In this document: positions 1-64,000 of the stretch, one piece after another
Layout: the number at the start of each line of letters is the position of its first letter
Numbering within the stretch: position 1 is the stretch's first letter
DNA from: an uncultured Actinomycetes bacterium
GTDB lineage: Bacteria; Actinomycetota; Thermoleophilia; Gaiellales; JAICJC01
Direction: 5' to 3'
Length of the DNA: 64,000 bases
Assembly (NCBI GenBank): GCA_963805545.1
Contig: CAWDUU010000001.1
Coordinates: 331,051 to 395,050, forward strand
Made by a program: the position numbers and the translations under genes
Notes under the pieces: model-generated
Databases searched by the model: none
Told to the model about the DNA's origin: nothing
Seen by the model: the letters and a program-made list of their open reading frames with translations, nothing else

Positions 1-804
1 CGAGTCCTTGCGGTTGTAGTTCGAGAACTCGACGAACCCGATCAGCTCGCCCGTGCCGTCGTGGTTGGCGTCGGCGTCGTGGCCGTAGACCGCCGACAGG
101 TCGGCGGGCTGGAAGCTGGTGGGCTGGGCGTTCTGGACGTCGTCCGCATCGCGTGCACCCGGCCGGGGCGTGCGGCACCAGCCTCGGGGCCGCCCTGCCC
201 GCCGGCGCGTGGGCGTGCGCGGCGATCCGGTAGTGGGGGTGCGACCGGAGCGACTCGTCCAGGCCGGCGACCGACTGCACGACCGACGCGATCCCCCGCG
301 GCAGCCGCACGTTCGCCGACGGCGCCTGGTAGGTCGCCCCGCGCGCGTCCCGGTACATGCGCAGGCCCACGCCGAACGCCCGGTCGGCCGCCGCCGCGGT
401 GCCCGAGACGACGAGCGACATGTCGGACGAGTCGATCACCGAGAGGCCGTTGGCATCCAGGTACGCGCGCACGGCCGCCACCGTGGCGGGCCGGGGCGCG
501 AAGAGCCGGTCCGGATCTCGGCGTTCGACATGCCCGGCCGGCCGCTGGAGCGCATGGCGAGCCAGTGAAGCAGGATCGCGTTTCGCGGCTTGAACGCCAC
601 GACCGCGGTCACCCGCTTCGAGGCGCTCGGCGTGCCGACGACGTGGGCCAGGCCCTTGGCGACGAGCGGGCTCACCGTGCCGCGCAGCTCGACGCGCGGA
701 GGCGCCGCGGCGCGGCTCGTGGAGGCGTTCGCGGTCGGCGCAGCAGCGGCAGCCACGACCGCCGCCGCCAGCACGATCGCCCGAGGAAGGTGCCTGCCGC
801 CCAC
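1..804 (-). CDS. Secreted S53 (sedolisin/kumamolisin) peptidase, 5' part only, with two compensating frameshifts (~510 and ~151)
   Basis: Joined frames give a signal peptide (GTG 804), a pro-domain (VTAVVAFKPRN...LFAPRPATVAAVRAYLDANGL...FGV...VAGLD) and the catalytic-domain start (FQPADLSAVYG...DGTGELIGFVEFSNY). Runs off the window. Confidence 0.75.
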
Positions 805-860
805 TAAGCCACGCACGCTACCGCAGGCCGCGGACGCCGCGCAAGAAATTGGAAGGGCGC

Positions 861-2246
861 CTACCCGAGCGCGCCGGGCGTCACGTAGAACGTGTACCGG
901 GCGGCGTGCGGGTCGGCGTTCCCGCCGTCGTCGTACGCCCGCGCGTAGATGGTGTGGTGGCGGCCCTTCGCGAGGTGGTAGAGCACGAAGGTCGCGCCGA
1001 CCGCCTGCTTCCAGCGGCCGCCGTCGACCCTGTAGCGGTAGCCGATGTCGAACGGGTTCTCCTTGTCGGCGTCCCTGGCCGCCATCTGCACGATGACCGT
1101 GGCGCGCGTCGACGTCTTGGGCGGCACCGACGTGAAGTGCGTGTTGGTCGGCGGGATGCGGTTCGTCGCCCACCACAGCGCGCGGGCGAGGAGCGCGCCG
1201 CCCGGGCTGTCGGCGGGGTCGAAGCCGCCGCCCGAGACGTCCTTCGACCATGGCCGGTAGCCGAGGTCGACGACCCGGCCGGATTTGATCTGGTGCTCGG
1301 CGATCAGGAACTGGCCGCCGTAGGTCTGGAAGAACGGGACGCCGCCGGGCTTGAGCCTCGCCAGCACGTGCCCCTGGGCGTAGTCGCGCAGCTCCACCGC
1401 GCCCGAGCCGGGGCCGACGACGTGGAAGTCGGTGAGCCCCTTGGTCAGGAAGTGGCTCTGCACCGAGCCCGCCGCCAGGTCGCCGCCCGTGACGCGATCG
1501 GCGGTGATGTCCTCGTAGTAGTAGAGGCTCCAGTGGTTCTCCCACGAGTCGGTCTGATGGCCGATCGCGCTCGCCACGTTCCAGCCCGCGCCTCCGGCGA
1601 GCCAGTGCGTCTGCCCGGCCAGGACGACGCCGTGCTTCGCGTTGCAGTACGCGTTCAGCGCCTTCCCGAGGCCCTGCGTGTTCAGCACCGGCAGGTCGGT
1701 CACGACGAGCGCCGACTGGTGGTGCTTGAGCGCGGCGGTGTAGGCCGACTGCGAGAGGCTCTGCGTCGAGGCGTCGATGAAGTCGCCGTTGGTCGGCACC
1801 GCCACGACGTTGGCCCGGTCGATCCGGTGGGCCATGTCGAGCACGGCGTCGGCCGGGATCGCGGTGATGTACTTGACGTGCAGGTTCGCGTGGGCGGGCG
1901 CCTTGAGCGTGCGGAAGGTCTGCGTCCAGAGCTGGTCGCCGCCGCCGAGGCCGTCGTCCACCATGAGCTTCAGCTTGTACTGGACGTTCGAGGCGAGGGT
2001 GGCGTTGCCGTCGACCGTGACGTCGCTCGTGCCGATCCCGCCCGTGGTGATCCCGACGGTCGCGCCGTTCGAGGTCTTGACGAGCTCCGCGCTGTCGATC
2101 GTCTGCCCCGCGCAGCTCACCGCGTAGTGCGGCCGGAAGCGCAGGTTCGAGATGTCGGCGGTGCAACCCGGCGCGGCCAGCGCGGAGCCGGCCGGGAGTC
2201 CGGCGAGGATCGCAAGCGCGAGCAGGGGCACGAGACGGCGAAACAT
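861..2246 (-). CDS. Secreted multidomain hypothetical protein (Ig-like + class I GATase-like + C-terminal Ig-like)
   Basis: 461-aa ORF with signal peptide and strong GC3 bias; GRVVDLGY...LLARALWW and GNADPHAARYTF motifs. Confidence 0.7.
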   Translation of the reverse strand: MFRRLVPLLALAILAGLPAGSALAAPGCTADISNLRFRPHYAVSCAGQTIDSAELVKTSNGATVGITTGGIGTSDVTVDGNATLASNVQYKLKLMVDDGLGGGDQLWTQTFRTLKAPAHANLHVKYITAIPADAVLDMAHRIDRANVVAVPTNGDFIDASTQSLSQSAYTAALKHHQSALVVTDLPVLNTQGLGKALNAYCNAKHGVVLAGQTHWLAGGAGWNVASAIGHQTDSWENHWSLYYYEDITADRVTGGDLAAGSVQSHFLTKGLTDFHVVGPGSGAVELRDYAQGHVLARLKPGGVPFFQTYGGQFLIAEHQIKSGRVVDLGYRPWSKDVSGGGFDPADSPGGALLARALWWATNRIPPTNTHFTSVPPKTSTRATVIVQMAARDADKENPFDIGYRYRVDGGRWKQAVGATFVLYHLAKGRHHTIYARAYDDGGNADPHAARYTFYVTPGALG

Positions 2247-2484
2247 CCTGCATGCTCTATCGGAATTGCGACCCGCGGCCTTTATGACCCAGGAAGGGGC
2301 CGACTAACGCGTCGGTTACCGCAGATGTTGAGGATCTCGTCGGAACGATCGCCGGCTCCGCCGCGTGGATGGTTGCGCCTCAGCCGCCGGCGAACGGCGC
2401 AGTGCCGGTCGCACTGGCACGCGAGGGGAGGTTCGAGGAGCTTGGGGTCGCCACTGGTACGACGAGGAGTTCCGGCTTTCCGCG

Positions 2485-3471
2485 CTACCCCGGAACGGTG
2501 ATGCGCCCGCTCCGGAGCGAGAGCGGGCCGCCCTCGCGCCCCGAGCGGACGGCGAGGATCTCGGCCAGGATCGAGACCGCCGTCTCGGCCGGGGTGACCG
2601 CGCCGATGTCGAGGCCGAGCGGGCCGCGGATGCGCGCGATCTCGTCGTCGGTGTAGCCCGCGTTCAGGAGCCGCTCGCGCCGCGTGGCCTGCGCGCGCCG
2701 GCTGCCGAGGGCGCCGATGTAGGGCGCGTCGGAGCGAAGCGCCGGGCCGAGCGCGGGCTCGTCGAAGCGCGGGTCGTGCGTGAGGACGACCACGTAGGTG
2801 GCGTCGTCGAGGGCGTGGCGGTCGTAGGCCATCGCCGGCCAGCCGACGACCAGCTCGTCGGCGTCGGGCAGCCGCTCGGGCGTGGCGAACTTGGCGCGCG
2901 CGTCCGAGACGATGGTGGTGAAGCCGACCTGCTTGGCCATCCGGCAGAGCGCCTGGCCGGTGTCGACGGCGCCGAAGATCATGACGACGGGCGGCGGGGC
3001 GAAGTGCTCGACGAACGTGGACTCGTCGGCCCGGACGGCGCTCGAATGGCCCTCGCCCTCGCCGTAGCTCTTGGCGCCGGCGCCGTCGCCGTTCAGCCGC
3101 GTGGTGACCGAGAGCCGCTCGCCGCGCTCGTCGGCGGCGGCGACGCGATCCATCTCGTCGGGGTCGAGCATCTGGACGAAGACCTCGATCTCGCCGCCGC
3201 ACGGCAGTCCCACGTCGAAGGCGTCGTCGTCGGAGATCCCGTACTGGAGCAGCCGCGGCGGGCCGCCCGCCAGCACCTCCTCGGCGCGCAGGTAGACGTC
3301 CGACTCGACGCAGCCGCCGGAGACCGACCCCGCCATCTCGCCGGAGGACGAGACCGCCAGCCGCGAGCCCAGCGGGCGGGGTGCGGAGCGGCGCGTGTCG
3401 ACGACCGTCGCGATGGCGACCCTGTCGCCGCGCGCGACCATCCGGCGCACGTCCTCGATCACGTCTCGCAT
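2485..3471 (-). CDS. xdhC: XdhC/CoxI family molybdoenzyme accessory protein
   Basis: ATVVDTRRSAPRPLGS, GSVSGGCVE, GLPCGG, YIGALGSRR, GPLGLDIGA..PAETAVSILAEI motifs. Confidence 0.93.
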   Translation of the reverse strand: MRDVIEDVRRMVARGDRVAIATVVDTRRSAPRPLGSRLAVSSSGEMAGSVSGGCVESDVYLRAEEVLAGGPPRLLQYGISDDDAFDVGLPCGGEIEVFVQMLDPDEMDRVAAADERGERLSVTTRLNGDGAGAKSYGEGEGHSSAVRADESTFVEHFAPPPVVMIFGAVDTGQALCRMAKQVGFTTIVSDARAKFATPERLPDADELVVGWPAMAYDRHALDDATYVVVLTHDPRFDEPALGPALRSDAPYIGALGSRRAQATRRERLLNAGYTDDEIARIRGPLGLDIGAVTPAETAVSILAEILAVRSGREGGPLSLRSGRITVPG

Positions 3472-3515
3472 GCGAGAAACGTAGCATCGGGCCGGTGAAC
3501 GAGCGGGGTTCTCAT

Positions 3516-3545
3516 TTGCCCGCCTCGGCGCGCCGCAAGTACAGT
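3516..3545 (+). promoter_or_regulatory. Putative sigma70-type promoter of the rplM operon
   Basis: TTGCCC-18 nt-TACAGT, 11 nt before the rplM ATG. Confidence 0.55.
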
Positions 3546-3556
3546 TCCGGGCGCCG

Positions 3557-3991
3557 ATGAGGACGTACTCCGCAAAGCCGCGCGAGATCGAGCGCGCCTG
3601 GTACGTGGTCGATGCCGAGGCCCAGACGCTGGGGCGGCTCGCCACGCAGATCGCGGGCGTCCTGCGCGGCAAGGGCAAGCCGGCCTACACGCCGCACGTC
3701 GACACGGGCGACTTCGTGGTCGTCGTGAACGCCGAGAAGGTGCGCGTGACCGGCAACAAGCTCGACCAGAAGATCTACTACCGCCACTCCGGCTACCCCG
3801 GCGGGCTGCGCGAGCGGACGCTCCGCGAGCAGCTCGACCGGCGCCCGGAGGAGGTGCTCCGGAAGGCGGTCAAGGGGATGCTCCCCAAGAACAAGCTCGC
3901 GTCAGCCCAGCTTCGGAAGCTCAAGATCTATGCCGGGCCCGACCACCCGCACGCGGCCCAGAGCCCCGTCCCGATGGAGGTGGCGTCCTGA
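3557..3991 (+). CDS. rplM: 50S ribosomal protein L13
   Basis: WYVVDA...LGRLAT...[17 protein letters not shown]...[10 protein letters not shown]. Confidence 0.99.
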
Positions 3992-4386
3992 TGGCCGACG
4001 CCGTCGCCTACCGCGGCACGGGCAAGCGAAAGACGTCGGTCGCGCGCGTCGTCCTCGTGCCCGGCGCCGGCGCCGTCACCGTGAACGGGCGGCCGGTCGA
4101 GGAGTACTTCCCGCGCCGCACGCTGCGGGCGCTCGCCGTCTCGCCGCTCGCGCTGACCGGCACCGACGCGACCTACGACGTCCGCGCCCGCATCGACGGC
4201 GGCGGCATCACCGGCCAGGCCGGCGCCCTCCGCCACGGGATCTCGAAGGCGCTCATCGAGGCCGACGCCAACCTGCGCGGCGACCTGAAGCGGCAGGGGT
4301 ACCTGACCCGCGACGCCCGCCAGGTCGAGCGCAAGAAGGCCGGCCTCAAGAAGGCGCGCAAGCGGCCGCAGTTCTCCAAGCGCTAG
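3991..4386 (+). CDS. rpsI: 30S ribosomal protein S9
   Basis: GTGKRK...[19 protein letters not shown]...[19 protein letters not shown]. Confidence 0.99.
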
Positions 4387-4396
4387 CCTCACAACC

Positions 4397-5704
4397 TTGA
4401 CAGCGCTCCGCAAGCTGTTCGGCACCGACGGCGTGCGCGGCGTCGCCGGCGTCGACCTGACCGAGGACCTGGCCCGCGACCTCGGCGCCGCCGCGGCGGC
4501 GTCGGCCGGGCCGGGCGCGCGGGTCGTGATCGGACGCGACACCCGCGAGTCGGGGCCGATGCTCGAGGAGGCGCTCGTCGAGGGCGTGGCCTCGGCCGGC
4601 GGCCGGGCGCTTCGGGCCGGGGTGATCCCGACCCCTGCGGTCGCCGTCCTCACCCGGCTCCAGGGCGCCGAGCGGGGCTGCGTCATCTCGGCGTCGCACA
4701 ACCCCTACGAGGACAACGGCATCAAGTTCCTCGGGCCCGACGGGCGCAAGCTCGCCGACGCGGCGGAGGCCGAGATCGAGGCGGCGCTGGGCTCGCCGTC
4801 GCCGGCGTCCGGCGGAAGCGACCGCGAGCTTCCCGACGCCGCCGCCTCCTACCTCAACTGGCTCTCGCAGACCTACGCGGCCGAGACGCCCGACGTGGCG
4901 GTCGTGCTCGACTGCGCGAACGGCGCCGCGCACGCCGTCGCCCCGGCGATCTTCGCGGCCACCGGCACGGTCGTCCGCACGATCGGCGCCGAGCCCGACG
5001 GACGGAACATCAACGCCGGGGTCGGCTCGACCCACCTGGAGGCGGTCGCCGGCGCGATACGCGGCTCGGGCGCCGTGGCCGGGTTCGCGTTCGACGGCGA
5101 CGCCGACCGCTGCCTGGCCGTCGACCTCGACGGCCGGCCCGTGAACGGCGACGGCATCATCGCCGCGATCGCGCTCGCCCAGGGAGTCGACCGGGTGGTC
5201 GTGACCTCGATGACGAACCTCGGCTTCCACCGGGTCATGCGAGAGCACGGGATCGAGGTGGACGTGACCGACGTCGGCGACCGCTACGTGCTCGAGCGGA
5301 TGCTTGAGACCGGCGCCACCCTCGGCGGCGAGCAGTCCGGCCACGTGATCGACCTCGCCCGTCACACCACCGGCGACGGGATCGCGACCGCGCTCATGCT
5401 GCTCGCCGCGCTCGACCGGCTCGGCATGACGATGGCCGGCGCCGCCGACCTCGTGCGGCCCTTCCCGCAGAAGCTGGTCGCCGTCCCGGCCGACCGCTCG
5501 GCGCTGGACGGCGCCGACCGGATCTGGCAGGAGGTGCGGGCCGCCGAGGCGAAGCTGGGGGAGGACGGGCGCGTGGTGCTGCGGGCGTCGGGTACCGAGC
5601 CGGTCGTGCGGGTGATGGTCGAGGCGGCCGATGCGACCGAATGCGAACGGCTGTGCGACCATCTTGCCGACGTCGTTGCCGCCGAAATCGGAGGAACAGC
5701 CTGA
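4397..5704 (+). CDS. glmM: Phosphoglucosamine mutase
   Basis: KLFGTDGVRG, ISASHNP, FDGDADR, GGEQSGH, RASGTEP. Confidence 0.97.
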   Translation: MTALRKLFGTDGVRGVAGVDLTEDLARDLGAAAAASAGPGARVVIGRDTRESGPMLEEALVEGVASAGGRALRAGVIPTPAVAVLTRLQGAERGCVISASHNPYEDNGIKFLGPDGRKLADAAEAEIEAALGSPSPASGGSDRELPDAAASYLNWLSQTYAAETPDVAVVLDCANGAAHAVAPAIFAATGTVVRTIGAEPDGRNINAGVGSTHLEAVAGAIRGSGAVAGFAFDGDADRCLAVDLDGRPVNGDGIIAAIALAQGVDRVVVTSMTNLGFHRVMREHGIEVDVTDVGDRYVLERMLETGATLGGEQSGHVIDLARHTTGDGIATALMLLAALDRLGMTMAGAADLVRPFPQKLVAVPADRSALDGADRIWQEVRAAEAKLGEDGRVVLRASGTEPVVRVMVEAADATECERLCDHLADVVAAEIGGTA

Positions 5705-7527
5705 TGTGCGGGATCGTCGGATACGTGGGGGCGAGGCCCTGCAAGGAGCTCCTCCTCCACGGCCTCGAACGGCTGGAGTACCGCGGCTACGACTCGGCCG
5801 GGATCTGCCTCATGAACGGGCAGGTCGACATCGTCCGCCGGGTCGGCAAGGTGGCGGCGCTGCGCGAGGCGGTGGGCGCGTCGGCGCACCCGGCCACGAT
5901 GGGCCTCGCGCACACGCGCTGGGCGACCCACGGCGGCGTGATCGAGTCGAACGCGCACCCGATCGAGGCCTGCGAGGGCTCGGGCGTCACCGTCGTCCAC
6001 AACGGCATCATCGAGAACTACGCGACCCTGCGGCGGGAGCTGTCCGCGGCCGGCCACGAGTACCACTCCGACACCGACTCCGAGGTGATCGCCCACCTGA
6101 TCGAGGAGTGCTACTCGGGCGACCTCGTCGCGGCGGTGCGGGCCGCCTACGCCCGCCTCGACGGCCACTTCGCCTTCGCAGCCGCCCACCGCGACAGCCC
6201 GGGCGTGCTGGTCGCCGCGCGGCGCGGCTGCCCGCTCGTGGTCGGCGTGGGCGACGGCGAGATGTTCATGGCGTCGGCGATCCCCGCCTTCCTCAGCTCG
6301 ACCCGCAGGGTGCAGTACGTCCACGACGACGAGATCGTGGTCGCCCGGCCCGGGGGCGCGACCTTCCTCTCGGGCGACGGCGCCGTGATCGAGCGCGGGG
6401 TGGACGAGGTCGACTGGGACGAGGAGGCGGCCGAGAAGCAGGGCTACGAGACGTTCATGCTGAAGGAGATCGAGGAGCAGCCCGACGCGATCGCCGAGAC
6501 GATCGGCGAGCGGCTCTACCACGGCGAGCTCCAGCTCGACGGGCTCGAGCTCACAGAGCAGCAGATCCGCGACCTCTCGCGGGTCGTCTTCCTGGCCTGC
6601 GGCACCTCCTACCACGCCGGCCTGATCGGCCGCTACCTGCTCGAGGAGTGGGCCCGGATCCCGGCGGAGTCGGACATCGCCAGCGAGTGGCGCTACCGGC
6701 ACGCGGTCATCGACGAGCGGACGCTCGTCATCGCCGTCGCCCAGTCGGGCGAGACGATCGACACGCTCGCGGCGATGAAGGAGGCCCGGGCCCGCGGCGC
6801 GCACGTCCTCGCGGTCACGAACGTGATGGGTTCGCAGATGACACGCGAGTGCGACTCGGTGCTCTACACGCGCGCGGGGCTCGAGATCGGCGTGGCGGCG
6901 ACCAAGACGTTCACGGCCCAGGTCACGCTCATGTACCTGCTCGCGCTCAGGCTCGGGCTGATCCGCGGCACGATCGACGCCACCCGGGCCGACGTCCTGC
7001 TCCAGCAGGTGCGCGACCTGCCCGACCTGGCCCGGCGGACGCTCGACCGCCGCGACCTGGTCGAGCCGATCGCCGAGCGCTACCACCGGAACGAGTTCTT
7101 CCTGTACCTCGGCCGCAATATGGGTCTCCCGATCGCGCTCGAGGGCGCGCTCAAGCTGAAGGAGATCTCCTACATCGCAACCGACGCCTACGCGGCCGGC
7201 GAGATGAAGCACGGCCCGATCGCGCTCCTCGACGAGGCCACCCCGGTCGTCGTCATCGCCACCGACTCGCACGTCTACGAGAAGGTCGTCTCGAACATCC
7301 AGGAGGTGCGCGCCCGCGGCGCCCACGTGATCGCCGTCGCCACCGAGGGCAACGAGGCGATCAAGGAGCTGGCCGAGCACGTCATCCACCTGCCCCGGAC
7401 GGAGCCGGAGCTCCAGGCGGCCCTGGCCGTCCTCCCGCTCCAGCAGCTGGCCTACGCGATCGCCACGCGGCGCGGCCTCGACGTCGACAAGCCGCGCAAC
7501 CTCGCGAAGACGGTCACGGTGGAGTAG
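5704..7527 (+). CDS. glmS: Glutamine-fructose-6-phosphate aminotransferase
   Basis: MCGIVG start, LEYRGYDSAG, HTRWATHG, C-terminal DKPRNLAKTVTVE. Confidence 0.99.
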   Translation: MCGIVGYVGARPCKELLLHGLERLEYRGYDSAGICLMNGQVDIVRRVGKVAALREAVGASAHPATMGLAHTRWATHGGVIESNAHPIEACEGSGVTVVHNGIIENYATLRRELSAAGHEYHSDTDSEVIAHLIEECYSGDLVAAVRAAYARLDGHFAFAAAHRDSPGVLVAARRGCPLVVGVGDGEMFMASAIPAFLSSTRRVQYVHDDEIVVARPGGATFLSGDGAVIERGVDEVDWDEEAAEKQGYETFMLKEIEEQPDAIAETIGERLYHGELQLDGLELTEQQIRDLSRVVFLACGTSYHAGLIGRYLLEEWARIPAESDIASEWRYRHAVIDERTLVIAVAQSGETIDTLAAMKEARARGAHVLAVTNVMGSQMTRECDSVLYTRAGLEIGVAATKTFTAQVTLMYLLALRLGLIRGTIDATRADVLLQQVRDLPDLARRTLDRRDLVEPIAERYHRNEFFLYLGRNMGLPIALEGALKLKEISYIATDAYAAGEMKHGPIALLDEATPVVVIATDSHVYEKVVSNIQEVRARGAHVIAVATEGNEAIKELAEHVIHLPRTEPELQAALAVLPLQQLAYAIATRRGLDVDKPRNLAKTVTVE

Positions 7528-7544
7528 CGATCCGCGGAGGTGGT

Positions 7545-9632
7545 GTGAGCGCGCTCGAGACGCCGATCGAGGTGGAGCTCGTCCTTCAACTCGGCATCGA
7601 GTACGACGTCGAGATACTTGCGGACGGGTTCACGCTCAGTGGGTGGGGTGAAGGGGGCGGCAATCTTCGCGGCTGGCCGCTCAGCGACGTCGGCGCGCTC
7701 ACCACGACGGACGGGAACGTCGTCCGCCTCCTCGGCAGCAGCGGGTGCATCTCTGGGGTCGTTGAACGACCGCCGGCCGATCGGGCCGAGTCGGTAACCG
7801 GCGACGTGGCGGTGCGGCTGCGATGGCCATGCGCTGCGACCGCGCGCGTCGATCGGCATCAGGGACGGGTTCGATATGGGGTGGACATCGGGCTGGACGC
7901 CGACCCAGTCCGGTGGCTCCGTCTTGGCGACGCGGACGCGTGGGTCGGCGTCTCGGTGGACGGCCACCTGTGCGCTGTCATCGTCGAAGGCCGGCTTCCG
8001 GAGCGTGTTCGCGTCCCGCTTCACCTGCGGGCCGGCGGCTGGTCGGCAGCGCTGTACGCGGGCTCGTCGTTTTCCGCGAGCGAACCCGACGACGACGATA
8101 TCGAGGACGACGACGGCGGAGAGGTGCTCGACCACGAGGAGGATGTTTCCGAGCCGCACACCGTGCACCGCTCCGACCAGGGCAACGCGTCCCTGTCGGT
8201 CGCCGGTGGTGAGTCCCCCTGGCTCTCCGTCCACGACTGTCGGCCGGGGGATCCGGTCGCGCCTGACCCCGCCGCGCGCCGTGTTGACGCGGTTGACGGT
8301 TGGCAGACATGGCCGGCGGACGTGCGGGCGAGGTCGTGGGTGGACGACGGCCGAACCTGGGTCGTCGTCCGGTTCGGGGATTCGGCCGTCGACGAGACCG
8401 TGCGACTCGGTGCCGACACGTGGGTGGGGTCGTCGATGGCAGGGGAGATCGGCGTGATCATCTTCGGCGCAGTACGGGACGTCCCGGCCGACGACTCGGA
8501 CCTGGACGACTTCGACGACGACCCGACCGCGATGCGGCATCTCGACACGCTGCTCGGTCCGGTGGAGGCACTGGGCTTCGACGTCTACGGCATCGCCGGT
8601 GAGCTCGGTGCACCGAGCGGGCTCGGGACGACCGACGGCAGGCCGGAATCGCTCCCGATCGTCTATGGAACGGTTGAGGAGCGTCGGTGGGCCACCGTCA
8701 CGTCGGCCAGGCGCGGATCGTCGAACGCCCGTCGTGAGGTTGCGGCGGCGCTCGTACCTCCGCCCGACATCCGGCCCGGCGCGTCGCCCGAAGAGCTGCA
8801 CGCACTTGCTGTGGGTGAGCACGCCCGGCACCGGCAGGTGCTCGACGAGATCCTCGGTCGGGAGTGGCAGCCGGCCACGGTCACGGTCGCCGGCGAGCCT
8901 CACGTGTTCGAAGCCGTGCGCCATGGCGAGGGGTGGGGCGGTCTTGCCCGTATCGGTGGCACGACCGTGACCGTCGTTGCCCAGGGCCGGGAGGCAGCGG
9001 AGCTCCGTCTGGAGCGGATCGCCGACCTGGCACCGTACGTCGACTACGCGCGTCGCCGACTGCGAGAGGAGATGGAGCGGCGGATGCCACCCGAGGCGCG
9101 CCGCCTGTTCGCCGAGCGACTGGCGATGCCGCAGGCGGAGAAGGAGCGGCGGTCGGCGGTCCGCCGGGTCGTCGCAAGGCTGATGGGAGCTCTCCAGCGC
9201 GACGCCGGCCCACGACGGCTCGGGTCGCTCTTCACATCGCGGGTCGTCGATTCCTGGGGCGGCCGCGATCGCTACGAGGAGCTGCTCGGCCTGCATACGG
9301 AGCTTCGGCCGGTCGGCGGCTATTCGACGCGTGGAGACGACCCGGCGTTCGCTGACGACGGGTCGGCGCGGTTCCGCGTGGATCTCTCACATCCGCTTCC
9401 GAGCTCGGAGGACGCGGTCGCGTTCATGGTTTTCCAAAGCGTGGACGCGGGCGGTGACGAGCCGGAGCCCGAGCCCGATCGGGACGCCATCCGGCGCGGC
9501 GAGTCGCACACGATCACGCTCACGCTGGTGGCTGAGGGGGAAGAGTGGCGGATCGACACCGATCTGCTCGCCGTGCTGATCGACCGCCTCGGCACCTTCG
9601 AAGAGGTCGCCCGGCCGATGCCGCGGGCGTGA
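7545..9632 (+). CDS. Large acidic multidomain hypothetical protein with an internal duplicated domain
   Basis: GGAGG RBS + GTG 17 nt after the glmS stop; 695-aa ORF; no recognised enzyme motif. Confidence 0.7.
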   Translation: MSALETPIEVELVLQLGIEYDVEILADGFTLSGWGEGGGNLRGWPLSDVGALTTTDGNVVRLLGSSGCISGVVERPPADRAESVTGDVAVRLRWPCAATARVDRHQGRVRYGVDIGLDADPVRWLRLGDADAWVGVSVDGHLCAVIVEGRLPERVRVPLHLRAGGWSAALYAGSSFSASEPDDDDIEDDDGGEVLDHEEDVSEPHTVHRSDQGNASLSVAGGESPWLSVHDCRPGDPVAPDPAARRVDAVDGWQTWPADVRARSWVDDGRTWVVVRFGDSAVDETVRLGADTWVGSSMAGEIGVIIFGAVRDVPADDSDLDDFDDDPTAMRHLDTLLGPVEALGFDVYGIAGELGAPSGLGTTDGRPESLPIVYGTVEERRWATVTSARRGSSNARREVAAALVPPPDIRPGASPEELHALAVGEHARHRQVLDEILGREWQPATVTVAGEPHVFEAVRHGEGWGGLARIGGTTVTVVAQGREAAELRLERIADLAPYVDYARRRLREEMERRMPPEARRLFAERLAMPQAEKERRSAVRRVVARLMGALQRDAGPRRLGSLFTSRVVDSWGGRDRYEELLGLHTELRPVGGYSTRGDDPAFADDGSARFRVDLSHPLPSSEDAVAFMVFQSVDAGGDEPEPEPDRDAIRRGESHTITLTLVAEGEEWRIDTDLLAVLIDRLGTFEEVARPMPRA

Positions 9633-9647
9633 GCATCAGCCAGCCGT

Positions 9648-10124
9648 TCAGCCCGAGGTGCGCAGGCACCGATCCGGCGCGATGCCCTTGGAGTACGGGT
9701 GCTGGTTCGCGTAGTGCATGACGGGCGTCGAGCATGGGAACGTCGAGAGGATCCAGTAGTCGCGCATCAGGTCGTCGGAAGCCCCGCACCATGAGACGCT
9801 CGTGAGGTCGAGTCGCACGTGGCGGCCGTCAAACGTCCCCGTCATGTGCGCTTTGGGGAGGCCCGCTCCGAGGCTGCTGCAGAATCGGCCGGGATCGTGC
9901 CGGTGCTTCAGGTAGTCGGCGAGTGCGCCGCAGGCCGCCTCACGGTCGGGCATGGTCCCGCCGGCCGGGCCGCACGTCAGCGTGTACGCGTGTGTGGCGT
10001 CGGACACCCCCACGGTTCCGTACGTGACGACGACGCGCAATTTGCCGCTCGGCTGAGCTGCTGACCCCAGGCAGCCGGACGCCGCGGCGGCGGTCAACGC
10101 AAGCATGAGCAGCGTCCGGCGCAT
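9648..10124 (-). CDS. SSI-family (subtilisin inhibitor-like) lipoprotein
   Basis: Lipobox ASGC; YTLTCGPAGGTMPDREAAC..L and later Cys pattern typical of SSI. Confidence 0.7.
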   Translation of the reverse strand: MRRTLLMLALTAAAASGCLGSAAQPSGKLRVVVTYGTVGVSDATHAYTLTCGPAGGTMPDREAACGALADYLKHRHDPGRFCSSLGAGLPKAHMTGTFDGRHVRLDLTSVSWCGASDDLMRDYWILSTFPCSTPVMHYANQHPYSKGIAPDRCLRTSG

Positions 10125-10184
10125 CCTGGCGAATGGTACGAGGCACCTCGGGAACCGGATAGATCCCGCGAGCGTCTGACGGGT

Positions 10185-10568
10185 ATGCAACGAGCCCTCC
10201 CGATCCTCCTCCTCACCGCTGCCCTCGCCGCGACGGGCTGCGCCGCCACCCACACGGGCGTCCACGTCGGCGCCTCGGCGTCGTGCGCCTATCTCGTGCG
10301 CTTCCACGGCGCGATCTACCTCGGAACGTCGGTGAAGGTCTCGCCGGTGCCGGGGCGGACGCTCGGCAAGGCGGTCATGCCGCCGTGCGACGACACCGGC
10401 GGACAGCTCCCTGCGGAAGGCGGCGGGCCGATCCGGGTCGCCGAGCTCCCGGGCGTGTCTCCGTCGGTCGCAGTCGTCCCGGTCGGGCAGAAGAACCTCG
10501 TGCTCGTCCGCAAGGGCCATGGCCGGCTGCCGCCCGAGCTGAGACGGCTTGTGCGCGCGCAGCCTTGA
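10185..10568 (+). CDS. Lipoprotein, DUF6281-like
   Basis: Lipobox ATGC; ASCAYLVRFHGAIY...PPCDDTGG. Confidence 0.6.
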   Translation: MQRALPILLLTAALAATGCAATHTGVHVGASASCAYLVRFHGAIYLGTSVKVSPVPGRTLGKAVMPPCDDTGGQLPAEGGGPIRVAELPGVSPSVAVVPVGQKNLVLVRKGHGRLPPELRRLVRAQP

Positions 10569-10626
10569 GTAGGGCGGGGCCAGACGCCGCCACGGCCTCC
10601 GCCGGGCCGTGGCTAGACTGATCGTC

Positions 10627-10812
10627 ATGCGAAAGGATCGACAGGGAACCTGGCTCGGGATCCCGTACGACTGGCGGCGCCCGACGCGCGAGCGGGCGAA
10701 GAGCCGCTGGTGGAACCGCGACGACCATCGCCTCTTCACGCCGAGGTGGCTCGGGTGGGGATACGACGTCAACCTGGCGGAGGTCGCCCGCCGGCTGCGG
10801 CTCCTCCGATAG
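10627..10812 (+). CDS. DUF5808-like small protein
   Basis: WWNRDDHRLFTPRWLGWGYDVN; TAGACT -10 7 nt before ATG 10627. Confidence 0.7.
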   Translation: MRKDRQGTWLGIPYDWRRPTRERAKSRWWNRDDHRLFTPRWLGWGYDVNLAEVARRLRLLR

Positions 10813-11381
10813 CCGAGCGCATCCTCCTCGTCTCGGGCAGCACCCGCAGCGGATCCACGAACACCGCCCTCCTGCGCGCGGCCGTCGCAGCCTCCCCGCC
10901 GGGCGTCGAGGCGAGCCTGTACGAGGGGATGACGACGCTGCCGCACTTCAACCCCGACGACGACGTCGATCCGCTGCCCGCCGCCGTCGCCGACCTGCGC
11001 GCGCGAATCGCGGCCGCCGACGCCGTGCTCTTCTGCACGCCGGAGTACGCGGGGGCCCTGCCCGGCTCGTTCAAGAACCTGCTCGACTGGACGGTCGGCG
11101 GGCCCGAGATGTACGGCAAGCCGGTGGCGTGGGTGAACGCCTCCGCCTCGCCGGCCAGAGCGACGAAGGCACACGAGTCGCTCGAGACCGTCCTTCGTAC
11201 GATCCACGCCGACGTCGTCTCGGAGGCGTGCCGGCACGTCGCCGTCTCGCGCGACCGGGTCGTCGACGGGCTCGTCGCCGATCCCGCCGCGAGGGCCGGG
11301 ATCGCCGGAGTGCTGGGAACCCTCGCCGCCTACGCGCTGGCCCGGACCGAGTGGGACCCGGCGTCCGCGCGCTCCGACTGA
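10809..11381 (+). CDS. NADPH-dependent FMN reductase (start codon unclear)
   Basis: LVSGSTRSGSTN, TPEYAGALPGSFKNLLDW, GKPV motifs; no canonical start at the expected position. Confidence 0.85.
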   Translation: MAERILLVSGSTRSGSTNTALLRAAVAASPPGVEASLYEGMTTLPHFNPDDDVDPLPAAVADLRARIAAADAVLFCTPEYAGALPGSFKNLLDWTVGGPEMYGKPVAWVNASASPARATKAHESLETVLRTIHADVVSEACRHVAVSRDRVVDGLVADPAARAGIAGVLGTLAAYALARTEWDPASARSD

Positions 11382-12577
11382 AACCGCTGAAGGCAGTGCT
11401 CCGAGCAGAAGTAGTAGGTGTGGCCGGCGTGCTCGATCCGCGGCGCCTTCGCCCTGTCCACCTTCATGCCGCACACCGGGTCCGTCGCCCCGCGCCGCAT
11501 CGTGAGACCGAAGAGCGCCGCGAAGATGACGAGCCCGAGCAGGTTCAGGACGAGCTTGTAGTCGAGCCCGATGGACGCGAAGATGTCGTCGCGCGACGGG
11601 CGCGCGTCCGGCACCAGCCCGAGCAGGGTGAAGAGCCCGTCGATCACGAGCGCAGCGGCCGCCATCGTGACGAGCATCAGCGCGGTGATCCGGAGCGCGA
11701 ACGACCAGCCGTAGTACTTCTGGTACACCACGATGATCGGCAGGATGACCAGGTCGGCGAAGATGAACGCCATCACGCCGCCGAAGCTGATCCCGCCCGA
11801 CCACAGCACGGCCGCCAGCGGCACGTTGCCCACCGAGCAGACGAACGAGAGGATCGCGATCAGCGGCCCGACGATGACGTTCTCGACGGCCGCGACCGGG
11901 CCGGGGGCGTCGGCGAGAAACAGCGTGTTGAAGACGTCGTTCCCGAGGAGCCCCACGAATCCGGCGAGCAGAAAGCCGATCGTGATCTCCTTCCAGAGCA
12001 TCTGCCAGTCGCCGCGGAAGTTGTGCGCCACATCCGACCAGGCCGAGACGCTGGTCAGGCGCTCGTGCAGCGGCATCTCCGCGCCGGCCGCGTGATGCTG
12101 GTGGCCGGACTCGGCCTCCTGGGCGTGGCGGCGCGCCGCCTCCTCGAGGCCCGGCGAGACGAAGGCCCGCAGCAGGAGCGTCATGAGCGCGATCATCACG
12201 ATCCCGCCCAGGTACTCCGCCAGCGCGAACTGCCAGCCGATCAGGATCCACAGGACGAGACCGAGCTCCCAGACCAGGTTCGTCGAGGCGAACTGGAATG
12301 CAAGCGCAGAGGCGGCCGACGCGCCCTTCTGGAAGAGCGACTTGCCGATCGCGATGGCCGCGTAGGAGCAGGACGAGGACGCCGCGCCGAGGCCGGTGGC
12401 CCAGAGGAGCGGCCGCGGCCCGCTGCCCGAGAGCGCCGACTCGATCCGCCGGCGCGGCACCCAGGCCTGCACGATCGCCGAGATGGCGAACCCGAGCACG
12501 AGCGCCCACCACACCTCCCACGCCATCAGGAAGGCGTCCTTCAGCGCGGTGCCGACCTGCGAGACGACGTCGCTCAT
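11330..12577 (-). CDS. DUF318/ArsP-type permease with C-terminal YHS domain
   Basis: GAASSSCSYAA, FVCSVGNVPLAA, multiple TM helices; DPVCGMKV...YYFCSEHC. Confidence 0.88.
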   Translation of the reverse strand: MSDVVSQVGTALKDAFLMAWEVWWALVLGFAISAIVQAWVPRRRIESALSGSGPRPLLWATGLGAASSSCSYAAIAIGKSLFQKGASAASALAFQFASTNLVWELGLVLWILIGWQFALAEYLGGIVMIALMTLLLRAFVSPGLEEAARRHAQEAESGHQHHAAGAEMPLHERLTSVSAWSDVAHNFRGDWQMLWKEITIGFLLAGFVGLLGNDVFNTLFLADAPGPVAAVENVIVGPLIAILSFVCSVGNVPLAAVLWSGGISFGGVMAFIFADLVILPIIVVYQKYYGWSFALRITALMLVTMAAAALVIDGLFTLLGLVPDARPSRDDIFASIGLDYKLVLNLLGLVIFAALFGLTMRRGATDPVCGMKVDRAKAPRIEHAGHTYYFCSEHCLQRFQSERADAGSHSVRASA

Positions 12578-12912
12578 CCGGCATCCGCCTCGAGCGCGCC
12601 GAGCAGCGAGCGGCCCTTGCCGGTGAGGGCGTACATGGTCATCTTCCCCTCGCGCCGCGAACGGACGACCCCCTGCGCCTTGAGCGCCTTCATGTGGTGC
12701 GAGACCAGGTTCTGGGGCCGCTCGACGATCCACGACAGGTCGCACACGCACAGCTCGTGGCCGTCGCGGAGCGCGAGGGCAAGGGACAGGCGGGTCGGCT
12801 CGCCGAGCGCGCGGTAGCCGCCGGCCAGCCGCTCGGCGTCGTCGGGCGACGGGCGGGCGGCGCGCAGGCGCTCCCCCTGGGCGGCGTCGATGTGCAGGAG
12901 CTCGCCGAACAT
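12574..12912 (-). CDS. ArsR/SmtB family metalloregulator
   Basis: ALGEPTRL...ELCVCDL...VSHHMKALK..G.V...REGKMTMY; TAGGGT -10 6 nt before ATG. Confidence 0.92.
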   Translation of the reverse strand: MFGELLHIDAAQGERLRAARPSPDDAERLAGGYRALGEPTRLSLALALRDGHELCVCDLSWIVERPQNLVSHHMKALKAQGVVRSRREGKMTMYALTGKGRSLLGALEADAG

Positions 12913-12950
12913 GGCCACACCCTAACAGGTGTTGATATGTTGTTCGCGGC

Positions 12951-13292
12951 TCAGCGAGCGTCGGACCAGATCCAGACGATGCGCTCGACCGCCCCCTCGT
13001 CGTCGGTCACCGCCGAGATCACCATCCGGTCGGCCCGCCAGTCGGGCGAGTCGGAGCGCATCTCCACCTGCGCCGCCCGGCCGCACGCGACCCGGCGCAG
13101 CGCCCGCACGACGTCGTCGGGCAGGGCGGGCCAGACGTCGAAGAGCAGGCGGCCGGTGTCGGCGGGCGTGAGCGGCCCGTCCGACTCGACGGTCCTGCTC
13201 GCGCGCTCGATCCGCAGCTCGCGGTCGAGGACGACGACGCCGATCGGCGCCCGCCGGAGCACCTCGTCGAGAACCAGGGCGTCGGCCGACAC
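12951..13292 (-). CDS. Stand-alone PAS-like domain protein
   Basis: APIGVVVLDRELRI...GRLLFDVWP...VTDDEGAV. Confidence 0.6.
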   Translation of the reverse strand: MSADALVLDEVLRRAPIGVVVLDRELRIERASRTVESDGPLTPADTGRLLFDVWPALPDDVVRALRRVACGRAAQVEMRSDSPDWRADRMVISAVTDDEGAVERIVWIWSDAR

Positions 13293-13400
13293 CGCCCGCG
13301 CGTTCAGGGCCGCGCTCCGGCGGTGAACCCCCTCCGCTGCGATGACAGCTCCCTTGTCATGCTGCGGGCCCGCCGGGATGCTAGCCGAACGTGCGCGCTG

Positions 13401-14021
13401 TCACGTGCTCGCCTGCCGCGAGGAGTACTCGAACGTGGCCTCGTAGCCGCACCGGCCCGAGTAGCTGAAGTCGAAGTGCTCGTTTCGGACGTCGAGCTCC
13501 TCGGCCACGACCTCGCGGCCCGTGCGGTGATGGCCGGGGATGATGCAGGTCACCGGGCTCTGGGTGTCGTGGGGCGCGGCGATGCGGACCGCCACGTTCG
13601 CGCCGGCCCGGAACCATCCCCGGCCGGGCGTGTGATCGATCTCGATCCGGCAGGGCACGACCGCCAGCAGGCGGCTCGGCTTGAACGCCCACGGGAACTG
13701 GCTGAGCGGCGTGCCACCGAGGCGTCCGGTGAAGACGTCCTCGAGCACGGCCCGCTGCCGGTCATCCGCGCGCTCGTCGAGGTAGAGCACCCACGACCAG
13801 GGCGAGCCCGGCTCGTCGTCGCTGTACCAGACGGCGAGCACCACGCACAGGTCAGACACGTCGACGCCGTCGACGGCTCCCTCGGAGATCCGCCACGAGA
13901 GCGCGCCCTCGCACCTGCCGTAGGTCGACCGCCCTCCCTGCTTCCCGTCGATCCGCCGGCACGGGCAGATCGCGTCGCAGTTACACACCTCGAGGTAGGT
14001 GCCCGAGATCTGCCAGGTCAC
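13401..14021 (-). CDS. DUF1326 domain protein
   Basis: WQISGTYLEVCNCDAICPC; coupled to the upstream gene by a GTGA overlap. Confidence 0.88.
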   Translation of the reverse strand: MTWQISGTYLEVCNCDAICPCRRIDGKQGGRSTYGRCEGALSWRISEGAVDGVDVSDLCVVLAVWYSDDEPGSPWSWVLYLDERADDRQRAVLEDVFTGRLGGTPLSQFPWAFKPSRLLAVVPCRIEIDHTPGRGWFRAGANVAVRIAAPHDTQSPVTCIIPGHHRTGREVVAEELDVRNEHFDFSYSGRCGYEATFEYSSRQAST

Positions 14022-14773
14022 ATCGGCTCCATCGTCATCGGCGACCGGTGAAGGCCCGGGACGAGCCCCGGATGCGACGGTGCCAGCAGTCCCAGCGCGA
14101 CGAGTGCGACGCCGGCCGCGAGCGCCACCAGCCGGCCGTGGCGCCACACCTTCTCGAGGGTGACCACGACGGTGAAGGCGGCCATCCAGCGCAGGTCCAT
14201 CACGCCGAGCGCGACCAGCGCGAGCATGAGCGTCCAGCAGCAGCCGACGCAGTAGGCGCCGTGGTGGAGCCCGGCGCGGACGTGCCGCAGGCGGCCGCGG
14301 TAGTTCCCGGCGTGCATCAGCAGGTGAAGCGGCGAGCGGCAGACCGCGAGGCAGCGGTCCTTGAGCGGGCTCAACTGGTAGGCGCCCGCGGCGACGAGCA
14401 GCGCGGCGCCGGTCCAGGTCGCCGCCGTCGGGCTGCGGTCGGCCAGCCGTTCGGCCGCCAGGCTGAGGAGGAGGGCGACCGCGCCGAACGCGGCCCATGC
14501 CGCCAGGTAGCCGCCGGCCAGGCCGAGCCCGCGGGCGGCTCTCCCCGCTCCCTCGCCGACGTAGAGCGCGCCCGTGGGAGCCAGCGCGGGCAGCATCATC
14601 GCCGCCATCATCACCACCCACAGGCCGAGGAAGGCCGCGGCGCCGAGCCCCATCGTCCCCGGGGCGGACTCCATCCCGCCCGCCTGTGCCGCGACGACAA
14701 CCCAGGCGACCGCCGCCGCGGCGAGGAGGCTCGCGGCGACCGGCACGGCTGAGGGAGCGGCGCGGAAGGTCAT
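14018..14773 (-). CDS. DUF2182 predicted metal-binding membrane protein
   Basis: WVVMMAAMMLP, YQLSPLKDRCLAVCRSP, GAYCVGCCW, GVMDLRWM. Confidence 0.92.
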   Translation of the reverse strand: MTFRAAPSAVPVAASLLAAAAVAWVVVAAQAGGMESAPGTMGLGAAAFLGLWVVMMAAMMLPALAPTGALYVGEGAGRAARGLGLAGGYLAAWAAFGAVALLLSLAAERLADRSPTAATWTGAALLVAAGAYQLSPLKDRCLAVCRSPLHLLMHAGNYRGRLRHVRAGLHHGAYCVGCCWTLMLALVALGVMDLRWMAAFTVVVTLEKVWRHGRLVALAAGVALVALGLLAPSHPGLVPGLHRSPMTMEPM

Positions 14774-14785
14774 CGGCGATCAAGA

Positions 14786-14864
14786 AACGGGGTCAGGCAC
14801 CAATTTTGCACACCGCGCGCGCCTGCGCCTGAAAATCGGGGTCAGACCCCAATGTTGCGCGCGG
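14786..14864. repeat. Two adjacent GGGGTCAG(A/G)C(C/A)CC REP-like palindromes
   Basis: AACGGGGTCAGGCACCAATTTTGCA at 14786 and CGGGGTCAGACCCCAATGTTGCGCGCGG at 14837. Confidence 0.75.
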
Positions 14865-15468
14865 TGGGGTGCAGGAGCGGGACCGCGCCGTCCCACCCCG
14901 CCCGCAGGACGTCCACGAGCGACGGCGGGGTGATCGCGCGGCTCGGGCCCGACGGGCGGCCAACTCGGTGGTCGTATCCGGCCGGCGTCCAGTGCAGAAG
15001 CGCGCGTCCCAGCACGAGCCACGGCTCGCCCTCGTGCAGGATGAACGCGCCGTCGGGAAGCTCGGCGAGCTCGACGTCGTGGAAGCGCCGCTCCCTGCCC
15101 GCCAGCCGCTCGCGGTGGAGGCGGGCGTCGATCGCGTCGGCGCCGGCCTCGCCGGGATGCAGGCGGCCCCAGATCTCGCCGAGGCGGTTGTAGTCCTCGC
15201 GCCGGCAGAGGGCGCAGGCCCGGTGCCCGGCCGCCATCGCGGTCGCCTCGTCGAGGAAGAAGAGCTCGGTGAACCTGCCCGGCTGAAGCAGCGGCCGCCG
15301 CAGCCAGCCGCGGAACTCGAGCCGGCAGGCGATCCAGCGGCGGCCGGTGTGGCTCCGCCGGATCCGGCCGCCGGAATCGTGCAGGCAGCCGCGGTTCCCG
15401 TAGACGAGCCCGCGGGCCGGGTCGGCGACGAGCTCGCCGAGCGGCGTCACCCGGTTCTGAAGCGGCAC
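14842..15468 (-). CDS. Conserved hypothetical protein (QNRVTP...GNRGCLHD family; Ada-like AAGHRACALC motif)
   Basis: GTG start 15468; LFFLDEATAMAAGHRACALCRRE. Confidence 0.75.
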   Translation of the reverse strand: MPLQNRVTPLGELVADPARGLVYGNRGCLHDSGGRIRRSHTGRRWIACRLEFRGWLRRPLLQPGRFTELFFLDEATAMAAGHRACALCRREDYNRLGEIWGRLHPGEAGADAIDARLHRERLAGRERRFHDVELAELPDGAFILHEGEPWLVLGRALLHWTPAGYDHRVGRPSGPSRAITPPSLVDVLRAGWDGAVPLLHPTARNIGV

Positions 15469-15819
15469 GCCCGATCCTCGGGATGAACCATCGGCATCAG
15501 GTACCAATGTTTCATGCCCAGGCCGTGTATGCGTTCTCTGCGGAGGGCCCTCGCTCGCCCCGGCTGGCCCGGACCTGGAGCCGGCCCGCTTCGGGCGGGT
15601 CCGACGACACGTCGTCGCCGCCTTCGATCTGCACGCGAGGACCGCCGCCGCCGTCAGGAGGGCCTTCCGCCGCCTTCAGTAGGCGGCCGGGGTGAGAAGA
15701 GACCCCGGCCCGACGCGAGGCGGTACGCGCCGGGCCGGGTTATGCGGACCGGGTCGACCGTGCTGTGCACAGCCTCCGGTACGCGCTTTGGGGCGTTTGT
15801 GGACCCCGAGACATAGTGT

Positions 15820-15949
15820 CGGACGCGCGGGCGCCGACCGCATTGGGGTCGGCCCGGAAATCGGCGGTGGAGTCCCCGCGCGCGGGATGCGGGAAAGCCG
15901 CATGGGTGTCCAGAACTTGACAGGCGTCCGCCACCCCGTACGCTCGGGG
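15820..15949 (+). promoter_or_regulatory. Candidate structured 5' leader RNA
   Basis: Closing stem CGGACGC/GCGTCCG enclosing several hairpins upstream of the GGAGG RBS at 15961. Confidence 0.3.
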
Positions 15950-15967
15950 AAAGGCACCTAGGAGGCA

Positions 15968-17135
15968 ATGACTGTGGGTAGGACGACCCTGTTGAAGGCG
16001 GCCGTTGCCGCAACGGCGTGGGCGGCGCTCGCCGCTCCCGCGCAAGCCGCCGTCGTCGGCTCGACGCCGTCGCCCTCGTGGCAGACGAACGGCCGCGTCA
16101 CGACGATCACCGTCAGCGGCACCACCGCCTACATCGGCGGGAAGTTCACGTCGCTCCGCCCCTCGGGTGCCCCTGCCGGCACCGGTGAGGTGACGCGCAA
16201 CCACGCGGCGGCGATCAACCTGACGACCGGCGCGCTGCTGCCGTGGAACCCGAACGTGAACGGGCTCGTCAGCGCGATCCACGTGAACGGCAACAACATC
16301 TACCTCGGCGGCGGCTTCGGCACCGTCGGCGGCGTGAAGCGCAAGAAGGTCGCGGCCGTGAACGCCAGCACCGGCGCGCTCAACACCGCGTTCAAGGTGA
16401 AGGGCCTGAACGGCGAGGTGCGCACGATCGACCTCTCCAACGGCCATCTGTACCTCGGCGGTGCGTTCACAGCACCGCGGAACTACAGCGGGGCGTTCGA
16501 CCCGGCCGGCGGCGCGTTCCAGTCGTCCTGGGCGCCCGTCACGGACGGCCCGGTCGACGCGATCCTGACCACGGACGACGGCTCAAACCGGGTTGTCGTC
16601 GGCGGCGCCTTCAACACGCTGAACGGCGTGTCGAGCAACGCCATCGGCGCGGTCGACCCGAACTCGGGCGCGTCGGTCACGTGGAACTGGCACGGCCCGT
16701 TCCGCGGCGTCGTTCCGCCCGTTCGACGTCGTCGGCCTCTCGAACTTCGGCGGCTTCATGTACGGCGCGGGCACCGGCAACGGCGGCTCGTTCATGAAGT
16801 TCAACCCCTCGACCGGCGACCTCGTCTGGATCGAGGGCGTGACCGGCAACGTCGAGAACGTCGTCGTGATCGACGGCATCGCCTACGCGGGCGGCCACTT
16901 CGAGGCCTACTGCGGCCCCATCCCCGGCAACAACTTCTGCACCCGGGTGGCGAGCCGGAACCACCTGATCGCCGTCGACGACGCGACCGGCGCGCTCCAG
17001 TCGTGGCACCCGACGGCCAACAGCAACCTCGGCGTGTTCGCCATCGCCGCCGGCCCGCAGACGCTGGCCGTGGGCGGTGACTTCACCCGGCTGGGCGGGC
17101 ACGCTCAGCAGATGTTCGGGCTGTTCAAGGAGTAG
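15968..17135 (+). CDS. Secreted beta-propeller repeat protein, frameshift near 16715
   Basis: Signal peptide; repeated (Y/V)xGGxF blades continue in the +1 frame (ORF 16758-17135). Confidence 0.8.
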
Positions 17136-17161
17136 GCGGGACTCACGCACCGCCGCGGCGC

Positions 17162-17428
17162 TCAGCCGTCGCGGCGGTGCACTCCCACCCGCCACGCATA
17201 CGTGTCGCGGCGTGACGGGAAGAAGTCGGGCCAGTCCTTGGCCATCATCCAGGTGGCGACCAGGGCGACCGCCGTCTCGAAGCGGCGGTGGGCGGTGTGG
17301 TTGGTCGCCTCGGCCGCGAGCAGCGCGACCGACGCCGCGAGCCCCGCCCAGCACTCGTGCACGCGCACGCCGGCGACGTAGACGCGCGGGCCGAGCGGAT
17401 GCCTGCGGACATGGACGAGAGGGGGCAC
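17162..17428 (-). CDS. Small hypothetical membrane-associated protein
   Basis: 88-aa ORF with high GC3 and two hydrophobic segments. Confidence 0.6.
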   Translation of the reverse strand: MPPLVHVRRHPLGPRVYVAGVRVHECWAGLAASVALLAAEATNHTAHRRFETAVALVATWMMAKDWPDFFPSRRDTYAWRVGVHRRDG

Positions 17429-17467
17429 ATATCCCTTATCGGCAGAAGCGCCGCGGACGACAGTGCG

Positions 17468-18286
17468 TCAGGCCGGAACGGGCGCGCCGGCCGCCTCGCA
17501 GGCCAGCTTGACGTTCGCGCCGTGAGCCACCCGGTCGTACGGGCCGCTTCCCCGGAAGGGCACGGCGATCCGCTCGGCTTGCCCGGCCGGGCAGCCGGCC
17601 TCGGCGAACGCGAGGATCGCGTCGATGTAGTCGAGGTCCTCGTCGGCGATCTCGAGGGCCCGGTCGGCGGCGTGGGGCTTCCCGTGCCCGACCACGACGA
17701 ACTCCGGACGCTCGCGCTCGATGACGCCGATCAGCGTGTGCAGGGTCGTCTGGTAGTCGCGCACCGACGAGTAGGCGAACGGGATCTCGAGCTCCGAGAG
17801 GTAGTCGCCGACCACGAGCACCTTCTCGTCGGGGAACCACGTTATGAGCCCGTCGTCGGTGTGGCCTCGCCCGGCGCGGCAGACGGCGCTCCACGGACCG
17901 AGCGTCACGTCGGCCGGCGGCTCGACCTCCTGCTCGCAGTGGAGCCCGTCGAGCGCCACGAACGGGACGTACGCCTCGACCGACTCCTTCTCGATCGACG
18001 CGCGCGCCTCGCCGGAGCGGATGCGCCCGGCGGCGCCGGTCGAGGCGGTGACCCGGGCGTCGGGCAGGACGCCGAGCGCCATCACGTGATCCCAGTCGGC
18101 GTGGGTGACCAGCACCTGGGTGACCGGGTCGGCGGACGCCGACACCACCTCGTCGATCTCCCACGGCGAGATGCCGGGATCGACGAGCAGGCGCTCCGCG
18201 CCCCGGCGCAGCTCGAGCGTGGTCGTCTGGTAAAGCGTGCTCGGCCACCACGTGGCGGTGGGCGTCAGGGAAACCGCTCGCGGCAC
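17468..18286 (-). CDS. MBL-fold metallo-hydrolase
   Basis: VTHADWDH, GHTDD, VGD, VGHG motifs. Confidence 0.88.
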   Translation of the reverse strand: MPRAVSLTPTATWWPSTLYQTTTLELRRGAERLLVDPGISPWEIDEVVSASADPVTQVLVTHADWDHVMALGVLPDARVTASTGAAGRIRSGEARASIEKESVEAYVPFVALDGLHCEQEVEPPADVTLGPWSAVCRAGRGHTDDGLITWFPDEKVLVVGDYLSELEIPFAYSSVRDYQTTLHTLIGVIERERPEFVVVGHGKPHAADRALEIADEDLDYIDAILAFAEAGCPAGQAERIAVPFRGSGPYDRVAHGANVKLACEAAGAPVPA

Positions 18287-18292
18287 GGGCCT

Positions 18293-18302
18293 AGCATAGT
18301 AT
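18293..18302. promoter_or_regulatory. Overlapping divergent -10 elements (leaderless MBL gene and acpS)
   Basis: TAGTAT (+, 18297-18302) 7 nt before acpS ATG; TATGCT (-, 18298-18293) 6 nt before the MBL GTG. Confidence 0.55.
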
Positions 18303-18309
18303 GGCCGCC

Positions 18310-18669
18310 ATGCGGGTTGGGATCGACCTGATCGAGATCGACCGGGTTGCGCGGGCCCTCGTCCGCCACCCCCGGTTCATCGAGCGGGTCTTCACCGCGG
18401 CCGAGCGCGAGTACTGCCTCTCGCGCGCGAATCCGCCGCAGCACTTCGCCGCCAGGTTCGCCGGGAAGGAGGCCGTCGGAAAGGCGCTCGGCTTCGGCGT
18501 CCCGTTCACCTGGCGCGAGATCGAGATCGCCGGCCGGCCCAAGCCCGGCGTCAGCCTGAGCGGCCGCACCGCGGCCTGGGCGGCCCGCGTGAGCGCGGGC
18601 GGCATCGACCTGTCCATGACCCACTCCAAGGGGATGGCGGCCGCCGTCGCCATCGTGCACGACGCATGA
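18310..18669 (+). CDS. acpS: Holo-ACP synthase
   Basis: VGIDLIEI, FTAAE, AARFAGKEAVGKALG, LSMTH. Confidence 0.96.
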   Translation: MRVGIDLIEIDRVARALVRHPRFIERVFTAAEREYCLSRANPPQHFAARFAGKEAVGKALGFGVPFTWREIEIAGRPKPGVSLSGRTAAWAARVSAGGIDLSMTHSKGMAAAVAIVHDA

Positions 18670-20138
18670 GCCCGCTCGAGCTCTATACGGCCGAGGAGAT
18701 GCGCGCCGTCGACTCGGCGGCGATCGGCGGGCTCGGCATCCCCGGTGCCGTCCTGATGGAGCGGGCCGGCCTTGCCGCCGCCCGGGAGATCATGCGGCTC
18801 GCCGACGGCCCCGGCCGGGTGGCGGTCGTATGCGGTGCCGGCAACAACGGCGGCGACGGCTTCGTGGTCGCCCGCCACCTGCACACCGCGGGCTGGGAGG
18901 TCGAGTGCCTGCTCGCCGGCGACGCCCGCAAGCTCCCGCCCGACGCCCGCCTGAACCACGACGTCGCCCGCCGGCTCGGCATCCCGGTCGCCGACGCCGT
19001 GCGCCGGGGGCGGCTCACCCGCGCCGGCGTCGTGGTGGACGCCCTGCTCGGGACCGGGTTTCGCGGCGCGCCGCGCGGCGCGGTCGGAAAGGCGATCGGC
19101 GCGATGCGCGGGCCGATCGGCGCGACCGTCGCCCTCGACGTGCCGTCCGGCGTGGACGGCTCGACCGGCGTCGTCGCAGGCGACGCCGTCGCCGCCGACG
19201 TGACGGTCTGCTTCCACGGGCGCAAGCTTGGGACGGCGGTCGAACCGGGCCGGAGCGCCTCGGGCCGGGTCGTCGTCGCCGACATCGGCATCCCGCCGCA
19301 GGCCGACCGGGCGACCATGGCGACGCTCCTGACGGGCGCAGCGGCCCCGGCCGGCTGGCCGAAGAGCGTGCGCGGCTCGAAGTACAGCGCCGGCGCCGTG
19401 CTCGTGATCGGAGGCGCCCCGGGGTTCGTCGGGGCGCCGCTCATGGCGGCGCTGGCGGCGCTCCGCGCCTCGGCCGGGATCGCCTGGATCGCCGCGCCGG
19501 CCGAGGCCGTACCGGCGCTCGAAGGCCGGGTGCCCGAGGTGATGGTGCGCGCGCTCCCGGAGGGGCTCGACCTGCTCGAGAGGGCCGGTGCGGTCGCGCT
19601 CGGGCCCGGGCTCGGCCGGTCGGACGAGGCCGTGGCTCTGGCCCGGCGGGTGGCCGCCGAGCACGCCGGGCCGGTCGTGATCGACGCCGACGGCCTCTTC
19701 GCCTTCAACGGCAGGCTCTCGCGGCTTCGCCGCCGTCCCGGCCCGACCGTCCTCACTCCGCACGAGGGCGAGATGGCGCGCCTGCTCGGCGTCGAGTCGG
19801 GCTGGGTGCGGGCAAACCGGCTGGAGGCGGTGCGAAAGGCGGCGGCCGCGAGCGGCTGTGTCGTCCTACTGAAGGGTGCCGACACGCTCGTCGCCGTTCC
19901 TGACGGACACATCGCCGTGTCGCATGCCGGCCCGCCGGGCCTCGCGACCGCCGGCTCCGGAGACGTCCTCACCGGAGCGGTCGCGGCGATGCTCGCCAAG
20001 GGCGGCGACGCCCGCACCGCCACGTGTATCGCCGCCGAGGCGCACGGCCTCGCCGGCCGGCTGGCCGTCGAGCGGCGCGGCCCGTCGGGGATCATCGCGA
20101 CCGACGTGATCGACGCCCTGCCGGAGGTGGTGCGGTGA
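18666..20138 (+). CDS. nnr: Bifunctional NAD(P)H-hydrate epimerase/dehydratase (YjeF)
   Basis: LMERAG, CGAGNNGGDG, DVPSG, GPGLGR, IDADGL, TPHEGE, LATAGSGDVL. Confidence 0.95.
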   Translation: MSPLELYTAEEMRAVDSAAIGGLGIPGAVLMERAGLAAAREIMRLADGPGRVAVVCGAGNNGGDGFVVARHLHTAGWEVECLLAGDARKLPPDARLNHDVARRLGIPVADAVRRGRLTRAGVVVDALLGTGFRGAPRGAVGKAIGAMRGPIGATVALDVPSGVDGSTGVVAGDAVAADVTVCFHGRKLGTAVEPGRSASGRVVVADIGIPPQADRATMATLLTGAAAPAGWPKSVRGSKYSAGAVLVIGGAPGFVGAPLMAALAALRASAGIAWIAAPAEAVPALEGRVPEVMVRALPEGLDLLERAGAVALGPGLGRSDEAVALARRVAAEHAGPVVIDADGLFAFNGRLSRLRRRPGPTVLTPHEGEMARLLGVESGWVRANRLEAVRKAAAASGCVVLLKGADTLVAVPDGHIAVSHAGPPGLATAGSGDVLTGAVAAMLAKGGDARTATCIAAEAHGLAGRLAVERRGPSGIIATDVIDALPEVVR

Positions 20139-21238
20139 TCGGCACGGAGCGGGCGCGGGCCACGGTGACGGTCGAGCTCGCGGCGGTCTCGTCCAACGTC
20201 GCCCGCCTCGCCGATGCGGCGGCGCCCGCCCAGGTGTGGGCCGTCGTGAAGGCCGACGGCTACGGCCACGGAGCGGCCGCGGTCGGGCGCACGGCGCTCG
20301 CGTCCGGCGCGGCCCGGCTCTGCGTCGCCACCTGGGAGGAGGCGCGGGCGCTTCGTGACGAGCTCGGCGACGTCCCCGTCCTCGTGATGGGTCCGCTCGT
20401 GCCCGGCCAGGAGAGCGACGTCGAGGGCGTCGACGTGACCGTGACGTCGGTCGACGGCTTCGCCCGCCTGCGGGCCGCCGCCCGCGCGCCGCTCGGCGTG
20501 CACGTGAAGGCCGACACCGGCATGGGCCGCTGGGGGATGGGGGAGGACGACGCGCTGCGGATCGCCGAGCAGCTGGCCGACGGCGACGTCCTCGCGCTCG
20601 CCGGGCTGATGAGCCACCTGGCGGTCGCCGACAGCGACGAGGCGTTCACCCGCCGCCAGATCGAGCGGTTCGCGGGCCTGGCGGCGCGGTTTCCGGCCTG
20701 CCCCCGCCACATCGCAAACAGCGCAGCGGCGCTCCGCTTCCCGGAGGCCCGGTTCGACGCGGTCCGGTGCGGGATCGGGGTCTACGGCCTTTCGCCGTTC
20801 GGCACCCACCCGCACGCCGACGGGCTCCGGCCGGCGCTCCGGCTCGAGAGCTTCGTCGCCGAGGTGAAGCTGCTCGCCGCGGGCGAGAGCGCCGGATACG
20901 GCCGCCGGTTCGTCGCGACGGAGCCGACCTGGATCGGCCTCGTGCCGGCGGGGTACGCCGACGGCGTGCCGCGCATCCTGTCGGGCCGGGCCGACGTGCT
21001 GGTGCGGGGCCGCCGCCGCCGGGTCGCCGCCACGGTCAGCATGGACCAGCTCACGTTCGCAATCGGACCGGAGTGCGACGTCGAGGCGGGCGACGCGGTG
21101 ACGCTGATCGGCGAGGACGCGGGCGAGCGGATCCTCGCCGAGGAGTGGGCCGCGATCGCGGGCACGATCAACTACGAGATCGTCACCTCGCTGGCGCCGC
21201 GGCCGCGGAGGGTGGAGCATGTCCTCCGGAGTGCTTGA
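20135..21238 (+). CDS. alr: Alanine racemase
   Basis: AVVKADGYGHG, HIANSAA, AGYGRRF, GYADG, VSMDQ, GTINYE. Confidence 0.97.
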   Translation: MIGTERARATVTVELAAVSSNVARLADAAAPAQVWAVVKADGYGHGAAAVGRTALASGAARLCVATWEEARALRDELGDVPVLVMGPLVPGQESDVEGVDVTVTSVDGFARLRAAARAPLGVHVKADTGMGRWGMGEDDALRIAEQLADGDVLALAGLMSHLAVADSDEAFTRRQIERFAGLAARFPACPRHIANSAAALRFPEARFDAVRCGIGVYGLSPFGTHPHADGLRPALRLESFVAEVKLLAAGESAGYGRRFVATEPTWIGLVPAGYADGVPRILSGRADVLVRGRRRRVAATVSMDQLTFAIGPECDVEAGDAVTLIGEDAGERILAEEWAAIAGTINYEIVTSLAPRPRRVEHVLRSA

Positions 21239-22598
21239 CGAGCTGCGGCCCATGATCGACGGCGACGGGGCCCATTTCGTCGGCGGCTGCGTGCGCGACG
21301 TGCGGCTGGGGCGGCCCGTGACCGACGTCGACGTCGTCGTGCCCGGCGACCCGGCCCCGGCGGCGCGCAGGCTGGCACGCGCGACGGGAGGCTCGCCGTT
21401 CGCGCTCTCGGAGGCGCACGGGGCGTGGCGGGTGGTGCTCGACGGCCGCACCATCGACGTGACGGCCCGGCGCGGCGGCGATATCGTGGCCGATCTGGGC
21501 GAGCGCGACTTCACCGTGAACGCCATGGCGATCCCGGTCGCCGGAGGCGACGACGAGCTGGTCGACCCGTACGGCGGGCTCGCCGACCTGTCCGAGCGGC
21601 GGATGCGGCTCGTGTCGGAGCGCGTGTTCGCCGACGACCCGCTGCGGCTCCTGCGCCTGGCCAGGATCGCCCACGAGCTGGGGTTCGCGGTCGACCCGGA
21701 GACCGAGCGGGCCGCCCGCCGCGACGCGCACCTGGCCGACCGGGCCGCCGGCGAGCGGATCTACGCCGAGATCCGGCGGCTGCTCGCCCCCGACCACCCC
21801 GACGCCGCCGTCCGGCTGCTGGACGGGCTGGGCGTCCTCGACGTCGTCCTTCCGGAGGCGGCGCCGATGCACGGCTGCGAGCAGAGCCCGTTTCACCACC
21901 TCGACGTCTTCGAGCACACCCTCCAGGTGCTCGACGCGGCGGCCGACATCGCCGCGCATCCCGAGCACTACCTCCCCGGGCATGCCGAGCGGCTCGGCCG
22001 GGCTCTGGACGAGCCGGTGGGCGACGAGCTCGATGCGCGCACGGCGCTCCGGCTGGCCGTCCTCTTCCACGACATCGAGAAGCCGAGCACGCGCACCGTG
22101 TCGGACGACGGCCGGATCGGGTTCATGGGCCACGACGCGAAGGGCGCCGAGACGGCCCGCCGCATCCTCAAGCGGTGGCGCGCGGCAACCTCGACGATCC
22201 GGTTCTGCGCGCTCCTGGTCGCCGAGCACCTGCGGCTCGGCTTCATGGTGCACGACCGGCCGCTCGACCGCCGCGACGGGTACCGCTACCTGCGGGCGAC
22301 CGCGCCGCACACCCGTGCGAGCGTCGTCGTCTCGCTCGCGGACCGGTTCGCCACGCGGGGCGTGCGTGCCCGCCAGGCGTACGTGCGCGCCCACACCGAG
22401 ACGGCCGACGAGCTGCTCGCGATCGTCGCCGAGCTCGAGGACGAGGAGCGCCCGCCGCTCCTGCGCGGCGACGAGATCGCCGAGCTGGCCGGGGCGGAGG
22501 GGCCGCGGATCGGCGCGCTGGTGGACGCGCTGGCCGAGGAGCAGGCGGCGGGGGCCGTGACGACCCGCGAGGAGGCGGTGGCGTTTGTCCGCGGGTAG
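21219..22598 (+). CDS. CCA tRNA nucleotidyltransferase-like protein with HD domain
   Basis: VGGCVRD..LGRPVTDVDV, RDFTVNAMA, DDPLRLLR, LFHDIEKP. Confidence 0.85.
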   Translation: MSSGVLDELRPMIDGDGAHFVGGCVRDVRLGRPVTDVDVVVPGDPAPAARRLARATGGSPFALSEAHGAWRVVLDGRTIDVTARRGGDIVADLGERDFTVNAMAIPVAGGDDELVDPYGGLADLSERRMRLVSERVFADDPLRLLRLARIAHELGFAVDPETERAARRDAHLADRAAGERIYAEIRRLLAPDHPDAAVRLLDGLGVLDVVLPEAAPMHGCEQSPFHHLDVFEHTLQVLDAAADIAAHPEHYLPGHAERLGRALDEPVGDELDARTALRLAVLFHDIEKPSTRTVSDDGRIGFMGHDAKGAETARRILKRWRAATSTIRFCALLVAEHLRLGFMVHDRPLDRRDGYRYLRATAPHTRASVVVSLADRFATRGVRARQAYVRAHTETADELLAIVAELEDEERPPLLRGDEIAELAGAEGPRIGALVDALAEEQAAGAVTTREEAVAFVRG

Positions 22599-23259
22599 CC
22601 GCTTCGACCGCACCGCCGAGCGCTACGCCGCGATGGCGAGGGAGAAGGACTGGGGCGGGTTCGTCGAGTGGTGCGACCCGAGGCCGGACGACCGCGCTCT
22701 CGACGTGGCGGGCGGGCCGGGGGCGCTGGCCGGCGTCCTTCTCCCGCTGGTCGGGTCGATCACGGTGCTCGACGCGTCGGCGCGGCTCCTGGAGTTCGTC
22801 CCGGACGGGGTCGCCCGCATCATCGGCCGCGCCGAGCAGCTGCCGTTCGAGGACGCCGGCTTCGACCTCGTGACGTGCGTGAACAGCCTGCACCACATCG
22901 CCCGGCCGCCGCGCGCCCTCGACGAGATGGCGCGCGTCCTGGCGCCGGGCGGGAGGATCGTGCTCGAGGACTTCATCGCCGACGACGACCCCGGCCGGGC
23001 GCGCAGGTGGGAGGAGGTCGAGCGCATCCGCGACCCCGAGCACGGCCGGCTGATAACGGCCGGCGAGCCGCGCGTGCCGCTGCTCGGAGCGGGCTTGGAA
23101 CTGGACGCCGAGGAGGTCTGGCTGCGGGTGTTCGAGGTCGACTCGTGGCTGGAGGTGGCCGGCTGCGCCGGCTCGGCCGCCGAGCACGCCCGCGAGCTGA
23201 TCGGCGGCCCGACGTTCGAGCTGCGCGTGTGGCGGGCCCGGTTCCGGCGACCGGAGTGA
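22585..23259 (+). CDS. Class I SAM-dependent methyltransferase
   Basis: ALDVAGGPG, AEQLPFEDAGFDLV, LHHI..P..ALDEMARVLAPGG. Confidence 0.88.
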   Translation: MSAGSRFDRTAERYAAMAREKDWGGFVEWCDPRPDDRALDVAGGPGALAGVLLPLVGSITVLDASARLLEFVPDGVARIIGRAEQLPFEDAGFDLVTCVNSLHHIARPPRALDEMARVLAPGGRIVLEDFIADDDPGRARRWEEVERIRDPEHGRLITAGEPRVPLLGAGLELDAEEVWLRVFEVDSWLEVAGCAGSAAEHARELIGGPTFELRVWRARFRRPE

Positions 23260-23260
23260 G

Positions 23261-23770
23261 TCAAGCCTCGAACCCCGGCGGCAGAGGTGCGCCGCAGACG
23301 CGATGGAGTGTGGTGAGGTCGTGGATCGCCTTCTCGCCCCAGGTGTAGCCGAGAAACTGGCGGAACAGCGCGTCCGGCGACAGACACCGAACGTTCACCC
23401 CCTCGATACGGCCGGCACCGCACAGGTCCGCGGCGGAGAAGCGATCCCACCTTGTCGGGGAGTACTCCTGCCATGCATCGCCTGCTGAATCGAACTGCAC
23501 GAGATAGAGGTCGACCTGTCGTCCGCGCGGATCGCGAAGGATCAGAAACGCCGGAAGTTCGGATTCGTCTGCGCGGGCGAACCCACGTTGGCCGAGGGAC
23601 GCCTCGACCGTCGGCAACGCGGCCAACGGCACCATCACGTCAACGTCGTCATGCGGGCGCGTCTGTTCTCCAACCAGGGCGTCAACCGCCCATCCGCCGG
23701 CGACCCACCACGGCACATCCGCCGCTGTAAGCGACTCGAGCACCTCGACAACGTCCTGAGCGGCCGTCAC
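23261..23770 (-). CDS. Aminoglycoside/lincosamide nucleotidyltransferase-like protein
   Basis: WWVAGGWAVDALVGEQTRPHDDVD; codon usage less GC3-biased than neighbours. Confidence 0.8.
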   Translation of the reverse strand: MTAAQDVVEVLESLTAADVPWWVAGGWAVDALVGEQTRPHDDVDVMVPLAALPTVEASLGQRGFARADESELPAFLILRDPRGRQVDLYLVQFDSAGDAWQEYSPTRWDRFSAADLCGAGRIEGVNVRCLSPDALFRQFLGYTWGEKAIHDLTTLHRVCGAPLPPGFEA

Positions 23771-23816
23771 GGGCGCATTGAATCAGGGACGACCCGCCGG
23801 GTCATCACAGGTCGCA

Positions 23817-23883
23817 CGGGGTCAGACCCCGCATCGGCGGCCGTGACGCCTGTGTGACGCTTTCGATGCGGGGTCTGACCCCG
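23817..23883. repeat. REPIN-like inverted pair
   Basis: Perfect 20-bp arms CGGGGTCAGACCCCGCATCG / CGATGCGGGGTCTGACCCCG with a 27-nt spacer. Confidence 0.9.
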
Positions 23884-23884
23884 G

Positions 23885-24427
23885 TCAGCCGCCGAGGGGG
23901 AGCTCCGCCAGCGTCGTGTAGCGGGCGCCGTCGCGGCCCAGGTCCGAGCGGACGAGCGCACAGGCGGCAACCGCGATCTCGGCTCCGGCAGCGGCCAGGG
24001 ACGGGAGGCCGGCCCCGCGCGGCGGCGGCCGGCGCAGGCGCGCGAGCGTGACGTGCGGGCTCGCCGTCCGCGGTTCCCGTGCGCCGGGGGCGAACGGCCC
24101 GGCCGCCACGGCGACTGCCCCCGCCAGGCCGGCGAGCTCGGGCGGCGCATCGAGCCGAGCCCAGACCATCCGCGGCCGCCGCGGCGGGGCCAGTGCCGCA
24201 CCGGCGAGCCGGAGCGCGAAGGGCGCGGCGGAGGCGCAGGCCGACGCGAGCGCGGCGCCGAGCGGCTCCTCGTCGGCGTCGTCGACCGAGCCGAGGAAGT
24301 GGACGGTGACGTGCAGGTTCGCGGACGGGACCGCCCGTCCGCCGAGAGCGCCGGCGGCGTCGGCGGCGTAGTCGGCCAGCTCCTCCGCGAGCGGCGCCGG
24401 GATCGGGATGGCGACGAACGCGCGCAC
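23885..24427 (-). CDS. thpR: RNA 2',3'-cyclic phosphodiesterase (2'-5' RNA ligase family)
   Basis: MRAFVAI start; two HxT motifs (LHVTVHF, PHVTLAR). Confidence 0.9.
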   Translation of the reverse strand: MRAFVAIPIPAPLAEELADYAADAAGALGGRAVPSANLHVTVHFLGSVDDADEEPLGAALASACASAAPFALRLAGAALAPPRRPRMVWARLDAPPELAGLAGAVAVAAGPFAPGAREPRTASPHVTLARLRRPPPRGAGLPSLAAAGAEIAVAACALVRSDLGRDGARYTTLAELPLGG

Positions 24428-24461
24428 GGCGTCGCCACCGTAGCCGAGCTTCACGCCGGGG

Positions 24462-24632
24462 TCAGGCGGCGGCGCGGATGGTGCGGCTCGCCTCGATCTC
24501 GCGCAGAAGCTCGGCGAGCTTGCACTCGAGGTCGTTGGGCGAGCGTGCCGGGTAGCCGTGCTGCCACTGGCCCGTGGTCTCGGCGACCCGGATGCAGTAC
24601 ATCAGCGTCTGGATGTCACGCTTGTCGAGCAT
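24462..24632 (-). CDS. 56-aa hypothetical protein
   Basis: MLDKRDIQTLMYC...IRAAA; nearly all codons end in G/C. Confidence 0.6.
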   Translation of the reverse strand: MLDKRDIQTLMYCIRVAETTGQWQHGYPARSPNDLECKLAELLREIEASRTIRAAA

Positions 24633-24726
24633 CGCGGTGTCCAACGTCGGCGTTCGACACGGGCCCTGCCATCCCCTGCTTGGGGTATTTGCCCCCGCCG
24701 CGACACCCGATATAGTGCCCGCGGCC

Positions 24727-25245
24727 ATGATCAAGGTTCTCGTCGCCGGGCTCATCGGAACCGTTGCGGGTGTGGTCGCGATGATCGTGGTTATCGTGCT
24801 GGCCGGCACGACGACGAGCGGCGCATCGAGCGTCGGGCTGGGCGCCCTGCCGCTCTCGACCGCCTCGCTCACGGGCGGGGCGACCTCGACGCCGACCTCC
24901 ACTCCGCCGCCGACCAGCGGCGGCGGGACGTCCACCGGTGGAGCGACGGGGAACGCCGACAACGGCAAGACGATCTTCACCGGGAGCGCCGGTTGCGGCG
25001 GCTGCCACGCGCTGGCCGCGGCCGGGACCAGCGGCGCCGTCGGCCCCGCGCTCGACGACCTGAGCGGCGACGCCCAGAAGGCCGGCGAGCCGCTCGATGC
25101 CTTCATCAAGTCGTCGATCGTCGACCCCGGCGCGTACGTGCCGTCGGGCTATCAGGACGGCGTCATGCCGACGAACTTCGGCACGACGCTCTCCGCGACC
25201 GACATCGACGACCTCGTGGCGTTCATCTCCGCCTCCCAGAAGTAG
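24727..25245 (+). CDS. Membrane-anchored monoheme cytochrome c
   Basis: N-terminal TM helix, T/G-rich linker, CGGCH, GPAL, VMP axial Met. Confidence 0.92.
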   Translation: MIKVLVAGLIGTVAGVVAMIVVIVLAGTTTSGASSVGLGALPLSTASLTGGATSTPTSTPPPTSGGGTSTGGATGNADNGKTIFTGSAGCGGCHALAAAGTSGAVGPALDDLSGDAQKAGEPLDAFIKSSIVDPGAYVPSGYQDGVMPTNFGTTLSATDIDDLVAFISASQK

Positions 25246-25255
25246 GCTCCTCGGC

Positions 25256-26872
25256 GTGACCGTTGCGCCGCCCTCCGTCCGCACCGGCGCCCACGCCCTC
25301 GTCGAGGTGCTCGAGGCGCACGGCGTCGAGGTCGTGTTCGGGCTGCCGGGCATCCACGCCCTGCCCGTCTGGGACGCGCTGATCGGCTCGCCGATCCGGC
25401 GGGTCGTCGTCCGCCACGAGCAGGCGGCGGGCTTCGGGGCGGTGGGCTACGCGCGCACCGGCGAGAAGCCCGGCGTCTACCTGACGTCGACCGGGCCGGG
25501 CGCGTTCAATTCGCTGGCGGCGCTCTCCGAGGCCGACGCTTCGAGCGCGCCGGTGCTGCATCTCACCTCACAGATCCCGACCGACCTCGTGGGCGCGGGG
25601 CGGGGGTACCTGCACGAGAGCCGGGGCCAGTCACAGGCCTTCGCGGCCGTTTCGCGGTTTCACGCCCGGCCGACGACCCCCGAGGCGCTGGCGGCGGCGG
25701 TCGCCGAGGCCTTCGCCCACATGGCGCTCGATCCGGGGCCGGTCACGATCGAGGTGGCGACCGACGTGATGGCGGCACCCGCGCCGGAGGGGGCGCCGCC
25801 TGTGGCGCGGGTCACGCTCCCAGCGCCCGACCCGGACGCGGTCGCGCGCGTCCGGGCGATGCTCGAAGAGGCGGGCGCGCCGATCGTGTGGGCGGGCGGC
25901 GGCGCGCGCCGCGCGGCGGGCGACGCGCAGGCGCTGGCCGAGGCGCTCGACGCGCCGGTCATCACGACCTACAACGGCAAGGGCACGCTCCCGACCGGGC
26001 ATCCGCTCCACGCCGGCTCGTCGGTGGAGGAGCCGTCGATGCGCCACCTCGTCGAGCGGGCCGACCTGTGCCTGGCGCTCGGCACGCGCTTCTCGCAGGA
26101 GACGACCGCGAACTGGACGCTTCCCATCCCGGCCGCGCTCGTCCACGTCGACCTCGACCCGGGCCGGTTCGGGCGCACCTACCAGCCGGCCGAGGCGATC
26201 GTCTCGGACGTCGGCCTCTTCTGCCGCGCGCTTCTCGACGGCGGCGTGCGCGCCGGCTCGCGCGACGGCGAGGCGGCCGTGCGGGCGGCCATCCAGGGCC
26301 GGAACGCCGAGGTGGCGGCGCAGGGCGTGCCCGACGAGATCGAGCTCATGCACGCGCTCGACGACGCGCTGCCGGAGGACGCGATCGTGATCGCCGACAT
26401 GACGGTCTGCGCCTACTGGGCGGCGCTCTACCTCGACGGCAAGCGGCCGGGGTCGTTCGTGTACCCGGCGTCCGGGGCGCTGGGGTGCGGCGTCCCGCTC
26501 GCGCTCGGCACCGCGGCCGCCCACCCCAACCGGCCGACCGTTGCCATCGTCGGCGACGGCGGCTTCCTGATGGGCGGCCACGAGCTCCTCACGGCTGCGG
26601 CCGAGGGGCTGCCGTTCGTGACGCTCGTCGTCAACGATTCGGCCTACGGCATCCTGCGCAACTACCAGGAGACGATGTTCGGGCGGACGGTCGCGGTCGA
26701 ACTGAACGCGCCCGACTTCGCGGGGCTGGCCGCCGCGTGCGGAGTCCGGTACATCCTTGCCGACGGCATTCGCGGCGTGGGTGCCGCGCTGGGCGAGGCG
26801 CTGGCGGACCGGTCAGGGCCGGTGCTGGTCGAGCTCAAGGTCGCGCTCAAGGCCCCGGGACAATCGGTCTAG
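25256..26872 (+). CDS. ThDP-dependent enzyme, acetolactate synthase large-subunit-like
   Basis: VFGLPG, RHEQAAGF, TGPGA, GDGGF...VVND. Confidence 0.9.
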   Translation: MTVAPPSVRTGAHALVEVLEAHGVEVVFGLPGIHALPVWDALIGSPIRRVVVRHEQAAGFGAVGYARTGEKPGVYLTSTGPGAFNSLAALSEADASSAPVLHLTSQIPTDLVGAGRGYLHESRGQSQAFAAVSRFHARPTTPEALAAAVAEAFAHMALDPGPVTIEVATDVMAAPAPEGAPPVARVTLPAPDPDAVARVRAMLEEAGAPIVWAGGGARRAAGDAQALAEALDAPVITTYNGKGTLPTGHPLHAGSSVEEPSMRHLVERADLCLALGTRFSQETTANWTLPIPAALVHVDLDPGRFGRTYQPAEAIVSDVGLFCRALLDGGVRAGSRDGEAAVRAAIQGRNAEVAAQGVPDEIELMHALDDALPEDAIVIADMTVCAYWAALYLDGKRPGSFVYPASGALGCGVPLALGTAAAHPNRPTVAIVGDGGFLMGGHELLTAAAEGLPFVTLVVNDSAYGILRNYQETMFGRTVAVELNAPDFAGLAAACGVRYILADGIRGVGAALGEALADRSGPVLVELKVALKAPGQSV

Positions 26873-26876
26873 GGAA

Positions 26877-26978
26877 CGCGGGGGAACCCACGGTTCCCCC
26901 GCGGGCCCCGTCCTCAACGGGTGGCGAAGCGTGGTGCGCGCGAGGCGAAGAACGCGGTCTTCGCCGTCGCCACGACCG
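26877..26978 (+). repeat. Double-hairpin extragenic element, copy 1
   Basis: CGCGGGGGAACC-CAC-GGTTCCCCCGCG and GGCGAAGA-ACGCGG-TCTTCGCC; homologous to 42283-42386 (inverted). Confidence 0.85.
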
Positions 26979-27000
26979 TTTGCTCGAACGCTGCGACCGG

Positions 27001-27203
27001 CACTTGTCGTCCACGTGTGACGACATTCGGCGGTTTTCGCGGCACAGGCGTGACGGGCTGCGCCGGTTCTTCATCCGTCGATCACCCCGCCGTCGCGAGG
27101 CGCTCCGTACAACCGCCAATTGGCGGATCCCAGGGGAACCGCCAGTTGCCGTCCACATGTGACGACACTCGGCGTGTCCCGGGACACTCGCGTGACAGCC
27201 TGC
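27001..27203 (+). repeat. Two 61-bp degenerate direct repeats
   Basis: 27001-27061 vs 27143-27203, ungapped, 47/61 identical by manual count; internal TGTCGTC/GACGACA palindrome. Confidence 0.75.
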
Positions 27204-27249
27204 AACAGGCGAGGATCAGATGCGGGGCCTCGTTGGTATCGTCGAACGC

Positions 27250-27741
27250 ATGACGAGGTTCTGGAGCAGATGGCTTCACCGGCGCACGCCGAGCGTTGCC
27301 GTCGACGCGCTCCCGGGCCACGAGAGCCTGCGTCGAATGATCGCGGACGGGCATGGGGCCGGCTATGAAGCAGTCGAGTCGCTTGCCGAGGCGCGGGCAC
27401 GGGAGGGCTTCGCGGTTGTCATGCAGGGCGATGACGGCGGGTCGATTTACCTGACCTGTCCAGCCGCTGCAATCCGCTGTGACGAAGCAACGCTCCAGCA
27501 TCTCCTCGAGGACCTCGACGCGCGCTGCTGGAACGACCGTGACTCCGCCCGGCTCTTCTACGAGCGGCTTCCGGTTGGATCCAGGGTGGCGGGTGGCACA
27601 GGCGGTGGCCTCGTCACCGAGGGAGTGTGGCTCCACCCGCGGATCGAGAAACAAGGGCTTCAGGCACAGGTCCAGGCGATCATCGCCGGGGAGCGAGACC
27701 GGATCGACCAGCCCCGCCGCCCCGGTACAGTGATCCCATGA
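27250..27741 (+). CDS. Hypothetical protein
   Basis: GDDGGSIYLTCPA...RLFYERLPVG...GGTGGG...WLHP; ATGA overlap with the next gene. Confidence 0.65.
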   Translation: MTRFWSRWLHRRTPSVAVDALPGHESLRRMIADGHGAGYEAVESLAEARAREGFAVVMQGDDGGSIYLTCPAAAIRCDEATLQHLLEDLDARCWNDRDSARLFYERLPVGSRVAGGTGGGLVTEGVWLHPRIEKQGLQAQVQAIIAGERDRIDQPRRPGTVIP

Positions 27742-29037
27742 AGGCTCCCGAGCGCGCCGACTACTCGATGACCGCCAGCCCCGGCTCGCCGCTGCCCGTC
27801 GCCGTGCGGGCGGAGGGGTGCTGGATCGAGGACGCCGATGGCCGCCGCTACCTGGACGCGTGCGGCGGGGCGATGGTGATGCTGCTCGGCCATTGCCACC
27901 CGCGGGTGGTGGAAGCGCTGCGCGCGCAGGCCGGCGAGCTGACGTTCACGTATCGCTTCTCGTTCCGGAACGAGCCGATGCTCGACCTCGCCGAGCGGAT
28001 CGCGGCGCGCGCGCCGGGCGACCTGGAGTGGTGCTTCTTCAACTCGTCGGGCTCCGAGGCCAACGAGTCGGCGCTGCACCTCGCGGTGCTCTACTGGGAG
28101 CTCCTCGGGAAGGCCGGCAAGGTCGAGTTCCTCTCGCGCGTCACCTCCTACCACGGCTCCACCATGGGCGCGCTCTCGCTCTCCGGCTCCCGCTGGCGGG
28201 CACCGTTCGAGCTGCTCCTTCGCAAGTACGCCGTCGTGCCCAACAGCGATACCGCGGAGGAGGGTGCCGCGGCGCTGGAGGCCGCAATCCTCTCGCGCGG
28301 GGCCGAGCACGTGGCCGCCTTCGTGGTCGAGCCGGTGACCGGCTCGTCGGGCGCGGCTGTGCCGCTTCCGGGCGGCTACCTGGAGGCCGTGCGCGAGGTG
28401 TGCGACCGCCACGAGGTGCTCCTCGTCGCCGACGAGGTCATCACCGCCTTCGGCCGCACCGGGCGCTGGTTCGCGGTCGAGCACTGGAATGCCCTCCCCG
28501 ACGTCATCACCTTCGGCAAGGGGCTGGGCGGCGGCATCGTCCCGCTCTCCGGGATGGTCGCATCGCGGCGGCTGCGTGAGGTCGTCGAGAGCGCGCCCGG
28601 CGGCTTCTCGTACGGCCACACCTTCTCGGGCAACCCGCTCGGCTGCGCCGTCGGCTCGGCCGTCATCGACGTGATCGAGGAGGACGGGCTCGTGGAGGCC
28701 GCCGAGTCGCGCGGGGCGCTCGCTTCGCGCCAGGCTCGAGGAGCTGCGCGGCCGCCACCCGATCGTCCACTCCCTGCGCGGCCGCGGCCTGCTCCAGGGG
28801 GTCGAGCTGCGCGCGCCGGACGGCGCCCGCTTCCCGGCCTCCGCCGGCGTCTGCGGCCGCGTCGCCGCCGCCGCCAAGGACGAGGGCCTCATGATCTACT
28901 CCTGTCCGACGCCGGTCGGCACCGAGCACATGGACGCGCTCATGCTGGCCCCTCCGCTCATCCTGACCGACGCCGAGGTCGACGAGATCGCCGCCCGCCT
29001 CGACACCGCCCTCGCGCGGGTCGAGTCGTCGCTGTAG
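27738..29037 (+). CDS. Class III PLP aminotransferase, frameshift near 28720
   Basis: YLDACGG, SGSEANE, SYHGST, DEVITAFGRTG, FGKGLGGG; the C-terminus (RGRGLL...LAPPL) is in the +1 frame. Confidence 0.88.
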
Positions 29038-29082
29038 GCGGCTGCCAGTCCGTCCGGTCCGGCTTCTAGCCTTGGTCGCCGG

Positions 29083-29964
29083 ATGCCGGTGGTCGCAGTT
29101 CCGATCGCGCAGCTTCTCGGCGCGCTTCTCGCCCTCGCCGCGATCGCGAAGATCCGGCGGTTCGGTGCGTGGCGGGCCGCGCTCGACGGCTACCGCCTCG
29201 TGCCGTGGCGGGGCGTTGTCGCGGTTGCCGTCCCCGCCGCCGAGCTCGCCGTCGCCGGAGGCCTCCTCGCCGGCCTCGCCGTCTCCGCCTGGTGCGCCGC
29301 GGCGCTGCTCTCGGTCTTCACGCTCGTCCTGGCCGCCGAGCTCGCGCGCGGCTCGGCGCCGCCCGCATGCGCGTGCCTGCCGTGGTCGGGCCCCCCGGGC
29401 CGCCTGACGCTCGTCCGGAACGCCGTCCTCGTCGCCGCGGCGCTCGCCGCCGCCGAGGGCGCGACACCTCGCCTCGGGCGCGGATTCTGGGAGGCGTCCT
29501 ACGCCGTCCTCTGGCTGGCCGTCGCCGGGCTCGTGGTGCTCGTGCTCTCGCTCTACCGGCAGGTGGGCGTCCTGCACCTGCGGCTGGGGCCGCGCGGGGC
29601 GCTCGAGGAGGAGGGCGAGGGGCCCGAGCTCGGCGCGGCGATCGACCACCCGGCGGTGCCCGCGGGAAGGGCGGCGCTGGTCGCGTTCACGTCGGCCGGC
29701 TGCCCTGTGTGCCATCAGATCGTGCCGGGCCTGCGCGTGCTCGAGCGCGATCCGGCGCTTCGGGTCGTCCACGCCGCCTACGAGGACGCGGAGGGGCCGG
29801 AGCTGCACGCCGCCTTCGACGTCCCGGGGACGCCGTACGCGGTGTACCTCGACGCGGCAAGCGTCGTTCGGGCCAAGGGCACCGTGAACACGCTCGAGCA
29901 GCTCGAGAGCCTGGTCGCCGCCGGCGGCAGCCGCGCCCAGGAGGCGGTCGGCGATGTGGCGTGA
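29083..29964 (+). CDS. MauE-MauD fusion (methylamine-utilisation membrane domain + thioredoxin fold)
   Basis: AIAKIR...AELAVA...ACAC; LYRQVGVLHLRLGPRGAL...GP; CPVC; PYAV...AKGTVNTLEQLESL. Confidence 0.88.
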   Translation: MPVVAVPIAQLLGALLALAAIAKIRRFGAWRAALDGYRLVPWRGVVAVAVPAAELAVAGGLLAGLAVSAWCAAALLSVFTLVLAAELARGSAPPACACLPWSGPPGRLTLVRNAVLVAAALAAAEGATPRLGRGFWEASYAVLWLAVAGLVVLVLSLYRQVGVLHLRLGPRGALEEEGEGPELGAAIDHPAVPAGRAALVAFTSAGCPVCHQIVPGLRVLERDPALRVVHAAYEDAEGPELHAAFDVPGTPYAVYLDAASVVRAKGTVNTLEQLESLVAAGGSRAQEAVGDVA

Positions 29965-30539
29965 CGGCGAGGACATGGCCCGCGACGTCGCCTCCCGGCA
30001 CAGCCGCTCCGGGTTCCTGAGCCGGATCGGCGCGCCGATCATCGCGTGGCTGGCCGGGCCGCTCGCCGGCGCGTCGTCGCTGGGGCCCGAGAGCACCCGC
30101 TACTACGGCTTCTGCGGCCACACGTTCACCACCAAGCCGTGCCCGCACCCGTTCCCGAAGCTGCCCCGCATCGACCGCCACGGGTATCCGCTGCGGCCGT
30201 CCGACGGGCATCCGGTCGACAACCTCGGCCGGCCCGTCGACGCGTCGGGGTTCGCGCTCGACAGCGCCGGCAACCGCCGCGTCGGGCCCGACGGGCGAAC
30301 CGGTGCCGCGCGCGCCGCGCACGCGCCCCTGCCAGGACTGGGTGCCGGACATCTACGGCTTCCACACCCGCTTCGACGGCGCCTGGTACCGCTGCTGCAA
30401 CAACCAGATCAGAAAGCTGGTCGACTGCTGCGCCCACCACAACCGCCGTATCAACGGCGACGCGGCGCTGGTCGGCTACTGCTTCCACGGCCGCAAGGTG
30501 TTCTGCGTCCTCTACTACGACACGAAGGTGCCGTGCTGA
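29954..30539 (+). CDS. Cys-rich MauA-like (amine dehydrogenase small subunit-like) exported protein, frameshift at ~30294
   Basis: Tat-like SRSGFL leader; 10 Cys; GAWYRCC...LVDCC...GYCF...VFC. Removing one G from GACGGGCGAA joins the two ORFs. Confidence 0.7.
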
Positions 30540-32008
30540 GGCGGCTCGCGGCGGCGGCCGGCGCGGGCGGCGCGGGCCTGGCGCTCGGCGTCGGGGTCGC
30601 GCCCGATCCCGGAGCGGCGATCGCCGCCTGCGCGCTCCTCGCGGGGGTGTCCGGCGCCTGGTCGCCCTGAGGGCTGGCCGTGGCCGAGACGGTCGCCCCC
30701 GTCGTGCACGGGGTGAGGAGATGGCTGGTGGCGGTGGCGGCGTTCGCGATGGGATCCGTCGCCGCGGGTGCGGCCCTGGGCTGGGGCGTCGGCTGGGCGG
30801 CCGGGCGGGCCGGCGGCGGAGGCGCGCACGGCGCCTGGGCGGCCGCGGGCATCGCAGCGGCCTACGCCGCCCGCGAGGCAGGGCTCCTGCGCCTGCCGGT
30901 GCCGCAGCTTCGCCGCCAGGTGCCCCAGCGCTGGCGCGAGGTGCTGCCGCTGCCGGCGACCGCGTTCCTCTACGGCGCCGGCCTCGGCATCGGATTCGTC
31001 ACCTACGTGCCGGTGGCGACGCTCGTGGCGGTGACCGCGGCGATCGCACTCGCCGACCCCGGCGCCGGGATGGCCGCCCTCGCGGCGTTCGGGGCCGGGC
31101 GCGCGGCCGTCCTCGTCGCGGCCACGGCCGGCCTTCACGACTGGGACGAGGCGGCCGACCGCTTCGAGCACGCCGGGAGCTGGCTGCGGGAGCGGGGCGG
31201 GGCGCTCCGCACGGCCAACGCCGGCGCCATGGCCGCGCTGGCGGGCGTGCTCGCCGCCACGGCGACGCCGGCGGCGGCGGCCGCCGCGGTGCAGATCGAC
31301 CTCGGCTCGCGCCACGTCGCCGACCCGTCCGCCGGGCCGGCCGGCGTGCTGGCGTGGGATCAGGTCGCGGGCGGCGTCGTGCAGGGCAGGCTGCGCGTGA
31401 ACGGCGTCGTGAACGACCTTCCCGGAAAGACGCCCGACGTCGACGGCGCCCGGGTCGTCGTCGACACCGGCTCCGCGTTCCAGATCATCGACACGGGGAC
31501 GCTCGCCGTCATGCGCACCCTCCAGCTCAAGGGCACCGAGCCGGCGCTCTTCGACCACTGGCTGGTCTACCGGCGGGTCACCGGCAGGCGGCGGCTCATC
31601 CTCTTCGACCTGGGGACGAACCAGTCGAAGGTGATCGCAAGGGTCAAGATGCGAAGCGACCTGGGCGAGCCCGACATCTCGGGCAGGCGGGTCGTCTACT
31701 CGGTGACCGGCCACGGACGCAGCTCCATCCGGCTCTACCGCATCGACCTGGGAGTCACGAAGCGGATCGCGCAGACGCCGATCTGGTCGTACAGCCACGT
31801 GTCCGTCAGCGGCGACACCGTGGTGTACGTGCGCCAGGCATCGAGCGGCGCAGCCGTGTGGCGGCTCCACCTGCCGAGCGGCCGGGTGGCGCGCGTCCAC
31901 CGCGTCGCCGGCGGCACCGGACACGCGCTCTGGGAGACGGCCACGAACGGCTCGTCCATCTGGTTCACGGTCTACACCAGGTCGCAGTCGCTCATCTGGC
32001 ATGCTTGA
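30533..32008 (+). CDS. MauF homologue with in-frame UGA (putative Sec, WSPUG) fused to a C-terminal beta-propeller
   Basis: GTG 30533 overlaps the upstream stop; GAWSP-TGA(30668-30670)-GL; RRQVP, FLYGAGLGIGFVTYV; repeated P-x-x-x-G-x-x-VVY blades. Confidence 0.75.
30693..30716 (+). promoter_or_regulatory. Putative bacterial SECIS hairpin
   Basis: TCGC-C-CCCGT [CGTGC] ACGGG-GTGA: 9 bp with one bulge; loop begins 33 nt after the UGA and has G at position 2. Confidence 0.55.
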
Positions 32009-32011
32009 GGC

Positions 32012-33445
32012 GTGGCAACCGCGCCTCCGACCTCGGGCGAGCTGCGCGCCGCCCTCGAGCAGGCCGCCGACTGGTGCGCGTCGTACCTCGACCGGGTCGG
32101 CGACCTGCCCGTGCTGGCCCGGGTCGAGCCGGGCGAGATCGCGGCTGCCCTGCCCGAGCACGCGCCGGTGGCGGGCGAGCCGCTGGCCGACATCCTGGCC
32201 GACGTCGACCGCGTCCTGATCCCCGGCATCACGCACTGGAACCACCCGGGCTTCATGGCCTACTTCGGGATCTCCGGCTCGCCGCCGGGCATCCTCGGCG
32301 AGACGGTGGCGGCCGCGCTCAACGTGAACGCGATGCTGTGGCGCACGTCGCCGGCCGCGACCGAGCTCGAGCAGCGGGTGCTGCGCTGGGTCGCCGAGCT
32401 GACCGGCCTTCCGGCCGGCTGGTTCGGCGAGATCACCGACACGGCGTCGGCCTCGACGATGTACGCGCTCGCCGCCGCCCGCGAGGCGGCCGGGCTCGAC
32501 ATCCGCACCCGCGGGATGGCCGGCCGGGCCGACCTGCCGCCGCTTCGCATGTACACGTCCGACCAGGCCCACTCGTCGGTCGAGAAGGCCTGCATCGCGC
32601 TCGGGATCGGCCAGGAGGGGCTGTGCAAGATCCCGTCCGACGCCGCCTTCCGGATGCGGGCCGACCTGCTGGCCGAGGCCGTCGCCGCCGACGTCGCCGC
32701 GGGCGTGCGGCCGCTCGCGGTCGTGGCCACGGTCGGGACGACCTCGACGACGAGCATCGACCCCGTCCCCGAGATCGCCGACGTGTGCGCCCGCCACGGC
32801 ATGTGGCTGCACGTCGACGCCGCCTACGGCGGCTCCGCGGCGGTCGTGCCCGAGATGCGCCACGTCCTGGCCGGGTGCGAGCGGGCCGACTCGGTCGTCG
32901 TGAACCCGCACAAGTGGCTCTTCACGCCGGTCGACTGCAGCCTGCTCTACACGGCCCGGCCCGCCGACCTGAAGGCGGCGTTCTCGCTCGTCCCCGCCTA
33001 CCTGGAGACGCCGGAGGACGGCGGCGTCGTGAACCTCATGGACTACGGACTCTCGCTCGGCCGCCGCTTCCGCGCGCTCAAGCTGTGGATGGTGATCCGG
33101 GCCTACGGCGCCGAGGGGCTCGCCGCGCTCATCTCGGGCCATATCGAGCTCGCCCGGCGGCTGGCGGCCGCGATCGAGGCGGAGCCGGGCTGGGAGCTGC
33201 TCGCCCCGGTGCCGTTCTCGACCGTCTGCTTCCGCCGCCACCCGGACGGGGTCGACGACGAGGCGGAGCTGCGCCGCCTGAACGAGGCGATCATCGAGCA
33301 CGTGAACGCCGACGGCCGGGCGTTCGTCTCGCACACCGACCTCGGCGGGCGCCACGCGATCCGGGTGGCGATCGGCAACATGGCGACGACCGCCGAGCAC
33401 GTCGACACGGCCTGGGAGCTCATGCGCGAGGCCGTCGCCGGCTGA
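32012..33445 (+). CDS. Group II PLP decarboxylase, aromatic-L-amino-acid decarboxylase-like
   Basis: PGITHWNHPGFMAYF, SPAATELE, SDQAHSS, HVDAAYGG, NPHKW, GRRFRALKLW. Confidence 0.92.
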   Translation: MATAPPTSGELRAALEQAADWCASYLDRVGDLPVLARVEPGEIAAALPEHAPVAGEPLADILADVDRVLIPGITHWNHPGFMAYFGISGSPPGILGETVAAALNVNAMLWRTSPAATELEQRVLRWVAELTGLPAGWFGEITDTASASTMYALAAAREAAGLDIRTRGMAGRADLPPLRMYTSDQAHSSVEKACIALGIGQEGLCKIPSDAAFRMRADLLAEAVAADVAAGVRPLAVVATVGTTSTTSIDPVPEIADVCARHGMWLHVDAAYGGSAAVVPEMRHVLAGCERADSVVVNPHKWLFTPVDCSLLYTARPADLKAAFSLVPAYLETPEDGGVVNLMDYGLSLGRRFRALKLWMVIRAYGAEGLAALISGHIELARRLAAAIEAEPGWELLAPVPFSTVCFRRHPDGVDDEAELRRLNEAIIEHVNADGRAFVSHTDLGGRHAIRVAIGNMATTAEHVDTAWELMREAVAG

Positions 33446-33465
33446 GGCCCCCGGTTGTTCGACCG

Positions 33466-34497
33466 CTACGTCGCCTCGGGCTCGGCTGCGTGGGCCTCCC
33501 GGCGCAGCTCGCGCACGATGAGCTGGATCGAGCCGGCCACGGGGATCGCGACCAGCGCCCCGAGCACGCCCATCAGCTCGCCGCCCACCAGCACGGCGAC
33601 AAGGACCAGGAACGCGGAGAGCTGCACCGTCTTTCGATAGACGATGGGCTGAAGGATGTGGTTCTCGAACTGCTGGTAGACGACGTTCACGACGATCATG
33701 ATGATCCCGGCCGTGACACCCTGGGACGCGAACGCCACGCCGATCGCCGCCATTGCGCCGACCGTGGCGCCGACGAGCGGCACGAGGTCGCAGACACCCA
33801 TGAAGACAGCCAGCGCGGCCGCATAGGGGACGCCGAGGATCCAGAGCGAGATCCCGACGGTCGTGCCGGCGATCACCGAAATGGCCAGGTTCCCGAGCAC
33901 GTAGCCACCGATGCTCCGGTTCACGTCGGCGGACACGAGGCGCACCCTGGCCGCATGCTCCTCCGAGAGCAGCGACAGCGCCCCGCGGGAGATGGTGGGC
34001 AGCTCGAACATCAGAAAGAGCGTGAGGAAGAGCACCGTGAGCGCGGCGACGACGCCGCTCACGAAGCGCCCGGCCGCACCGAAGACCTGCGCCGGAGCCT
34101 GCTTGGCGGCATCCTGCGCTTTCTGCACCAGCTTGTAGCGGCTGTTCAGGTCGCGGATCGTCTGGTTCCGCTCGAGCTTCTGGAGGTAGCCGGGCGCGGC
34201 GTCGCGCAGGTCGTCGACCTGGGTCGCGATCGGGATGATGAGGACGGCGAGGAAGAGCGCCACCATGAGCAGGAGGCCGCTGAAGACGGCGAGCACGGCC
34301 CACGTGCGGTTCATCCAGCGCTCCGCCACGCGCACCACCGGCTCCAGCGCCACGGCCAGGAAGAGCGAGACGGCGACCCAGGTCAGCACGTGGCTCACCG
34401 CGTCGATCACCCTCACCGCCGCGACGGCGACGATCACGAGCCCGATCACGCGGACCACGGTCCGCGTCGGTACGTCGATCACCATCCGGTCGACCAT
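33466..34497 (-). CDS. AI-2E family transporter
   Basis: Multi-TM; YVLGN, DLVPLVGA, YQQFENHILQP, LGALVAIPVA. Confidence 0.92.
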   Translation of the reverse strand: MVDRMVIDVPTRTVVRVIGLVIVAVAAVRVIDAVSHVLTWVAVSLFLAVALEPVVRVAERWMNRTWAVLAVFSGLLLMVALFLAVLIIPIATQVDDLRDAAPGYLQKLERNQTIRDLNSRYKLVQKAQDAAKQAPAQVFGAAGRFVSGVVAALTVLFLTLFLMFELPTISRGALSLLSEEHAARVRLVSADVNRSIGGYVLGNLAISVIAGTTVGISLWILGVPYAAALAVFMGVCDLVPLVGATVGAMAAIGVAFASQGVTAGIIMIVVNVVYQQFENHILQPIVYRKTVQLSAFLVLVAVLVGGELMGVLGALVAIPVAGSIQLIVRELRREAHAAEPEAT

Positions 34498-34537
34498 GCA
34501 GGGGGATTCGACGCGGGCGGCCGAATCCCGCCAGGGA

Positions 34538-35176
34538 TCAGCCGCCGACGGCCGGGAGCCCGTCGGAGCCGAGCAGGATCGCGACCCCGCCGGCGGGAGC
34601 CTCGGCGACGCCGGTCGCGTCGGCGAGCGCGACCGGAGCGGGCAGGTGCAGCCGCTTGGCGACGGTCTTCGCCGCCGCCAGCTTGCCCGGCGCGTACACC
34701 ACGACGGTCTGGGTCACCGACGACGTGGAGGCGTTCGACGCGCCGACAACCGTCCAGCCCTGCGTGGTCAGCTGCTGCTGGGCCGCGCTGGCGGCGCCGC
34801 TCCCGCCGTAGCCGTTCAGGATCGTGAGCGGGATCGACCGCCAGTTCACCTTCTGCCGCTTTCCGCCGCCCTGCCCCGTGCTGGTCGTCGTGCCCTGCGT
34901 CGTCGTCGTGCCCGTCGACGTGTGCGTGGCCGGCGAGCCGCTGGTGGAGCTGCCGCTCCCGGCCGAGGAGATGACCCAGAACAGCGCGAGGAGCGCCGCG
35001 ACGAGCCCGACGACCGCCAGGATGCGCGCGGTCGGAAAGCCGGCCCGGTTGGCGACGATCCCCTGCGCCTCCAGGCGGCGCGTCAACCAGTCGTCGAGCC
35101 CCTCGTCACCGCGCGGCGGATCGAACTCGCCCCCGCCGGGGCCTCCCGTCCCGCCAGTAGAGCGAACCTCGGCCAT
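34538..35176 (-). CDS. LytR C-terminal domain membrane protein
   Basis: Single TM, T/S linker, ILNGYGGSGAA...VGASNA...VVVY...ILLGSD. Confidence 0.85.
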   Translation of the reverse strand: MAEVRSTGGTGGPGGGEFDPPRGDEGLDDWLTRRLEAQGIVANRAGFPTARILAVVGLVAALLALFWVISSAGSGSSTSGSPATHTSTGTTTTQGTTTSTGQGGGKRQKVNWRSIPLTILNGYGGSGAASAAQQQLTTQGWTVVGASNASTSSVTQTVVVYAPGKLAAAKTVAKRLHLPAPVALADATGVAEAPAGGVAILLGSDGLPAVGG

Positions 35177-35214
35177 CGTTCCGACGAACCTTACACGGCG
35201 CATACGATCCCCCC

Positions 35215-36210
35215 GTGGCGCTCGATATGGTCGATACGTGGCGGGAGCGGGCGCGCGTCCCCGCCGTCGCGGCCGCCGTCGTCGGGCCCGGCGGGGTGCG
35301 CGAGACGCGCGTGGCGGGCGACGCACGGCCCGACAGCCTGTTCGCGCTCGCGTCGCTGACGAAGCCGGTCGTCGCGCTGGCGGTGCTCGTGGCGGTGGAG
35401 GAGGGGGCGCTGGAGCTCGACGCGCCGGCCGGCCGCCACCTGCCCGCGTACGCGGCCGGCGACCGCGCCGCCGTGACGACCCGGCACCTGCTCGCGCATG
35501 CCTCCGGCCTTCCCGAGTCGGGCCCGCGAGGGCTGCCGCCGCTCGACGTCGAGCTCGTCCACCCGCCCGGTACGAGGCGGGTCTACTCGAACGAGGGCTA
35601 CGCCGTCCTCGGCGAGCTCCTCGCCGCGGCGACGGGGATGCCGCACACCGAGTACGTCCGCCGGGCGGTGTTCGAGCCGCTCGGCATGGACGCGTACCTG
35701 GGCCTGCCCGACGAGGAGGCGGGCCGCGCGCTCGAGGTGCATGACCCCGGCATCTGGCGGCCCGGCCTCCAGCTCTTCAACTCGCAGGAGTGGCGCCGGC
35801 GCGGCACCGCCGCCGGCGGCGCGTTCGCCACCGCCGAGGCCTACGCGCGCGTCGTCCAGGTGCTGCTGGCCGGCGGCGCGCCGCTGCTCGCGCCCGAGAC
35901 GTACGCCGGGATGGCGCAGGCCCAGTTCCCGGGGCTCCCGGGCGGGATCGAGTCGTTCGTCTCGTGGGAGGTGGCCGACTGGAGCCTGGGCCTCGACATC
36001 CGCGACGCCAAGGAGCCGCACTGGCTGCCGGCGGCCTGCTCGGCGGCGACGCTGTCGCACTTCGGCGCGGCGGGCACGCTGATGTGGGCCGACCCGGCCG
36101 CCCGCGTCGGGCTGGTCTGCCTGGCGAACCGCGGCACGTACTCGGGCTGGATGATGAAGCCCGGCGCCTGGGCCGACCTGTCGAGCGCCGTCCTGCGCGA
36201 GGCCGCATGA
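35215..36210 (+). CDS. Serine hydrolase (beta-lactamase/esterase family)
   Basis: SLTK, LLAHASGL, YSN, HFGAAG. Confidence 0.88.
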   Translation: MALDMVDTWRERARVPAVAAAVVGPGGVRETRVAGDARPDSLFALASLTKPVVALAVLVAVEEGALELDAPAGRHLPAYAAGDRAAVTTRHLLAHASGLPESGPRGLPPLDVELVHPPGTRRVYSNEGYAVLGELLAAATGMPHTEYVRRAVFEPLGMDAYLGLPDEEAGRALEVHDPGIWRPGLQLFNSQEWRRRGTAAGGAFATAEAYARVVQVLLAGGAPLLAPETYAGMAQAQFPGLPGGIESFVSWEVADWSLGLDIRDAKEPHWLPAACSAATLSHFGAAGTLMWADPAARVGLVCLANRGTYSGWMMKPGAWADLSSAVLREAA

Positions 36211-36737
36211 GGGACTGGCGGATCTGCCCGCGCTGCGCGGCCGGGCTCCGGCACGGGCCGGTGCCCGGGGAGGACGCGCCGCGGCTTCACTGCACCGCCT
36301 GCGGCCTCGTCCTCTACGAGAACCCGGCGCCGACCGTGAGCGCCGTCGTCGAGCGCGACGGCCGCATCCTGCTCACCCGGCGCGGGATCGAGCCCCGCCT
36401 GGGCATGTGGGACACGCCGGGCGGGTTCGTGGAGGAGGGGGAGGAGCCCGCCGACGCGCTTCGGCGCGAGCTCCTGGAGGAGACCGGCCTCACGGTCGAG
36501 GTGGGGGAGCTGCTCGGCATCTACCCCGACCGCTACGGCGACGGCGCCCCGACCCTGAATATCTTCTACACGGCCCGCGTCGTGGGCGGCGGAACGGGCG
36601 AGCCGCGCGACGACGTGACCGAGATCGGGTGGTTCGAGCCCGACGCGCCTCCGCCCGAGCTGGCCTTCGCAAACGGCGAGCGGGCGCTCGCCGAATGGCG
36701 CCTGTGGCGTGCTGCGCAATCTGCAACGAATTTGTGA
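36207..36737 (+). CDS. Zinc-ribbon NUDIX hydrolase
   Basis: CPRC...CTAC; PGGFVEEGEEPADALRRELLEETG. Confidence 0.9.
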   Translation: MRDWRICPRCAAGLRHGPVPGEDAPRLHCTACGLVLYENPAPTVSAVVERDGRILLTRRGIEPRLGMWDTPGGFVEEGEEPADALRRELLEETGLTVEVGELLGIYPDRYGDGAPTLNIFYTARVVGGGTGEPRDDVTEIGWFEPDAPPPELAFANGERALAEWRLWRAAQSATNL

Positions 36738-36866
36738 CGAAAGCGTAAAGCCCGTCCACCTCCCGGCCGATTACTTGTCCATCGGCCGCTCCGCCGAGAC
36801 AGGACTCCGGTGGCGGAAGCGGAAATCGCATCACCCGGACAGCGGCCCTGTCTGGAGGACGTTCCC

Positions 36867-37010
36867 ATGGATGAGCTGCACGACAGGCATGTGGAAATCG
36901 ACGAGCGGTGGCTCTCGGAATGGTTCGAGTTCGGCTTTGCCGAGCTGTCGAGCTATCTCGCCAAGCACGCCGCCTTCGACGATTACTGCCACCAGAACGA
37001 GATTGACTAG
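36867..37010 (+). CDS. 47-aa acidic small protein
   Basis: GGAGGA RBS, ATG 36867; MDELHDRH...WLSEWFEFGFAELSSYLAKHAAF. Confidence 0.65.
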   Translation: MDELHDRHVEIDERWLSEWFEFGFAELSSYLAKHAAFDDYCHQNEID

Positions 37011-37095
37011 GTCGTCATCACAGCTCCTCCGCGCATGCCGGGAGGCCGGCGGGCGCTGAGCGGGCCCGACGCGGCCGCGGAATAGACTCCGCGGG

Positions 37096-40000
37096 ATGCC
37101 GCCGTTCCAGCCCGTCCCTGCGAAGCCCGACCACGTCGCGCTCGAGCACGCGACGCTCGAGCGGTGGGAGCGCGAGCGCACGTTCGAGACGCTCCGCGAC
37201 CGAAATCGCGGCAACCCGCCCTTCAGCTTCATCGACGGGCCGATCACGGCCAACAACCCGATGGGCGTCCACCACGGGTGGGGCCGGACGCTGAAGGACA
37301 TCTGGCAGCGCTACGCCGCCATGCGCGGCCACGACCTGCTCTACCAGAACGGGTTCGACTGCCAGGGCCTCTGGGTCGAGGTCGGGGTCGAGAAGGAGCT
37401 CGGCCTGAACTCCAAGCGCGAGATCGAGGAGTACGGCCTCGGCCGCTTCGCGCGCGCCTGCCGCGACCGGGTCGCGCTCTTCTCCGGCCAGCTCACCGAG
37501 CACTCCAAGCGGCTCGGCCAGTGGATGGACTGGGAGCGGTCGTACTACACGATGACCGACCCCAACATCTCCTACATCTGGGGCTTCCTCCAGGTCTGCA
37601 ACGAGCGCGGATGGCTCTACAAGGGCCACCGCTCGATGCCGTGGTGCCCGCGCTGCGGCACGTCGCTCTCCCAGCACGAGCTGATCGACTCCTACAAGGA
37701 TCTGACCCACCCGTCGCTTCACGTCCGCATGCCGCTCACCGGCCGTGACCACGAGTACCTGGTGGTGTGGACGACGACTCCGTGGACGCTGCCGGCCAAC
37801 GTGGCGGCGGCCGTCCGCCCCGACGCCGAGTACGCCCGGGTCGAGACGCCGGCCGGCGTTGCGATCGTCGCCGCCGCCCGGCTCGAGGCGAACCCGATCC
37901 GGGGCCGGGTGCTCGGCACCGTGCGCGGCTCCGAGCTGGTCGGCCTCACCTACACGGCGCCGTTCGACGAGCTGCCCGCCCAGCAGAGCTTCGAGAACCG
38001 GGTCGTGGCCTGGGAGGACGTCTCGATGGAGGAGGGGACGGGCATCGTCCACATCGCCCCCGGCTGCGGCGAGGAGGACTTCGAGCTCGGAAAGCGCGAG
38101 GGGCTCGAGGCGCTGATCCCGGTCGACGAGGCCGGCGCCTTCTTCAGCGAGTACGGCTGGCTGCACGGCCACGTGACGGCCGAGGCGGCGCAGATGATCG
38201 TCGACGACCTGGGCCAGCGCGGCCGGCTGGTCTCCGACGGCGAGATCACCCACCGCTACCCCGTGTGCTGGCGCTGCGGCACCGAGCTCATCTACCGGCT
38301 CGTCGACGAGTGGTTCATCCGCTGCGACGAGATCCGCGGGCCGATGATCGAGGCCGCCCGCGGGGTGGAGTGGACGCCGCCCCAGTACGCGAAGCGCATG
38401 GAGGACTGGCTGCGCAACATGGGCGACTGGTGCATCAGCCGCAAGCGCTACTGGGGCCTGCCGCTGCCGTTCTACTTCTGCGAGGACGGCCACCTGACGG
38501 TGGTCGGGTCGAAGGCGGAGCTGCTCGAGCGGGCCGTGCGCGGCACCGAGGGGCTCGAGGAGCTGCACCGGCCCTGGATCGACGACGTCCTCATCCGCTG
38601 CGGCCGGTGCGCCGGCGACGCGCGCCGGGTGGCCGACGTCGGTGACGCCTGGCTCGACGCCGGGATCGTCCCGTTCTCGACGCTCGGCTGGCACAACGAG
38701 GCGTTTGTCGAGGGCGGCTACGCCGAGGGCGCCGGCGTGGGCGTGACGGTCGCCGACCTGCCCGACCACGCCCACTGGGAGAAGTGGTACCCGGCCGACT
38801 GGGTGTCGGAGATGCGCGAGCAGATCCGGCTCTGGTTCTACTCGATGCTGTTCATGGGGGTCACGCTCGACGGCCGCTCGCCGTACCGCCGGGTACTCAC
38901 CTACGAGAAGGTGAACGACGAGACGGGCCGGCCCATGCACAAGTCGTGGGGGAACGCCATCTGGTTCGAGGACGCGATCGAGGAGATGGGCGCCGACGTG
39001 ATGCGCTGGATGTACGCCGCCCAGCCGCCGGCCCAGAACCTGAACTTCGGCTACGGGCGGGCGAATGACGTGAAGAAGCGGCTGCTCACCCTCTGGAACA
39101 CGTATGCGTTCTTCGTCACCTACGCCGGCATCAACGGCTTCCAGCCCGAGGCGTCGGTGCTGGCGGACGGCCCCCGGCCGGAGGGCATGCAGCCGCTCGA
39201 CCGCTGGGTCGTCGCCCGCACGCAGGGGCTCGTGCGCGAGTGCCGCGCCGCGCTCGACTGCTACGACTCGCCCCGGCTCGTTCGCGCCTTCGAGGCGCAC
39301 GTGGACGACCTCTCGAACTGGTACGTCAGGCTGTCGCGGTCGCGGTTCTGGAAGTCCGACGACGAGGCGTCGACGCGGGCCGCGCACGAGACGCTCTGGT
39401 ACGCGCTCGTTCAGGCGATCCGGTGCGTGGCGCCGGTCATGCCGTTCCTGGCCGACGAGATGTGGCAGAACCTGGTGCGCGGGCCCTGCGCCGACGCGGA
39501 GGCCAGCGTCCACCTGAGCGGCTACCCCGAGCCGGTCGAGGCGCTCGGCGACGAGGGCCTGGTCGCGGCGCTCGACTCGGTGCGGACGGTCGTCGAGCTC
39601 GGCCGCCGGGCCCGGTCGGAGGCCAACCTGAAGCTGCGCCAGCCGCTGGCCGAGGTCATCGTCGCGACCGACCACGCCGACCGCCGCCGCCAGGTCGGCG
39701 AGCACGTCGACCTGATCGGCGCGGAGCTGGGCGTGAAGGCCGTGCGGCTCGCCACGTCCGCCGAGGAGTTCGCCCAGACAGAGGTCGTCCCGCTGCTCAA
39801 GCTGCTCGGACCCAAGCACGGCCGCGACCTGGCGATGATCCGCGGGCTCCTGCGCGAGGGCCAGTTCGAGCTCCAGGGCGACACGGTGCAGGTCGGCGAC
39901 TGGACGCTCGAGGCGGGCGAGTTCGAGCTTCGCAGCCGCGCCCGCGAGGGTTTCGCGGTGACCGACGGCGAGGGCTTCGTCGTCGCGCTCGACACCGAGA

Positions 40001-40230
40001 TCACGCCGGAGCTTCGGCTCGAAGGCGTGGTGCGCGATCTCATCCGCCAGATCCAGGACATGCGCAAGGACGCCGGTCTCGAGATCACCGACCGCATCCG
40101 GCTCACCTATCCCGAGCGCGACGGCGACGTCACGCGCGCCTTCACCGAGCACGGCGACTGGATCGCGGCCGAGACGCTGGCCGTCTCCGTCGAGCCGGGG
40201 GCCGAGCTCGGCATCGCCAAGGCCGGCTGA
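37096..40230 (+). CDS. ileS: Isoleucine-tRNA ligase, type 2
   Basis: DGPITAN, GFDCQGL, WTTTPWTLPAN, GTGIVHIAPG, DWCISRKRYWG, MHKSWGN; leaderless TAGACT -10. Confidence 0.96.
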   Translation: MPPFQPVPAKPDHVALEHATLERWERERTFETLRDRNRGNPPFSFIDGPITANNPMGVHHGWGRTLKDIWQRYAAMRGHDLLYQNGFDCQGLWVEVGVEKELGLNSKREIEEYGLGRFARACRDRVALFSGQLTEHSKRLGQWMDWERSYYTMTDPNISYIWGFLQVCNERGWLYKGHRSMPWCPRCGTSLSQHELIDSYKDLTHPSLHVRMPLTGRDHEYLVVWTTTPWTLPANVAAAVRPDAEYARVETPAGVAIVAAARLEANPIRGRVLGTVRGSELVGLTYTAPFDELPAQQSFENRVVAWEDVSMEEGTGIVHIAPGCGEEDFELGKREGLEALIPVDEAGAFFSEYGWLHGHVTAEAAQMIVDDLGQRGRLVSDGEITHRYPVCWRCGTELIYRLVDEWFIRCDEIRGPMIEAARGVEWTPPQYAKRMEDWLRNMGDWCISRKRYWGLPLPFYFCEDGHLTVVGSKAELLERAVRGTEGLEELHRPWIDDVLIRCGRCAGDARRVADVGDAWLDAGIVPFSTLGWHNEAFVEGGYAEGAGVGVTVADLPDHAHWEKWYPADWVSEMREQIRLWFYSMLFMGVTLDGRSPYRRVLTYEKVNDETGRPMHKSWGNAIWFEDAIEEMGADVMRWMYAAQPPAQNLNFGYGRANDVKKRLLTLWNTYAFFVTYAGINGFQPEASVLADGPRPEGMQPLDRWVVARTQGLVRECRAALDCYDSPRLVRAFEAHVDDLSNWYVRLSRSRFWKSDDEASTRAAHETLWYALVQAIRCVAPVMPFLADEMWQNLVRGPCADAEASVHLSGYPEPVEALGDEGLVAALDSVRTVVELGRRARSEANLKLRQPLAEVIVATDHADRRRQVGEHVDLIGAELGVKAVRLATSAEEFAQTEVVPLLKLLGPKHGRDLAMIRGLLREGQFELQGDTVQVGDWTLEAGEFELRSRAREGFAVTDGEGFVVALDTEITPELRLEGVVRDLIRQIQDMRKDAGLEITDRIRLTYPERDGDVTRAFTEHGDWIAAETLAVSVEPGAELGIAKAG

Positions 40231-40235
40231 GCGCG

Positions 40236-41231
40236 GTGCGGCTCCTCGTCCTCGGCGGCACGCGGTTCCTCGGCCGGCACCTGGTCGAGGCGGCGCTCGA
40301 CGCCGGCGACTCGGTCACGCTCTTTCACCGCGGGCGCACCAACCCGGAGCTCTTCGCCGGGAGGGTCGAGCGCATCGAGGGCGACCGCGACGGCGGCCTC
40401 GACCTTCCGGCCGGCGGCGAGTGGGACGCCGTCGTCGACACGTGCGGCTACGTCCCGCGGGTGGTCGCCGCCTCGGCGACCGCGCTGGCGGGCCGGTGCG
40501 GCCACTACACGTTCGTCTCGACCGAGTCCGTCTACGGCGACGTCGGCGAGGCGGGGGTCGACGAGTCGGCACCGGTGGCGCGGCTGCCGGATCCGGCCAC
40601 CGAGGTGGTCGACGGCGAGACGTACGGCGGCCTGAAGGCGCTGTGCGAGGCGGCGGCGGAGGCCGCGATCCCGGGCCGCGTCCTGAACGTCCGCCCCGGG
40701 CTGATCGTGGGGCCGTGGGACCCGACCGACCGGTTCACCTACTGGCCGCGCCGGATCGCAGCCGGGGGCGCCGTGCTCCTGCCGGGCGGGCCCGAGCGGC
40801 CGGTGCAGTTCGTGGACGGGCGCGACCTGGCCGCGTGGATCCTGGCGGCAGCCCGCCGCGCCCTCACGGGGACGTTCAACGCCTGCGGCCCTGCCGAGCG
40901 GACGGGGATGGGCGCGCTCTTCGAGGCCTGCACGGCGGTCTCGGGCTCGGACGCACGGCCGGCCTGGACAGACGAGCGGGCCCTGATCGACGCCGGCGTC
41001 GAGCCGTGGAGCGAGCTGCCGCTGTGGGTGGGCGAGGGTGCCGATCCCACCGACGCCGGGTTCATGCAGATCAGCTCGGCCCGCGCGATCGCCGAGGGGC
41101 TGGCGTTCCGGCCGGTCGAGGAGATCGTGCGTGACACGCTGGAGTGGGACCGCGAGCACCCGGAGTTCCGGTCGGCCGCGGCGCTCACGCCCGAGCGCGA
41201 GGCCGAGCTCCTGGCCGCGCTCGCCGCCTGA
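40236..41231 (+). CDS. NAD-dependent epimerase/dehydratase (isoflavone reductase-like)
   Basis: LGGTRFLG, FHRGRT, YGGLKALCE, RPGLIVGP. Confidence 0.9.
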   Translation: MRLLVLGGTRFLGRHLVEAALDAGDSVTLFHRGRTNPELFAGRVERIEGDRDGGLDLPAGGEWDAVVDTCGYVPRVVAASATALAGRCGHYTFVSTESVYGDVGEAGVDESAPVARLPDPATEVVDGETYGGLKALCEAAAEAAIPGRVLNVRPGLIVGPWDPTDRFTYWPRRIAAGGAVLLPGGPERPVQFVDGRDLAAWILAAARRALTGTFNACGPAERTGMGALFEACTAVSGSDARPAWTDERALIDAGVEPWSELPLWVGEGADPTDAGFMQISSARAIAEGLAFRPVEEIVRDTLEWDREHPEFRSAAALTPEREAELLAALAA

Positions 41232-41238
41232 CGCAGGA

Positions 41239-42183
41239 TCAGCCGGCCGCGGCCCGGCGCAGCTCGACCGGCAGCGAGAAGTGGACGTCCTCGTCCACCA
41301 GCTCGTGTGACTCGACGAGCTGCGTGCCGAGCGCCTGGAAGTGCTCGACGACGCGCGTCACGAGCGACTCCGGCGCGGAGGCGCCCGAGGTGATCCCCAC
41401 GGTCTCGACCCCGTCCAGCCAGGCGGGGTCGATGTCCGTCTCGTCGTCGATCAGGTGCGAGGCGACGCCCATCTCGCGGGTCACGTCGACGAGCCGGTTG
41501 GAGTTCGACGAGTTGCGCGACCCGATGACGAGCACCAGGTCGACCTCCCGCGCCAGCTCCTTCACCGCGTTCTGGCGGTTCTGGGTCGCGTAGCAGATGT
41601 CGTCCTTCTTCGGCCCGATGACGGCGGGGAAGCGCACGCGGAGCGCGGCGATGATCTCGAGCGTCTCGTCGACGGAGAGGGTGGTCTGGGTGATGTAGGC
41701 GACCCGCTCCGGATCGGGCACGTCGAGCGCCTCGATCTCGCCGACCGAGCCGATGAGCTGGATCGCGTCGGGCGCCTCGCCCATCGTGCCCACGACCTCC
41801 TCGTGGCCCTCGTGGCCGATCAGGACGATCGTGTAGCCGCGGGCCGCGTATTGCCGGGCCTCGGCGTGCACCTTGCTGACGAGCGGGCAGGTGGCGTCGA
41901 GCACGCGCAGGTTGCGGTCCTTCGAGTTGCGGTACACCTCGGGCGCGACGCCGTGGGCGGAGAGCACGACCGCGCCGCCCTCGGGCACGTCGAGCTCGGA
42001 GTCGACGAAGACCGCGCCCCGGTCGGAGAGCTCGTTCACCACGTGCCGGTTGTGGACGATCTCCTTGCGGACGTAGACGGGCGCGCCGAAGTGGTCGAGC
42101 GCGCGCTCCACGGTGTCGACGGCGCGGTCGACGCCGGCGCAGTAGCCGCGCGGCGACGCGAGCACGAGCTTGCGGGGAACCAC
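41239..42183 (-). CDS. ispH: 4-hydroxy-3-methylbut-2-enyl diphosphate reductase
   Basis: PRGYCAGV, IVHN, DATCPLV, GHEEV, ICYATQNRQ, SSNS, GASAPE. Confidence 0.98.
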   Translation of the reverse strand: MVPRKLVLASPRGYCAGVDRAVDTVERALDHFGAPVYVRKEIVHNRHVVNELSDRGAVFVDSELDVPEGGAVVLSAHGVAPEVYRNSKDRNLRVLDATCPLVSKVHAEARQYAARGYTIVLIGHEGHEEVVGTMGEAPDAIQLIGSVGEIEALDVPDPERVAYITQTTLSVDETLEIIAALRVRFPAVIGPKKDDICYATQNRQNAVKELAREVDLVLVIGSRNSSNSNRLVDVTREMGVASHLIDDETDIDPAWLDGVETVGITSGASAPESLVTRVVEHFQALGTQLVESHELVDEDVHFSLPVELRRAAAG

Positions 42184-42282
42184 GGGCTCATGGTACCCCG
42201 GAGGTGCTCATGCTTCACGCACCGGCGGTCACGCGGCCACGGTAGGCGTGCCCGAGGGGGGTCCCCCGCGGAAGCACCCGGG

Positions 42283-42386
42283 CGGTCGTGGCTCCGGCGA
42301 AGACCGCGTTCTTCGCCGGAGCGCGGCTCACGGACCGCGTGCCCCTTAAGGAGGGGGTTCGTGGGGGAACCCTGGGTTCCCCCGCG
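42283..42386 (-). repeat. Double-hairpin extragenic element, copy 2
   Basis: Reverse complement matches 26877-26978 (GCGGGGGAACCCAGGGTTCCCCC...GGCGAAGAACGCGGTCTTCGCCG...GCCACGACCG). Confidence 0.85.
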
Positions 42387-42391
42387 GTGAG

Positions 42392-42886
42392 TTAGCGGTG
42401 GCCCCAGTCCACGGTCCACACCGAGGCGCCGGGGTGGCCGAGGAAGGTGCCGTACACGCGGCCGATGCCGACCAGGTGGTAACGGGCGGAGAGCAGGATC
42501 GCGCGGTGCTCGGGGCTCTGCATCCAGGCCTTCACGACCGCCGCGGGCGTTCCCTGGCTGCCGTAGCCCCAGGCCAGCGTCTCGCCGGCCCACCACTGCC
42601 CGTAGGTGACGAAGCCCGAACGCACGACCCGGTGGGTGAGCGTCGAGCCGGTCGGGCTGGTGTGCGCGAAGTAGCCGCGCGCCATCATGTCGAGGGAGTG
42701 ATGCCGCGCCGCCGCACGCAGGCCCTTCGACGGCGCGATCGGGCGCAGCCCGTGCGCCCTCCGGACGTCGTTGATCGCCCGGAAGAGGTTGACCCATTGA
42801 TGACTAGCTGCCTGAGCCGGCCCCGCGGCAACTCCGAGAATGCCCACCGCGGCGACCAGCGCGAACACGCGCCGACCCGTCTTCAT
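42392..42886 (-). CDS. Secreted CAP (SCP) domain protein
   Basis: INDVRRAHGL, AARHHSLDM...YFAH, GETLA, WMQSPEHRAILL. Confidence 0.92.
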   Translation of the reverse strand: MKTGRRVFALVAAVGILGVAAGPAQAASHQWVNLFRAINDVRRAHGLRPIAPSKGLRAAARHHSLDMMARGYFAHTSPTGSTLTHRVVRSGFVTYGQWWAGETLAWGYGSQGTPAAVVKAWMQSPEHRAILLSARYHLVGIGRVYGTFLGHPGASVWTVDWGHR

Positions 42887-42939
42887 ACCGAAATTCATCG
42901 GCCGCTCTCTGACGGGCATTAGTGAAAAAACAGTAAATG

Positions 42940-45900
42940 TCAGGCGGCGGCGCGCCAGCCGCCCGAGCCGCGCGCGAGCCTGAGCGGCCGGCCTGCGCGT
43001 ACCTCGCCCGACCAGCCGGGTGCGGTGATCGCCACGGCCCCGTCGGCCGCCTCGACCACGAGCTCGTCGGCCGAGACGGTGACGCTGAGAGGCGTTCCGC
43101 GGTGGATCCAGCGGAAGCGCAGCCGCTCCCACCGGGGCGGCAGATGCGGGTCGAGCCGGAACGACCCGTCCTCGAGGCTGCGCGCGCCGGCGCAGCCCAG
43201 GACGACCGCCTGCCAGAGCCCGCCCTGCGTCGCCATGTGCAGTCCCTCAGTGCGGTTGCCGCGGCTGTCCTCGAGGTCGATCGCGGTCGCCCGGCGCAGG
43301 TAGTCGTCTGCCTGGTCATCCATTCCGGCGCGGCGCGCCACCAGCGAGTGGACGGCCTCCGAGAGCGACGACAGATGGCGGGTCAGCGGCTCGTACAGCC
43401 GATAGCTGGCGGCCCGCTCGGCAGCGTCGAACTCCTCCTCGAGGATCGCCATCAGCATCACGACGTCGGCCTGCTTCACGTCGCGCCACTCCATCCGGTC
43501 CCGCTGCCACGCCAGCTCGTCGCGCCCGGCCCGCTCGTCGGCCGGGAGCGGCAGCGACATGAAGCCCTCGTGCTCCTCGATCAACCCGTCCTCGGTCCGG
43601 AGGACGACCATCCGGCCGGCGGCCTCGCGCCAGGCCCGCGGCTCGCCGGGCTCCGCCTCGGCGTGGCCGGCCTCGACGAGGCCGGCAGCCCGCCGCAGCG
43701 TCCACGCCGCCATCACGTTGGTGAAGCCGCTGTTCTTCACGCTCTCGTGCAGCTCGTCGGGGCCGATCACGTCGTGCAGCTCGAGGCCGCGCTCGGTCTC
43801 GACCGCCCGGCTCAGGAAGAAGCGGGCGCACTCCGCGGTCACCTCGCCGCCGCCGGCGTCGAGGAACGCCTCGTCGCCCGACGTGCGCACGTAGGTCTCG
43901 ATCGCCCAGGCGACGTCGGCGACCACGTGGATCTCCTCCTTGCCTGTGAGCACCTCCAGGCGGCGGCCGCCCGGGCCGAGGACGAACGACGGCGTCACGT
44001 CCTCACCCGACGCGGCGCTCTCCCACGCGTACCACGCCCCTCGGAGCCCGGCCGCCTCGGCGTTCCGGCGGGCCGCGTCAAGCGTCAGCACGCGGTACTC
44101 GACGATCCGGCGTGCGATGTCCGGGCGGACGGCGGCGAAGAACGGCAGCTGGAAGATGTCGGTGTCCCAGAAGACGTGGCCCTTGTAGCCGTCGCCGGTG
44201 AGGCCCTTGGCGCCGATCGACGTCCGGCTGTTCTCGGTCGGCGCGGCCGCGATCAGCTCGGCGGCCGCGAACCGGACCGCGAGCTGCGCGTCGCCGTCGC
44301 CCTCGATCTCGACGTCGGCCGCCTCCCACACCTGTCCCCAGGCGGCGGCGTGGGCCTCGATCAGCGCGTCGAACCCGGCGTTCTGCGCCGATCGTGCGCC
44401 GCGGACGGCAGACGGCCCGGGGAGCGGGGCCTCGCGCTCGGTGTGGACGGCCACGAACCGGTCGACGACCAGCGCGTCGCCGGCGGCCAGGTCGCACGAG
44501 ACGGCCCGGCCGCACATGTCCTCGCCGGCGACGTGCTCGCACGCGAGCGCCGAGCCGCGCGCCGCGGCGCTGACGGCGACGGCATGGTCGACCGCGACCC
44601 GGTTTCCCGGCGTTCGCCCGTGCAGCACGGCGATCTCGCCGACGTGGCCGGTGGCCACGAGCTGCACGTGGGGGAGCGGTCCATGGGCCTCGCGAGTTCG
44701 GACCGCGCTCACGACCTCGACGCGGGCGCCCGGCCCCTCCTCGATCGCGAGCTCGAGCCGGATCGCCCCGATGTGGCGGTCGGCAAGGCTCGCGATCCGC
44801 TGCGAGCGCAGCCGCAGGGTGCGGCCCTCGGGGTCGACGCAGCGCAGCGTGCGGTCGAGCCGGAGCGCGCGCAGGTCGAGCCGGCGCGTGTGCTCGAGGA
44901 CGCGCCACTCCCACGGGCGCAGCGGCCGGCCGCCGACGAGGATCTCGGTCGCGGCCCAGTCCCCGATCACGACCAGATCCTCCTGGCCCGTCACCGTGCC
45001 GTCGAAGAGCCCGGCGACGTACGCCCCGGGCATCGACCCCGGGCCGTCCTCGTCGGCCGTCCCGCGGATCCCGAGGAAGCCGTTCGAGACGGCGAAGAGC
45101 GTCTCGACCGACGCCTCCGTCACCGGGTCGTAGCCGGCCCGCTCGACGACCCAGCCGTCCGCCGGCGGGAGCTCGGGCGCGGGCTCCTCGACCTCCGCCG
45201 GGACGGCCGGCGCGGGCAGGACGCCCAGATCGGCCTGGGCGTCGAGCAGCTCGACGAACGCGGCCGGGCCGCCGCCGAGATGCAGCACCCCGGTCGGGAC
45301 GCCGTTCGGCTCGCGGCCCACCGAGACGATGGTCGCGCCGGCGGCCAGGCGCGAGACCATCCGGTAGTCGGAGCCCTCGAACCCGGCGATCGGGCCGAAC
45401 TCGTCGCCGGCCAGGAGCACCTCGGCGGGCAGGATCGCCCGGGCGGGTGCGAGCCGCCGCATCACGTAGGAGATCGAGTCCGACTTGTCGGTGAGCCCGA
45501 CCTCGACGTGCTTCACGTCGGTCGTGATGCGCGGGTCGCGCAGGCCGGCCGCGACCGCCGCCTCGGCGGTCATGTCGATCACCGCGCCGATCCCGCCCGG
45601 CACCGGCGCCAGCCGTTTCTCGACGGCGGCGAGGAGCTCGCCGATGCGGGCCTTCGGCGGATCGGCCCACTCGGGCTCCGGGATGAGGTCGAGCTTGCGC
45701 CGGTTCAGGCGGTTCCGGACGATGTCGATCTCGACGCCGTGGTCGGCCGCCAGCCGGTCGCGAACGGCGTCGGCGGTGCGGTCGAGGGCGGCGTTCTCCT
45801 CCGACGACGCCTCCCGGGCCCAGAGCAGCGAGCGGGCGCCGTCGGGCTCGTGCGCGTACACCTCGGACCCGCGGTTCACCATCATGTAGAGCCGCGAGAG

Positions 45901-46113
45901 CGCCGAGGGGGTGAGGAGCGGCGCGATCTGGCCGCCCACGTTGTCGGCGTTCGTCCCGGTGATCACGACGAGGAGCACGCCCTCGTCGAGAAGCCGCTGC
46001 ATGGCGCCGGCGAGCTCGGCGGGATGCTCCCTGCGGTCGGTGACGGCCGTGCCGTCCCAGTCGAACGCGATCAGCCGGTAGCGATGGTCACCGAGCGGAC
46101 CCTGCCCGTCCAC
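42940..46113 (-). CDS. HAD-like phosphatase fused to a GH65 glycoside phosphorylase
   Basis: FDWDGT, ITG, KSD, GDE..D HAD motifs; FAVSNGFLGIRG, YKGHVFWDTD, GPDE, KQADV GH65 motifs. Confidence 0.9.
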   Translation of the reverse strand: MDGQGPLGDHRYRLIAFDWDGTAVTDRREHPAELAGAMQRLLDEGVLLVVITGTNADNVGGQIAPLLTPSALSRLYMMVNRGSEVYAHEPDGARSLLWAREASSEENAALDRTADAVRDRLAADHGVEIDIVRNRLNRRKLDLIPEPEWADPPKARIGELLAAVEKRLAPVPGGIGAVIDMTAEAAVAAGLRDPRITTDVKHVEVGLTDKSDSISYVMRRLAPARAILPAEVLLAGDEFGPIAGFEGSDYRMVSRLAAGATIVSVGREPNGVPTGVLHLGGGPAAFVELLDAQADLGVLPAPAVPAEVEEPAPELPPADGWVVERAGYDPVTEASVETLFAVSNGFLGIRGTADEDGPGSMPGAYVAGLFDGTVTGQEDLVVIGDWAATEILVGGRPLRPWEWRVLEHTRRLDLRALRLDRTLRCVDPEGRTLRLRSQRIASLADRHIGAIRLELAIEEGPGARVEVVSAVRTREAHGPLPHVQLVATGHVGEIAVLHGRTPGNRVAVDHAVAVSAAARGSALACEHVAGEDMCGRAVSCDLAAGDALVVDRFVAVHTEREAPLPGPSAVRGARSAQNAGFDALIEAHAAAWGQVWEAADVEIEGDGDAQLAVRFAAAELIAAAPTENSRTSIGAKGLTGDGYKGHVFWDTDIFQLPFFAAVRPDIARRIVEYRVLTLDAARRNAEAAGLRGAWYAWESAASGEDVTPSFVLGPGGRRLEVLTGKEEIHVVADVAWAIETYVRTSGDEAFLDAGGGEVTAECARFFLSRAVETERGLELHDVIGPDELHESVKNSGFTNVMAAWTLRRAAGLVEAGHAEAEPGEPRAWREAAGRMVVLRTEDGLIEEHEGFMSLPLPADERAGRDELAWQRDRMEWRDVKQADVVMLMAILEEEFDAAERAASYRLYEPLTRHLSSLSEAVHSLVARRAGMDDQADDYLRRATAIDLEDSRGNRTEGLHMATQGGLWQAVVLGCAGARSLEDGSFRLDPHLPPRWERLRFRWIHRGTPLSVTVSADELVVEAADGAVAITAPGWSGEVRAGRPLRLARGSGGWRAAA

Positions 46114-46120
46114 GAGCTTC

Positions 46121-46756
46121 CTAGCGGATCACGACGCGCGTGCCCACGGTGGCGAACTGGTAGACGACGATCGCGTCGCGGTCGAAGATTCGGATGCACC
46201 CGTGGGAGGCGGGGTACCCGGGCACGGACGGGTACTGGTGGAAGGCGTCGCCGGCGTAGAAGTAGCTGGCGTAGGGGAGCCACACGTGGAACGGCTTCGA
46301 CCACGACATGAGCTCCTTGCGGTAGATCCGGAAGTGCCCCGACGGTGTGACGTGGCCGGGCGCGGCGGTCGAGACGTGAATCGCCCGCGTGACCTTGCCG
46401 CCCTTGGCGATCGTGAGCAGCACCTGCTTGGACTTGTGCACCTCGACGTGCTTGTACACCCGCGACCACGGGGTCGGGCGGTGCTTGGCCTTGTGCAGGC
46501 GGCGGAGCGTCGTCGAGCCGGCGACGCCGTCGCGTGTGAGCCCCACCCAGCCCTGGAACGCCATCACGGCCTGGGCCGTGCGCGCGCTGTAGACGCCGGT
46601 CAGCCCGGTCTTCCCGAGGTAGCGGAGCTTCACGAGCTTCTTCTGGAGCTTGTGGACATCTGGTCCGGACGAGCCGATCGAGAGCGACGCGAACGCCGGC
46701 GCCGGCACTGCGAGCGCCGCGATGACGAGGGCGATGACGATGAAACCGCGGCGCAT
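46121..46756 (-). CDS. L,D-transpeptidase (YkuD) with peptidoglycan-binding domain
   Basis: GSSGPDVHKLQKKL...AFQ...DGVAG; TPSG; SHGCIR. Confidence 0.92.
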   Translation of the reverse strand: MRRGFIVIALVIAALAVPAPAFASLSIGSSGPDVHKLQKKLVKLRYLGKTGLTGVYSARTAQAVMAFQGWVGLTRDGVAGSTTLRRLHKAKHRPTPWSRVYKHVEVHKSKQVLLTIAKGGKVTRAIHVSTAAPGHVTPSGHFRIYRKELMSWSKPFHVWLPYASYFYAGDAFHQYPSVPGYPASHGCIRIFDRDAIVVYQFATVGTRVVIR

Positions 46757-46890
46757 GCGGGGCGAATACTAGGGCGCTTCGCGGCCGGACGCCCAACCGA
46801 GGTGGTTGGCTCCGCCGAACTCGGCGGGTCGTCGGCGGCTATGTGGCGACGGCCGCCGCTTGCGAACGCTCCCTCGATCTCATCCATCTC

Positions 46891-46926
46891 CGCAACAACG
46901 GGGTCAGACCCCGATGTTGCGCGCGG
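46891..46926. repeat. REP-like palindrome overlapping a gene 3' end
   Basis: CGCAACA-A-CGGGGTC-A-GACCCCG-A-TGTTGCG; 28 bp match 14837-14864 with one mismatch. Confidence 0.85.
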
Positions 46927-47551
46927 GGATGTTCAGCGCCGTCAGGCGGGGCGGGGACTCGTCGAGCGCGACGACTGCGCAGTGGCAGTGGTCGAGCCAC
47001 ATCCGCCGGTGAAGGCCCGGCGCGACACCCAGCAGGACCGCGGTCACGAGCACGCGCGCCAGCGAGCCGTGCGTGGCCGCGACCGTCGTCCCGGGCAGGT
47101 CGCGCACGTCGTCGAAGAACGACCGGGCCCGGGCCACCGCCGACTCGTAGGTCTCGGCGCCGTCGGGCCAGACGGGGTCGCTCTCGGATCGCCAGCGGTG
47201 GAACTCGGCGGCCAGCGGGCCGGCCTCGATCTCGGCGCCGGTAAGACCCTCGAACGGCCCGGCGTCGATCTCGCGCAGGCGCTCGTCGATCGTCACCGGG
47301 GGGCGGCCGGGCGCCGCGGCCGCGATCGCCTCGCCGGTCGACCGCGCACGCCGAAGCGGCGAGCAGACGACGCGCTCGACCCGGGCCGCCGCCAGCCCGC
47401 GGGCCGCGGCGGCCGCCTGCTCGACGCCCTCGGGGGAGAGCTCGACGTCGGTCCGCGTCGTGAAGCGGCCCTCGGCGTTCCAGACCGTCGCCCCGTGCCG
47501 CACGAGCACGAGGAGCCGGTCAGGCTGCGGGGAGCCAGAGGCGCTGGTCAT
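46904..47551 (-). CDS. Histidine phosphatase (phosphoglycerate mutase family)
   Basis: LVRHGAT, SPLRRA, LREIDAG, ATHG. Confidence 0.92.
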   Translation of the reverse strand: MTSASGSPQPDRLLVLVRHGATVWNAEGRFTTRTDVELSPEGVEQAAAAARGLAAARVERVVCSPLRRARSTGEAIAAAAPGRPPVTIDERLREIDAGPFEGLTGAEIEAGPLAAEFHRWRSESDPVWPDGAETYESAVARARSFFDDVRDLPGTTVAATHGSLARVLVTAVLLGVAPGLHRRMWLDHCHCAVVALDESPPRLTALNIPARNIGV

Positions 47552-48407
47552 CGCCGATCGGGCCCTGCCGGACGGCCCCGGCGCCGGCCAGCCGCTCGAG
47601 CTCGGCGAGCGTCCCGGCGAGGTCGGGCGGATCGTTCCGGCCGCGGCACACCTGCGCCACCTCGACCGTTGTCAGGCCCTGGGGATACTCGGCGAGGAGC
47701 TCGGCCGGTTCGGGCTGGGAGCGGCGCGGGAGCTGCGGCGCCAGGTTCGCAACGCACACGTCGTAGGCCTCGAACGACTGGAACCCGCCCGCGACGAGCG
47801 TGCGGCCGTCGAAGCGGAACACCAGACTCGGCGCCGTGAAGCGGGCGCCGCCGTCGAAGATCGCGGCCCGGTCCTGGGCGATCGCCGGGTCGCCGATGCC
47901 GGCGGCGGAGCGGGCCTCGGCGCGGTCGGCCTGGTAGGCGTCCTCGACGGCCGGATCCGCCAGGTCGCGGATCAGCCGCTCGGGGTCGAGCCCGGGGACC
48001 GAGGCGCCGAGCTCGGCGAACGCCCCGTCCTCGTCGAGCAGGTGAAGCGACGTGAACCACGCCATGCGGACGGCACGCAGCATCCCGCGCTGGGCGGCAT
48101 CACCCTGGAGGCCGGCCGCCTTCACGGCGCGGCACATCCTCCCCGACGCGACCAGCCGGCCCCGGGGCGTGGTGAGAAGCGGCATCCCGAAGGTCTCCGA
48201 GAACCAGCGCCAGCCGTCCACCCGCGAGGCGGGCGTCGTGCCGCGCCGTTCCAGGTCGGCCGTGTCCTCGCGCAGCCCGATCGTGACCAGCCGCCAGGCG
48301 AGCCCGTCCCCGTAGCGCCACTCGAGCGCGCGCATGAACGGCTCGGCCGAGTAGGCCCACGGGCAGCTCGGATCGGTGTAGTGGACGACCTCCACCTGGT
48401 CCGCCAT
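47520..48407 (-). CDS. DsbA/FrnE-like thioredoxin-fold protein
   Basis: YTDPSCPWAYSAEP; PSLVF cis-Pro region. Confidence 0.8.
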   Translation of the reverse strand: MADQVEVVHYTDPSCPWAYSAEPFMRALEWRYGDGLAWRLVTIGLREDTADLERRGTTPASRVDGWRWFSETFGMPLLTTPRGRLVASGRMCRAVKAAGLQGDAAQRGMLRAVRMAWFTSLHLLDEDGAFAELGASVPGLDPERLIRDLADPAVEDAYQADRAEARSAAGIGDPAIAQDRAAIFDGGARFTAPSLVFRFDGRTLVAGGFQSFEAYDVCVANLAPQLPRRSQPEPAELLAEYPQGLTTVEVAQVCRGRNDPPDLAGTLAELERLAGAGAVRQGPIGDDQRLWLPAA

Positions 48408-48598
48408 CGCGGGAAGCGTAGATGCGAAAACCGGACGGCGTCGCCGCCGCCAGGAGCGGCGGCGGCGAGCGGCCGTTGTGCCCACTGATCCTGCGGAAAT
48501 GCCTCCCCCGGGATCCCGGCGGCGATCATACAGGGTTTTCCAATAACCGGGAAAGTCGAACGTGCGATGTGAGCGCGGTCACGTGCCACAATCCCGGC

Positions 48599-49141
48599 GT
48601 GGCAACCTACGCGGCCCTCCTCCGCGGCATCAACGTCGGCCGCAACAAGCGGATCGGCATGGCCGACCTGCGCGCGCTCCTGGAGGGGCTCGGGCACGAG
48701 TCGGTGAAGACCCACCTCCAGAGCGGCAACGTCGTCTTCATGTCGCCGAAGCGGAGCGACGCATCCCTCGCCGCGGCCATCGAGAAGGCGATCGCGGCCG
48801 AGCTGGGCATGGACGTGTCGGTCATGGTGCGCCGGTCGGCCGAGCTCGCGGCCGTCGTCGGGGCGGCGCCCTACGGAGGGCGGACGTCCGACCACAAGCG
48901 GCTCCACGTCGCCTTCCTCTCGGAGAAGCCCAGGGCCGCCGCGGTGAAGGGCTTCGGGATCGAGGAGTTCGCCCCCGACGAGATGACCGTCATCGGGCGG
49001 GAGGCGTACCTGCTCTACCCCGACGGCTACGCGCGCACGAAGCTCACGAACGCGGTGATCGAGAAGAGGCTCGGCGTGCGCGCGACCAGCCGCAACTGGC
49101 GGACCGTCGAGGCGCTGGCCGAGCTCACCGCGAAAGCGTAG
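48599..49141 (+). CDS. DUF1697 family protein
   Basis: YAALLRGINVG...MADLR...V.THLQSGNVVF...TSRNWRTV. Confidence 0.92.
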   Translation: MATYAALLRGINVGRNKRIGMADLRALLEGLGHESVKTHLQSGNVVFMSPKRSDASLAAAIEKAIAAELGMDVSVMVRRSAELAAVVGAAPYGGRTSDHKRLHVAFLSEKPRAAAVKGFGIEEFAPDEMTVIGREAYLLYPDGYARTKLTNAVIEKRLGVRATSRNWRTVEALAELTAKA

Positions 49142-49589
49142 GGCGGCCGACGTAGAGCACGCGGCCGAACGGCCAGTCGGTCCTGAGCCAGGCCGCGACC
49201 GCCTCGGCCAGCGGCTCGTCGAGCTCGGCCCGGTCCGACCGCACCCACGACGTGACGTTCGCGCCGGGGCCGTCCTTCAGCGGGTAGATGTAGAGGCAGC
49301 CGATCACGTCGCGGTCATCCGGATCGAGGACCGTGTAGGTGAATCCGGTGCGCCCGGCGAAGTCGCGCTGGTGCCGCTCCAGGTCGGCGCGGTTCTCGGC
49401 GAGCGTCATCTCGTGCGGCCACCTGCTCTCGGTGAACCCGGGCGTCGCGCGGATGTGGTCGGTGGACGACGTCCAGGCGGCGTAGTCGCGCTCGTTGTGC
49501 TCGGGCCCGAGCGGCTCGAGCAGGAACCGCGGGGCCGAGAGCCCGCGGGGCGGCTCGAACTCGGGTGGGACGAACGTCTCTTCGGTCAT
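49125..49589 (-). CDS. GNAT-like N-acetyltransferase
   Basis: LEPLGPEHNERDYAAW...FTYTVL...VIGCLYIYP...SWVR. Confidence 0.75.
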   Translation of the reverse strand: MTEETFVPPEFEPPRGLSAPRFLLEPLGPEHNERDYAAWTSSTDHIRATPGFTESRWPHEMTLAENRADLERHQRDFAGRTGFTYTVLDPDDRDVIGCLYIYPLKDGPGANVTSWVRSDRAELDEPLAEAVAAWLRTDWPFGRVLYVGRPTLSR

Positions 49590-49636
49590 GGCGGTTGAGG
49601 GTACCCCGCCGCGGCGGACCGCGTAGGGTGTTGGAC

Positions 49637-50104
49637 GTGGATACGCTGCCCCAGGGATGGCTCGAAGCGGCCCGGCAACCGCCGCCGCCCGCCGAGCGGT
49701 CGGGCGACTTCGACTTCTGGGTCGGCGAGTGGGAGTGCACCTGGCACGGCGGCACGGCCCGGAACTCGGTTCGAAAGATCCTCGGCGGTCGCGCCGTGCT
49801 GGAGAGCTTCGACGGGTCGGCCGACGCCGACCTGCGCGGCATCAGCATCTCGGCCTGGGACGCGGCCCGCGGCTGCTGGGCCCAGACCTGGGCCGACAAC
49901 CACGGCAACGTGTTCCAGCTCGCGGGAGGCCTGCGCGACGACGGGGCGATGGAGATCCGAACGGCGCCCGGCCTCGACGGCTCCGTGCGGCGGATGACGT
50001 TCACGAACATCGCGCCGGACGGCTTCGACTGGGAGTGGGCGGCGTCGGCCGGCGGCGGGTTCGAGCCGATGTGGGCGCTTCGCTACACCCGAACCGGCGG
50101 ATGA
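49637..50104 (+). CDS. DUF1579-like beta-barrel protein
   Basis: FDFWVGEW, W.QTWADN, FDWEW; TAGGGT -10 7 nt upstream. Confidence 0.7.
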   Translation: MDTLPQGWLEAARQPPPPAERSGDFDFWVGEWECTWHGGTARNSVRKILGGRAVLESFDGSADADLRGISISAWDAARGCWAQTWADNHGNVFQLAGGLRDDGAMEIRTAPGLDGSVRRMTFTNIAPDGFDWEWAASAGGGFEPMWALRYTRTGG

Positions 50105-51333
50105 CCGAGCCGGCCGAGGCGCGCGCCGCCCGGATCCTCGCCCGGCTCGACAGCCTGTTCGAGATCGGGCGCGCGGCCGGCACGAACCGGCCCGGCCTGG
50201 GGGAGGGCGAGCAGCGCGCGCACGACCTCGTCGCCGGCTGGATGCGCGACGCGGGCCTCGACGTGAGCGTCGATCGGGCCGGCAACCTGTTCGGGCGGGT
50301 CGCCGGGTCCGATCCGTCGCTGCCGGAGGTCTGGACCGGCTCGCATCTCGACACGCCGCCCGACGGCGGCCGCTTCGACGGCGCGCTCGGGGTCGTCGCC
50401 GGGCTCGACGCCGCGGAGGCGATCGGGCGCTCGGGAGGCGCGCGGCGGCCGGTCGCGGTCGTCGCGTTCCGGCTCGAGGAGGGGCCGCGGTTCGGCCGCG
50501 GCGTCTTCGGCTCGCGAGCGGTCGTCGGCGAGCTCGAAGACGACGAGGCCGACCTCCTCGATCCCGGCGGGATCACGCTCGGGCAGGCGTTCGCGGCGCT
50601 CGGCCTGGGCGAGGCGCTGCCCGACGGCCCGACGGTCGATCGCCACCCGGCGTGCTTCGTCGAGGCCCACATCGAGCAGGGGCCGTCGCTCGCCGCCCGC
50701 GGCGCGCCGCTGGGAGTCGTGACGTCGATCGCGGGGATGGCCGGGATCGAGCTCGTGTTCACGGGCCGCCGCGGCCATGCGGGCACGGTGCCGATGGAGC
50801 TCCGCGCCGACGCCCTCGCCGCCGCGGCCGGCTTCGTCCGCACCGCCCACGACGTCGCCCGCGGGCTGCCCGGCGCCGTCGCCACCATCGGCCGGCTCGA
50901 CGTCTCGCCGGGCGCAACGAACACGATCCCGGGGCGGGTCACCGCCTTCGCCGACCTGCGCGCTCCTGCCGCCGCCACGCTCCAGGCGCTGGTTGACGGC
51001 GCGACGGCCGCCGCCGAGGCGGCCGCGGTCGAGACGGGATGCCGGCTCCAGGTGGTGCCGCGCTGGCGCTACGAGCCGGTGGCGATGCACCCCGGGCCGT
51101 CCGCCGCCCTGCGCCGGGCCGTCGCCGCGGCCGGCTTCGACCTCGCCGAGCTGCCCTCCGGCGCGGGCCACGACGCCGGCATCCTGGCCGAGGCGGGGAT
51201 CCCGTCGGCGATGCTCTTCGTCCGAAGCGATGCCGGGGGCGTGAGCCATGCTCCCGAGGAGTCGACCGGAGCCGACGCGGTGGCGGCGGCCGTGACCGTC
51301 CTCGACGCGGCGATCCGCGAGCTCGCGGCATGA
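50101..51333 (+). CDS. M20 Zn hydrolase, allantoate amidohydrolase/N-carbamoyl-amino-acid hydrolase family
   Basis: GSHLDT, GRFDGALGV, EEG.RF, EAHIEQGP, GHAGT.PM, SGAGHDA, SH.PEE. Confidence 0.92.
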   Translation: MTEPAEARAARILARLDSLFEIGRAAGTNRPGLGEGEQRAHDLVAGWMRDAGLDVSVDRAGNLFGRVAGSDPSLPEVWTGSHLDTPPDGGRFDGALGVVAGLDAAEAIGRSGGARRPVAVVAFRLEEGPRFGRGVFGSRAVVGELEDDEADLLDPGGITLGQAFAALGLGEALPDGPTVDRHPACFVEAHIEQGPSLAARGAPLGVVTSIAGMAGIELVFTGRRGHAGTVPMELRADALAAAAGFVRTAHDVARGLPGAVATIGRLDVSPGATNTIPGRVTAFADLRAPAAATLQALVDGATAAAEAAAVETGCRLQVVPRWRYEPVAMHPGPSAALRRAVAAAGFDLAELPSGAGHDAGILAEAGIPSAMLFVRSDAGGVSHAPEESTGADAVAAAVTVLDAAIRELAA

Positions 51334-52439
51334 CCGACTGGAAGCGGCTCGCGCGGCCGTCGCTCCGCGACCTCACGCCGTATCACCCCGGTCTCACCCG
51401 CGACGAGTTGAAGGACCGGCTCGGCCTCGAGACCCTGGAGCCGCTGAACTGGAACGAGGATCTCTTCGGACCGCCCCGGGAGGTGCTCGACGCGGCCGCG
51501 GTCGAGCTCCAGAACGCGCCGTTCTACCCGGAGCGGGCCTACGCCGACTTCCGCGATGCCGCGGCGCGGGCGCTGGACGTCCCGGCCGAGTGCGTCGTAC
51601 CCGCGCACGGCGCCCAGGCGCTCGTCGCGGCGCTCGCGGCGACGTTCCTCGAGCCCGGCCGCACCGCGGTCGTGCCGGCGGTCACCTACGGCCTCTACGC
51701 GCACGTCTCGGCCGCGGCCGGGGCGGCGGTGGTGCGGGCGCCGATGCCGGGCATCGACATCGACCTCGACGCGATCGCGGCCCGGGCCCGTTCCGAGCGC
51801 GCGAACCTGGTGTGGGTGTGCGACCCGAACAACCCGACCGGCTCGCTGATCCAGCCGGCGGCCTGGCGGGCCTTCCTGGACGCGCTGCCGGAGGACTGCG
51901 TCGTCGTCGCCGACGAGGCCTACATGGACTTCGCCGACCCCGCCGCCCGCGCCGACCGGGCCCGTGACGTGGCCGAGGGCCGGCCGGTGGTCGTCATCCG
52001 CTCGTTCTCGAAGTCGTTCGGGCTCGCCGGCCTGCGCCTCGGCGTCGCCATCGCCGACCCCGCGGTCGCGCGCCTGCTCGACGTGGTGCAGGAGCCGTTC
52101 AACGTGAACCGGGCGGCGCTCGCGGCGGGGCGGGCCGCTGTCAGCCTCGACGGCTTCCTCGACCGGCGGCGGGCGGAGGTGGCCGCGGCGCGCGACGCCC
52201 TGCGCGACGCCCTCGACCGGCGCGGGCTCGTGAGCCATCCGTCGCAGGCCAACTTCGTGCTGGTCGAGCTCGGCGTCGACGACGGCCCGGTGTGCGACGC
52301 GCTTCTGGCCCGCGGCGTCCTCGTCCGGCCGGGGCGGAGCGTGGGGCTGCCGGGGACGGCCCGGGTGACCGTGGCCCCGGAGCCGCTCATGGAGCGGGTT
52401 GCGGAGATGATCGCCGAGGAGGCCGGACGGTCGAGATGA
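51330..52439 (+). CDS. Class I/II PLP aminotransferase, HisC-like
   Basis: LNWNE, DPNNPTG, DEAY, RSFSKSFGLAGLRLG, ANFVL. Confidence 0.88.
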   Translation: MTDWKRLARPSLRDLTPYHPGLTRDELKDRLGLETLEPLNWNEDLFGPPREVLDAAAVELQNAPFYPERAYADFRDAAARALDVPAECVVPAHGAQALVAALAATFLEPGRTAVVPAVTYGLYAHVSAAAGAAVVRAPMPGIDIDLDAIAARARSERANLVWVCDPNNPTGSLIQPAAWRAFLDALPEDCVVVADEAYMDFADPAARADRARDVAEGRPVVVIRSFSKSFGLAGLRLGVAIADPAVARLLDVVQEPFNVNRAALAAGRAAVSLDGFLDRRRAEVAAARDALRDALDRRGLVSHPSQANFVLVELGVDDGPVCDALLARGVLVRPGRSVGLPGTARVTVAPEPLMERVAEMIAEEAGRSR

Positions 52440-52466
52440 GCATGCCGTATGATGGCGTACCAATCC

Positions 52467-54098
52467 ATGCTCGTCGCTGACAGGATCGCCGGGCTGCTTC
52501 AGCGGGAAGGCGCGGAGCACGTCGTCGGGTTCCCCGAGAACCGGCTCGTGAACTCGGCCGCGGCCCTCGGGATGCGGCCGATCATCACCCGCACCGAGCG
52601 GGTCGCCGTCAACATCGCCGACGGCTTCGCGCGGGTCACGAACGGCGAGCGCCTCCTGCCCTGCGTCATGCAGTACGGCCCGGGCGCCGAGGCGGCGTTC
52701 GGCGCCGTCGCGCAGGCGTACGGCGACCGCAGCCCCATCCTGCTCGTTCCGACCGAGTACGCCGTGCCCGAGCAGGACGCCGGCCCGAGCTTCCGGAGCG
52801 AGGATGCCTACCGCCCGATCACCCGGTTCGCCGCCACCGTGAACACCCCCGAGGCGGGTCCGCAGGCGTTCCGGCGCGCGCTCCACGCCGTGCGCGGCGC
52901 CCGCCGGGGCCCGGCGCTCGTGGCGGTCGCAAACGACGTGATGAACGGCGACGCGGGCGACGCCGACTGGGATCTGCGACCGGTGACGCCCCGGCTCTCC
53001 CTGGCCGCGCCCGCCGACGTGGCCGAGGCGGCCCGGCGGCTGGCGGCGGCCCGCCATCCGGTGATCCTCGCCGGGCAGGGCGTGCTCTACGCCGGCGCCA
53101 CCACCGAGCTGGTCGAGCTCGCGGAGCTTGCGGGCGCCCCGGTCGCGACGACGCTGAACGGCAAGAGCGCCTTCCCCGAGGACCACCCGCTCTCGCTCGG
53201 CACCGCGGGCCGGACGCGGCCGGCGCCGGTCGACGAGCACTACGCGCGGGCCGACCTGATCCTGGGCGTCGGGACAAGTCTCACCCGCTCGCTCTACATC
53301 ACGCCGCTCCCGGCCGGCGCCGCCCTGGGCCAGATCGTGAACGACCCCGGCGACCTGGCGACCGGCTACGACGTCGACTTCGCCTGTATCGGGGACGCCC
53401 GGCTCGTGCTGGGCCAGCTTCTTGCCGAGCTGCGCGGCTCGGGGGAGGCGCAGCGGCCGTCGCCCGCCGCGGGCCTCGCGGCCTCCCGGGCGGCGTTCGC
53501 CGAGCGGTGGATGCCGAGCCTCACCTCCGACGCCGCCCCGCTCAGCCCCTACCGGCTGGTGTGGGAGCTGATGCAGGTCGTCGACCGCTCGCGCACCGTC
53601 GTCACCCACGACGCCGGCCATCCCCGCGACCAGATCGTGCCGTTCTACGAGACGGTCGTGCCGCGCGGCTATCTCGGCTGGGGCAAGTCGACCCAGCTCG
53701 GCACCGGCTTCGGCCTCACGCTCGGCGCGAAGCTCGCGCGGCCCGACTGGCTGGCGGTCAACGTCATGGGCGACGCCGCGTTCGGCATGATCGGCATGGA
53801 CTTCGAGACCGCCGTCCGGGCCGGCATCCCGATCCTCACGATCGTGATGAACAACGGCATCATGGGCGGCTACGGCACGTGGATGCCCGACGCCGTCGAG
53901 CGGTTCGAGTCGAGCAGCCTGGGCGGCGACTACGCGGCGGTCGCGCGCGCCCTGGGCGGCCACGCCGAGCACGTGCGTGAGCCGGCCGAGCTGCGGCCGG
54001 CGCTCGAGCGGGCCATCGCGAGCACCGTCGACGGCCGGGCCGCGCTGCTCGAGGTGATGACCCACGAGGAGCCGAACCTGCCGGAGGGAGCCGTCTAG
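52467..54098 (+). CDS. ThDP-dependent enzyme of unknown specificity
   Basis: ERVAVNIADGFAR, GPG, GKSAF, GDAAFGM...NNG. Confidence 0.88.
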   Translation: MLVADRIAGLLQREGAEHVVGFPENRLVNSAAALGMRPIITRTERVAVNIADGFARVTNGERLLPCVMQYGPGAEAAFGAVAQAYGDRSPILLVPTEYAVPEQDAGPSFRSEDAYRPITRFAATVNTPEAGPQAFRRALHAVRGARRGPALVAVANDVMNGDAGDADWDLRPVTPRLSLAAPADVAEAARRLAAARHPVILAGQGVLYAGATTELVELAELAGAPVATTLNGKSAFPEDHPLSLGTAGRTRPAPVDEHYARADLILGVGTSLTRSLYITPLPAGAALGQIVNDPGDLATGYDVDFACIGDARLVLGQLLAELRGSGEAQRPSPAAGLAASRAAFAERWMPSLTSDAAPLSPYRLVWELMQVVDRSRTVVTHDAGHPRDQIVPFYETVVPRGYLGWGKSTQLGTGFGLTLGAKLARPDWLAVNVMGDAAFGMIGMDFETAVRAGIPILTIVMNNGIMGGYGTWMPDAVERFESSSLGGDYAAVARALGGHAEHVREPAELRPALERAIASTVDGRAALLEVMTHEEPNLPEGAV

Positions 54099-54820
54099 TG
54101 CTCGGGGTCCTGACCTGCCCAGGTCGCCGAGACGTGCCCGAGATGATCGAGCATCGCCCGCCGGGCCGCCTCCGGATCGTGCCCGGCGATCCCGTCGCGG
54201 ATCCTGCGGTGCATCTCCACGACGAGCCGGCGCTCGTCGCGCCCCTTCGACAGGTTCCGGCGCCGCACCTCGAGCAGCATCTCGCCCATGCTGTCGTGCA
54301 GGACCAGGAAGAGCTCGTTGTGGGTCGCCGTGGCGATGGCCCGGTGGAACGCGAGGTCGTGAAGGACGCTCTTCTCGAGGTCGTGGCACTCGTTCTCGAG
54401 CGCCGCGATGGTCTCGTCCATCGCGGCGACGTCCTCCTCGGTGGCGCGCTCGGCGGCGAGCCCGGCGGCGGCCACCTCGAGCACGTGGCGGACCTCGTTG
54501 ACCTTGCCGTAGTCGAGCCGGCTGCCGCGCACGAAGTGCCGCATCGACTCGCGCACGGTGCCCTCGTCGACGGCCACGATGCGGACGCCGCTTCCGCTTC
54601 GCACCTCGAGGAGCCCCTTGGCGGCCAGCGCCCGCACGGCCTCGCGGATGACCGTCCGCGACACGCCGAACTGGCGTCCCAGCTCGCGCTCGGGCGGGAG
54701 CGGATCGCCGGGCTTGAGCTCGTTCGACGCGATCGTCTCGAGGATCGCCTCGGTCACCTTGTCCGACAGGCGGGCCTCGCGGTTGACCGCCTGGAAGACC
54801 TGAGGCGCGCCGTTGCTCAC
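54095..54820 (-). CDS. GntR/FadR family regulator
   Basis: LPPERELGRQFGVSRTVIREA; FCD motifs DLAFH...HNE, H..I...I. Confidence 0.93.
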   Translation of the reverse strand: MSNGAPQVFQAVNREARLSDKVTEAILETIASNELKPGDPLPPERELGRQFGVSRTVIREAVRALAAKGLLEVRSGSGVRIVAVDEGTVRESMRHFVRGSRLDYGKVNEVRHVLEVAAAGLAAERATEEDVAAMDETIAALENECHDLEKSVLHDLAFHRAIATATHNELFLVLHDSMGEMLLEVRRRNLSKGRDERRLVVEMHRRIRDGIAGHDPEAARRAMLDHLGHVSATWAGQDPEH

Positions 54821-54884
54821 CGTGCCGAACACTCTAACGGATGTTGCACCTCGAATCCGGGAAGGGCCGGATAGACTCGCCGCG

Positions 54885-55319
54885 ATGGGCGACTCGCTCA
54901 AGGCATCGGCCACGCTGCGATGGCGGGGCTATCTGGGGGAGATCGAGGGCGGCTCGGGCGCGCTCTCGGTGGCGACCGCGACCCAGTCCGAGCTGGGCGG
55001 GCCGGGAGGCAAGTCGAATCCCGAGGAGCTCTTCTCGGCGGCGCTCGCCAACTGCTTCACCTCGACGCTGACCAGCATGGCGCGGGCGCGCGAGATCCCG
55101 CTCGGCGAGATCGAGACGCGGGTCGCGACCAGGCTCGCCTGGGGGAACGGCGAGGGCCATCACCTGTCCGACGCCGAGCTCCACACGCGGGTCGAGTCGC
55201 CGGCACCCGAGGCCGAGGTGCGGGCCCTGATCGCCGACGCCGAGGCCCAGTGCCCGGTCTGCCGGGCGATCTCGGGCCAGATGGCGCTTCGCGTCACCGC
55301 CGACGTGGTCGCCGTATGA
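54885..55319 (+). CDS. OsmC/Ohr family peroxiredoxin
   Basis: NPEELFSAALANCF, CPVC; TAGACT -10 7 nt upstream. Confidence 0.9.
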   Translation: MGDSLKASATLRWRGYLGEIEGGSGALSVATATQSELGGPGGKSNPEELFSAALANCFTSTLTSMARAREIPLGEIETRVATRLAWGNGEGHHLSDAELHTRVESPAPEAEVRALIADAEAQCPVCRAISGQMALRVTADVVAV

Positions 55320-55948
55320 GCCTCGTCCTCTACTCGAACCCGGCGTCGAGCAACGCGATGAAGGTGCGCTTCCTGCTGGCGGAGCTCGGTCTCGAGTACG
55401 AGCGCAAGCACGTCCCGCTCGCGCGGCCGCGGCCCGGCTGGTACGTCGAGATCTACCCGTTCGGGACGATTCCGTTCCTGCGCGACGGCGACTTCGAGCT
55501 GGGCGAGTCGAACGCGATGCTGCGCTACCTGGCCGACCGGGAGGGGCGGGCCGACCTCTATCCGCGCGACGGGCGCGAGCGGGCGCGGGTCGACTGGGCG
55601 CTCGACGCCTGGAGCACGCAGTTTCGGGGCACGTTCTTCCCGGCCGAGCGGATCGGGCTCATGGCGACCGACATCGACCAGGGCGGCAGCCGCCCCGAGG
55701 ACGCCGACCAGGCCGAGCTGGCGGCCGCGATCGAGGCGGTCAAGCCGAAGCTCGACCTGATGGAGCGGTTCGTGGCCGGGAACGGCACCGTGCTCGGCAC
55801 GTTCACGATCGCCGACTGCGCGTTCGCGCCGGTCCTCTGGCGCTGGTACCGGATGCCGCTCGCGTTCGACCCCTGGCCGAAGGTGTCGCTCCTGCGCGAC
55901 ACGGTCACCGCCCGGCCGGCGTTCGCCGCGATGGAGCCGCTCGCATGA
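55316..55948 (+). CDS. Glutathione S-transferase family protein
   Basis: SSNAMKVRFLL, PFGTIP, LGESNAMLRYLA, FTIAD. Confidence 0.9.
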   Translation: MSLVLYSNPASSNAMKVRFLLAELGLEYERKHVPLARPRPGWYVEIYPFGTIPFLRDGDFELGESNAMLRYLADREGRADLYPRDGRERARVDWALDAWSTQFRGTFFPAERIGLMATDIDQGGSRPEDADQAELAAAIEAVKPKLDLMERFVAGNGTVLGTFTIADCAFAPVLWRWYRMPLAFDPWPKVSLLRDTVTARPAFAAMEPLA

Positions 55949-56862
55949 ACATCCCCGACGCGGTCCGGGCCCGCGATCTGGTCGGCCACGGCCGCACCCC
56001 GCCCAGGTGGGAGTGGCCGGGCGGCGCGCAGGTGGCGATCAACCTCGTGCTCGTCTACGAGGAGGGCTCGGAGTACTCGGTCATGTGGGGCGACGACCGA
56101 AACGACGGCTGGGGCGAGTACGCCGAGCCCGGCGTGCAGCCGCCGCAGCGCGACCCCGGCACCGAGTCGCACTACGAGTACGGCAGCCGGGCCGGCGTGT
56201 GGCGGCTGGCGCGGATCTTCGACTCGTTCGACGTGCCCGTGACGGTGTCGGCTGCCGCCGTCGCCCTGGAGCTGAATCCCGCCGTCGCGGCGTGGATGCG
56301 CGAGCACGAGCACGACCTGCTCGGCCATGGGTGGCGCTGGACCGAGGCCTGGACGTACTCGCGCGAGGAGGAGGGCGAGTTGATCCGGCGGGCGGTGGAG
56401 ACGTACGAGCGGGTGCTCGGCGCGCGGCCGGACGGCTGGAACTCGCGCGGCTGGCCGAGCGAGAACACGCGCGGCCTTCTGCGCGAGATCGGCGGGTTCC
56501 TGTACCACTCGGAGGGATCGGCCGACGACGTCCCCTACTACGAGGTGGTCGACTCCGAGCCGATGCTGGTCGTGCCGTACTCCAAGACCTACAACGACTC
56601 GCGCTTCCTGATGAACCCGGGCTTCGCGAGCCCGCGCGACTTCCTCGACACCTGCGTGATGGGGCTCGACGAGCTCCTGCGCGAGGGCGAGACGCGGCGC
56701 ACGATGATGACGGTCGCGGTGCACGCGCGCTGGAGCGGGCAGGCCGCACGGGCCGCCGCGCTCAGGATGTTCCTGGACCATGCCGCGAAGCAGCCGGGCG
56801 TCAGGTTCATGCGCCGCCGCGACATCGCCCGCTGGTGGCTCGACACCCACCCGCCGGCGTGA
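55945..56862 (+). CDS. PuuE-like allantoinase / CE4 deacetylase-fold protein
   Basis: RDLVGHG...WPGGA...YEEG, ESHYEYGSRAGVWRL, GHGWRW, NDSRF. Confidence 0.85.
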   Translation: MNIPDAVRARDLVGHGRTPPRWEWPGGAQVAINLVLVYEEGSEYSVMWGDDRNDGWGEYAEPGVQPPQRDPGTESHYEYGSRAGVWRLARIFDSFDVPVTVSAAAVALELNPAVAAWMREHEHDLLGHGWRWTEAWTYSREEEGELIRRAVETYERVLGARPDGWNSRGWPSENTRGLLREIGGFLYHSEGSADDVPYYEVVDSEPMLVVPYSKTYNDSRFLMNPGFASPRDFLDTCVMGLDELLREGETRRTMMTVAVHARWSGQAARAAALRMFLDHAAKQPGVRFMRRRDIARWWLDTHPPA

Positions 56863-57824
56863 GGTGCGTCGTCTACCGCGGCGTGGGCGGCCGCGAGATG
56901 GTGGAGCTCGGCGAGCGGCCCGAGCCGGAGCCGGGCCGGTTCGAGGTGGTGATCGCCCCGCCGTTCGCGGGTGTGAATCCCGCGGACGTGCTCCAGCGCG
57001 AGGGCAAGCACCCGCCGCCTCCGGGGTGGCCGGCCGACGTGCCCGGGCTGGAGGTGGCCGGGCCGGTGGTGGCCGTCGGCGACGGCGTCACATCGCTTGC
57101 GGTCGGCGACCGGGCGTTCGGCCTCGTCGGCGGCGGCGGGCTGGCCGAGCGCGTGCTGGCCTCGGAGCGCGAGCTCGTCCGCGTGCCCGACGTGCTCGAC
57201 GGGCGTACGGCGGCGGCCGCGCCCCAGGCCTTCCTGACCGCGTTTGACGCCATCGACCAGGCGGGGCTGGCGGCCGGCGACGTGCTGCTCGTGAACGGCG
57301 GCAACGGCGGGGTGGGGACGGCGGCGGTGCAGATCGGCGCGGCGATGGGCGCGACGGTGGTGGCGAGCGTCCGCTCGGAGGAGCTGCGCCCGCGCGTCGC
57401 TCAGCTTGGCGCGACGGTCGTGGCCGCCGAGGAGGCGTTCGCCCGCGTGCGCGAGCTGGGCGGCGCCGACGTGATCCTCGAGCTGGTCGGCGCGGTGCAC
57501 ATGGCCGGGAACCTGGAGTCGCTGGCCCGCGGCGGGCGGCTGGTGGTCGTGGCCGGGAAGCCGGGCGACGAGGCCCCAATCGTGCTGCGCGACCTGATGA
57601 GCCGGCGGGCGCGGATCATCGGCACGACGCTGCGCTCGCGGCCGCCGGAGGAGAAGGCCGAGCTGGTGCAGGAGTTCGGGCGCCGGGTCGTGCCGCTCTT
57701 CGAGGCGGGGAGGGCGACCGCTCTCGTCGACCGCGTGTTCCCGCTGGCGGAGGCGGCAGACGCGCTCGACCACGTCCGCGCCCCCGGAAAGCTCGGCAAG
57801 GTGCTGGTCGAGATGCCGGCGTGA
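56859..57824 (+). CDS. NAD(P)H-quinone oxidoreductase (MDR, PIG3-like)
   Basis: GVNPAD...G..PPP, PGLEVAG, NGGNGGVG, GTTLRSR, GKVLV. Confidence 0.9.
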   Translation: MRCVVYRGVGGREMVELGERPEPEPGRFEVVIAPPFAGVNPADVLQREGKHPPPPGWPADVPGLEVAGPVVAVGDGVTSLAVGDRAFGLVGGGGLAERVLASERELVRVPDVLDGRTAAAAPQAFLTAFDAIDQAGLAAGDVLLVNGGNGGVGTAAVQIGAAMGATVVASVRSEELRPRVAQLGATVVAAEEAFARVRELGGADVILELVGAVHMAGNLESLARGGRLVVVAGKPGDEAPIVLRDLMSRRARIIGTTLRSRPPEEKAELVQEFGRRVVPLFEAGRATALVDRVFPLAEAADALDHVRAPGKLGKVLVEMPA

Positions 57825-58222
57825 GGCTCATGCGGATCGACCACGTCGGCGTGGTCGTGGCGGACATGGACGTCCACGTCGCGCAGCTCGAGGCGCTGGG
57901 CCTGTCCCTCGGCCGCACGAACGAGAACGCCGAGAGCTTCGCCCGCTACTACCCGTGCGGCGACCCGAGCGTCGAGCTGATCGACGTGCGCGACCCGGAC
58001 GCCCGCACGCGCCGGCTGCCGGCCGGCGAGCAGGCCCGCATCGAGCACATCGCGTTCGAGGTCGACGACCTGGAGGAGGTCCGTGCCCTGCTCGAGGCCC
58101 GCGGGGTGAGCGTCTCGTGGCCGCCGTTCCCGTCGGGCAGCGCGCGGATGATCTGGACGGACGGCGAGTCGAGCGGCGGCGTGCAGTACCAGTTCCTCGT
58201 GCGCCCGCCTGCGGGCGCATGA
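57821..58222 (+). CDS. VOC/glyoxalase family protein
   Basis: IDHVGVVV, VELI, IEHIAFEVDDL. Confidence 0.85.
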   Translation: MRLMRIDHVGVVVADMDVHVAQLEALGLSLGRTNENAESFARYYPCGDPSVELIDVRDPDARTRRLPAGEQARIEHIAFEVDDLEEVRALLEARGVSVSWPPFPSGSARMIWTDGESSGGVQYQFLVRPPAGA

Positions 58223-59214
58223 GGCTCGGCTTCATCGGCGCGGGCGCGATCGCCCGCAGCCATCTGGGCATCCTGGCGGATCTTGCCGGCGCGGAGGTGG
58301 TGGCCGTCTGCGACCTGAATGCCGCCGTCGCCCAGGAGACGGCGGCCGCGGCCGGTGGCGCGGCGGTCCATGCCGACCCCAGGGCGATGCTCGAATCCGA
58401 GCAGCTCGACGCGGTCTTCGTCTGCACGCCGCCCGGGGCGCATCTGGCCGCGGCCGTCGCGGCGTTCGAGCGCGGCCTCCCGGTCTACCTCGAGAAGCCG
58501 CTCGCGCGGTCGGCGGCTGACGGTGAGGCGATCGTCGAGGCGTGGCGGGCGAGCGGCGCCGTGTGCGCGGTCGGCTACCAGTGGCGGAGCCTCGACGTGA
58601 TCGACCGCATCCGGCTCGAGCTGGCCGGAGATCCGCCGGGCCTGGTCGTGAGCCGCGGGATCGGGCCGGCCCAGCGCGGCCGGACGAGCGGGTGGTTCGA
58701 GGACGCACGGGCGAGCGGCGGCGTCCTCTTCGAGCTCGCAAGCCACGATATCGACCTCCAGCGGGCGGTGGCGGGGCCTGTCGTCGAGGTGCAGGCGGCG
58801 TCGGCGGCCGGGCTCCTCGCAACGGCGGCCGCCGGGGCGCCCGACCTGGATGACACCGTCGCCGTCGTCATGCGCTTCGCGAGCGGCGGGCTCGGCATCG
58901 TGGCGCTCGGCTGGACGGACGCGCAGCAGCCGCCGGTCTACTCGCTCGACGTGATGGCCGCGGACGTCGCCCTGCGGCTCGACCTGGCCGGGCCGGTGCG
59001 CGTCCGGGGACGCTCGCGCGGGACGGAGGTCGACCTCACCGCCGCCGCCGACCCGCGCCGCTCATCGGTCGCCCGCTTCCTGGACGCGGTCTCCGGCGGC
59101 GGCCAGGGCGCCGTCGCGTGCTCGCCGGACGACGCGCTGGGGACGCTTCGCGTCGCATTGGCCGCCGAGCGCGCGGTGGCGACCGGCGAGCGCGTCACGG
59201 TCACCGGCGGCTAG
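58219..59214 (+). CDS. Gfo/Idh/MocA oxidoreductase
   Basis: GFIGAG, VFVCTPPGAH, EKPLA, GGVLFELASHDID. Confidence 0.92.
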   Translation: MRLGFIGAGAIARSHLGILADLAGAEVVAVCDLNAAVAQETAAAAGGAAVHADPRAMLESEQLDAVFVCTPPGAHLAAAVAAFERGLPVYLEKPLARSAADGEAIVEAWRASGAVCAVGYQWRSLDVIDRIRLELAGDPPGLVVSRGIGPAQRGRTSGWFEDARASGGVLFELASHDIDLQRAVAGPVVEVQAASAAGLLATAAAGAPDLDDTVAVVMRFASGGLGIVALGWTDAQQPPVYSLDVMAADVALRLDLAGPVRVRGRSRGTEVDLTAAADPRRSSVARFLDAVSGGGQGAVACSPDDALGTLRVALAAERAVATGERVTVTGG

Positions 59215-59229
59215 GCATCGCCACAGGAA

Positions 59230-59281
59230 CGGACACAGAAGCGCGTGATATCGGACACACAAAGCGTCGACAACGGACACA
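59230..59281 (+). repeat. Three CGGACACA direct repeats at 22-bp period
   Basis: Copies start at 59230, 59252 and 59274, just before the GGAGG RBS of the MNT gene. Confidence 0.8.
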
Positions 59282-59290
59282 TGGGAGGCT

Positions 59291-59854
59291 ATGCTCACAT
59301 TGCGGATGAGCCTCCAGCGACTCGCACAGGAGCTCGGTACCACCGGCCGCACGCTTCGCCGTTCGGTCGGAAGCGGCATGGTTCGCGCCAGGCGGCCCAG
59401 CCCCCGCACGGTCGAGATCGGCGTGGGCGAGCGCGTCTACCTGCGCAGGCACTGGTCCGATCTCGCGCGGCTCCGGAAGGCGCTACGGACCGAGCCGGGC
59501 GTCCGCGCCGCCGTGCTCTTCGGCTCGCTCGCCCGCGGCGACGAGCTCCCCGAAAGCGACGTCGACCTGCTGGTTGAGCTCAGGGAAGCCGCGCCCGCCG
59601 CACGCGTGGACCTCCGGCACCGCCTCGAGGCGGCGACGGGCCGCTCGGTTCAGCTCGTCGAGACGCGCTCCGCAGAGTGGTCGCCGCTGCTTCTGGCGGA
59701 GATCCTCCGGGACGGGCGGCCGCTGGTCGACCGGGCGGGCGTGTGGCCCGCACTCCAGTCCCGGCGGGCGGCCATCCAGCGCTCGGCGCGGGCGGAGGCC
59801 CGGCGCCGGGAGGCGCGCCTCCGGGATCTCGCCGGCTCGAAGGCGGTCGCGTAA
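59291..59854 (+). CDS. MNT-family nucleotidyltransferase (antitoxin-like) with N-terminal HTH-like extension
   Basis: LFGSLARG...SDVDLLV; LQRLAQELGTTGRTLRR. Confidence 0.88.
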   Translation: MLTLRMSLQRLAQELGTTGRTLRRSVGSGMVRARRPSPRTVEIGVGERVYLRRHWSDLARLRKALRTEPGVRAAVLFGSLARGDELPESDVDLLVELREAAPAARVDLRHRLEAATGRSVQLVETRSAEWSPLLLAEILRDGRPLVDRAGVWPALQSRRAAIQRSARAEARRREARLRDLAGSKAVA

Positions 59855-60342
59855 TCGCCGTCTCCGAGCCGCGTCTGAGGCGCAGCATCGAGGAGCGGCT
59901 GCTCACGGCCCAGGCTCACCGGCAGGCGCTCGACGTCGCGATGAGCGCATTTTCGCCGGACTTCGATCTGGCCGTCTTTGAGCAGGCTTGGGCTACCGGC
60001 GATCCGGCCGGGCTCAACCGGGTGAACGCGGTCCAGGGAGGGTTCGAGAACGTCGTGAACCAGCTTCTCGAAGCGGCCGTCGAGCTCTGCCGGCTGGAGG
60101 GCTGGTCCGGCGAAGGCGACGGGGGCGTTCTCCTCGCCCTCCGTAGCCTCAAGGAGCACGGCGCGATCGACGAGACGACGCGGAGGAACATCGCCGGTGC
60201 CAAGGAGCTCCGGGACGGCGCCCAGCACGCGTCCCCCGGCGTGGCCGCAGCGGATTTTCATGCCGCGGTCACCATGCTCGAGGCAGGCGGCGGCGACTTC
60301 ATCCAGGACGTCGCGCGCTGGCTGCGCGCGAACCATCCCTGA
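59851..60342 (+). CDS. HEPN/DUF86-like RNase toxin (start uncertain)
   Basis: Helical protein with an RX4H motif (RDGAQH); adjacent to the MNT gene. Confidence 0.7.
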   Translation, partial: VIAVSEPRLRRSIEERLLTAQAHRQALDVAMSAFSPDFDLAVFEQAWATGDPAGLNRVNAVQGGFENVVNQLLEAAVELCRLEGWSGEGDGGVLLALRSLKEHGAIDETTRRNIAGAKELRDGAQHASPGVAAADFHAAVTMLEAGGGDFIQDVARWLRANHP

Positions 60343-60390
60343 GGACTCGCGGCGGGTCATGATTCGCGGTGGCCCCGGTTGTTCGAGCGC

Positions 60391-61260
60391 CTACAGCTTG
60401 CCGGGAAGGAGCGGCAGCCCCCCGGTCGCGTCGGTCTCGACGCGCCAGAACGAGCCGGTGCGCTGGTCGGCGTGGATCTCGGCGACCTTCGTCGCGGTGA
60501 CGTAGAGGGCCGGGCCGGCGAAGATGCAGTTCGTGGCGTGCTCGCCGAGCGCGATCTCCTCGATCACCTCGCCCCCGGCCGAGAGCACCGTCACGCCGCC
60601 CGAGATCGTGGTGCAGACGAACGCGCGCCCGTCGGCCGCGAACGCCATGCCGTCGGGCACGTGGCCGTCGGAGAGCTGGCAGAACGTCGTCGCCTCGCCG
60701 TCCTCCATGCGGCAGACGCGGTGGGCCGCCGACTCGGTCCAGTAGAGCCGGCCCTGCGCGTCGAACGCGATCCCGTTGGGATAGACGCCGGGCCGCTCCA
60801 TCAGGAGCTCGCCGGCGCCGCCGGGGCCGAGCACGAAGAGCCGGCCGGGGGCGCGCTCGGGCTCGGGAAAGCGGTCGTCCTGCTCGGTGCCCGAGTCGGT
60901 GAACCAGAGCCGGCCGTCGGAGCCGAACGCGAGGTCGTTGGGGCCCGCCAGCGAGTGGCCGCCGATCTCGGTGGCGAGCATCTCGACCGAGCCGTCGGCG
61001 TTCACGCGCTGGATGCCCGCCACGGCACTCTGGTCGGGGCTGCCGGGGACGTTCCCGCCCTGGGTCACGTACACGGCGCCGTCGGAGCCGAGCAAGGCAC
61101 CCCACGGAGAGCCGCCGGTGCCGGCGAACGTCGACATCGAGGAGCCGTCCCAGCGGAGCAGCTCGCCGGTGTTCCCGTCGCAGATCACGATCGACCCGTC
61201 GGGCATGACGACAGGGCCTTCGGGGAACCCGAGATTCGAGGCGAGCAGCGTTCCTTCCAC
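60391..61260 (-). CDS. SMP-30/gluconolactonase family protein
   Basis: FPEGPV, PNDL, PNGI, PDGMAF. Confidence 0.92.
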   Translation of the reverse strand: MEGTLLASNLGFPEGPVVMPDGSIVICDGNTGELLRWDGSSMSTFAGTGGSPWGALLGSDGAVYVTQGGNVPGSPDQSAVAGIQRVNADGSVEMLATEIGGHSLAGPNDLAFGSDGRLWFTDSGTEQDDRFPEPERAPGRLFVLGPGGAGELLMERPGVYPNGIAFDAQGRLYWTESAAHRVCRMEDGEATTFCQLSDGHVPDGMAFAADGRAFVCTTISGGVTVLSAGGEVIEEIALGEHATNCIFAGPALYVTATKVAEIHADQRTGSFWRVETDATGGLPLLPGKL

Positions 61261-61473
61261 GGCGGTCCATCCCTTTTCGGTCGGCGTCAGATTGGTCTGA
61301 TAGCATACCGCCCCCTTGGCCGAGCGGCGTCTTCGCATGAGGTGCCAATCTGCGTCGCTGCGACGGGCCTTGGAGCGCGCGAGGACGTTGTCGGCTGCGC
61401 CACTTCCCCCCGCCGTGCGCGTATGCGAGAGTGGGCGCGGCCATCTTCCCGAAGCCGAGATCTGGAGGAGACG

Positions 61474-63102
61474 GTGACCGACCCGAACCACCCACACGCG
61501 CCCTCGGGCACCGAGACCGACGGCCACCGCCTGTCGCGCGGCACCCTCCTCCGCGGAGCGGCCGCGGGCATGGTCGGCATGTCGCCGCTCCTGGCCGCCG
61601 CGTGCGGCGGAAGCGGGGGAGGCGGCTCCGGCGGCGCCGCCTCGACCGGCGGCGGCAAGCCGGTGCGCGGCGGCACCATCCGCGCCGGCTTCGTCGGAGG
61701 CGGCACCGCCGAGACCCTGAACCCGTATGCGGGCGTCACGCCGATCGACGAGTCGCGGGTGCAGAACCTCTACGACCCGCTCTTCGTGCAGAACCCCGAC
61801 CTGACCACGAGCCCGGGCCTCGCGCTCGAGATGAACGCCAACGCCGACGCGACCGAGTACGAGGTCAAGCTGCGGCCCGGCGTCGAGTTCCACAACGGCA
61901 AGACGTTCGGCGCCGAGGATCTCATCTACTCGATCCGGCTCATGTCCAAGCCCGCCAACTTCGCATCGGTGCCGTTCGTGGCCGGGATCGACCTGAACGG
62001 TCTGAAGGCCGTGAACCCGACCACCGTCCGCATCCCGCTGAAGTTCCCCGACGCCGACCTCGCGGCCAACTTCGTCTACTGGAACACCTGGATCGTGCAG
62101 GACGGCGAGACCGACTTCCAAAACCCGGTTGGCACCGGCCCGTTCATGTTCGAGTCCTTCGAGCCCGGCCACCAGAGCAGCTTCAAGAAGAACCCCAACT
62201 ACTGGGTCACCGGCAAGCCGTACGTCGACGGGCTGACGATCCAGTCGATCGACGACAACAACGCGCGCCTGAATGCGCTCCTGAGCGGCCAGATCGACGC
62301 CATGGCGCAGCTGCCGACGCCCCAGGCCAAGGCCCACCAGACGACCGGCGACATCACGGTCCTGATCGCGCCCTCGCCGCAGGCCATGATGTTCTACATG
62401 GACACGACCCAGGCGCCGTTCACCGACGTGAACGTCCGCCAGGCGATCCGGCTCATCGCCGACCGCAAGGCGCTCGTCGAGAGCGCGATCAACGGCTTCG
62501 GCACCGTCGGGAACGACATCGTCGGCAAGGGCCTGCCCTTCTACGACTCCGACCTGCCGCAGCGCGAGCAGGACATCGACCAGGCCAAGAGCCTGCTGAA
62601 GAAGGCCGGCCAGGAGAACCTGAACGTGCTCCTGCGCACGTCGCCGATCTTCCCCGGGTTCGTCGAGGCCGCCACGCTGCTCGCCGAGCAGGCCAAGGCC
62701 GCCGGCGTCACGATCCAGCTGAAGCAGGTGCCTCCCAACTCGTACTACAACCCGTCGCTGCTCTACCTGAAGATGGCGTTCGCCGAGACGCAGTGGCCCA
62801 TCCCGTCGCTCAAGTTCTTCTACCTCCAGGCGCTGTCCGCCCAGGCTCCGTACAACGAGACGCACTGGAAGGACAAGACCTGGAACGACCTCCTGTTCAA
62901 GGCCATCGGACAGACCGACGAGACGGCCGCGCAGGACGCGTGGAACCAGGTGCAGGAGATCCAGTACAACCAGGGCGGCTACCTGAACTGGACGAACGCG
63001 GACTGGGTCGACGGCGTGTCGACCAAGCTGAAGGGGCTCGCGCCGCACCCCGGCGGAGTGCTCGGCAACTACCTCTTCATGAACGCGTGGCTGACGGCCT
63101 AG
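61474..63102 (+). CDS. ABC transporter substrate-binding lipoprotein, family 5
   Basis: GGAGGAG RBS; Tat-like leader + LAAC lipobox; LRPGVEFHNG, GTGPF, NPNYW, VRQAI. Confidence 0.93.
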   Translation: MTDPNHPHAPSGTETDGHRLSRGTLLRGAAAGMVGMSPLLAAACGGSGGGGSGGAASTGGGKPVRGGTIRAGFVGGGTAETLNPYAGVTPIDESRVQNLYDPLFVQNPDLTTSPGLALEMNANADATEYEVKLRPGVEFHNGKTFGAEDLIYSIRLMSKPANFASVPFVAGIDLNGLKAVNPTTVRIPLKFPDADLAANFVYWNTWIVQDGETDFQNPVGTGPFMFESFEPGHQSSFKKNPNYWVTGKPYVDGLTIQSIDDNNARLNALLSGQIDAMAQLPTPQAKAHQTTGDITVLIAPSPQAMMFYMDTTQAPFTDVNVRQAIRLIADRKALVESAINGFGTVGNDIVGKGLPFYDSDLPQREQDIDQAKSLLKKAGQENLNVLLRTSPIFPGFVEAATLLAEQAKAAGVTIQLKQVPPNSYYNPSLLYLKMAFAETQWPIPSLKFFYLQALSAQAPYNETHWKDKTWNDLLFKAIGQTDETAAQDAWNQVQEIQYNQGGYLNWTNADWVDGVSTKLKGLAPHPGGVLGNYLFMNAWLTA

Positions 63103-63121
63103 CTCTGGACGTCCGGGCGCG

Positions 63122-64000
63122 ATGACAGCGGTGGCGGAGCCTCGGCGGGAGACCCGCGAGGCGTCGCCCGTGCTCTCGTTCCTTGGCCGGCGGCTCGTCG
63201 GCGCGCTTGTCGCAATCGTCGCCTCGTCGATCCTGATCTTCGTGGGCACGTCCGTGCTCCCGGGTGACGCCGCGAGCGTCGTCCTCGGCCGCGGCGCGAC
63301 GCCGCAGGCCGTCCGCGCCCTCGACCAGCGCCTGCACCTCGACCGTCCGCTCGTCCGGCAGTACACGAGCTGGCTCGGGGGCTTCGTCCACGGCGACCTG
63401 GGCGACTCGTCCGTCGGGCTCGCCCAGGGCCAGAAGCATGCACCGGTGTGGGACCTGATCTCGAGCCCGGTCAAGAACACGGTGATCCTGGCGCTCGTGA
63501 CGGCGCTCTTCATGATCCCGCTGTCGCTCGGCCTCGGGGCGCTCGCGGCGGTCTATGCCGGGCGAGCCGTCGACCACGCCGTCTCGATCGCGTCGCTGGC
63601 GGCGATCGCGCTCCCGGAGTTCGTGATCGGGTCGCTCCTGGTCGGCGTCTTCTTCGTGTGGCTCGACGTGCTGCCGCCCGTCGCGCTGATCCCGCCGGGC
63701 GACAACCCGCTCAGCCATCCCACCAAGCTCGTGCTGCCGGTGGTGACCCTGCTGCTCGCATCGCTCGCCGCCGGCATCCGGATGGTGCGGGCCGGCATGG
63801 TCGAGGTGCTCCAGACGGAGTACGTCCAGACCGCCCGCCTGAACGGGCTCGCCGAGCGGTGGGTGCTGTGGCGCTATGCGATGCGAAACGCGCTCGCGCC
63901 GAGCGTCCAGGTGCTGGCCCAGAACCTCCAGTGGCTGATCGGCGGGATCATCATCACCGAGAACGTGTTCGCCTATCCGGGGCTCGGCTCGACGCTCGTC
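63122..64000 (+). CDS. ABC peptide/nickel-type permease (partial)
   Basis: LPGDAA, GDLGDS, ALPEF, EYVQTARLNGL, NAL.P, ENVFAYPGLG; runs off the window. Confidence 0.93.
   Translation, partial: MTAVAEPRRETREASPVLSFLGRRLVGALVAIVASSILIFVGTSVLPGDAASVVLGRGATPQAVRALDQRLHLDRPLVRQYTSWLGGFVHGDLGDSSVGLAQGQKHAPVWDLISSPVKNTVILALVTALFMIPLSLGLGALAAVYAGRAVDHAVSIASLAAIALPEFVIGSLLVGVFFVWLDVLPPVALIPPGDNPLSHPTKLVLPVVTLLLASLAAGIRMVRAGMVEVLQTEYVQTARLNGLAERWVLWRYAMRNALAPSVQVLAQNLQWLIGGIIITENVFAYPGLGSTLV

Follow-up and report, generated by a model that had tools for sequence, protein, structure and literature searches.

Genes 1-3 of the locus at 29083-33445 in the window (the whole 64,000-nucleotide stretch analysed here) probably form a self-contained, extracytoplasmic and quinone-linked thiol-redox maturation cassette dedicated to a new cysteine-rich exported protein. 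The best reading of its homologies is that the cassette evolved from, or has a common origin with, the mauF/mauE/mauD accessory half of the methylamine dehydrogenase (MADH) cluster and serves a different cargo. It would reuse the MADH helpers MauE, MauD and MauF around another protein with 10 Cys. A predicted selenocysteine (Sec) in the MauF-like protein marks its position as that of the likely catalytic residue.

Table 1. Features of the cassette and its surroundings (window coordinates)
Feature	Position	Strand	Remark
Conserved upstream motif GTCCGTCCG	29048..29056	+	kept among aligned upstream regions
-10-like hexamer TAGCCT	29067..29072	+	10 nt before gene 1 ATG
Gene 1	29083..29964	+	MauE-MauD fusion, 293 aa (predicted)
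MauE-domain CXC motif, C96-A97-C98	29368..29376	+	read from sequence
MauD-like CXXC motif, C207-P-V-C210	29701..29712	+	read from sequence; aligned to the P. denitrificans MauD CPVC
Gene 2	29954..30539	+	10-Cys exported-type protein, 194 aa after frame repair
GGGCCC run with one extra base	30284..30289	+	+1 frameshift splitting gene 2
Gene 3	30533..32008	+	MauF-like membrane domain with predicted Sec and C-terminal beta-propeller, 491 aa
In-frame UGA, motif GAWSP-U-G	30668..30670	+	read as selenocysteine (predicted)
SECIS-like hairpin CCCCGU-CGUGC-ACGGGG	30697..30713	+	starts 27 nt after UGA
Beta-propeller domain of gene 3	31262..32005	+	Foldseek of homologue model
Gene 4	32012..33445	+	group II PLP-dependent decarboxylase; outside conserved core

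A three-gene unit that travels together

The four genes are tightly packed on the same strand, as a previous sequence-only reading had described. Genes 1 and 2 overlap by 11 nt, genes 2 and 3 by 7 nt (GTGCTGA), and a 3-nt gap separates genes 3 and 4. That reading had treated all four as one operon, and our synteny survey of 88 loci finds genes 1-3 co-conserved and gene 4 not. The gene 3 membrane domain lies immediately 3' of gene 2 in 88/88 loci tested, and a MauD-like domain lies immediately 5' of gene 2 in 86/88. Genes of the gene 4 type follow the trio in 26/88 loci, all of the window's sub-clade, and are absent from the remaining 62. The conserved unit is genes 1-3, with gene 4 excluded, and no other neighbour family recurs beside the trio in more than 27 loci.

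The cassette is distributed among hundreds of soil Actinomycetota, with matches in at least 592 species genomes. The loci inspected place the trio in at least three unrelated genomic contexts. A different Actinomycetota lineage (L089-L091) encodes a separate MauD, followed by a gene 2 homologue and a Sec-MauF that is fused to MauE. The trio co-travels across differing genomic contexts, and its domain fusions are reshuffled between lineages.

Gene 4 encodes a PLP-dependent decarboxylase, as had been proposed (PF00282, 1e-97); its best NCBIfam match, L-2,4-diaminobutyrate decarboxylase, falls far under the cut-off. The window's sub-clade shares general synteny around the trio, which is flanked there by the amine-forming decarboxylase and a class III aminotransferase. 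A cytochrome c encoded three genes upstream is confined to the synteny of this sub-clade. The window also encodes a copper chaperone and a YHS-domain permease ~15 kb away from the trio.

Domains of MauB, MauG or amicyanin were found neither in a non-exhaustive scan of 29 window ORFs nor in the gene tables of relatives (+/-8 kb), in agreement with the sequence-only reading, which had interpreted this pattern as a rewired mau-like operon. MauE commonly occurs without MauA, which is present in only 10.2% of MauE-bearing species (bioRxiv 10.64898/2026.03.05.709764), so the absence of MauB and MauG is not in itself a sign of a rewired amine dehydrogenase.

Gene 1 combines MauE and MauD

Gene 1 is predicted to encode a MauE (DsbB-like thiol oxidase) joined to a membrane-anchored MauD-like thioredoxin domain, and the proposed fusion is borne out by both halves. 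The MauE domain scores 65.5 bits for PF07291 (cut-off 27; E 7e-18). The MauD-like domain matches TIGR02661 at 1e-19, under the equivalog cut-off, and the thioredoxin domain shares 35% identity with Paracoccus denitrificans MauD over 178 aa (BLASTP, E 3e-27). The CXC motif was placed by eye between TM3 and TM4 and is followed by LPW, as opposed to the common FG. CXC is the experimentally defined active site of MauE, by which MauE substitutes for DsbB in E. coli, and thioredoxin-fold fusions account for 8.2% of MauE entries; the same study mentions neither MauF nor selenium (bioRxiv 10.64898/2026.03.05.709764). The architecture is reminiscent of MauE as a DsbB-like enzyme and of VKOR-thioredoxin fusions, in which a four-helix CXC membrane oxidase is paired with a thioredoxin-fold partner. 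Unlike DsbB-like MauE systems, the cassette links MauE with a homologue of MauF and with a cargo gene of its own.

Gene 2 encodes a cysteine-rich, exported-type protein

Gene 2 is predicted to encode an exported protein of an uncharacterised family, with a MauA-type leader and a mature part that matches nothing known. Its full-length homologues number over 1100, measure 190-200 aa and carry no Pfam domain. Ten cysteines, including a C-terminal one, and the His of FCGH are invariant, as are W137, Y138 and Y168 beside the Cys doublets. The leader is of the twin-arginine type and similar to that of MauA; the window's version, SRSGFL, is without the second arginine of the motif.

The gene 2 profile has no match among PDB sequences at E<=10, and profile-profile comparison of the mature part with the MADH/AADH light chain gives a probability of 0.5%. 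Foldseek with an AlphaFold model finds nothing below E 0.4, and the 50 matches listed include no MADH/AADH chain. The MADH small subunit has 12 Cys with a different spacing, compared to ten in gene 2, which also lacks the TTQ Trp pair; the mature gene 2 protein and this subunit are unrelated by every test run. The earlier label 'MauA-like' fits gene position, cysteine richness and leader peptide but not mature sequence and fold, and within the reach of these tools gene 2 does not resemble a MADH/AADH beta subunit, an outcome that the sequence-only reading had itself named as refuting it. A Thermomicrobium MauA-like protein has GAWYVCC...DCC in common with gene 2 (hhalign probability 50%, E 1.6e-4).

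In the window, gene 2 is broken into two ORFs, the reading frame shifting from 2 to 0 near 30284-30289. There is a net +1 in the window at 30283-30287 relative to 7/7 relatives compared, which have five bases (GGGCC or GGCCC) against its GGGCCC. Removal of one base from this run yields a 194-aa protein with 10 Cys. The extra base reflects either a mistake in the assembly or true inactivation of the gene.

Gene 3 fuses a MauF-like domain with a predicted selenocysteine to a propeller

Gene 3 starts at GTG 30533, overlapping the stop of gene 2, and its full length requires read-through of the in-frame TGA; the mechanical ORF start is 30680. Its membrane-domain profile aligns with genuine MauF of P. 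denitrificans (hhalign 98.6%, E 8.5e-16, 188 columns), corroborating the proposed fusion of a MauF-like domain to a propeller. BLASTP gives 30% identity over 159 aa (E 2e-8). To our knowledge, the role of MauF has never been explained. The AlphaFold model of a Cys-form homologue (P0168) has a pLDDT of 85, and its best Foldseek matches are BamB and peptidase propellers (E ~1e-6); the propeller also has weak TolB profile matches. A MauB-like identity of the propeller was rejected (hhalign probability 0.6%), and the domain is of a generic type.

The UGA aligns with the conserved Cys in the TWSPCGYS of P. denitrificans MauF. Across loci, the codon at this position is TGA in 58 and TGC or TGT in 93. 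In the window, GC3 is 0.96 in the 45 codons preceding the UGA. TGA terminates all four cluster genes, which makes UGA a normal stop codon in the source genome. The hairpin retains 5-6 of 6 core pairs in 38/38 distinct UGA-form sequences, compared to 0-3 of 6 in 23 Cys forms. Three pairs carry compensatory changes (CG/UA 18:18; UA/CG 23:7; CG to GC in L066), and the observed covariation score was reached by 0/500 shuffles. The hairpin is also found in the MauF-MauE fusion lineage. The alignment with Cys and the restriction of the hairpin to UGA forms support the prediction that the UGA encodes selenocysteine in the MauF-like protein, as well as the selenium dependence suggested from the sequence-only reading. 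The scanned window ORFs include no selA, selB, selC or selD, and tRNA genes are absent from the window.

Membrane topology was judged from predicted helices and charge distribution. The Sec/Cys appears to lie at a break in the first membrane helix, beside a conserved acidic residue (ET of SMVET). As in bacterial selenoproteins such as formate dehydrogenase FdhF, homologues carry Cys where the in-frame UGA stands, a stem-loop whose apical loop contains G and U follows after ~30 nt, and the Sec would occupy a presumed redox-active position. Unlike FdhF-type selenoproteins, gene 3 apparently carries its predicted Sec within an intramembrane helix of a polytopic protein that belongs to an oxidative-folding-type system. 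The literature searched yielded no link between MauF and selenium.

Some gene 3 homologues are labelled 'cytochrome c biogenesis protein CcdA' in JGI records. CcdA/DsbD and gene 3 share a polytopic membrane domain and a Ser/Thr-Pro-Cys motif at an apparent helix break. Pfam DsbD or DsbD_2 did not match gene 3 at E<=10, and hhalign with a Bacillus subtilis CcdA sequence aligned only 8 columns (probability 0.7%). CcdA/DsbD have two conserved redox residues, whereas gene 3 has one. With a single redox residue, the MauF-like domain cannot form an internal disulfide of the CcdA/DsbD kind, which counts against its proposed part in an electron relay.

Proposed system and alternatives

The P. denitrificans cluster mauFBEDACJGMN (plasmid 1, locus L092) likewise places MauF, MauE and MauD around an exported protein that is small and rich in cysteine and whose long leader is of the twin-arginine type. 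The cassette differs in that MauB, MauG, amicyanin, MauJ, MauM and MauN were not detected, that MauE is fused to MauD and Sec-MauF to a non-MauB propeller, and that its hosts are Actinomycetota.

We propose that the cysteine-rich gene 2 protein is first exported, and its MauA-type leader may be a tag that addresses it to the machinery. The MauD domain would then introduce disulfides into this cargo and be re-oxidised by the MauE domain, with electrons passing to the membrane quinone. The model for this step is DsbB, which re-oxidises DsbA and delivers the electrons to quinone. The MauF-like domain would join this relay by way of its Sec or Cys and may be a correcting or reducing arm or an intermediate carrier, and the propeller would keep the cargo at the membrane. 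MauE alone replaced DsbB (bioRxiv 10.64898/2026.03.05.709764), so disulfide formation may not require MauF.

The trio could alternatively be a new type of quinoprotein dehydrogenase, which we consider quite improbable. Gene 2 would be a very divergent light subunit with a cross-linked aromatic quinone-type cofactor and the propeller a membrane-tethered heavy subunit; in the window's lineage, the aminotransferase and decarboxylase on either side would provide an amine substrate. The accessory set and gene position as in the mau cluster, the MauA-type leader, the presence of a propeller and these two flanking enzymes are consistent with such a dehydrogenase. So are the invariant W137, Y138 and Y168, the motif in common with the Thermomicrobium protein, and short motifs in MauA order recognised by eye (WYRCC vs YRDCC, GYCF.G vs IWCFG). 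However, mature gene 2 resembles the light chain in neither the profile nor the structure searches, its equivalent of TTQ Trp108 would be Tyr, and the propeller is not MauB-like. No cofactor builder (MauG, flavoprotein oxygenase, radical-SAM enzyme) recurs by the trio, conservation does not extend to any electron acceptor (e.g., amicyanin), the upstream cytochrome c being sub-clade synteny only, and the decarboxylase is missing at 62/88 loci. The data do not support a TTQ-type amine dehydrogenase.

Twin-arginine leaders often mark proteins that are folded or cofactor-loaded before export. Together with the ten invariant Cys, the FCGH His and the C-terminal Cys of gene 2, and the Sec/Cys at a helix break by an acidic residue, the leader would also suit a redox or metal/metalloid handler (e.g., a copper, selenium or sulfur carrier) whose species Sec-MauF moves or loads across the membrane. 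The copper chaperone and permease would fit this role but are distant, genes 2 and 3 match no metal-binding family, and the conserved neighbourhood of the trio includes no gene for metal transport or metal resistance. The close linkage of MauE and MauD indicates disulfide chemistry, and we regard a metal or metalloid role as rather improbable. It is also unlikely that, whatever the function elsewhere, the cassette is a decaying remnant in the source genome, inactivated by a real frameshift in gene 2. The net +1 against all seven relatives and a second window-specific +1 near 28707-28720, within the aminotransferase gene upstream, argue for decay. Yet both insertions lie within G/C runs of a sequence with 73% GC, many close relatives are long-read MAG assemblies, and one relative's predicted protein (P0031) has several frame breaks of its own. 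Both gene 2 halves are fully conserved and the flanking genes are intact, so a base-calling error fits better than decay. The thiol-redox maturation cassette is the reading we favour.

Sequence upstream of gene 1

The -10 element proposed before gene 1 is conserved as a promoter-like motif: TAGCCT or TAGCAT occurs with unchanged spacing to gene 1 in 15/15 relatives compared, within an otherwise divergent spacer. A sigma-70 consensus scan did not call TAGCCT at this site. Of the 15 aligned upstream regions, which range from close relatives down to ~50% identity, 14 retain (G)TCCGTCCG or CCGTCCG, and the flanking spacer is divergent; L032 has a variant form of the GTCCGTCCG-type motif. This motif may serve as a -35 region or as a binding site for a regulator. 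From the placement of TAGCCT, the predicted transcript would be leaderless or near-leaderless.

A conserved three-gene cassette

The four genes at 29083-33445 lie in a window with a GC content of ~73% (table). Gene 1 encodes a MauE-MauD fusion, gene 2 an exported ten-cysteine protein (the proposed cargo), gene 3 a MauF-like membrane domain with a C-terminal beta-propeller, and gene 4 a group II PLP decarboxylase. All four end in TGA, so UGA is a normal stop codon here.

Coordinates of the features discussed (positions in the window)
Feature	Position	Strand	Remark
Four reading frames	29083-33445	+	from sequence
Gene 1	29083-29964	+	11-nt overlap with gene 2
Gene 2	ATG 29954, TGA 30537-30539	+	stop sits in the string GTGCTGA
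Gene 2 leader motif	29990-30010		SRSGFL
Gene 2 frame switch	near 30284-30289		GGGCCC
Gene 3	GTG 30533 to 32008	+	start within GTGCTGA of gene 2; ORF-list start 30680
In-frame TGA of gene 3	30668-30670		predicted peptide GAWSP-U-GLAVAETVAPVVHGVR
SECIS-like hairpin	30697-30713	+	CCCCGU-CGUGC-ACGGGG, starts 27 nt past the UGA
Gene 4	start 32012	+	3 nt past the end of gene 3
Class III aminotransferase	27627-29037		net +1 near 28707-28720
Cytochrome c ORF	24574-25245		net +1 near 24641
Insert	26873-27737		about 860 bp
Direct repeat in insert	26996-27061, 27138-27203		66 nt, 77% identical
ORF in insert	27220-27741		173 aa
ArsP-type permease with YHS domain	11330-12751	-
PpoB2 copper chaperone	14018-14773	-
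DsbA-like thioredoxin-fold protein	47520-48485	-
Second aminotransferase/TPP-enzyme pair	51039-54098	+	about 20 kb downstream
GntR/FCD regulator	54095-54913	-	adjoins the second pair

Relatives of gene 2 occur in at least 592 genomes (pattern scan, one genome per species). A MauF-like domain lies directly 3' of gene 2 in 88/88 loci and a MauD-like domain directly 5' in 86, the remaining two being truncated at contig ends. The trio is found in at least three unrelated contexts. Neighbour clustering over 91 loci, in which high-GC shadow ORFs slipped through the filter and added noise, revealed no further recurrent family in more than 27 loci. The decarboxylase follows the trio in only 26 of the 88 loci, all of the window's sub-clade. 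This sub-clade also has upstream cytochrome c, TPP-enzyme and aminotransferase genes in common, so the linkage of gene 4 reflects general synteny. Thus, of the four genes that the sequence-only reading had joined in one co-conserved operon, the trio holds together and the decarboxylase does not belong; it should be left out of the system in annotation. As that reading had stated for mauB and mauG, neither these genes nor mauA were found among the scanned ORFs of the window or in the flanks of its relatives.

In another actinomycetotal lineage (loci L089-L091), a separate anchored MauD is followed by a gene 2 homologue and then by a Sec-MauF fused to MauE. Because the fusions are shuffled between lineages in this way, there is strong sequence-based evidence that the MauE, MauD, MauF and gene 2 modules would act together. 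Two further genes flank the MauF-MauE fusion cluster of L089-L091 (locus positions 4330-4890 and 7125-7800), neither with a family match. One product has 186 aa and about eight ~20-residue repeats (GLSxDGSxxLxxxDxxGxVRAxxGL), and the other, of 223 aa, has a hydrophobic segment at its N-terminus and a tail rich in Thr and Pro.

In the region 5' of gene 1, 14/15 relatives retain GTCCGTCCG, and TAGCCT or TAGCAT is located 10 nt before the gene 1 ATG in all 15. The promoter/terminator scan made no call at 29067, the site of the hexamer previously proposed as a -10 element.

Gene 2 is split in the window by a frame switch. Searches with the merged protein gave over 1100 full-length homologues (190-200 aa), the nearest of which is 91% identical and has 194 aa. 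At the break the window carries a net +1 relative to 7/7 close relatives compared, which have GGGCC or GGCCC, and taking out one base yields a 194-aa protein with ten cysteines. A second window-specific +1, relative to 6/7 relatives compared, occurs in the class III aminotransferase gene that precedes the cassette; the true C-terminus of this gene (PPLILTDAEVDEIAARLDTALARVESSL, then stop) sits in another frame. Many of the close relatives come from long-read MAG assemblies, and in one of them the predicted protein (P0031) is itself broken in frame at several points. Since both halves of gene 2 are moreover fully conserved despite the break, an error in homopolymer length seems likelier than decay. 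A programmed frameshift was rejected because every relative has gene 2 in a single unbroken frame. The cytochrome c ORF further upstream encodes 223 aa in the window and about 160 aa in relatives; its net +1 relative to several of them could stem from a third indel or from a misplaced start.

MauE-, MauD- and MauF-like proteins

Residues 5-123 of gene 1 match MauE (PF07291) with 65.5 bits against a curated cut-off of 27. The CXC motif of this domain reads C96-A97-C98 in the sequence, with helix positions assigned by eye. Residues 135-280 align with MauD of Paracoccus denitrificans at 35% identity over 178 aa (BLASTP, E 3e-27), an alignment that takes in the membrane anchor and the RQVGxLH motif and places CPVC on CPVC. 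The fusion thus stands as first described. Gene 1 scores 70.7 bits with the MauD equivalog model TIGR02661, under the cut-off of 188.6, and to judge by this score its MauD-like domain is a homologue, not an equivalog, of the MauD of methylamine dehydrogenase (MADH) clusters. MauE proteins substitute for DsbB in E. coli, and their CXC is essential; thioredoxin-fold fusions make up 8.2% of MauE entries, and MauA is present in only 10.2% of MauE-bearing species (bioRxiv 10.64898/2026.03.05.709764). Given the MauE and MauD homologies, the CXC and the published fusions, with which gene 1 shares both features, its predicted product is an oxidase-plus-carrier fusion of an already described kind.

The membrane part of gene 3 matched no Pfam or NCBIfam model, and we therefore compared it directly with MauF from the mau cluster of P. 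denitrificans PD1222. The profile of the domain aligned with MauF over 188 columns (hhalign 98.6%, E 8.5e-16), and the gene 3 sequence of the window by itself showed 30% identity over 159 aa (BLASTP, E 2e-8). Genuine MauF likewise has no Pfam or NCBIfam match, which accounts for the silence of these databases on gene 3. MauF of P. denitrificans is encoded together with mauB, mauA and mauG, a setting that gene 3 does not share in the scanned ORFs and flanks.

When a Cys-form homologue (P0168) was modelled with AlphaFold (pLDDT 85), it showed about seven membrane helices, with the conserved cysteine at a break in the first, followed by a beta-propeller from residue 226. The MauF homology and the propeller that the sequence-only reading had assigned to gene 3 are hence both present, but the propeller is not MauB-like: hhalign saw no relation (probability 0.6%), and the best Foldseek matches, all from the propeller part, were BamB and peptidase propellers.

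Some JGI records name gene 3 homologues CcdA. However, the CcdA/DsbD families (PF02683, PF13386) had no match at E<=10 in nine gene 3 members, and the domain has one conserved redox residue where CcdA/DsbD would have two membrane-embedded cysteines. Membership was rejected after hhalign with an approximate Bacillus subtilis CcdA sequence aligned only an eight-residue SPC motif.

Predicted selenocysteine in the MauF-like protein

The frame of gene 3 is open from a GTG well upstream of the start in the ORF list and is interrupted once, by a TGA in the context GAWSP-*-G[LF]..ET. At this codon, 58 fetched loci have TGA and 93 have TGC or TGT. The position aligns with the cysteine of MauF TWSPCGYS, within the first-helix motif W-S-P-C-G, so that the conserved Cys of P. 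denitrificans MauF matches the Sec/Cys position of gene 3. In the related records fetched, gene callers had cut all the proteins at the UGA into 45-aa and 442-aa products; gene 3 should be merged across it.

A hairpin follows the UGA. Of its six core pairs, five or six form in each of the 38 distinct UGA-form sequences, as opposed to 0-3 in 23 Cys forms. At the closing pair CG and UA are equally frequent (18 sequences each), and a second pair shows UA 23 times and CG 7 times. In locus L066 a CG pair is swapped to GC at the price of a Gly-to-Arg change in the protein. None of 500 shuffles reached the observed covariation score. The hairpin is also present after the UGA in the MauF-MauE fusion lineage. 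Its loop G lies about 33 nt past the UGA, and the accepted bSECISearch range is 16-37 nt. Folding 30660-30740 as a single sequence yielded a z-score of 0.04, which is uninformative by itself, and Rfam had no match across the window. Another hairpin, straight after the UGA (alignment columns 11-28), was rejected as a SECIS element because it is unconserved in the window's clade and does not covary.

The aligned UGA and Cys codons and a covarying hairpin confined to UGA forms support the earlier suggestion of selenium dependence: the MauF-like component is predicted to depend on selenium in part of the family. No selA, selB, selC or selD was detected among the scanned ORFs of the 64-kb window, which also lacks tRNA genes. 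A literature search with partial journal coverage returned nothing relevant on selenium together with MauF or MauE and no MauF-selenium link.

MauF has been known since the 1990s to be needed genetically for methylamine dehydrogenase synthesis, and we know of no activity assigned to it. The natural Sec/Cys switch at its sole conserved cysteine and the MauF-MauE fusions mark this residue as probably catalytic and suggest a place for MauF in the MauE redox pathway. Gene 3 would represent a candidate family of membrane-embedded selenoproteins in abundant soil Actinomycetota. The Cys form also occurs in cultured organisms (Conexibacter sp. CPCC 206217 and C. stalactiti KCTC 39840), so direct experiments are feasible.

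A MauA-type leader on the proposed cargo

The gene 2 family has ten invariant cysteines, including two CC doublets and the C-terminal residue, along with invariant FCGH and RxNGD motifs. Its long leader resembles that of MauA in having a conserved segment ahead of a twin-arginine motif. By hhalign, gene 2 matched one MauA precursor at 70% and a MauA profile (eight sequences and one mistranslated Burkholderia row) at 94.9% (E 4.5e-8), the aligned stretch comprising the leader and the first Cys motif. TIGR02659 matches 16/31 family members, within the leader in the one relative inspected. The window and its closest relatives have SRSGFL where more distant members have RRGFL, and the export route of this sub-clade may therefore differ from that of the rest of the family.

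This likeness is among the points in favour of a new amine dehydrogenase. Gene 2 resembles MauA in the leader but not in the mature part: mature domain against mature domain, with the mistranslated row removed from the MauA alignment, gave an hhalign probability of 0.5%. The gene 2 profile retrieved nothing from PDB sequences at E<=10, MADH and AADH included. The AlphaFold model (residues 53-187, pLDDT about 85) had a best Foldseek match in the PDB of E 0.47, with no MADH/AADH chain among the 50 matches listed; both programs have difficulty with small folds rich in disulfides, which limits this result. The MADH/AADH light subunit contains 12 cysteines (six disulfides) and two TTQ tryptophans, whereas gene 2 has ten invariant cysteines and a single invariant tryptophan (W137). 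W121 is not conserved, and a by-eye alignment puts a tyrosine where MauA would have the second TTQ tryptophan. As far as these tools reach, then, the similarity to MADH/AADH beta subunits on which the sequence-only reading had staked its proposal is absent, and a new amine dehydrogenase is an improbable, minority explanation.

The window protein has no Pfam or NCBIfam match, and, apart from family members and fragments, a search of 1.84 billion representative proteins returned only two giant repeat proteins, with no bridge to a known family. Gene 2 represents an unannotated ten-cysteine family of proposed cargo proteins, spread over the species genomes counted above, whose predicted fold resembles no solved structure. 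In the giant proteins, P0309 (3819 aa) and P0361 (1148 aa), 12-15 tandem stretches match residues 72-121 of the family (PLRPxDGxPVDNLGRxVDxxGYPxDxxGxRLxGPDG). The mature protein may therefore consist, in its N-terminal half, of a repeat that occurs elsewhere, possibly YD/Rhs-like hairpins.

A megaplasmid of Thermomicrobium roseum (NC_011961.1, locus L093) carries two divergent MauA-like genes (locus positions 7001-7444 and 11720-12172), one of which is absent from the PLSDB gene table. Each adjoins hypothetical proteins of about 400 aa. Both products have a C-terminal cysteine, and one has FCGH and GAWYVCC motifs recalling gene 2. The GAWYVCC...DCC that a Thermomicrobium MauA-like protein has in common with gene 2 aligned with an hhalign probability of 50%, which we treat as a lead, not as evidence.

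Proposed function of the cassette

The best-supported reading of the homologies, the Sec/Cys pair and its hairpin, the co-conservation and the alternative fusions is that genes 1-3 encode a putative Mau-type thiol-redox maturation cassette dedicated to a new cysteine-rich exported protein. The MauD domain would insert disulfides into the cargo and the MauE domain would re-oxidise MauD, passing electrons to quinone. MauF could have a relay or correcting role, the propeller may hold the cargo, and the leader may serve in targeting. The names MauE, MauD and MauF and the MauE-thioredoxin fusions are already known. Four features appear new: the association of the trio with a novel cargo family, the fusion of MauF either to a propeller or to MauE, a MauA-type leader carried by a protein otherwise unrelated to MauA, and the predicted selenocysteine in a MauF homologue.

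We put forward a wider reading tentatively, as possible but short of probable. The MauF family may be a Sec/Cys-dependent membrane redox component working directly with MauE. The long MauA-type leader may be a portable address tag that passes unrelated cysteine-rich cargo to the MauF/MauE/MauD machine. The cargo might then be the founding member of a new class of heavily cross-linked exported proteins that are matured without MauG and may carry a new aromatic-derived cofactor.

Other features of the window

In seven relatives the TPP-enzyme and aminotransferase genes abut, and the insert that separates them in the window is absent. The insert contains a direct repeat, each copy with an internal palindrome around CACGTG or CACATG, and an ORF without a Pfam match. 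Other genes related to redox or metal functions, encoding the ArsP-type permease, the PpoB2 copper chaperone and the DsbA-like protein, are neither near the cassette nor conserved with it. Downstream, an aminotransferase (class I/II) and a TPP-enzyme gene form a second such pair, next to a GntR/FCD regulator.

Follow-up and report, generated by a model that had tools for sequence, protein, structure and literature searches.

How the ribosome reads a TGA codon inside an otherwise intact gene is the question raised by this locus, which lies in a stretch of 64,000 nucleotides (hereafter, the window) from the assembly of an uncultured Actinomycetes bacterium of the Gaiellales. A single frame runs from GTG at 30533-30535 to TGA at 32006-32008, i.e., 491 codons plus a stop. 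Translation bears out the initial annotation in that the sole break in this frame is the TGA at 30668-30670, in the context AGVSGAWSP(UGA)GLAVAET, and the GC3 of the frame is 0.93-0.95 on both sides of it. The gene-caller version of the gene spans 30680-32008 only (442 aa), and the close database homologues are all 438-442 aa long, with starts MAETVAPVVHG or MVETIVPVVHG. Annotation likewise splits the mycobacterial fdhA/fdoG genes at the UGA codon for selenocysteine (Sec) (PMC13449736). The features of the locus to which the following paragraphs refer are:

29083-29964, forward strand: MauE-MauD fusion, thioredoxin-like, with CPVC (Pfam MauE, E = 7e-18; NCBIfam MauD, E = 1e-19, below the model cut-off)
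29954-30539, forward strand: gene preceding the MauF-like one; its product, the presumed client, is small and Cys-rich and carries a Tat signal
30533-32008, forward strand: putative complete gene of the MauF-like selenoprotein, with 491 codons, of which codon 46 would specify Sec (translation, GC3 profile)
30533-30667, forward strand: N-terminal 45 codons (predicted first membrane helix), missing from the annotation (entropy, conservation of AGVSGAWSP)
30668-30670, forward strand: in-frame UGA, proposed Sec codon in GAWSP-U-G (alignment column, MauF alignment)
30680-30696, forward strand: weaker first helix, 30680-30684 with 30692-30696 (RNAalifold consensus, two pairs with double changes)
30697-30713, forward strand: core SECIS-like hairpin, 5' arm 30697-30702, loop CGUGC 30703-30707, 3' arm 30708-30713 (covariation, RNAalifold, bSECIS constraints)
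30902-30925, forward strand: family-invariant motif PQLRRQVP, counterpart of PQRRAQVP in MauF (alignments, MauF sequence, hhalign)
31280-32005, forward strand: predicted C-terminal β-propeller fused to the MauF-like membrane domain (AlphaFold2, Foldseek, weak profiles)

Both flanks of the UGA are translated. At 30533, the GTG-CTG start overlaps with the stop codon of the small-protein gene ahead of it, and in full-length relatives that carry Cys at the site (Cys forms), namely, P0050, P0052, and P0059, the annotated VL.. start is its homologue. Over the 22 codons before the UGA (19 sequences), codon-position entropy is 0.48, 0.39, and 1.07 at positions 1, 2, and 3, respectively; since the third position is the most variable, this segment evolves like translated sequence. 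The motif AGVSGAWSP is conserved ahead of the UGA.

To what the UGA corresponds in related proteins was assessed across genome and metagenome assemblies, in 160 related loci. In the column of codon 30668-30670, TGA is found in 39 loci and TGC or TGT (Cys) in 118, and TAA or TAG never occurs. This strict alternation within one alignment column answers the concern that relatives might never have TGA at this site, as 38 other loci carry the same codon. The TGA forms are monophyletic (one Fitch change among 144 full-length sequences) and their clade is deep, with members down to about 33% identity (33-35%) to the window protein. They come from independent sources, e.g., MEGAHIT-style k141 contigs, MFD MAG contigs, and JGI metagenomes. 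In hhalign, the UGA column aligns with the Cys of TWSPCG in Paracoccus denitrificans MauF, and it is the only invariant Cys across the family and this MauF.

The relation to MauF itself does not depend on this one column. The family profile matches P. denitrificans MauF (WP_011750949.1, located via MauD) at 98.9% in hhalign, with an E-value of 2.4e-17 and 29% identity over 177 columns, and with WSPCG aligned; judged from these alignments, the homology of the membrane domain to MauF is genuine. The P. denitrificans protein contains STWSPCG, PQRRAQVP, and GLYGLSLGLDYLTYV. Two of the MauF motifs that the initial annotation had named, TWSPCG and LYG..LG, are thus real in P. denitrificans, and the middle one reads RRAQVP there, not RRQVP. 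Searches of Pfam and NCBIfam with the MauF-like protein and 19 family members, at E-values up to 5-10, gave nothing for the membrane domain, and authentic MauF has no model in either collection. The domain has no sequence match in the PDB, and tblastn against plasmids gave no match, probably due to low-complexity masking. For the C-terminal part, the AlphaFold2 model of the Cys-form homologue P0047 is all-β from about residue 226 (pLDDT > 90); Foldseek matches it to BamB, TolB, and WD40 propellers, and the profile matches are weak ones to TolB and PQQ_2.

If the UGA specifies Sec, an RNA element that directs its decoding is expected nearby. A hairpin at this place had been described as a 9-bp bulged stem at 30693-30716 with the loop CGTGC from nucleotide 33 after the UGA, and exactly this structure was recovered. 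The core consists of the six pairs 30702-30708, 30701-30709, 30700-30710, 30699-30711, 30698-30712, and 30697-30713; beyond them C30696 is bulged, and the pairs 30695-30714 (G·U), 30694-30715, and 30693-30716 extend the stem to 9 bp. The loop has 5 nt, and the distance from the UGA to the loop is 32 nt. In the window, the local MFE is -11.7 kcal/mol and that of the core -8.9 kcal/mol. The bSECIS model (PMC13188914, Fig. 2 legend) allows a loop of 3-9 nt, a stem of 4-16 bp, and a spacing of 16-37 nt; one of the first two bases of the loop must be a G, with a G or U after it, and the MFE may not exceed -7.5. Under our own implementation of these limits, the window hairpin satisfies all four published bacterial SECIS constraints, with the loop close to the far end of the permitted spacing. 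Rfam has no model that matches the site or any part of the window.

The hairpin on its own is unremarkable because the DNA has 73% G+C: in a strict, ungapped version of the test, 31/39 Sec forms pass, nearly all with a spacing of 32, and 27/118 Cys forms also pass somewhere, at scattered positions. MFE was rejected as a discriminator, since Cys forms of this G+C-rich DNA fold as strongly as Sec forms. It is conservation that sets the element apart. The register is the same in 39/39 TGA sequences, with 6/6 pairs in 29 and 5/6 in 10, and the local MFE is -7.5 or lower in 38 of them. In the core-hairpin alignment 98% of cells are paired, two core pairs show compensatory replacement of both bases (C-G by U-A and U-A by C-G), the covariation score was reached by 0/500 shuffles, and RNAalifold recovers the core independently. 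Furthermore, where the stem encodes conserved Pro, Val, and Gly, the entropy of the third codon position is zero in 33 genes, while it amounts to 0.97 upstream and 1.23 over the remainder of the gene; for 40 comparable codons elsewhere in the gene, third-position entropy is 0.71-1.93. The hairpin is thus under selection at the RNA level, and its conservation among homologues, which the initial annotation had left to be checked, extends to every TGA form. The weaker helix that precedes it (30676-30695 region) was also considered as a SECIS candidate and found less convincing than the second hairpin, as its register differs between clades; in single-sequence folds of 30680-30696, each clade forms a stronger hairpin of its own.

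Taken together, the TGA/Cys column, the coding-type evolution on both flanks, the hairpin, and the MauF homology support the initial reading of the UGA at 30668-30670 as a codon very likely decoded as Sec in the place of the conserved WSPCG Cys. As the conserved UGA, with the conserved hairpin after it, lies exactly at the one invariant Cys of the relatives, the TGA clade very probably constitutes a selenoprotein family, a well-supported and previously unlisted one on the sequence evidence.

The UGA may instead be a true stop in a gene that underwent fission, in which case a 45-residue, single-helix peptide ending in ...WSP would be followed by reinitiation 9 nt further on, at GTG 30680. In other clades the restart codon is ATG, and the product would be a two-piece MauF-like protein that lacks the Cys. 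Termination with reinitiation is a real, if much weaker, rival because the UGA-GG creates a GAGG (30669-30672) that lies 7 nt before GTG 30680 and could serve as Shine-Dalgarno sequence. An in-frame V or M codon stands at the restart place in 39/39 TGA forms, every gene caller chose this model, and, with both pieces still translated, the codon-position entropy upstream fits as well. The break, however, coincides precisely with the one Cys that is invariant in the family (118/118 Cys forms and MauF), and the codon is one mutation from TGC. The M/V at +4 also occurs in Cys forms (CGFSMVET), with A in some, and so did not arise as a start codon. A codon with no function other than termination would be expected to drift to TAG, and such drift is seen at the terminal stops of the TGA-form genes themselves (28 TGA, 8 TAG, and 1 TAA in 37 genes, with switches within clades). 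Fission would also leave unexplained why a register-conserved hairpin with frozen synonymous sites lies 17-33 nt into the supposed ORF. On balance, we regard it as unlikely.

Somewhat less likely still is read-through with a residue other than Sec, i.e., near-cognate Trp, Cys, or Arg, or Cys inserted by the Sec pathway under selenium scarcity. Translation of the flanks and selection on the RNA element leave the inserted residue unspecified, but the element conforms to the bSECIS model of SelB type, the match of the codon to a catalytic-type Cys is a signature of Sec and not of leaky read-through, and 13/25 long genes of the window end in UGA as an ordinary stop (12/25 end in TAG). A sequencing or assembly error (with TGC as the true codon) or a dead gene could be suspected from the two local frameshifts that the window shows, relative to all homologues, within 2.5 kb of the UGA; these look like assembly errors and indicate that the base-level accuracy of the window is imperfect. 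Nonetheless, the nearby errors are homopolymer indels and not substitutions, both flanks are intact and under purifying selection over deep divergence, and the 38 other loci with this TGA derive from independent samples, assemblers, and platforms. The same TGA in 39/39 members of a deep clade, in independent assemblies and with the hairpin at the same position, excludes chance and sequencing error, so that the probability left to an error or pseudogene is close to negligible.

The genes next to the MauF-like gene form a conserved three-gene neighborhood. The MauE-MauD fusion directly precedes the small-protein gene and is a neighbor of the MauF-like gene in 16/18 Sec-type and 53/61 Cys-type genome loci (69/79), and the system comprises this fusion, a 10-Cys, Tat-exported small protein without known fold, and the MauF-β-propeller protein. 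In the window, a single additional base in GGGCCC (30284-30289) shifts the frame of the small-protein gene; across all 79 genome loci this gene occupies one frame, and the shift is needed in the window only. The small-protein family has 10 invariant Cys and about 950 database relatives, and neither Pfam and NCBIfam (including TIGR02659 and PF02975) nor the PDB gave a match. For the Mau-like subunit proposed at this place, similarity to MauA was not detectable beyond the Tat signal peptide, and MauA was rejected as its identity after negative results in BLASTP, hhalign, a PDB profile search, AlphaFold, and Foldseek, the latter finding no MADH light chain with a modest model (pLDDT 66). Other neighbors include an aminotransferase and a PLP decarboxylase. 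A methylamine dehydrogenase cluster was rejected for this locus, as mauB, mauG, amicyanin, and a recognizable mauA/TTQ light chain are absent beside the gene.

Genes for Sec decoding were sought around the family. Neither selA, selB, and selD (tblastn with E. coli SelA, SelB, and SelD) nor tRNA-Sec (ARAGORN) was found in the window and about 160 loci, together about 2 Mb around this one gene, a scope that provides no evidence that the machinery is absent from the genomes. A SelD search of plasmids returned only distant Actinomycetes, e.g., Rhodococcus and Nonomuraea. A scan of the window for other in-frame TGA codons with coding signal on both sides yielded only the ordinary stop at 32006; the scan is weak, because its GC2 filter also missed the site at 30668-30670 itself. 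Literature searches found no report on Sec in Gaiellales, Thermoleophilia, or Conexibacter, and nothing relevant on Sec-containing MauE, CcdA, or DsbD apart from a 2026 review (PMC13188914); the nearest precedent found is a list in which Rubrobacter xylanophilus, under Actinobacteria, has five selenoproteins (PMC1794560). None of the NCBIfam selenoprotein models matches the window protein or its homologue with Cys, and neither NCBIfam nor the 2026 prokaryotic selenoprotein catalogue holds a MauF-like family; the text of the latter contains no "Mau", "methylamine", or "cytochrome c biogenesis", and no CcdA/DsbD selenoprotein entry except TsoB (PMC13188914).

A mechanism consistent with these observations can be proposed. 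The ribosome would start at GTG 30533, translationally coupled to the stop of the small-protein gene, and would read through the UGA with Sec-tRNA(Sec) delivered by SelB, which may be recruited by the conserved stem-loop with its apical C-G-U-G-C. The predicted product of 491 residues would have an extracytoplasmic β-propeller C-terminal to its polytopic, MauF-like membrane domain, with Sec replacing the single invariant Cys of the MauF family (W-S-P-C/U-G) at a helix break of the first membrane segment. We infer that this residue acts as a redox or nucleophilic center, which may undergo (seleno)sulfide exchange with the MauE-MauD partner and/or the small protein during the oxidative maturation of the latter; Sec would carry out the same chemistry with higher reactivity. 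That a soil clade of Gaiellales/Thermoleophilia inserts Sec into a membrane helix of a MauF-type factor belonging to a widespread three-gene system is, as a whole, given about an even chance.

MauF has, to our knowledge, no established biochemical function. Sec in the position of its one invariant Cys is strong indirect evidence of redox or nucleophilic chemistry there, gives a testable hypothesis for the role of MauF, and points to the extracytoplasmic, Cys-rich small protein as a client. If the reading as such a three-gene system with Sec is true, the WSPCG residue would be the catalytic redox center of MauF proteins generally, the system would mature a protein with a cross-linked or quinone-type cofactor outside the cell, and Sec decoding would occur in Gaiellales, abundant and almost uncultured soil Actinomycetota. 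The family would add to the prokaryotic catalogue and to NCBIfam an entry that both lack, and its present database entries, all truncated at the UGA, are without the first membrane helix and the putative active residue.

Among known systems, DsbD/CcdA resembles the MauF-like domain in having a Pro-Cys motif where the first membrane helix is broken. Some homologues are named "CcdA" by JGI. In hhalign against E. coli DsbD the probability is 1.8%, the best stretch placing GVSGAWSPCG on GIGIAFTPC(163)V in the TM1 Cys163 region, and Pfam DsbD_2 (PF13386) matches 1/19 members at E = 0.015. Membership is not supported, as the similarity is not significant and DsbD/CcdA is defined by two conserved membrane Cys (TM1 and TM4), whereas here a single Cys/Sec column is invariant. 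The catalogued membrane selenoproteins, i.e., the rhodanese/DsbD-fusion-like TsoB (NF045694), YeeE/YedE (GUxSG), the SaoP permease, and the SO_0444 efflux transporter (PMC13188914), are likewise bacterial, with the SECIS within the coding sequence and Sec predicted in or near membrane segments of thiol/chalcogen-handling proteins, but they belong to different protein families.

The Cys-form MauF-propeller proteins of Solirubrobacterales/Thermoleophilia (e.g., P0046-P0059 and L016-L079) have the same architecture, neighborhood, and start overlap, and are 28-35% identical over the full length. They differ in having TGC/TGT at the site and no position-conserved hairpin, T for S two residues before GAW, and, in the helix that follows, another conserved Cys (..ACATF..), which is missing from the Sec forms. 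With P. denitrificans MauF, encoded in the cluster mauRFBEDACJGMN, the family shares the motifs (T/G)WSP(C/U)G, PQ.RR.QVP, LYG..LG....TYV, and F..GR, neighboring mauE and mauD homologues, and a single conserved Cys. Here, mauE and mauD are fused, mauB, mauG, and amicyanin are not adjacent, and the host belongs to Actinomycetota instead of Pseudomonadota. Lastly, P. denitrificans MauF is a stand-alone protein of 277 aa, whereas the window protein, at 491 aa, adds a β-propeller of about 240 aa, and in the TGA clade Sec would replace the Cys.

The reading frame of the MauF-like protein is opened by GTG 30533 and runs to 32008, and translation of the window agrees with the initial annotation in that its sole interruption is the TGA at 30668-30670, preceded by AGVSGAWSP and followed by GLAVAETVAPVVHG. 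The GTG shares bases with the stop codon of the gene before it (GTGCTGA), and its V-L start is identical to the annotated start of full-length homologues with TGC or TGT at the TGA position (Cys forms). GC3 is 0.93-0.95 both 5' and 3' of the TGA, and thus both flanks bear the coding signature of a 73% G+C genome. The full gene is overlooked by the annotation because the downstream piece is entered in the ORF list of the window as a separate 442-aa ORF starting at GTG 30680. The features concerned are:

29083-29964, MauE-MauD fusion, CPVC thioredoxin-like, upstream of the MauF-like gene
29954-30539, small Tat-signal protein, SR(S/R)GFL, ten invariant cysteines, upstream of the MauF-like gene
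30533-32008, + strand, MauF-like gene, GTG start, single frame with TGA 30668-30670
30697-30702 / 30708-30713, + strand, core helix of the SECIS-like hairpin, 6 bp, register conserved in TGA forms

Among 19 TGA-type sequences, entropy over the 22 codons 5' of the TGA is 0.48 bits at the first codon position, 0.39 at the second, and 1.07 at the third, with variable third positions in 22/22 and variable second positions in 12/22, a pattern that points to a translated, constrained peptide.

A search of ~5.8 billion proteins yielded ~45 close-to-moderate homologues (46-98% identity). The full-length ones among these comprise 438-442 aa, start with MAETVAPVVHG or MVETIVPVVHG, and thus begin directly past the TGA position of the window; every database version of the window protein is truncated. 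Remoter homologues (28-35% identity) are full length (476-519 aa) and begin with (M/V)L...AG(V/L)TGAWSPCGFSMVET. DNA was fetched for 79 genome loci (Gaiellales, Thermoleophilia, and Solirubrobacterales MAGs) and 80 metagenome loci. With the window included, the codon aligned with 30668-30670 is TGA in 39 loci, TGC in 106, and TGT in 12, and never TAA or TAG, so the TGA/TGC alternation that had been proposed as a check does occur. Since the projects and assemblers behind the contigs with TGA are unrelated, the codon cannot stem from a sequencing error. Two internal controls favor recoding that is specific to UGA: the terminal stops of the MauF-like genes in TGA-type loci vary (28 TGA, 8 TAG, 1 TAA) and switch within clades, and TAG ends 12 of the 25 long genes in the window. 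Neighbor-joining of 144 full-length sequences places the TGA forms (hereafter Sec forms) in one clade, requiring one parsimony change; this clade is deep, as the branch of loci L038, L047, and L097 is merely 33-35% identical to the window protein. A divergent TGA form was seen in an Actinomycetota MAG (DASQDO01; L077:1251), where the TGA stands between ISTLFSP, with F replacing W before SP, and GLSMAETITPVVHG, and where the stem has 8 bp (CCCCCGUG / CACGGGGG) and the loop is GUC. Its contig is too short for placement in the tree, and the Sec clade may extend further with it.

The window itself contains two frame defects, which leave the reading of the TGA unaffected. In GGGCCC 30284-30289, one additional base frame-shifts the small-protein gene, which, compared with all 79 genome homologues, requires a +1 shift in the window alone; the probable cause is an indel of the assembly, the alternative being a very recent pseudogene. 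The class-III aminotransferase gene (27627-29069) switches frame near 28715, while its homologues in loci L003 and L006 are single-frame, and its Pfam match ends at profile position 323 of 403, consistent with the frame change. Both defects look like homopolymer indel errors.

The hairpin at 30693-30716 was recovered as described initially, with 9 bp, a bulged C30696, and the loop CGUGC (30703-30707), 32 nt from the UGA. It satisfies all constraints of the bacterial SECIS model, namely, a loop of 3-9 nt, an upper stem of 4-16 bp, a spacing of 16-37 nt, an MFE <= -7.5, and a G among the first two loop bases, usually then G or U (PMC13188914). The proposed comparison with relatives placed the core helix in an identical register in 39/39 TGA forms (6 pairs in 29, 5 pairs in 10), with a local MFE <= -7.5 kcal/mol in 38/39. 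The MFE was rejected as a discriminator, as Cys forms equal Sec forms in folding strength in G+C-rich DNA; conservation of the hairpin, unlike the MFE, does tell the two apart. In our own strict ungapped implementation of the published model, 31/39 Sec forms pass, nearly all with a spacing of 32, and 27/118 Cys forms pass at scattered positions. An Rfam search of the site and of the whole window gave no model matching the hairpin. In the 19-sequence alignment, 98% of the helix cells are paired and two pairs are double-changed (basal C-G to U-A, loop-closing U-A to C-G), the latter switch going with the amino-acid change PVVHG to PA(V/G)CG. A covariation score as high as that observed occurred in 0/500 shuffles, and the helix collapses in every slid register. 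RNAalifold, unaided, recovers the core helix and a weaker upstream helix whose register differs between clades. The strongest argument that selection at the stem acts on RNA and not on protein comes from synonymous sites, assessed as third-position entropy in 33 complete TGA-type genes at four-fold-degenerate codons with the amino acid >=90% conserved: the stem Pro, Val, and Gly codons (n = 3) have 0.00 bits each, versus a mean of 0.97 bits for 8 codons upstream of the TGA and of 1.23 bits (range 0.71-1.93) for 40 codons in the remaining gene.

Profile searches with Pfam and NCBIfam gave no match to the window protein, and authentic MauF likewise has no model in these libraries, which leaves direct comparison as the sole test of membership. 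The MauD of Paracoccus denitrificans PD1222 led to the authentic mau cluster of that strain, whose MauF carries STWSPCG, PQRRAQVP, and GLYGLSLGLDYLTYV; of the motifs initially given for MauF, TWSPCG is correct, whereas RRQVP actually reads RRAQVP. The window-family profile aligns with this MauF over 177 columns (hhalign probability 98.9%, E 2.4e-17), and MauF's cysteine stands in the Sec/Cys column, in line with the original placement of the TGA at the WSPCG cysteine. On this comparison, the membrane domain is assigned to MauF. For P0047, a Cys-form homologue, the AlphaFold2 model (mean pLDDT 84) has helices up to residue 223, followed by an all-β domain, and SPCG lies at the break between helices 2-18 and 21-30; Foldseek matches were BamB, TolB, and WD40 propellers. 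Kinship of the MauF-like protein with DsbD/CcdA is suggestive only. Cys-type proteins (L016-L079) have a second conserved cysteine in the next helix (ACATF; columns ~60-75 of the family alignment), which is replaced by Ala or Val in all Sec-type proteins (window counterpart 30725-30745), and in the Sec branch L038/L047 position +13 is a cysteine (PAVCG) in place of the His of other members (PVVHG, GPTGHTGG). This hints at a partner residue for Sec/Cys.

Termination at the UGA with reinitiation at a downstream in-frame GTG or ATG could draw on the GAGG that UGA-GG forms 7 nt upstream of that codon. This route, the main rival to Sec decoding, is rated of low probability because the break coincides exactly with the invariant cysteine of the family, the M/V at the putative restart is a family residue and not an acquired start, and the frozen hairpin would be left unexplained. 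For the favored reading, decoding of the UGA as Sec, selA, selB, selD, and tRNA-Sec were sought in the window and the fetched loci and were not found in this DNA. A literature search returned nothing on Sec in Gaiellales; five selenoproteins are listed under Actinobacteria for Rubrobacter xylanophilus (PMC1794560).

The MauE-MauD/small protein/MauF-like triad is kept in both Sec-type and Cys-type loci, and its synteny with the flanking aminotransferase and PLP decarboxylase is confined to Gaiellales. The MauF-like TGA stop is followed, 3 nt on (32006-32014 region), by the in-frame GTG of the PLP-dependent decarboxylase (32012-33445), a tight coupling seen in 14/18 Sec-type genome loci and absent from the wider family's neighborhood. 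The small protein has ~950 database relatives, each unnamed or named merely for the Tat signal. This family (~190 aa; e.g., L001:1441-2001), with invariant WYRCC, DCC, RINGD, GYC, and FCV motifs, is always encoded between the MauE-MauD fusion and the MauF-propeller gene. Pfam, NCBIfam, and PDB sequence searches gave no match, and its AlphaFold model (pLDDT 66) had no significant structural neighbor. Its earlier designation as a Mau-like subunit holds for gene position but not otherwise, as its alignment with MauA is limited to the signal peptide. The family may represent a new extracytoplasmic protein that is cross-linked or carries a cofactor.

A review from 2026 on prokaryotic selenoproteins lists well over 100 families with their NCBIfam models (PMC13188914). 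The terms 'Mau', 'methylamine', and 'cytochrome c biogenesis' are absent from its text, its nearest entries are the rhodanese/DsbD-fusion-like TsoB and a few transporters, and the window protein matches none of NCBI's selenoprotein models. Judged from sequence, Sec-type MauF-like proteins very probably constitute a new predicted selenoprotein family, of a feature type that is already known and with a mechanism that is not of a new kind. From MauF itself, the window protein differs by its own C-terminal β-propeller.

Follow-up and report, generated by a model that had tools for sequence, protein, structure and literature searches.

The MauA/AauA light chain (PF02975, TIGR02659) carries the cofactor TTQ. 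In P. denitrificans its gene lies in the mau cluster (mauFBEDACJGMN), among those of the mau accessory proteins. To our knowledge, MauD, MauE and MauF are known only as helpers of methylamine dehydrogenase, and we know of no function proposed for MauF since the mau genes were first described. Further cases of a protein-derived Trp quinone are QhpC and LodA/GoxA, which carry CTQ; in QHNDH the subunit that holds this Trp-derived quinone is small and cross-linked, and is itself bound to a beta-propeller subunit.

The locus described here lies in the window, by which we mean the whole 64-kb stretch of DNA that was analysed. As in the mau cluster, homologues of MauE, MauD and MauF are all present, with the small-subunit gene following those of E and D. 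The small subunit, here called X, is not MauA. The cassette consists of three genes:

29083..29964, + strand: MauE-MauD-like fusion (PF07291 MauE; TIGR02661 MauD below cutoff)
29954..30539, + strand: gene for protein X, here in two frames with one extra base
30533..32008, + strand: gene for a MauF-like domain plus a beta-propeller (BLASTP, HMM, AlphaFold model, Foldseek)

Results

Reading frame of gene X

The first-pass annotation had treated 30303..30539 as a gene of its own, but this ORF covers just the last 78 codons of gene X, the N-terminal part of which is read in another frame. The complete gene has 194 codons from the ATG at 29954, or 187 from a second Met at 29975, and residues of X are numbered below from this second Met. 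At its start it shares 11 nt with the upstream gene, and its stop overlaps the GTG of the next gene. The two frames meet at the following feature:

30284..30289, no strand given: GGGCCC run with one extra base, apparent frameshift leading to the truncated ORF 30303..30539

In blastn alignments with each of six close relatives (L004, L009, L011, L012, L013 and L016), all of them lacking the extra base, a single gap of 1 nt falls at 30284-30289. When the intact orthologue of L004 was searched against the window with tblastn, it matched frame 2 over 29954-30298 and frame 3 over 30285-30536, and the repaired X shares 91% identity with P0001 (194 aa) along the whole of its length.

The extra base breaks the frame, and the gene could on that account be a decaying pseudogene whose motifs have no present function in this genome. 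We regard this as very unlikely, since both halves of X are still ~90-93% identical at the protein level to intact orthologues and hold no further stops, the indel is located in a homopolymer run, and a second gene 1.6 kb upstream, for a class-III aminotransferase, is likewise frame-split at ~28714. Broken genes also occur in the contig_N sister contigs, taken to be long-read assemblies, whereas short-read contigs such as L004 are intact, and many of the family's 'proteins' in the databases are chimeras produced by frameshifts. The frameshift therefore most likely stems from an error of assembly and does not mark a pseudogene; should the extra base be real, the copy of X in this genome would be a pseudogene.

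The X family

Homologues of X number 1183 at E<=1e-3 and form an unannotated family present in at least 584 species genomes, mostly of Thermoleophilia. The protein has ~190 residues with its leader and ~145 when mature, including ten cysteines. 'Long forms' of 324-864 aa were rejected as informative fusions, being frameshift-garbled translations that span the MauE/MauD, X and MauF genes. Two giant proteins (P0208 and P0229), with ten to sixteen matches to profile positions 71-119, were also set aside: by their Pfam domains they appear to be eukaryotic plectin/DUF3659-repeat proteins, and what they share with X is only a short hairpin-repeat motif.

30303..30539, + strand: C-terminal core of X (invariant columns, AlphaFold model, motifs in divergent members)

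Translation of this core on the + strand gives the letters quoted in the first-pass annotation, GAWYRCC, LVDCC, GYCF and VFC, with the W codon at 30384-30386, the D-C-C codons at 30423-30431 and the Y-C codons at 30477-30482. In the AlphaFold model (pLDDT >86 over residues 50-187 and >90 in the core), residues 132-141 and 144-153 form a beta-hairpin that bears W137-Y-R-C-C and L-V-D150-C-C. It is followed by an invariant loop, R158-I-N-G-D-A-x-L-x-G-Y168-C169, and by a strand at 174-186. Among 112 aligned members (52-91% identity) W137, D150-C151-C152, Y168-C169 and the ten mature cysteines are invariant, as is a second stretch, F-C47-G-H49-x-x-T-T-x-x-C56-P, together with two C-C pairs. The W, D-C-C and Y-C motifs and the ten cysteines are found even in the most divergent intact members (45-49% identity) and are retained in a second actinobacterial lineage. 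The Tyr, whose conservation had been named as a check on its proposed role, is invariant in every intact homologue examined. H49 is the sole invariant His, and R139, R146, D150, R158, N160, D162 and Y168 are invariant polar residues. These look like an active site, and leave room for a cofactor or a catalytic activity that the explanation preferred below does not cover.

Comparison of X with MauA

The residues from which the first-pass annotation had started (W57, D76-C77-C78 and W108-C109-F110) agree with the light chain of P. denitrificans (1mg2_B). In X one Trp (W137) is invariant and a D-C-C motif is present, and the position that a by-eye alignment gives to the second TTQ Trp is taken by an invariant Tyr. 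The mapping of W57 to W, D76 to D and W108 to Y, however, finds no statistical support: comparing the C-terminal halves of X and MauA by hhalign gave only a 7-column 'vDCC' piece with a score of 14.8, against 12.7 for a reversed decoy.

Other comparisons of the mature protein were negative as well. Neither the repaired X nor the 78-aa ORF matches a Pfam or NCBIfam model at E<=0.1, and PF02975, present in every MauA homologue found, matches 0 of 112 X members at E<=10. Weak matches to the DEPS-1 OB-fold, the RZ zinc finger and the Rieske Tat signal in these libraries were discarded as noise. An hmmsearch --max comparison of X with MauA scores -1.8 bits; hhalign of mature X against mature MauA yields a probability of 0.3% and, in global mode, nothing, and with a single X sequence the signal is confined to the leader. 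Searched against PDB sequences, the family profile returns chance matches only (E>=0.9). The AlphaFold model has no Foldseek match in the PDB at E<=0.001, the best (E 0.97) being NTF2/SnoaL-type noise, and MADH/AADH chains are absent from the top 50, a list to be read with the weakness of Foldseek on small irregular disulfide-rich folds in mind. The best reading is that mature X belongs to a family different from MauA, or has diverged from it beyond recognition, and has no structural relative in the PDB.

What X does share with MauA/AauA is more general. The two are small exported proteins rich in cysteine, and each starts with a long leader in which a conserved N-region precedes the twin arginine. 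Both genes come after mauE and mauD and are linked to mauF, and in both proteins a Trp on a beta-hairpin lies close to a D-C-C motif. On the other hand, X has ten cysteines rather than twelve, an extra section of ~50 residues made of short hairpin repeats, and a Tyr where the second TTQ Trp of MauA had been placed. Unlike MauA/AauA, it is found in Actinomycetota, mostly in Thermoleophilia.

A MauA-type leader

29954..30085, + strand: MauA-type Tat leader (..ARDVASRHSRSGFLSRIGAPIIAWLAG..), detected by hhalign against MauA precursors and by a leader-only HMM

Aligned by hhalign with 54 MauA precursors, the X alignment matches over 46 columns, all in the leader, with 97.4% probability (E 1.4e-11). 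An HMM built from MauA leaders only finds the X leader of the window at E 1.2e-5 and other X leaders down to 3e-9, and among 8,555 ORF segments it is specific to X N-termini (the next best non-X segment scores 0.3). The description of X as a MauA-like subunit thus stands for the leader and for the place of the gene in a Mau-like cassette, and fails for the mature domain, which falls outside the MauA family by Pfam, NCBIfam, profile-profile and fold comparison.

The family consensus around the twin arginine is T-R-R-G-F-L; in the clade of the window the pair reads R-S instead of R-R, which counts against the maturation path proposed below. Tat export normally goes with folding or cofactor loading in the cytoplasm. 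Such a leader fits awkwardly with the formation of disulfides in X after export, a paradox that MauA presents too.

The cassette around X

In the product of the upstream gene, a MauE membrane domain containing C-A-C (PF07291, E 7.3e-18, residues 5-123) occupies the N-terminal side, and a thioredoxin-like domain containing C-P-V-C the C-terminal side. Thioredoxin-like matches over residues 194-278 are weak, and TIGR02661 MauD matches at E 1e-19, below the cutoff of the model. The fusion is predicted to be a DsbB/DsbA-like disulfide-forming pair. MauE has recently been described as able to replace DsbB by means of its CXC motif, and thioredoxin fusions make up 8.2% of MauE entries (preprint 10.64898/2026.03.05.709764).

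The downstream gene encodes a MauF-like polytopic membrane domain (~30533-31270) and a beta-propeller of about six blades (~31307-32005); gene callers cut it at an in-frame TGA into ORFs of 45 aa and 442 aa. Homology to MauF is seen by BLASTP (E 5e-10 and 1e-8) and by HMM (92.6 bits, E 1.3e-24, with negative controls), and no NCBIfam or Pfam model matches this MauF-like protein. The propeller model has pLDDT >90 over residues 210-442 and is closest to TolB by Foldseek (1.5e-8); BLASTP detects no similarity between it and the seven-bladed MauB.

The three genes, for MauE-thioredoxin, X and MauF-propeller, form a conserved cassette with overlapping start and stop codons, and the third gene was recovered in 85 loci. 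X always has a MauE/MauD homologue and a MauF homologue at its sides. Other Actinomycetota have a second architecture, MauD, X and a MauF-MauE fusion, in which the propeller is absent, so that MauD, X, MauF and MauE make up the constant core. The cassette thus differs from the mau cluster in its fusions (MauE-MauD and MauF-propeller, or MauF-MauE in the other lineage), in its client, and in that a TGA stands at the MauF Cys codon in about half of its lineages. The accessory proteins share their motifs with those of the mau cluster: CxC in MauE, CxxC in MauD and W-S-P-C-G in MauF.

The cassette lacks MauG and amicyanin, and has no recognisable MauB. The earlier remark that MauG is missing was borne out by a search for ORFs with two CxxCH motifs, which detected the control MauG of P. 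denitrificans and found none across the 64-kb window and 88 related loci; no cupredoxin occurs among the annotated neighbours of X. We also considered whether the class-III aminotransferase, a TPP enzyme, a PLP decarboxylase and a cytochrome c could be an amine pathway, and rejected them, as they lie outside the cassette and are conserved in the clade of the window only.

A candidate selenocysteine in the MauF-like gene

30668..30670, + strand: in-frame TGA, candidate Sec codon, at the conserved Cys of MauF (T-W-S-P-C-G-Y-S)
30697..30713, + strand: SECIS-like hairpin CCCCGU-CGUGC-ACGGGG, at a distance of 26 nt from the UGA (last base of the codon to first base of the hairpin)

In 44 of the 85 loci the MauF-like gene reads G-A-W-S-P-TGA-G-[LFVM]-[SAT]-[MV]-[VI]-E-T in frame, while the other 41 have TGC or TGT at this position and none has TAA or TAG. 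The coding sequence is conserved on both sides of the TGA, as G-A-W-S-P before it and G-x-x-M/V-x-E-T after it, and an in-frame TGA is also found in the second lineage (L090 and L091).

At least five of the six core pairs of the hairpin are kept in all 41 distinct TGA sequences and in 0 of 21 Cys-codon sequences. Counted over seven pairs, 87.4% of the cells are paired and four pairs have changed on both sides, a result equalled by none of 500 shuffles. L090 and L091 have the hairpin CCCCCGU-GGUCU-ACGGGGG at the same offset; the loop of the hairpin bears GU, and it is GGUCU in these two. The signal comes from this comparison only, as folding of the single sequence is not significant against shuffles. 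Rfam finds no SECIS family over 30500-30900, and ARAGORN no tRNA gene within the window.

The TGA and its covarying hairpin suggest from sequence that the MauF-like gene encodes selenocysteine and that the protein is an undescribed selenoprotein. As in thiol-oxidoreductase selenoproteins with Sec/Cys pairs, an in-frame UGA is aligned with the conserved Cys of homologues, and the hairpin 26 nt downstream is limited to the UGA forms. Our literature searches returned nothing relevant on a MauF selenoprotein or on selenocysteine in Thermoleophilia, and in keyword checks the MauF-like protein was not mentioned in a 2026 review of the prokaryotic selenoproteome or in the BSepDB paper.

Discussion

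The best explanation for these observations is that X corresponds to MauA in a reduced Mau cassette that keeps MauD, MauE and MauF and has no MauG or amicyanin and no recognisable MauB. In our view X, which represents an uncharacterised secreted family, is probably a new client of a cassette for export and disulfide formation of the MauDEF type. X would be synthesised with its long twin-arginine leader of the MauA type and then exported, after which the co-translated MauE(CxC)-MauD(CxxC) fusion would oxidise its ten invariant cysteines, probably into five disulfides. It would be handled by, or docked on, the MauF homologue, with the candidate selenocysteine at its conserved Cys in this lineage, and in Thermoleophilia the extracytoplasmic beta-propeller of that protein may keep X at the cell surface. 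The sequence data show the structure of the gene, its family, its context and the similarity of the leader; we infer both the disulfide formation and the docking, and read the function of X from its neighbours alone. Docking on the propeller would not be the general mechanism, because the second lineage lacks the propeller.

The motifs of the core raise the question of whether X carries a cofactor. Were X a divergent homologue of MauA, as in the main idea of the first-pass annotation, W137 and Y168, with D150 as the catalytic base, might form a new cross-linked quinone without MauG. The invariance of W137, D150-C-C and Y168-C is in line with this, as are the MauA-type leader, the MauD, MauE and MauF homologues around the gene and the absence of MauG nearby. 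In the model the register of the hairpin pairs W137 with L148 and sets D150 opposite the invariant G135, which would make W137 and D150 neighbours on the same face of the sheet. Yet mature X shows no similarity to MauA or AauA in sequence, profile or fold, the motif match does no better than a reversed decoy, and no conserved maturase adjoins X, whether MauG, a LodB/GoxB-like flavoprotein or QhpD/QhpG. With H49 as its single invariant His, X also has too few for a self-processing copper site of the TPQ/LTQ type, and such a Trp-Tyr quinone appears to us highly improbable. X differs likewise from QhpC and LodA/GoxA, to which its profile has no match in the PDB: radical-SAM, flavoprotein or peptidase maturases are absent from its surroundings, and its export route is another. 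A broader version, in which a new cofactor forms on the invariant W137 by cross-linking to Y168 or to a cysteine, without MauG and with the Sec/Cys of the MauF-like protein acting in biogenesis or redox cycling, is in our judgement unlikely; if true, abundant soil Actinobacteria would possess quinoprotein-like enzymes of a new class, and MauF would have a chemical role.

The Tat-type leader could also point to loading in the cytoplasm of a metal or iron-sulfur centre, with some of the cysteines and H49 as ligands. The invariant stretch from F-C47 to C56-P and the two C-C pairs would suit such a site, and the Sec/Cys of the MauF-like neighbour, with its His/Cys pair, could bind soft metals. Against this, X is translationally coupled to the disulfide-forming MauE-thioredoxin pair, matches no Pfam model and has none of the known motifs for Fe-S or metal sites, and MauA, with a leader of this type, takes up no cofactor in the cytoplasm, which leaves a metal centre improbable. 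For X as a client of the disulfide-forming cassette, a cofactor-free, disulfide-rich protein with a catalytic or binding role, close to the second option of the first-pass annotation, is at least as likely as one bearing a quinone, and the former is somewhat favoured because no cofactor-making enzyme is found nearby.

Gaiellales and Solirubrobacterales are abundant in soil and seldom cultured. In at least 584 species genomes there is a three-gene cassette whose products are annotated no further than 'MauE'. The MauD/E/F machinery would thus also serve a second client, structurally unlike MauA, in agreement with recent evidence for a general role of MauE in disulfide formation. The alternation of Sec and Cys marks the conserved W-S-P-C-G cysteine of MauF as redox-active, and gives the function of MauF a testable hypothesis. 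Any cofactor carried by X would be of a new kind; without one, X would be a secreted protein of a new fold with five disulfides, matured by a dedicated system.

A frame-split gene encodes a predicted exported, ten-cysteine protein

The first-pass annotation treated the ORF 30303..30539 (+), which translates to MPRAPRTRPCQDWVPDIYGFHTRFDGAWYRCCNNQIRKLVDCCAHHNRRINGDAALVGYCFHGRKVFCVLYYDTKVPC, as a gene, with Trp, Asp and Tyr codons at 30384, 30423 and 30477. Translation of the window confirmed these three positions and showed that the ORF is only part of a longer gene split between frames (29954..30539, +), whose N-terminal part lies upstream in another frame. From 29954 this frame reads MWRDGEDMARDVASRHSRSGFLSRIGAPIIAWLAG...YYGFCGHTFTTKPCPHP...NRRVGPDGR, a signal peptide with a cysteine-rich N-terminal stretch behind it. 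The joined product (hereafter X, numbered from the second Met, MARDVAS) aligned end to end with a database protein of 194 residues (P0001) at 91% identity, and a DNA alignment with six close relatives placed a single additional base within the GGGCCC run (30284-30289). Using the intact genes of a related locus on a short-read contig (L004) as tblastn queries, we found two frame-split genes in the window, X and a class-III aminotransferase ~1.6 kb upstream, while eight neighbouring genes were unbroken. The aminotransferase (27738-29025) changes frame near 28714 relative to its intact 432-aa L004 orthologue. Two apparent indels lying no more than 1.6 kb apart suggest an indel-prone assembly; broken genes also occur in sister contigs named contig_N, taken to be long-read assemblies, and many database proteins of the X family are frameshift chimeras. 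On these comparisons the frameshift in X is, in our reading, an indel of the assembly; a genuine pseudogene is the minor alternative. Many long database members of the family (P0132, P0160, P0168, P0244, P0245, P0178 and P0205) are frameshift-garbled read-throughs spanning the MauE/MauD, X and MauF genes and stem from error-prone assemblies; we rejected such entries as domain fusions.

X has 1183 homologues at E<=1e-3, and its relatives, in which no Pfam domain was detected, occur in at least 584 GTDB species genomes, nearly all being MAGs from Gaiellales, Gaiellaceae, Solirubrobacterales and further Thermoleophilia. The family is compact, being covered at 50% identity by only 294 representatives. 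Among 112 aligned members (52-91% identity) all ten mature cysteines are invariant (C47, C56, C119, C140, C141, C151, C152, C169, C177 and C187), as are, among other residues, H49, W137, R139, D150, R158, N160, G161, D162, G167 and Y168. The motifs W..RCC, DCC, RINGD and GYC are kept in those intact members that diverge most (45-49% identity) and in homologues from another actinobacterial lineage, so the tyrosine is not a variable position. So many invariant polar residues suggest that X has a site for catalysis or for specific binding.

X shares its leader with MauA

The ORF had been called MauA-like, after the light chain of methylamine dehydrogenase (MADH), which carries the TTQ cofactor. 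For the leader, and for the genomic setting, this resemblance holds. Comparison of full precursors by hhalign gave 97.4% probability (E 1.4e-11) for a match that is restricted to the leader and spans the N-region preceding the twin arginine (..E-x-L-x-R-x-x-A-x-R-T-S-R-R-S-F-L-x-R-L-G.. in MauA, ..L-A-x-x-L-A-x-x-x-T-R-R-G-F-L-G-R-x-G.. in X). An HMM of the MauA leader only, searched against 8,555 six-frame ORF segments from the window and 88 related loci, matched X N-termini only (best 3e-9, window 1.2e-5), the best non-X ORF having an E of 0.3; generic Tat models barely match the X leader. The Tat motif of the window's clade (29975-30030) is S-R-S-G-F-L (R-S), against a family consensus of T-R-R-G-F-L.

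The mature domains gave a different result. Neither PF02975, present in every true MauA found, nor TIGR02659 matched X or, with the threshold relaxed to E<=10, a single one of the 112 members, and the X profile found nothing in the PDB. In hmmsearch without filters MauA scored -1.8 bits; hhalign against 54 MauA precursors gave 0.3% probability for the mature parts, and nothing in global mode. The first-pass annotation had cited the MADH landmarks W57, D76-C-C and W108-C-F, which agree with the light chain of P. denitrificans (1mg2_B), and had mapped them by eye to the W, D and Y of X. Between the C-terminal halves we recovered only a 7-column piece (vDCC/RDCC) scoring 14.8, compared to 12.7 for a reversed MauA decoy, and Foldseek with the confident model against 350,542 PDB chains returned no match at E<=0.001, with MADH and aromatic amine dehydrogenase (AADH) chains absent from the top 50. 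The mapping is therefore not distinguishable from a chance likeness of two cysteine-rich proteins, and X is not MauA by sequence and fold.

The AlphaFold model is confident over residues 50-187 (block means 87-96).

Elements of X in the AlphaFold model
N-terminal part: knot around F-C-G-H..C-P
Residues ~68-115 (window ~30176-30320): run of short hairpins, repeat G-x-P-[VI]-D-x-x-G
Residues 118-127: helix
Residues 132-141 and 144-153: hairpin carrying W137-Y-R-C-C and V-D150-C-C
Following region: irregular loop with R-I-N-G-D..G-Y168-C
Residues 174-186: last strand

The register of the hairpin pairs W137 with L148 and sets D150 opposite the invariant G135, which would place W137 and D150 side by side on one sheet face in this model. 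The mid-region repeats resemble DUF3659/plectin-type repeats of two giant proteins (P0208 and P0229) that appear eukaryotic from their Pfam domains; this looks like a common motif, not whole-protein homology.

X belongs to a conserved Mau-type cassette

Genes around X
24781-25242: monohaem cytochrome c
25277-26869: TPP-dependent enzyme
27738-29025: class-III aminotransferase
29083..29964 (+): fusion of a MauE domain with C-A-C motif (PF07291, 7e-18) and a MauD-like thioredoxin domain with C-P-V-C (TIGR02661, 1e-19, below cutoff)
32012-33445: PLP-dependent decarboxylase

The stop of the MauE-MauD-like gene overlaps the start of X by 11 nt. Downstream of X, the N-terminal membrane domain of the third protein is, from its sequence, recognizable as a homologue of MauF from the P. 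denitrificans mau cluster (BLASTP E 5e-10, 33% identity over 185 residues; HMM 92.6 bits, E 1.3e-24 when scaled to a nominal database size of one million sequences), with no HMM match to MauE, MauD, MauB or an unrelated transporter. Common motifs are T-W-S-P-C-G-Y-S in MauF versus A-W-S-P-C-G-F-S, and L-R-V-P-Y-P-Q-R-R-A-Q-V-P..L-Y-G-L-S-L-G-L-D-Y-L-T-Y-V versus L-R-L-P-V-P-Q-L-R-R-Q-V-P..L-Y-G-A-G-L-G-I-G-F-V-T-Y-V. Its C-terminal 230 residues are confidently modelled as a propeller of ~6 blades, closest to TolB and with no specific similarity to MauB.

The three genes stay together while their flanks differ completely, the third being found in 85 loci. Other Actinomycetota have the order MauD-like, X and a MauF-MauE fusion (~372 aa; L090 4887-7119, L091 4794-7119, proteins P0440-P0465). 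MauD, X, MauF and MauE are present in both architectures and thus form the constant core; the propeller, absent from other Actinomycetota, is therefore a Thermoleophilia-specific addition. The cytochrome c, TPP, aminotransferase and decarboxylase genes, which flank the cassette only within this clade (synteny with L001-L004), could form an amine or amino-acid pathway and are not conserved with X elsewhere.

The MauF-like gene is probably a selenoprotein gene

Gene callers split the third gene into ORFs of 45 aa (30533..30670) and 442 aa (30680..32008).

Candidate recoding features
30668-30670 (+): in-frame TGA at the Cys position of W-S-P-C-G in aligned homologues
30697-30713: hairpin CCCCGU-CGUGC-ACGGGG of the TGA lineages, first base 26 nt after the last base of UGA

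This TGA, within ..G-A-W-S-P-TGA-G-[LFVM]-x-[MV]-x-E-T.., occurs in 44 of 85 loci (Gaiellales-type, the window included; among them L001-L004, L006 and L009-L021), TGC or TGT in the other 41, mostly Solirubrobacterales, and TAA or TAG in none of the 85. By a formal count of seven pairs, 87.4% of cells in the hairpin are paired, four pairs show changes in both partners, and none of 500 shuffles did as well. At least five of the six core pairs are kept in 41/41 distinct TGA sequences and in 0/21 Cys-codon sequences. The MauF-MauE fusions of the other lineage (L090 and L091) have the same TGA and, at equal offset, the hairpin CCCCCGU-GGUCU-ACGGGGG. Distance and loop G-U fit bacterial SECIS rules. 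Thirteen residues downstream of the Sec/Cys position there is invariably a His or a Cys: TGA lineages have P-V-V-H-G or P-A-V-C-G, Cys lineages have G-P-T-G-H, and the window has His (30707-30709). The codon for this residue lies within the SECIS-like hairpin, and its H<->C exchange covaries with V<->A in the opposite arm of the stem.

No NCBIfam or Pfam model covers this family, and MauF and methylamine-utilisation proteins go unmentioned both in a 2026 review of prokaryotic selenoproteomes and in the BSepDB paper. The MauF-like proteins are thus a probable selenoprotein family that had not been described. Alternation of Sec and Cys would mark the W-S-P-C-G residue as redox-active, to our knowledge the first mechanistic clue to the role of MauF.

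A proposed role for the cassette

MauE proteins replace DsbB in E. coli via a CXC motif, thioredoxin fusions make up 8.2% of MauE entries and MauA is present in only ~10% of MauE-containing species (2026 preprint, 10.64898/2026.03.05.709764). We therefore interpret the upstream fusion as a putative DsbB/DsbA-like pair dedicated to X, with which it is translationally coupled. The MauA-type leader would direct X to export, and its cysteines would be oxidised, probably to five disulfides, with the MauF-like protein as a third constant partner. In Thermoleophilia the propeller may serve as a membrane-tethered docking surface, echoing MADH, AADH and QHNDH, where a small cysteine-rich subunit sits on a propeller. 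Docking would suit bacteria without an outer membrane, as we assume these hosts to be, to retain X.

The first-pass annotation had set Tyr at the apparent second TTQ Trp, suggested a Trp-Tyr cross-link or other non-TTQ cofactor or else a cofactor-free disulfide-rich protein, and noted a missing MauG; indeed, no ORF with two CxxCH motifs was found in the 64-kb window or the 88 loci by a scan that detected P. denitrificans MauG. No maturase of known quinone-cofactor pathways was linked to X, and its invariant histidines are too few for a copper-dependent self-processing site, so a cofactor-free X is somewhat more likely than a quinone-bearing one. Annotated neighbours of X include no cupredoxin. 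A specific Trp-Tyr cross-link, although compatible with the invariant Tyr, seems to us quite unlikely. We propose that the cassette is a maturation system of the Mau type that serves a novel client, X.
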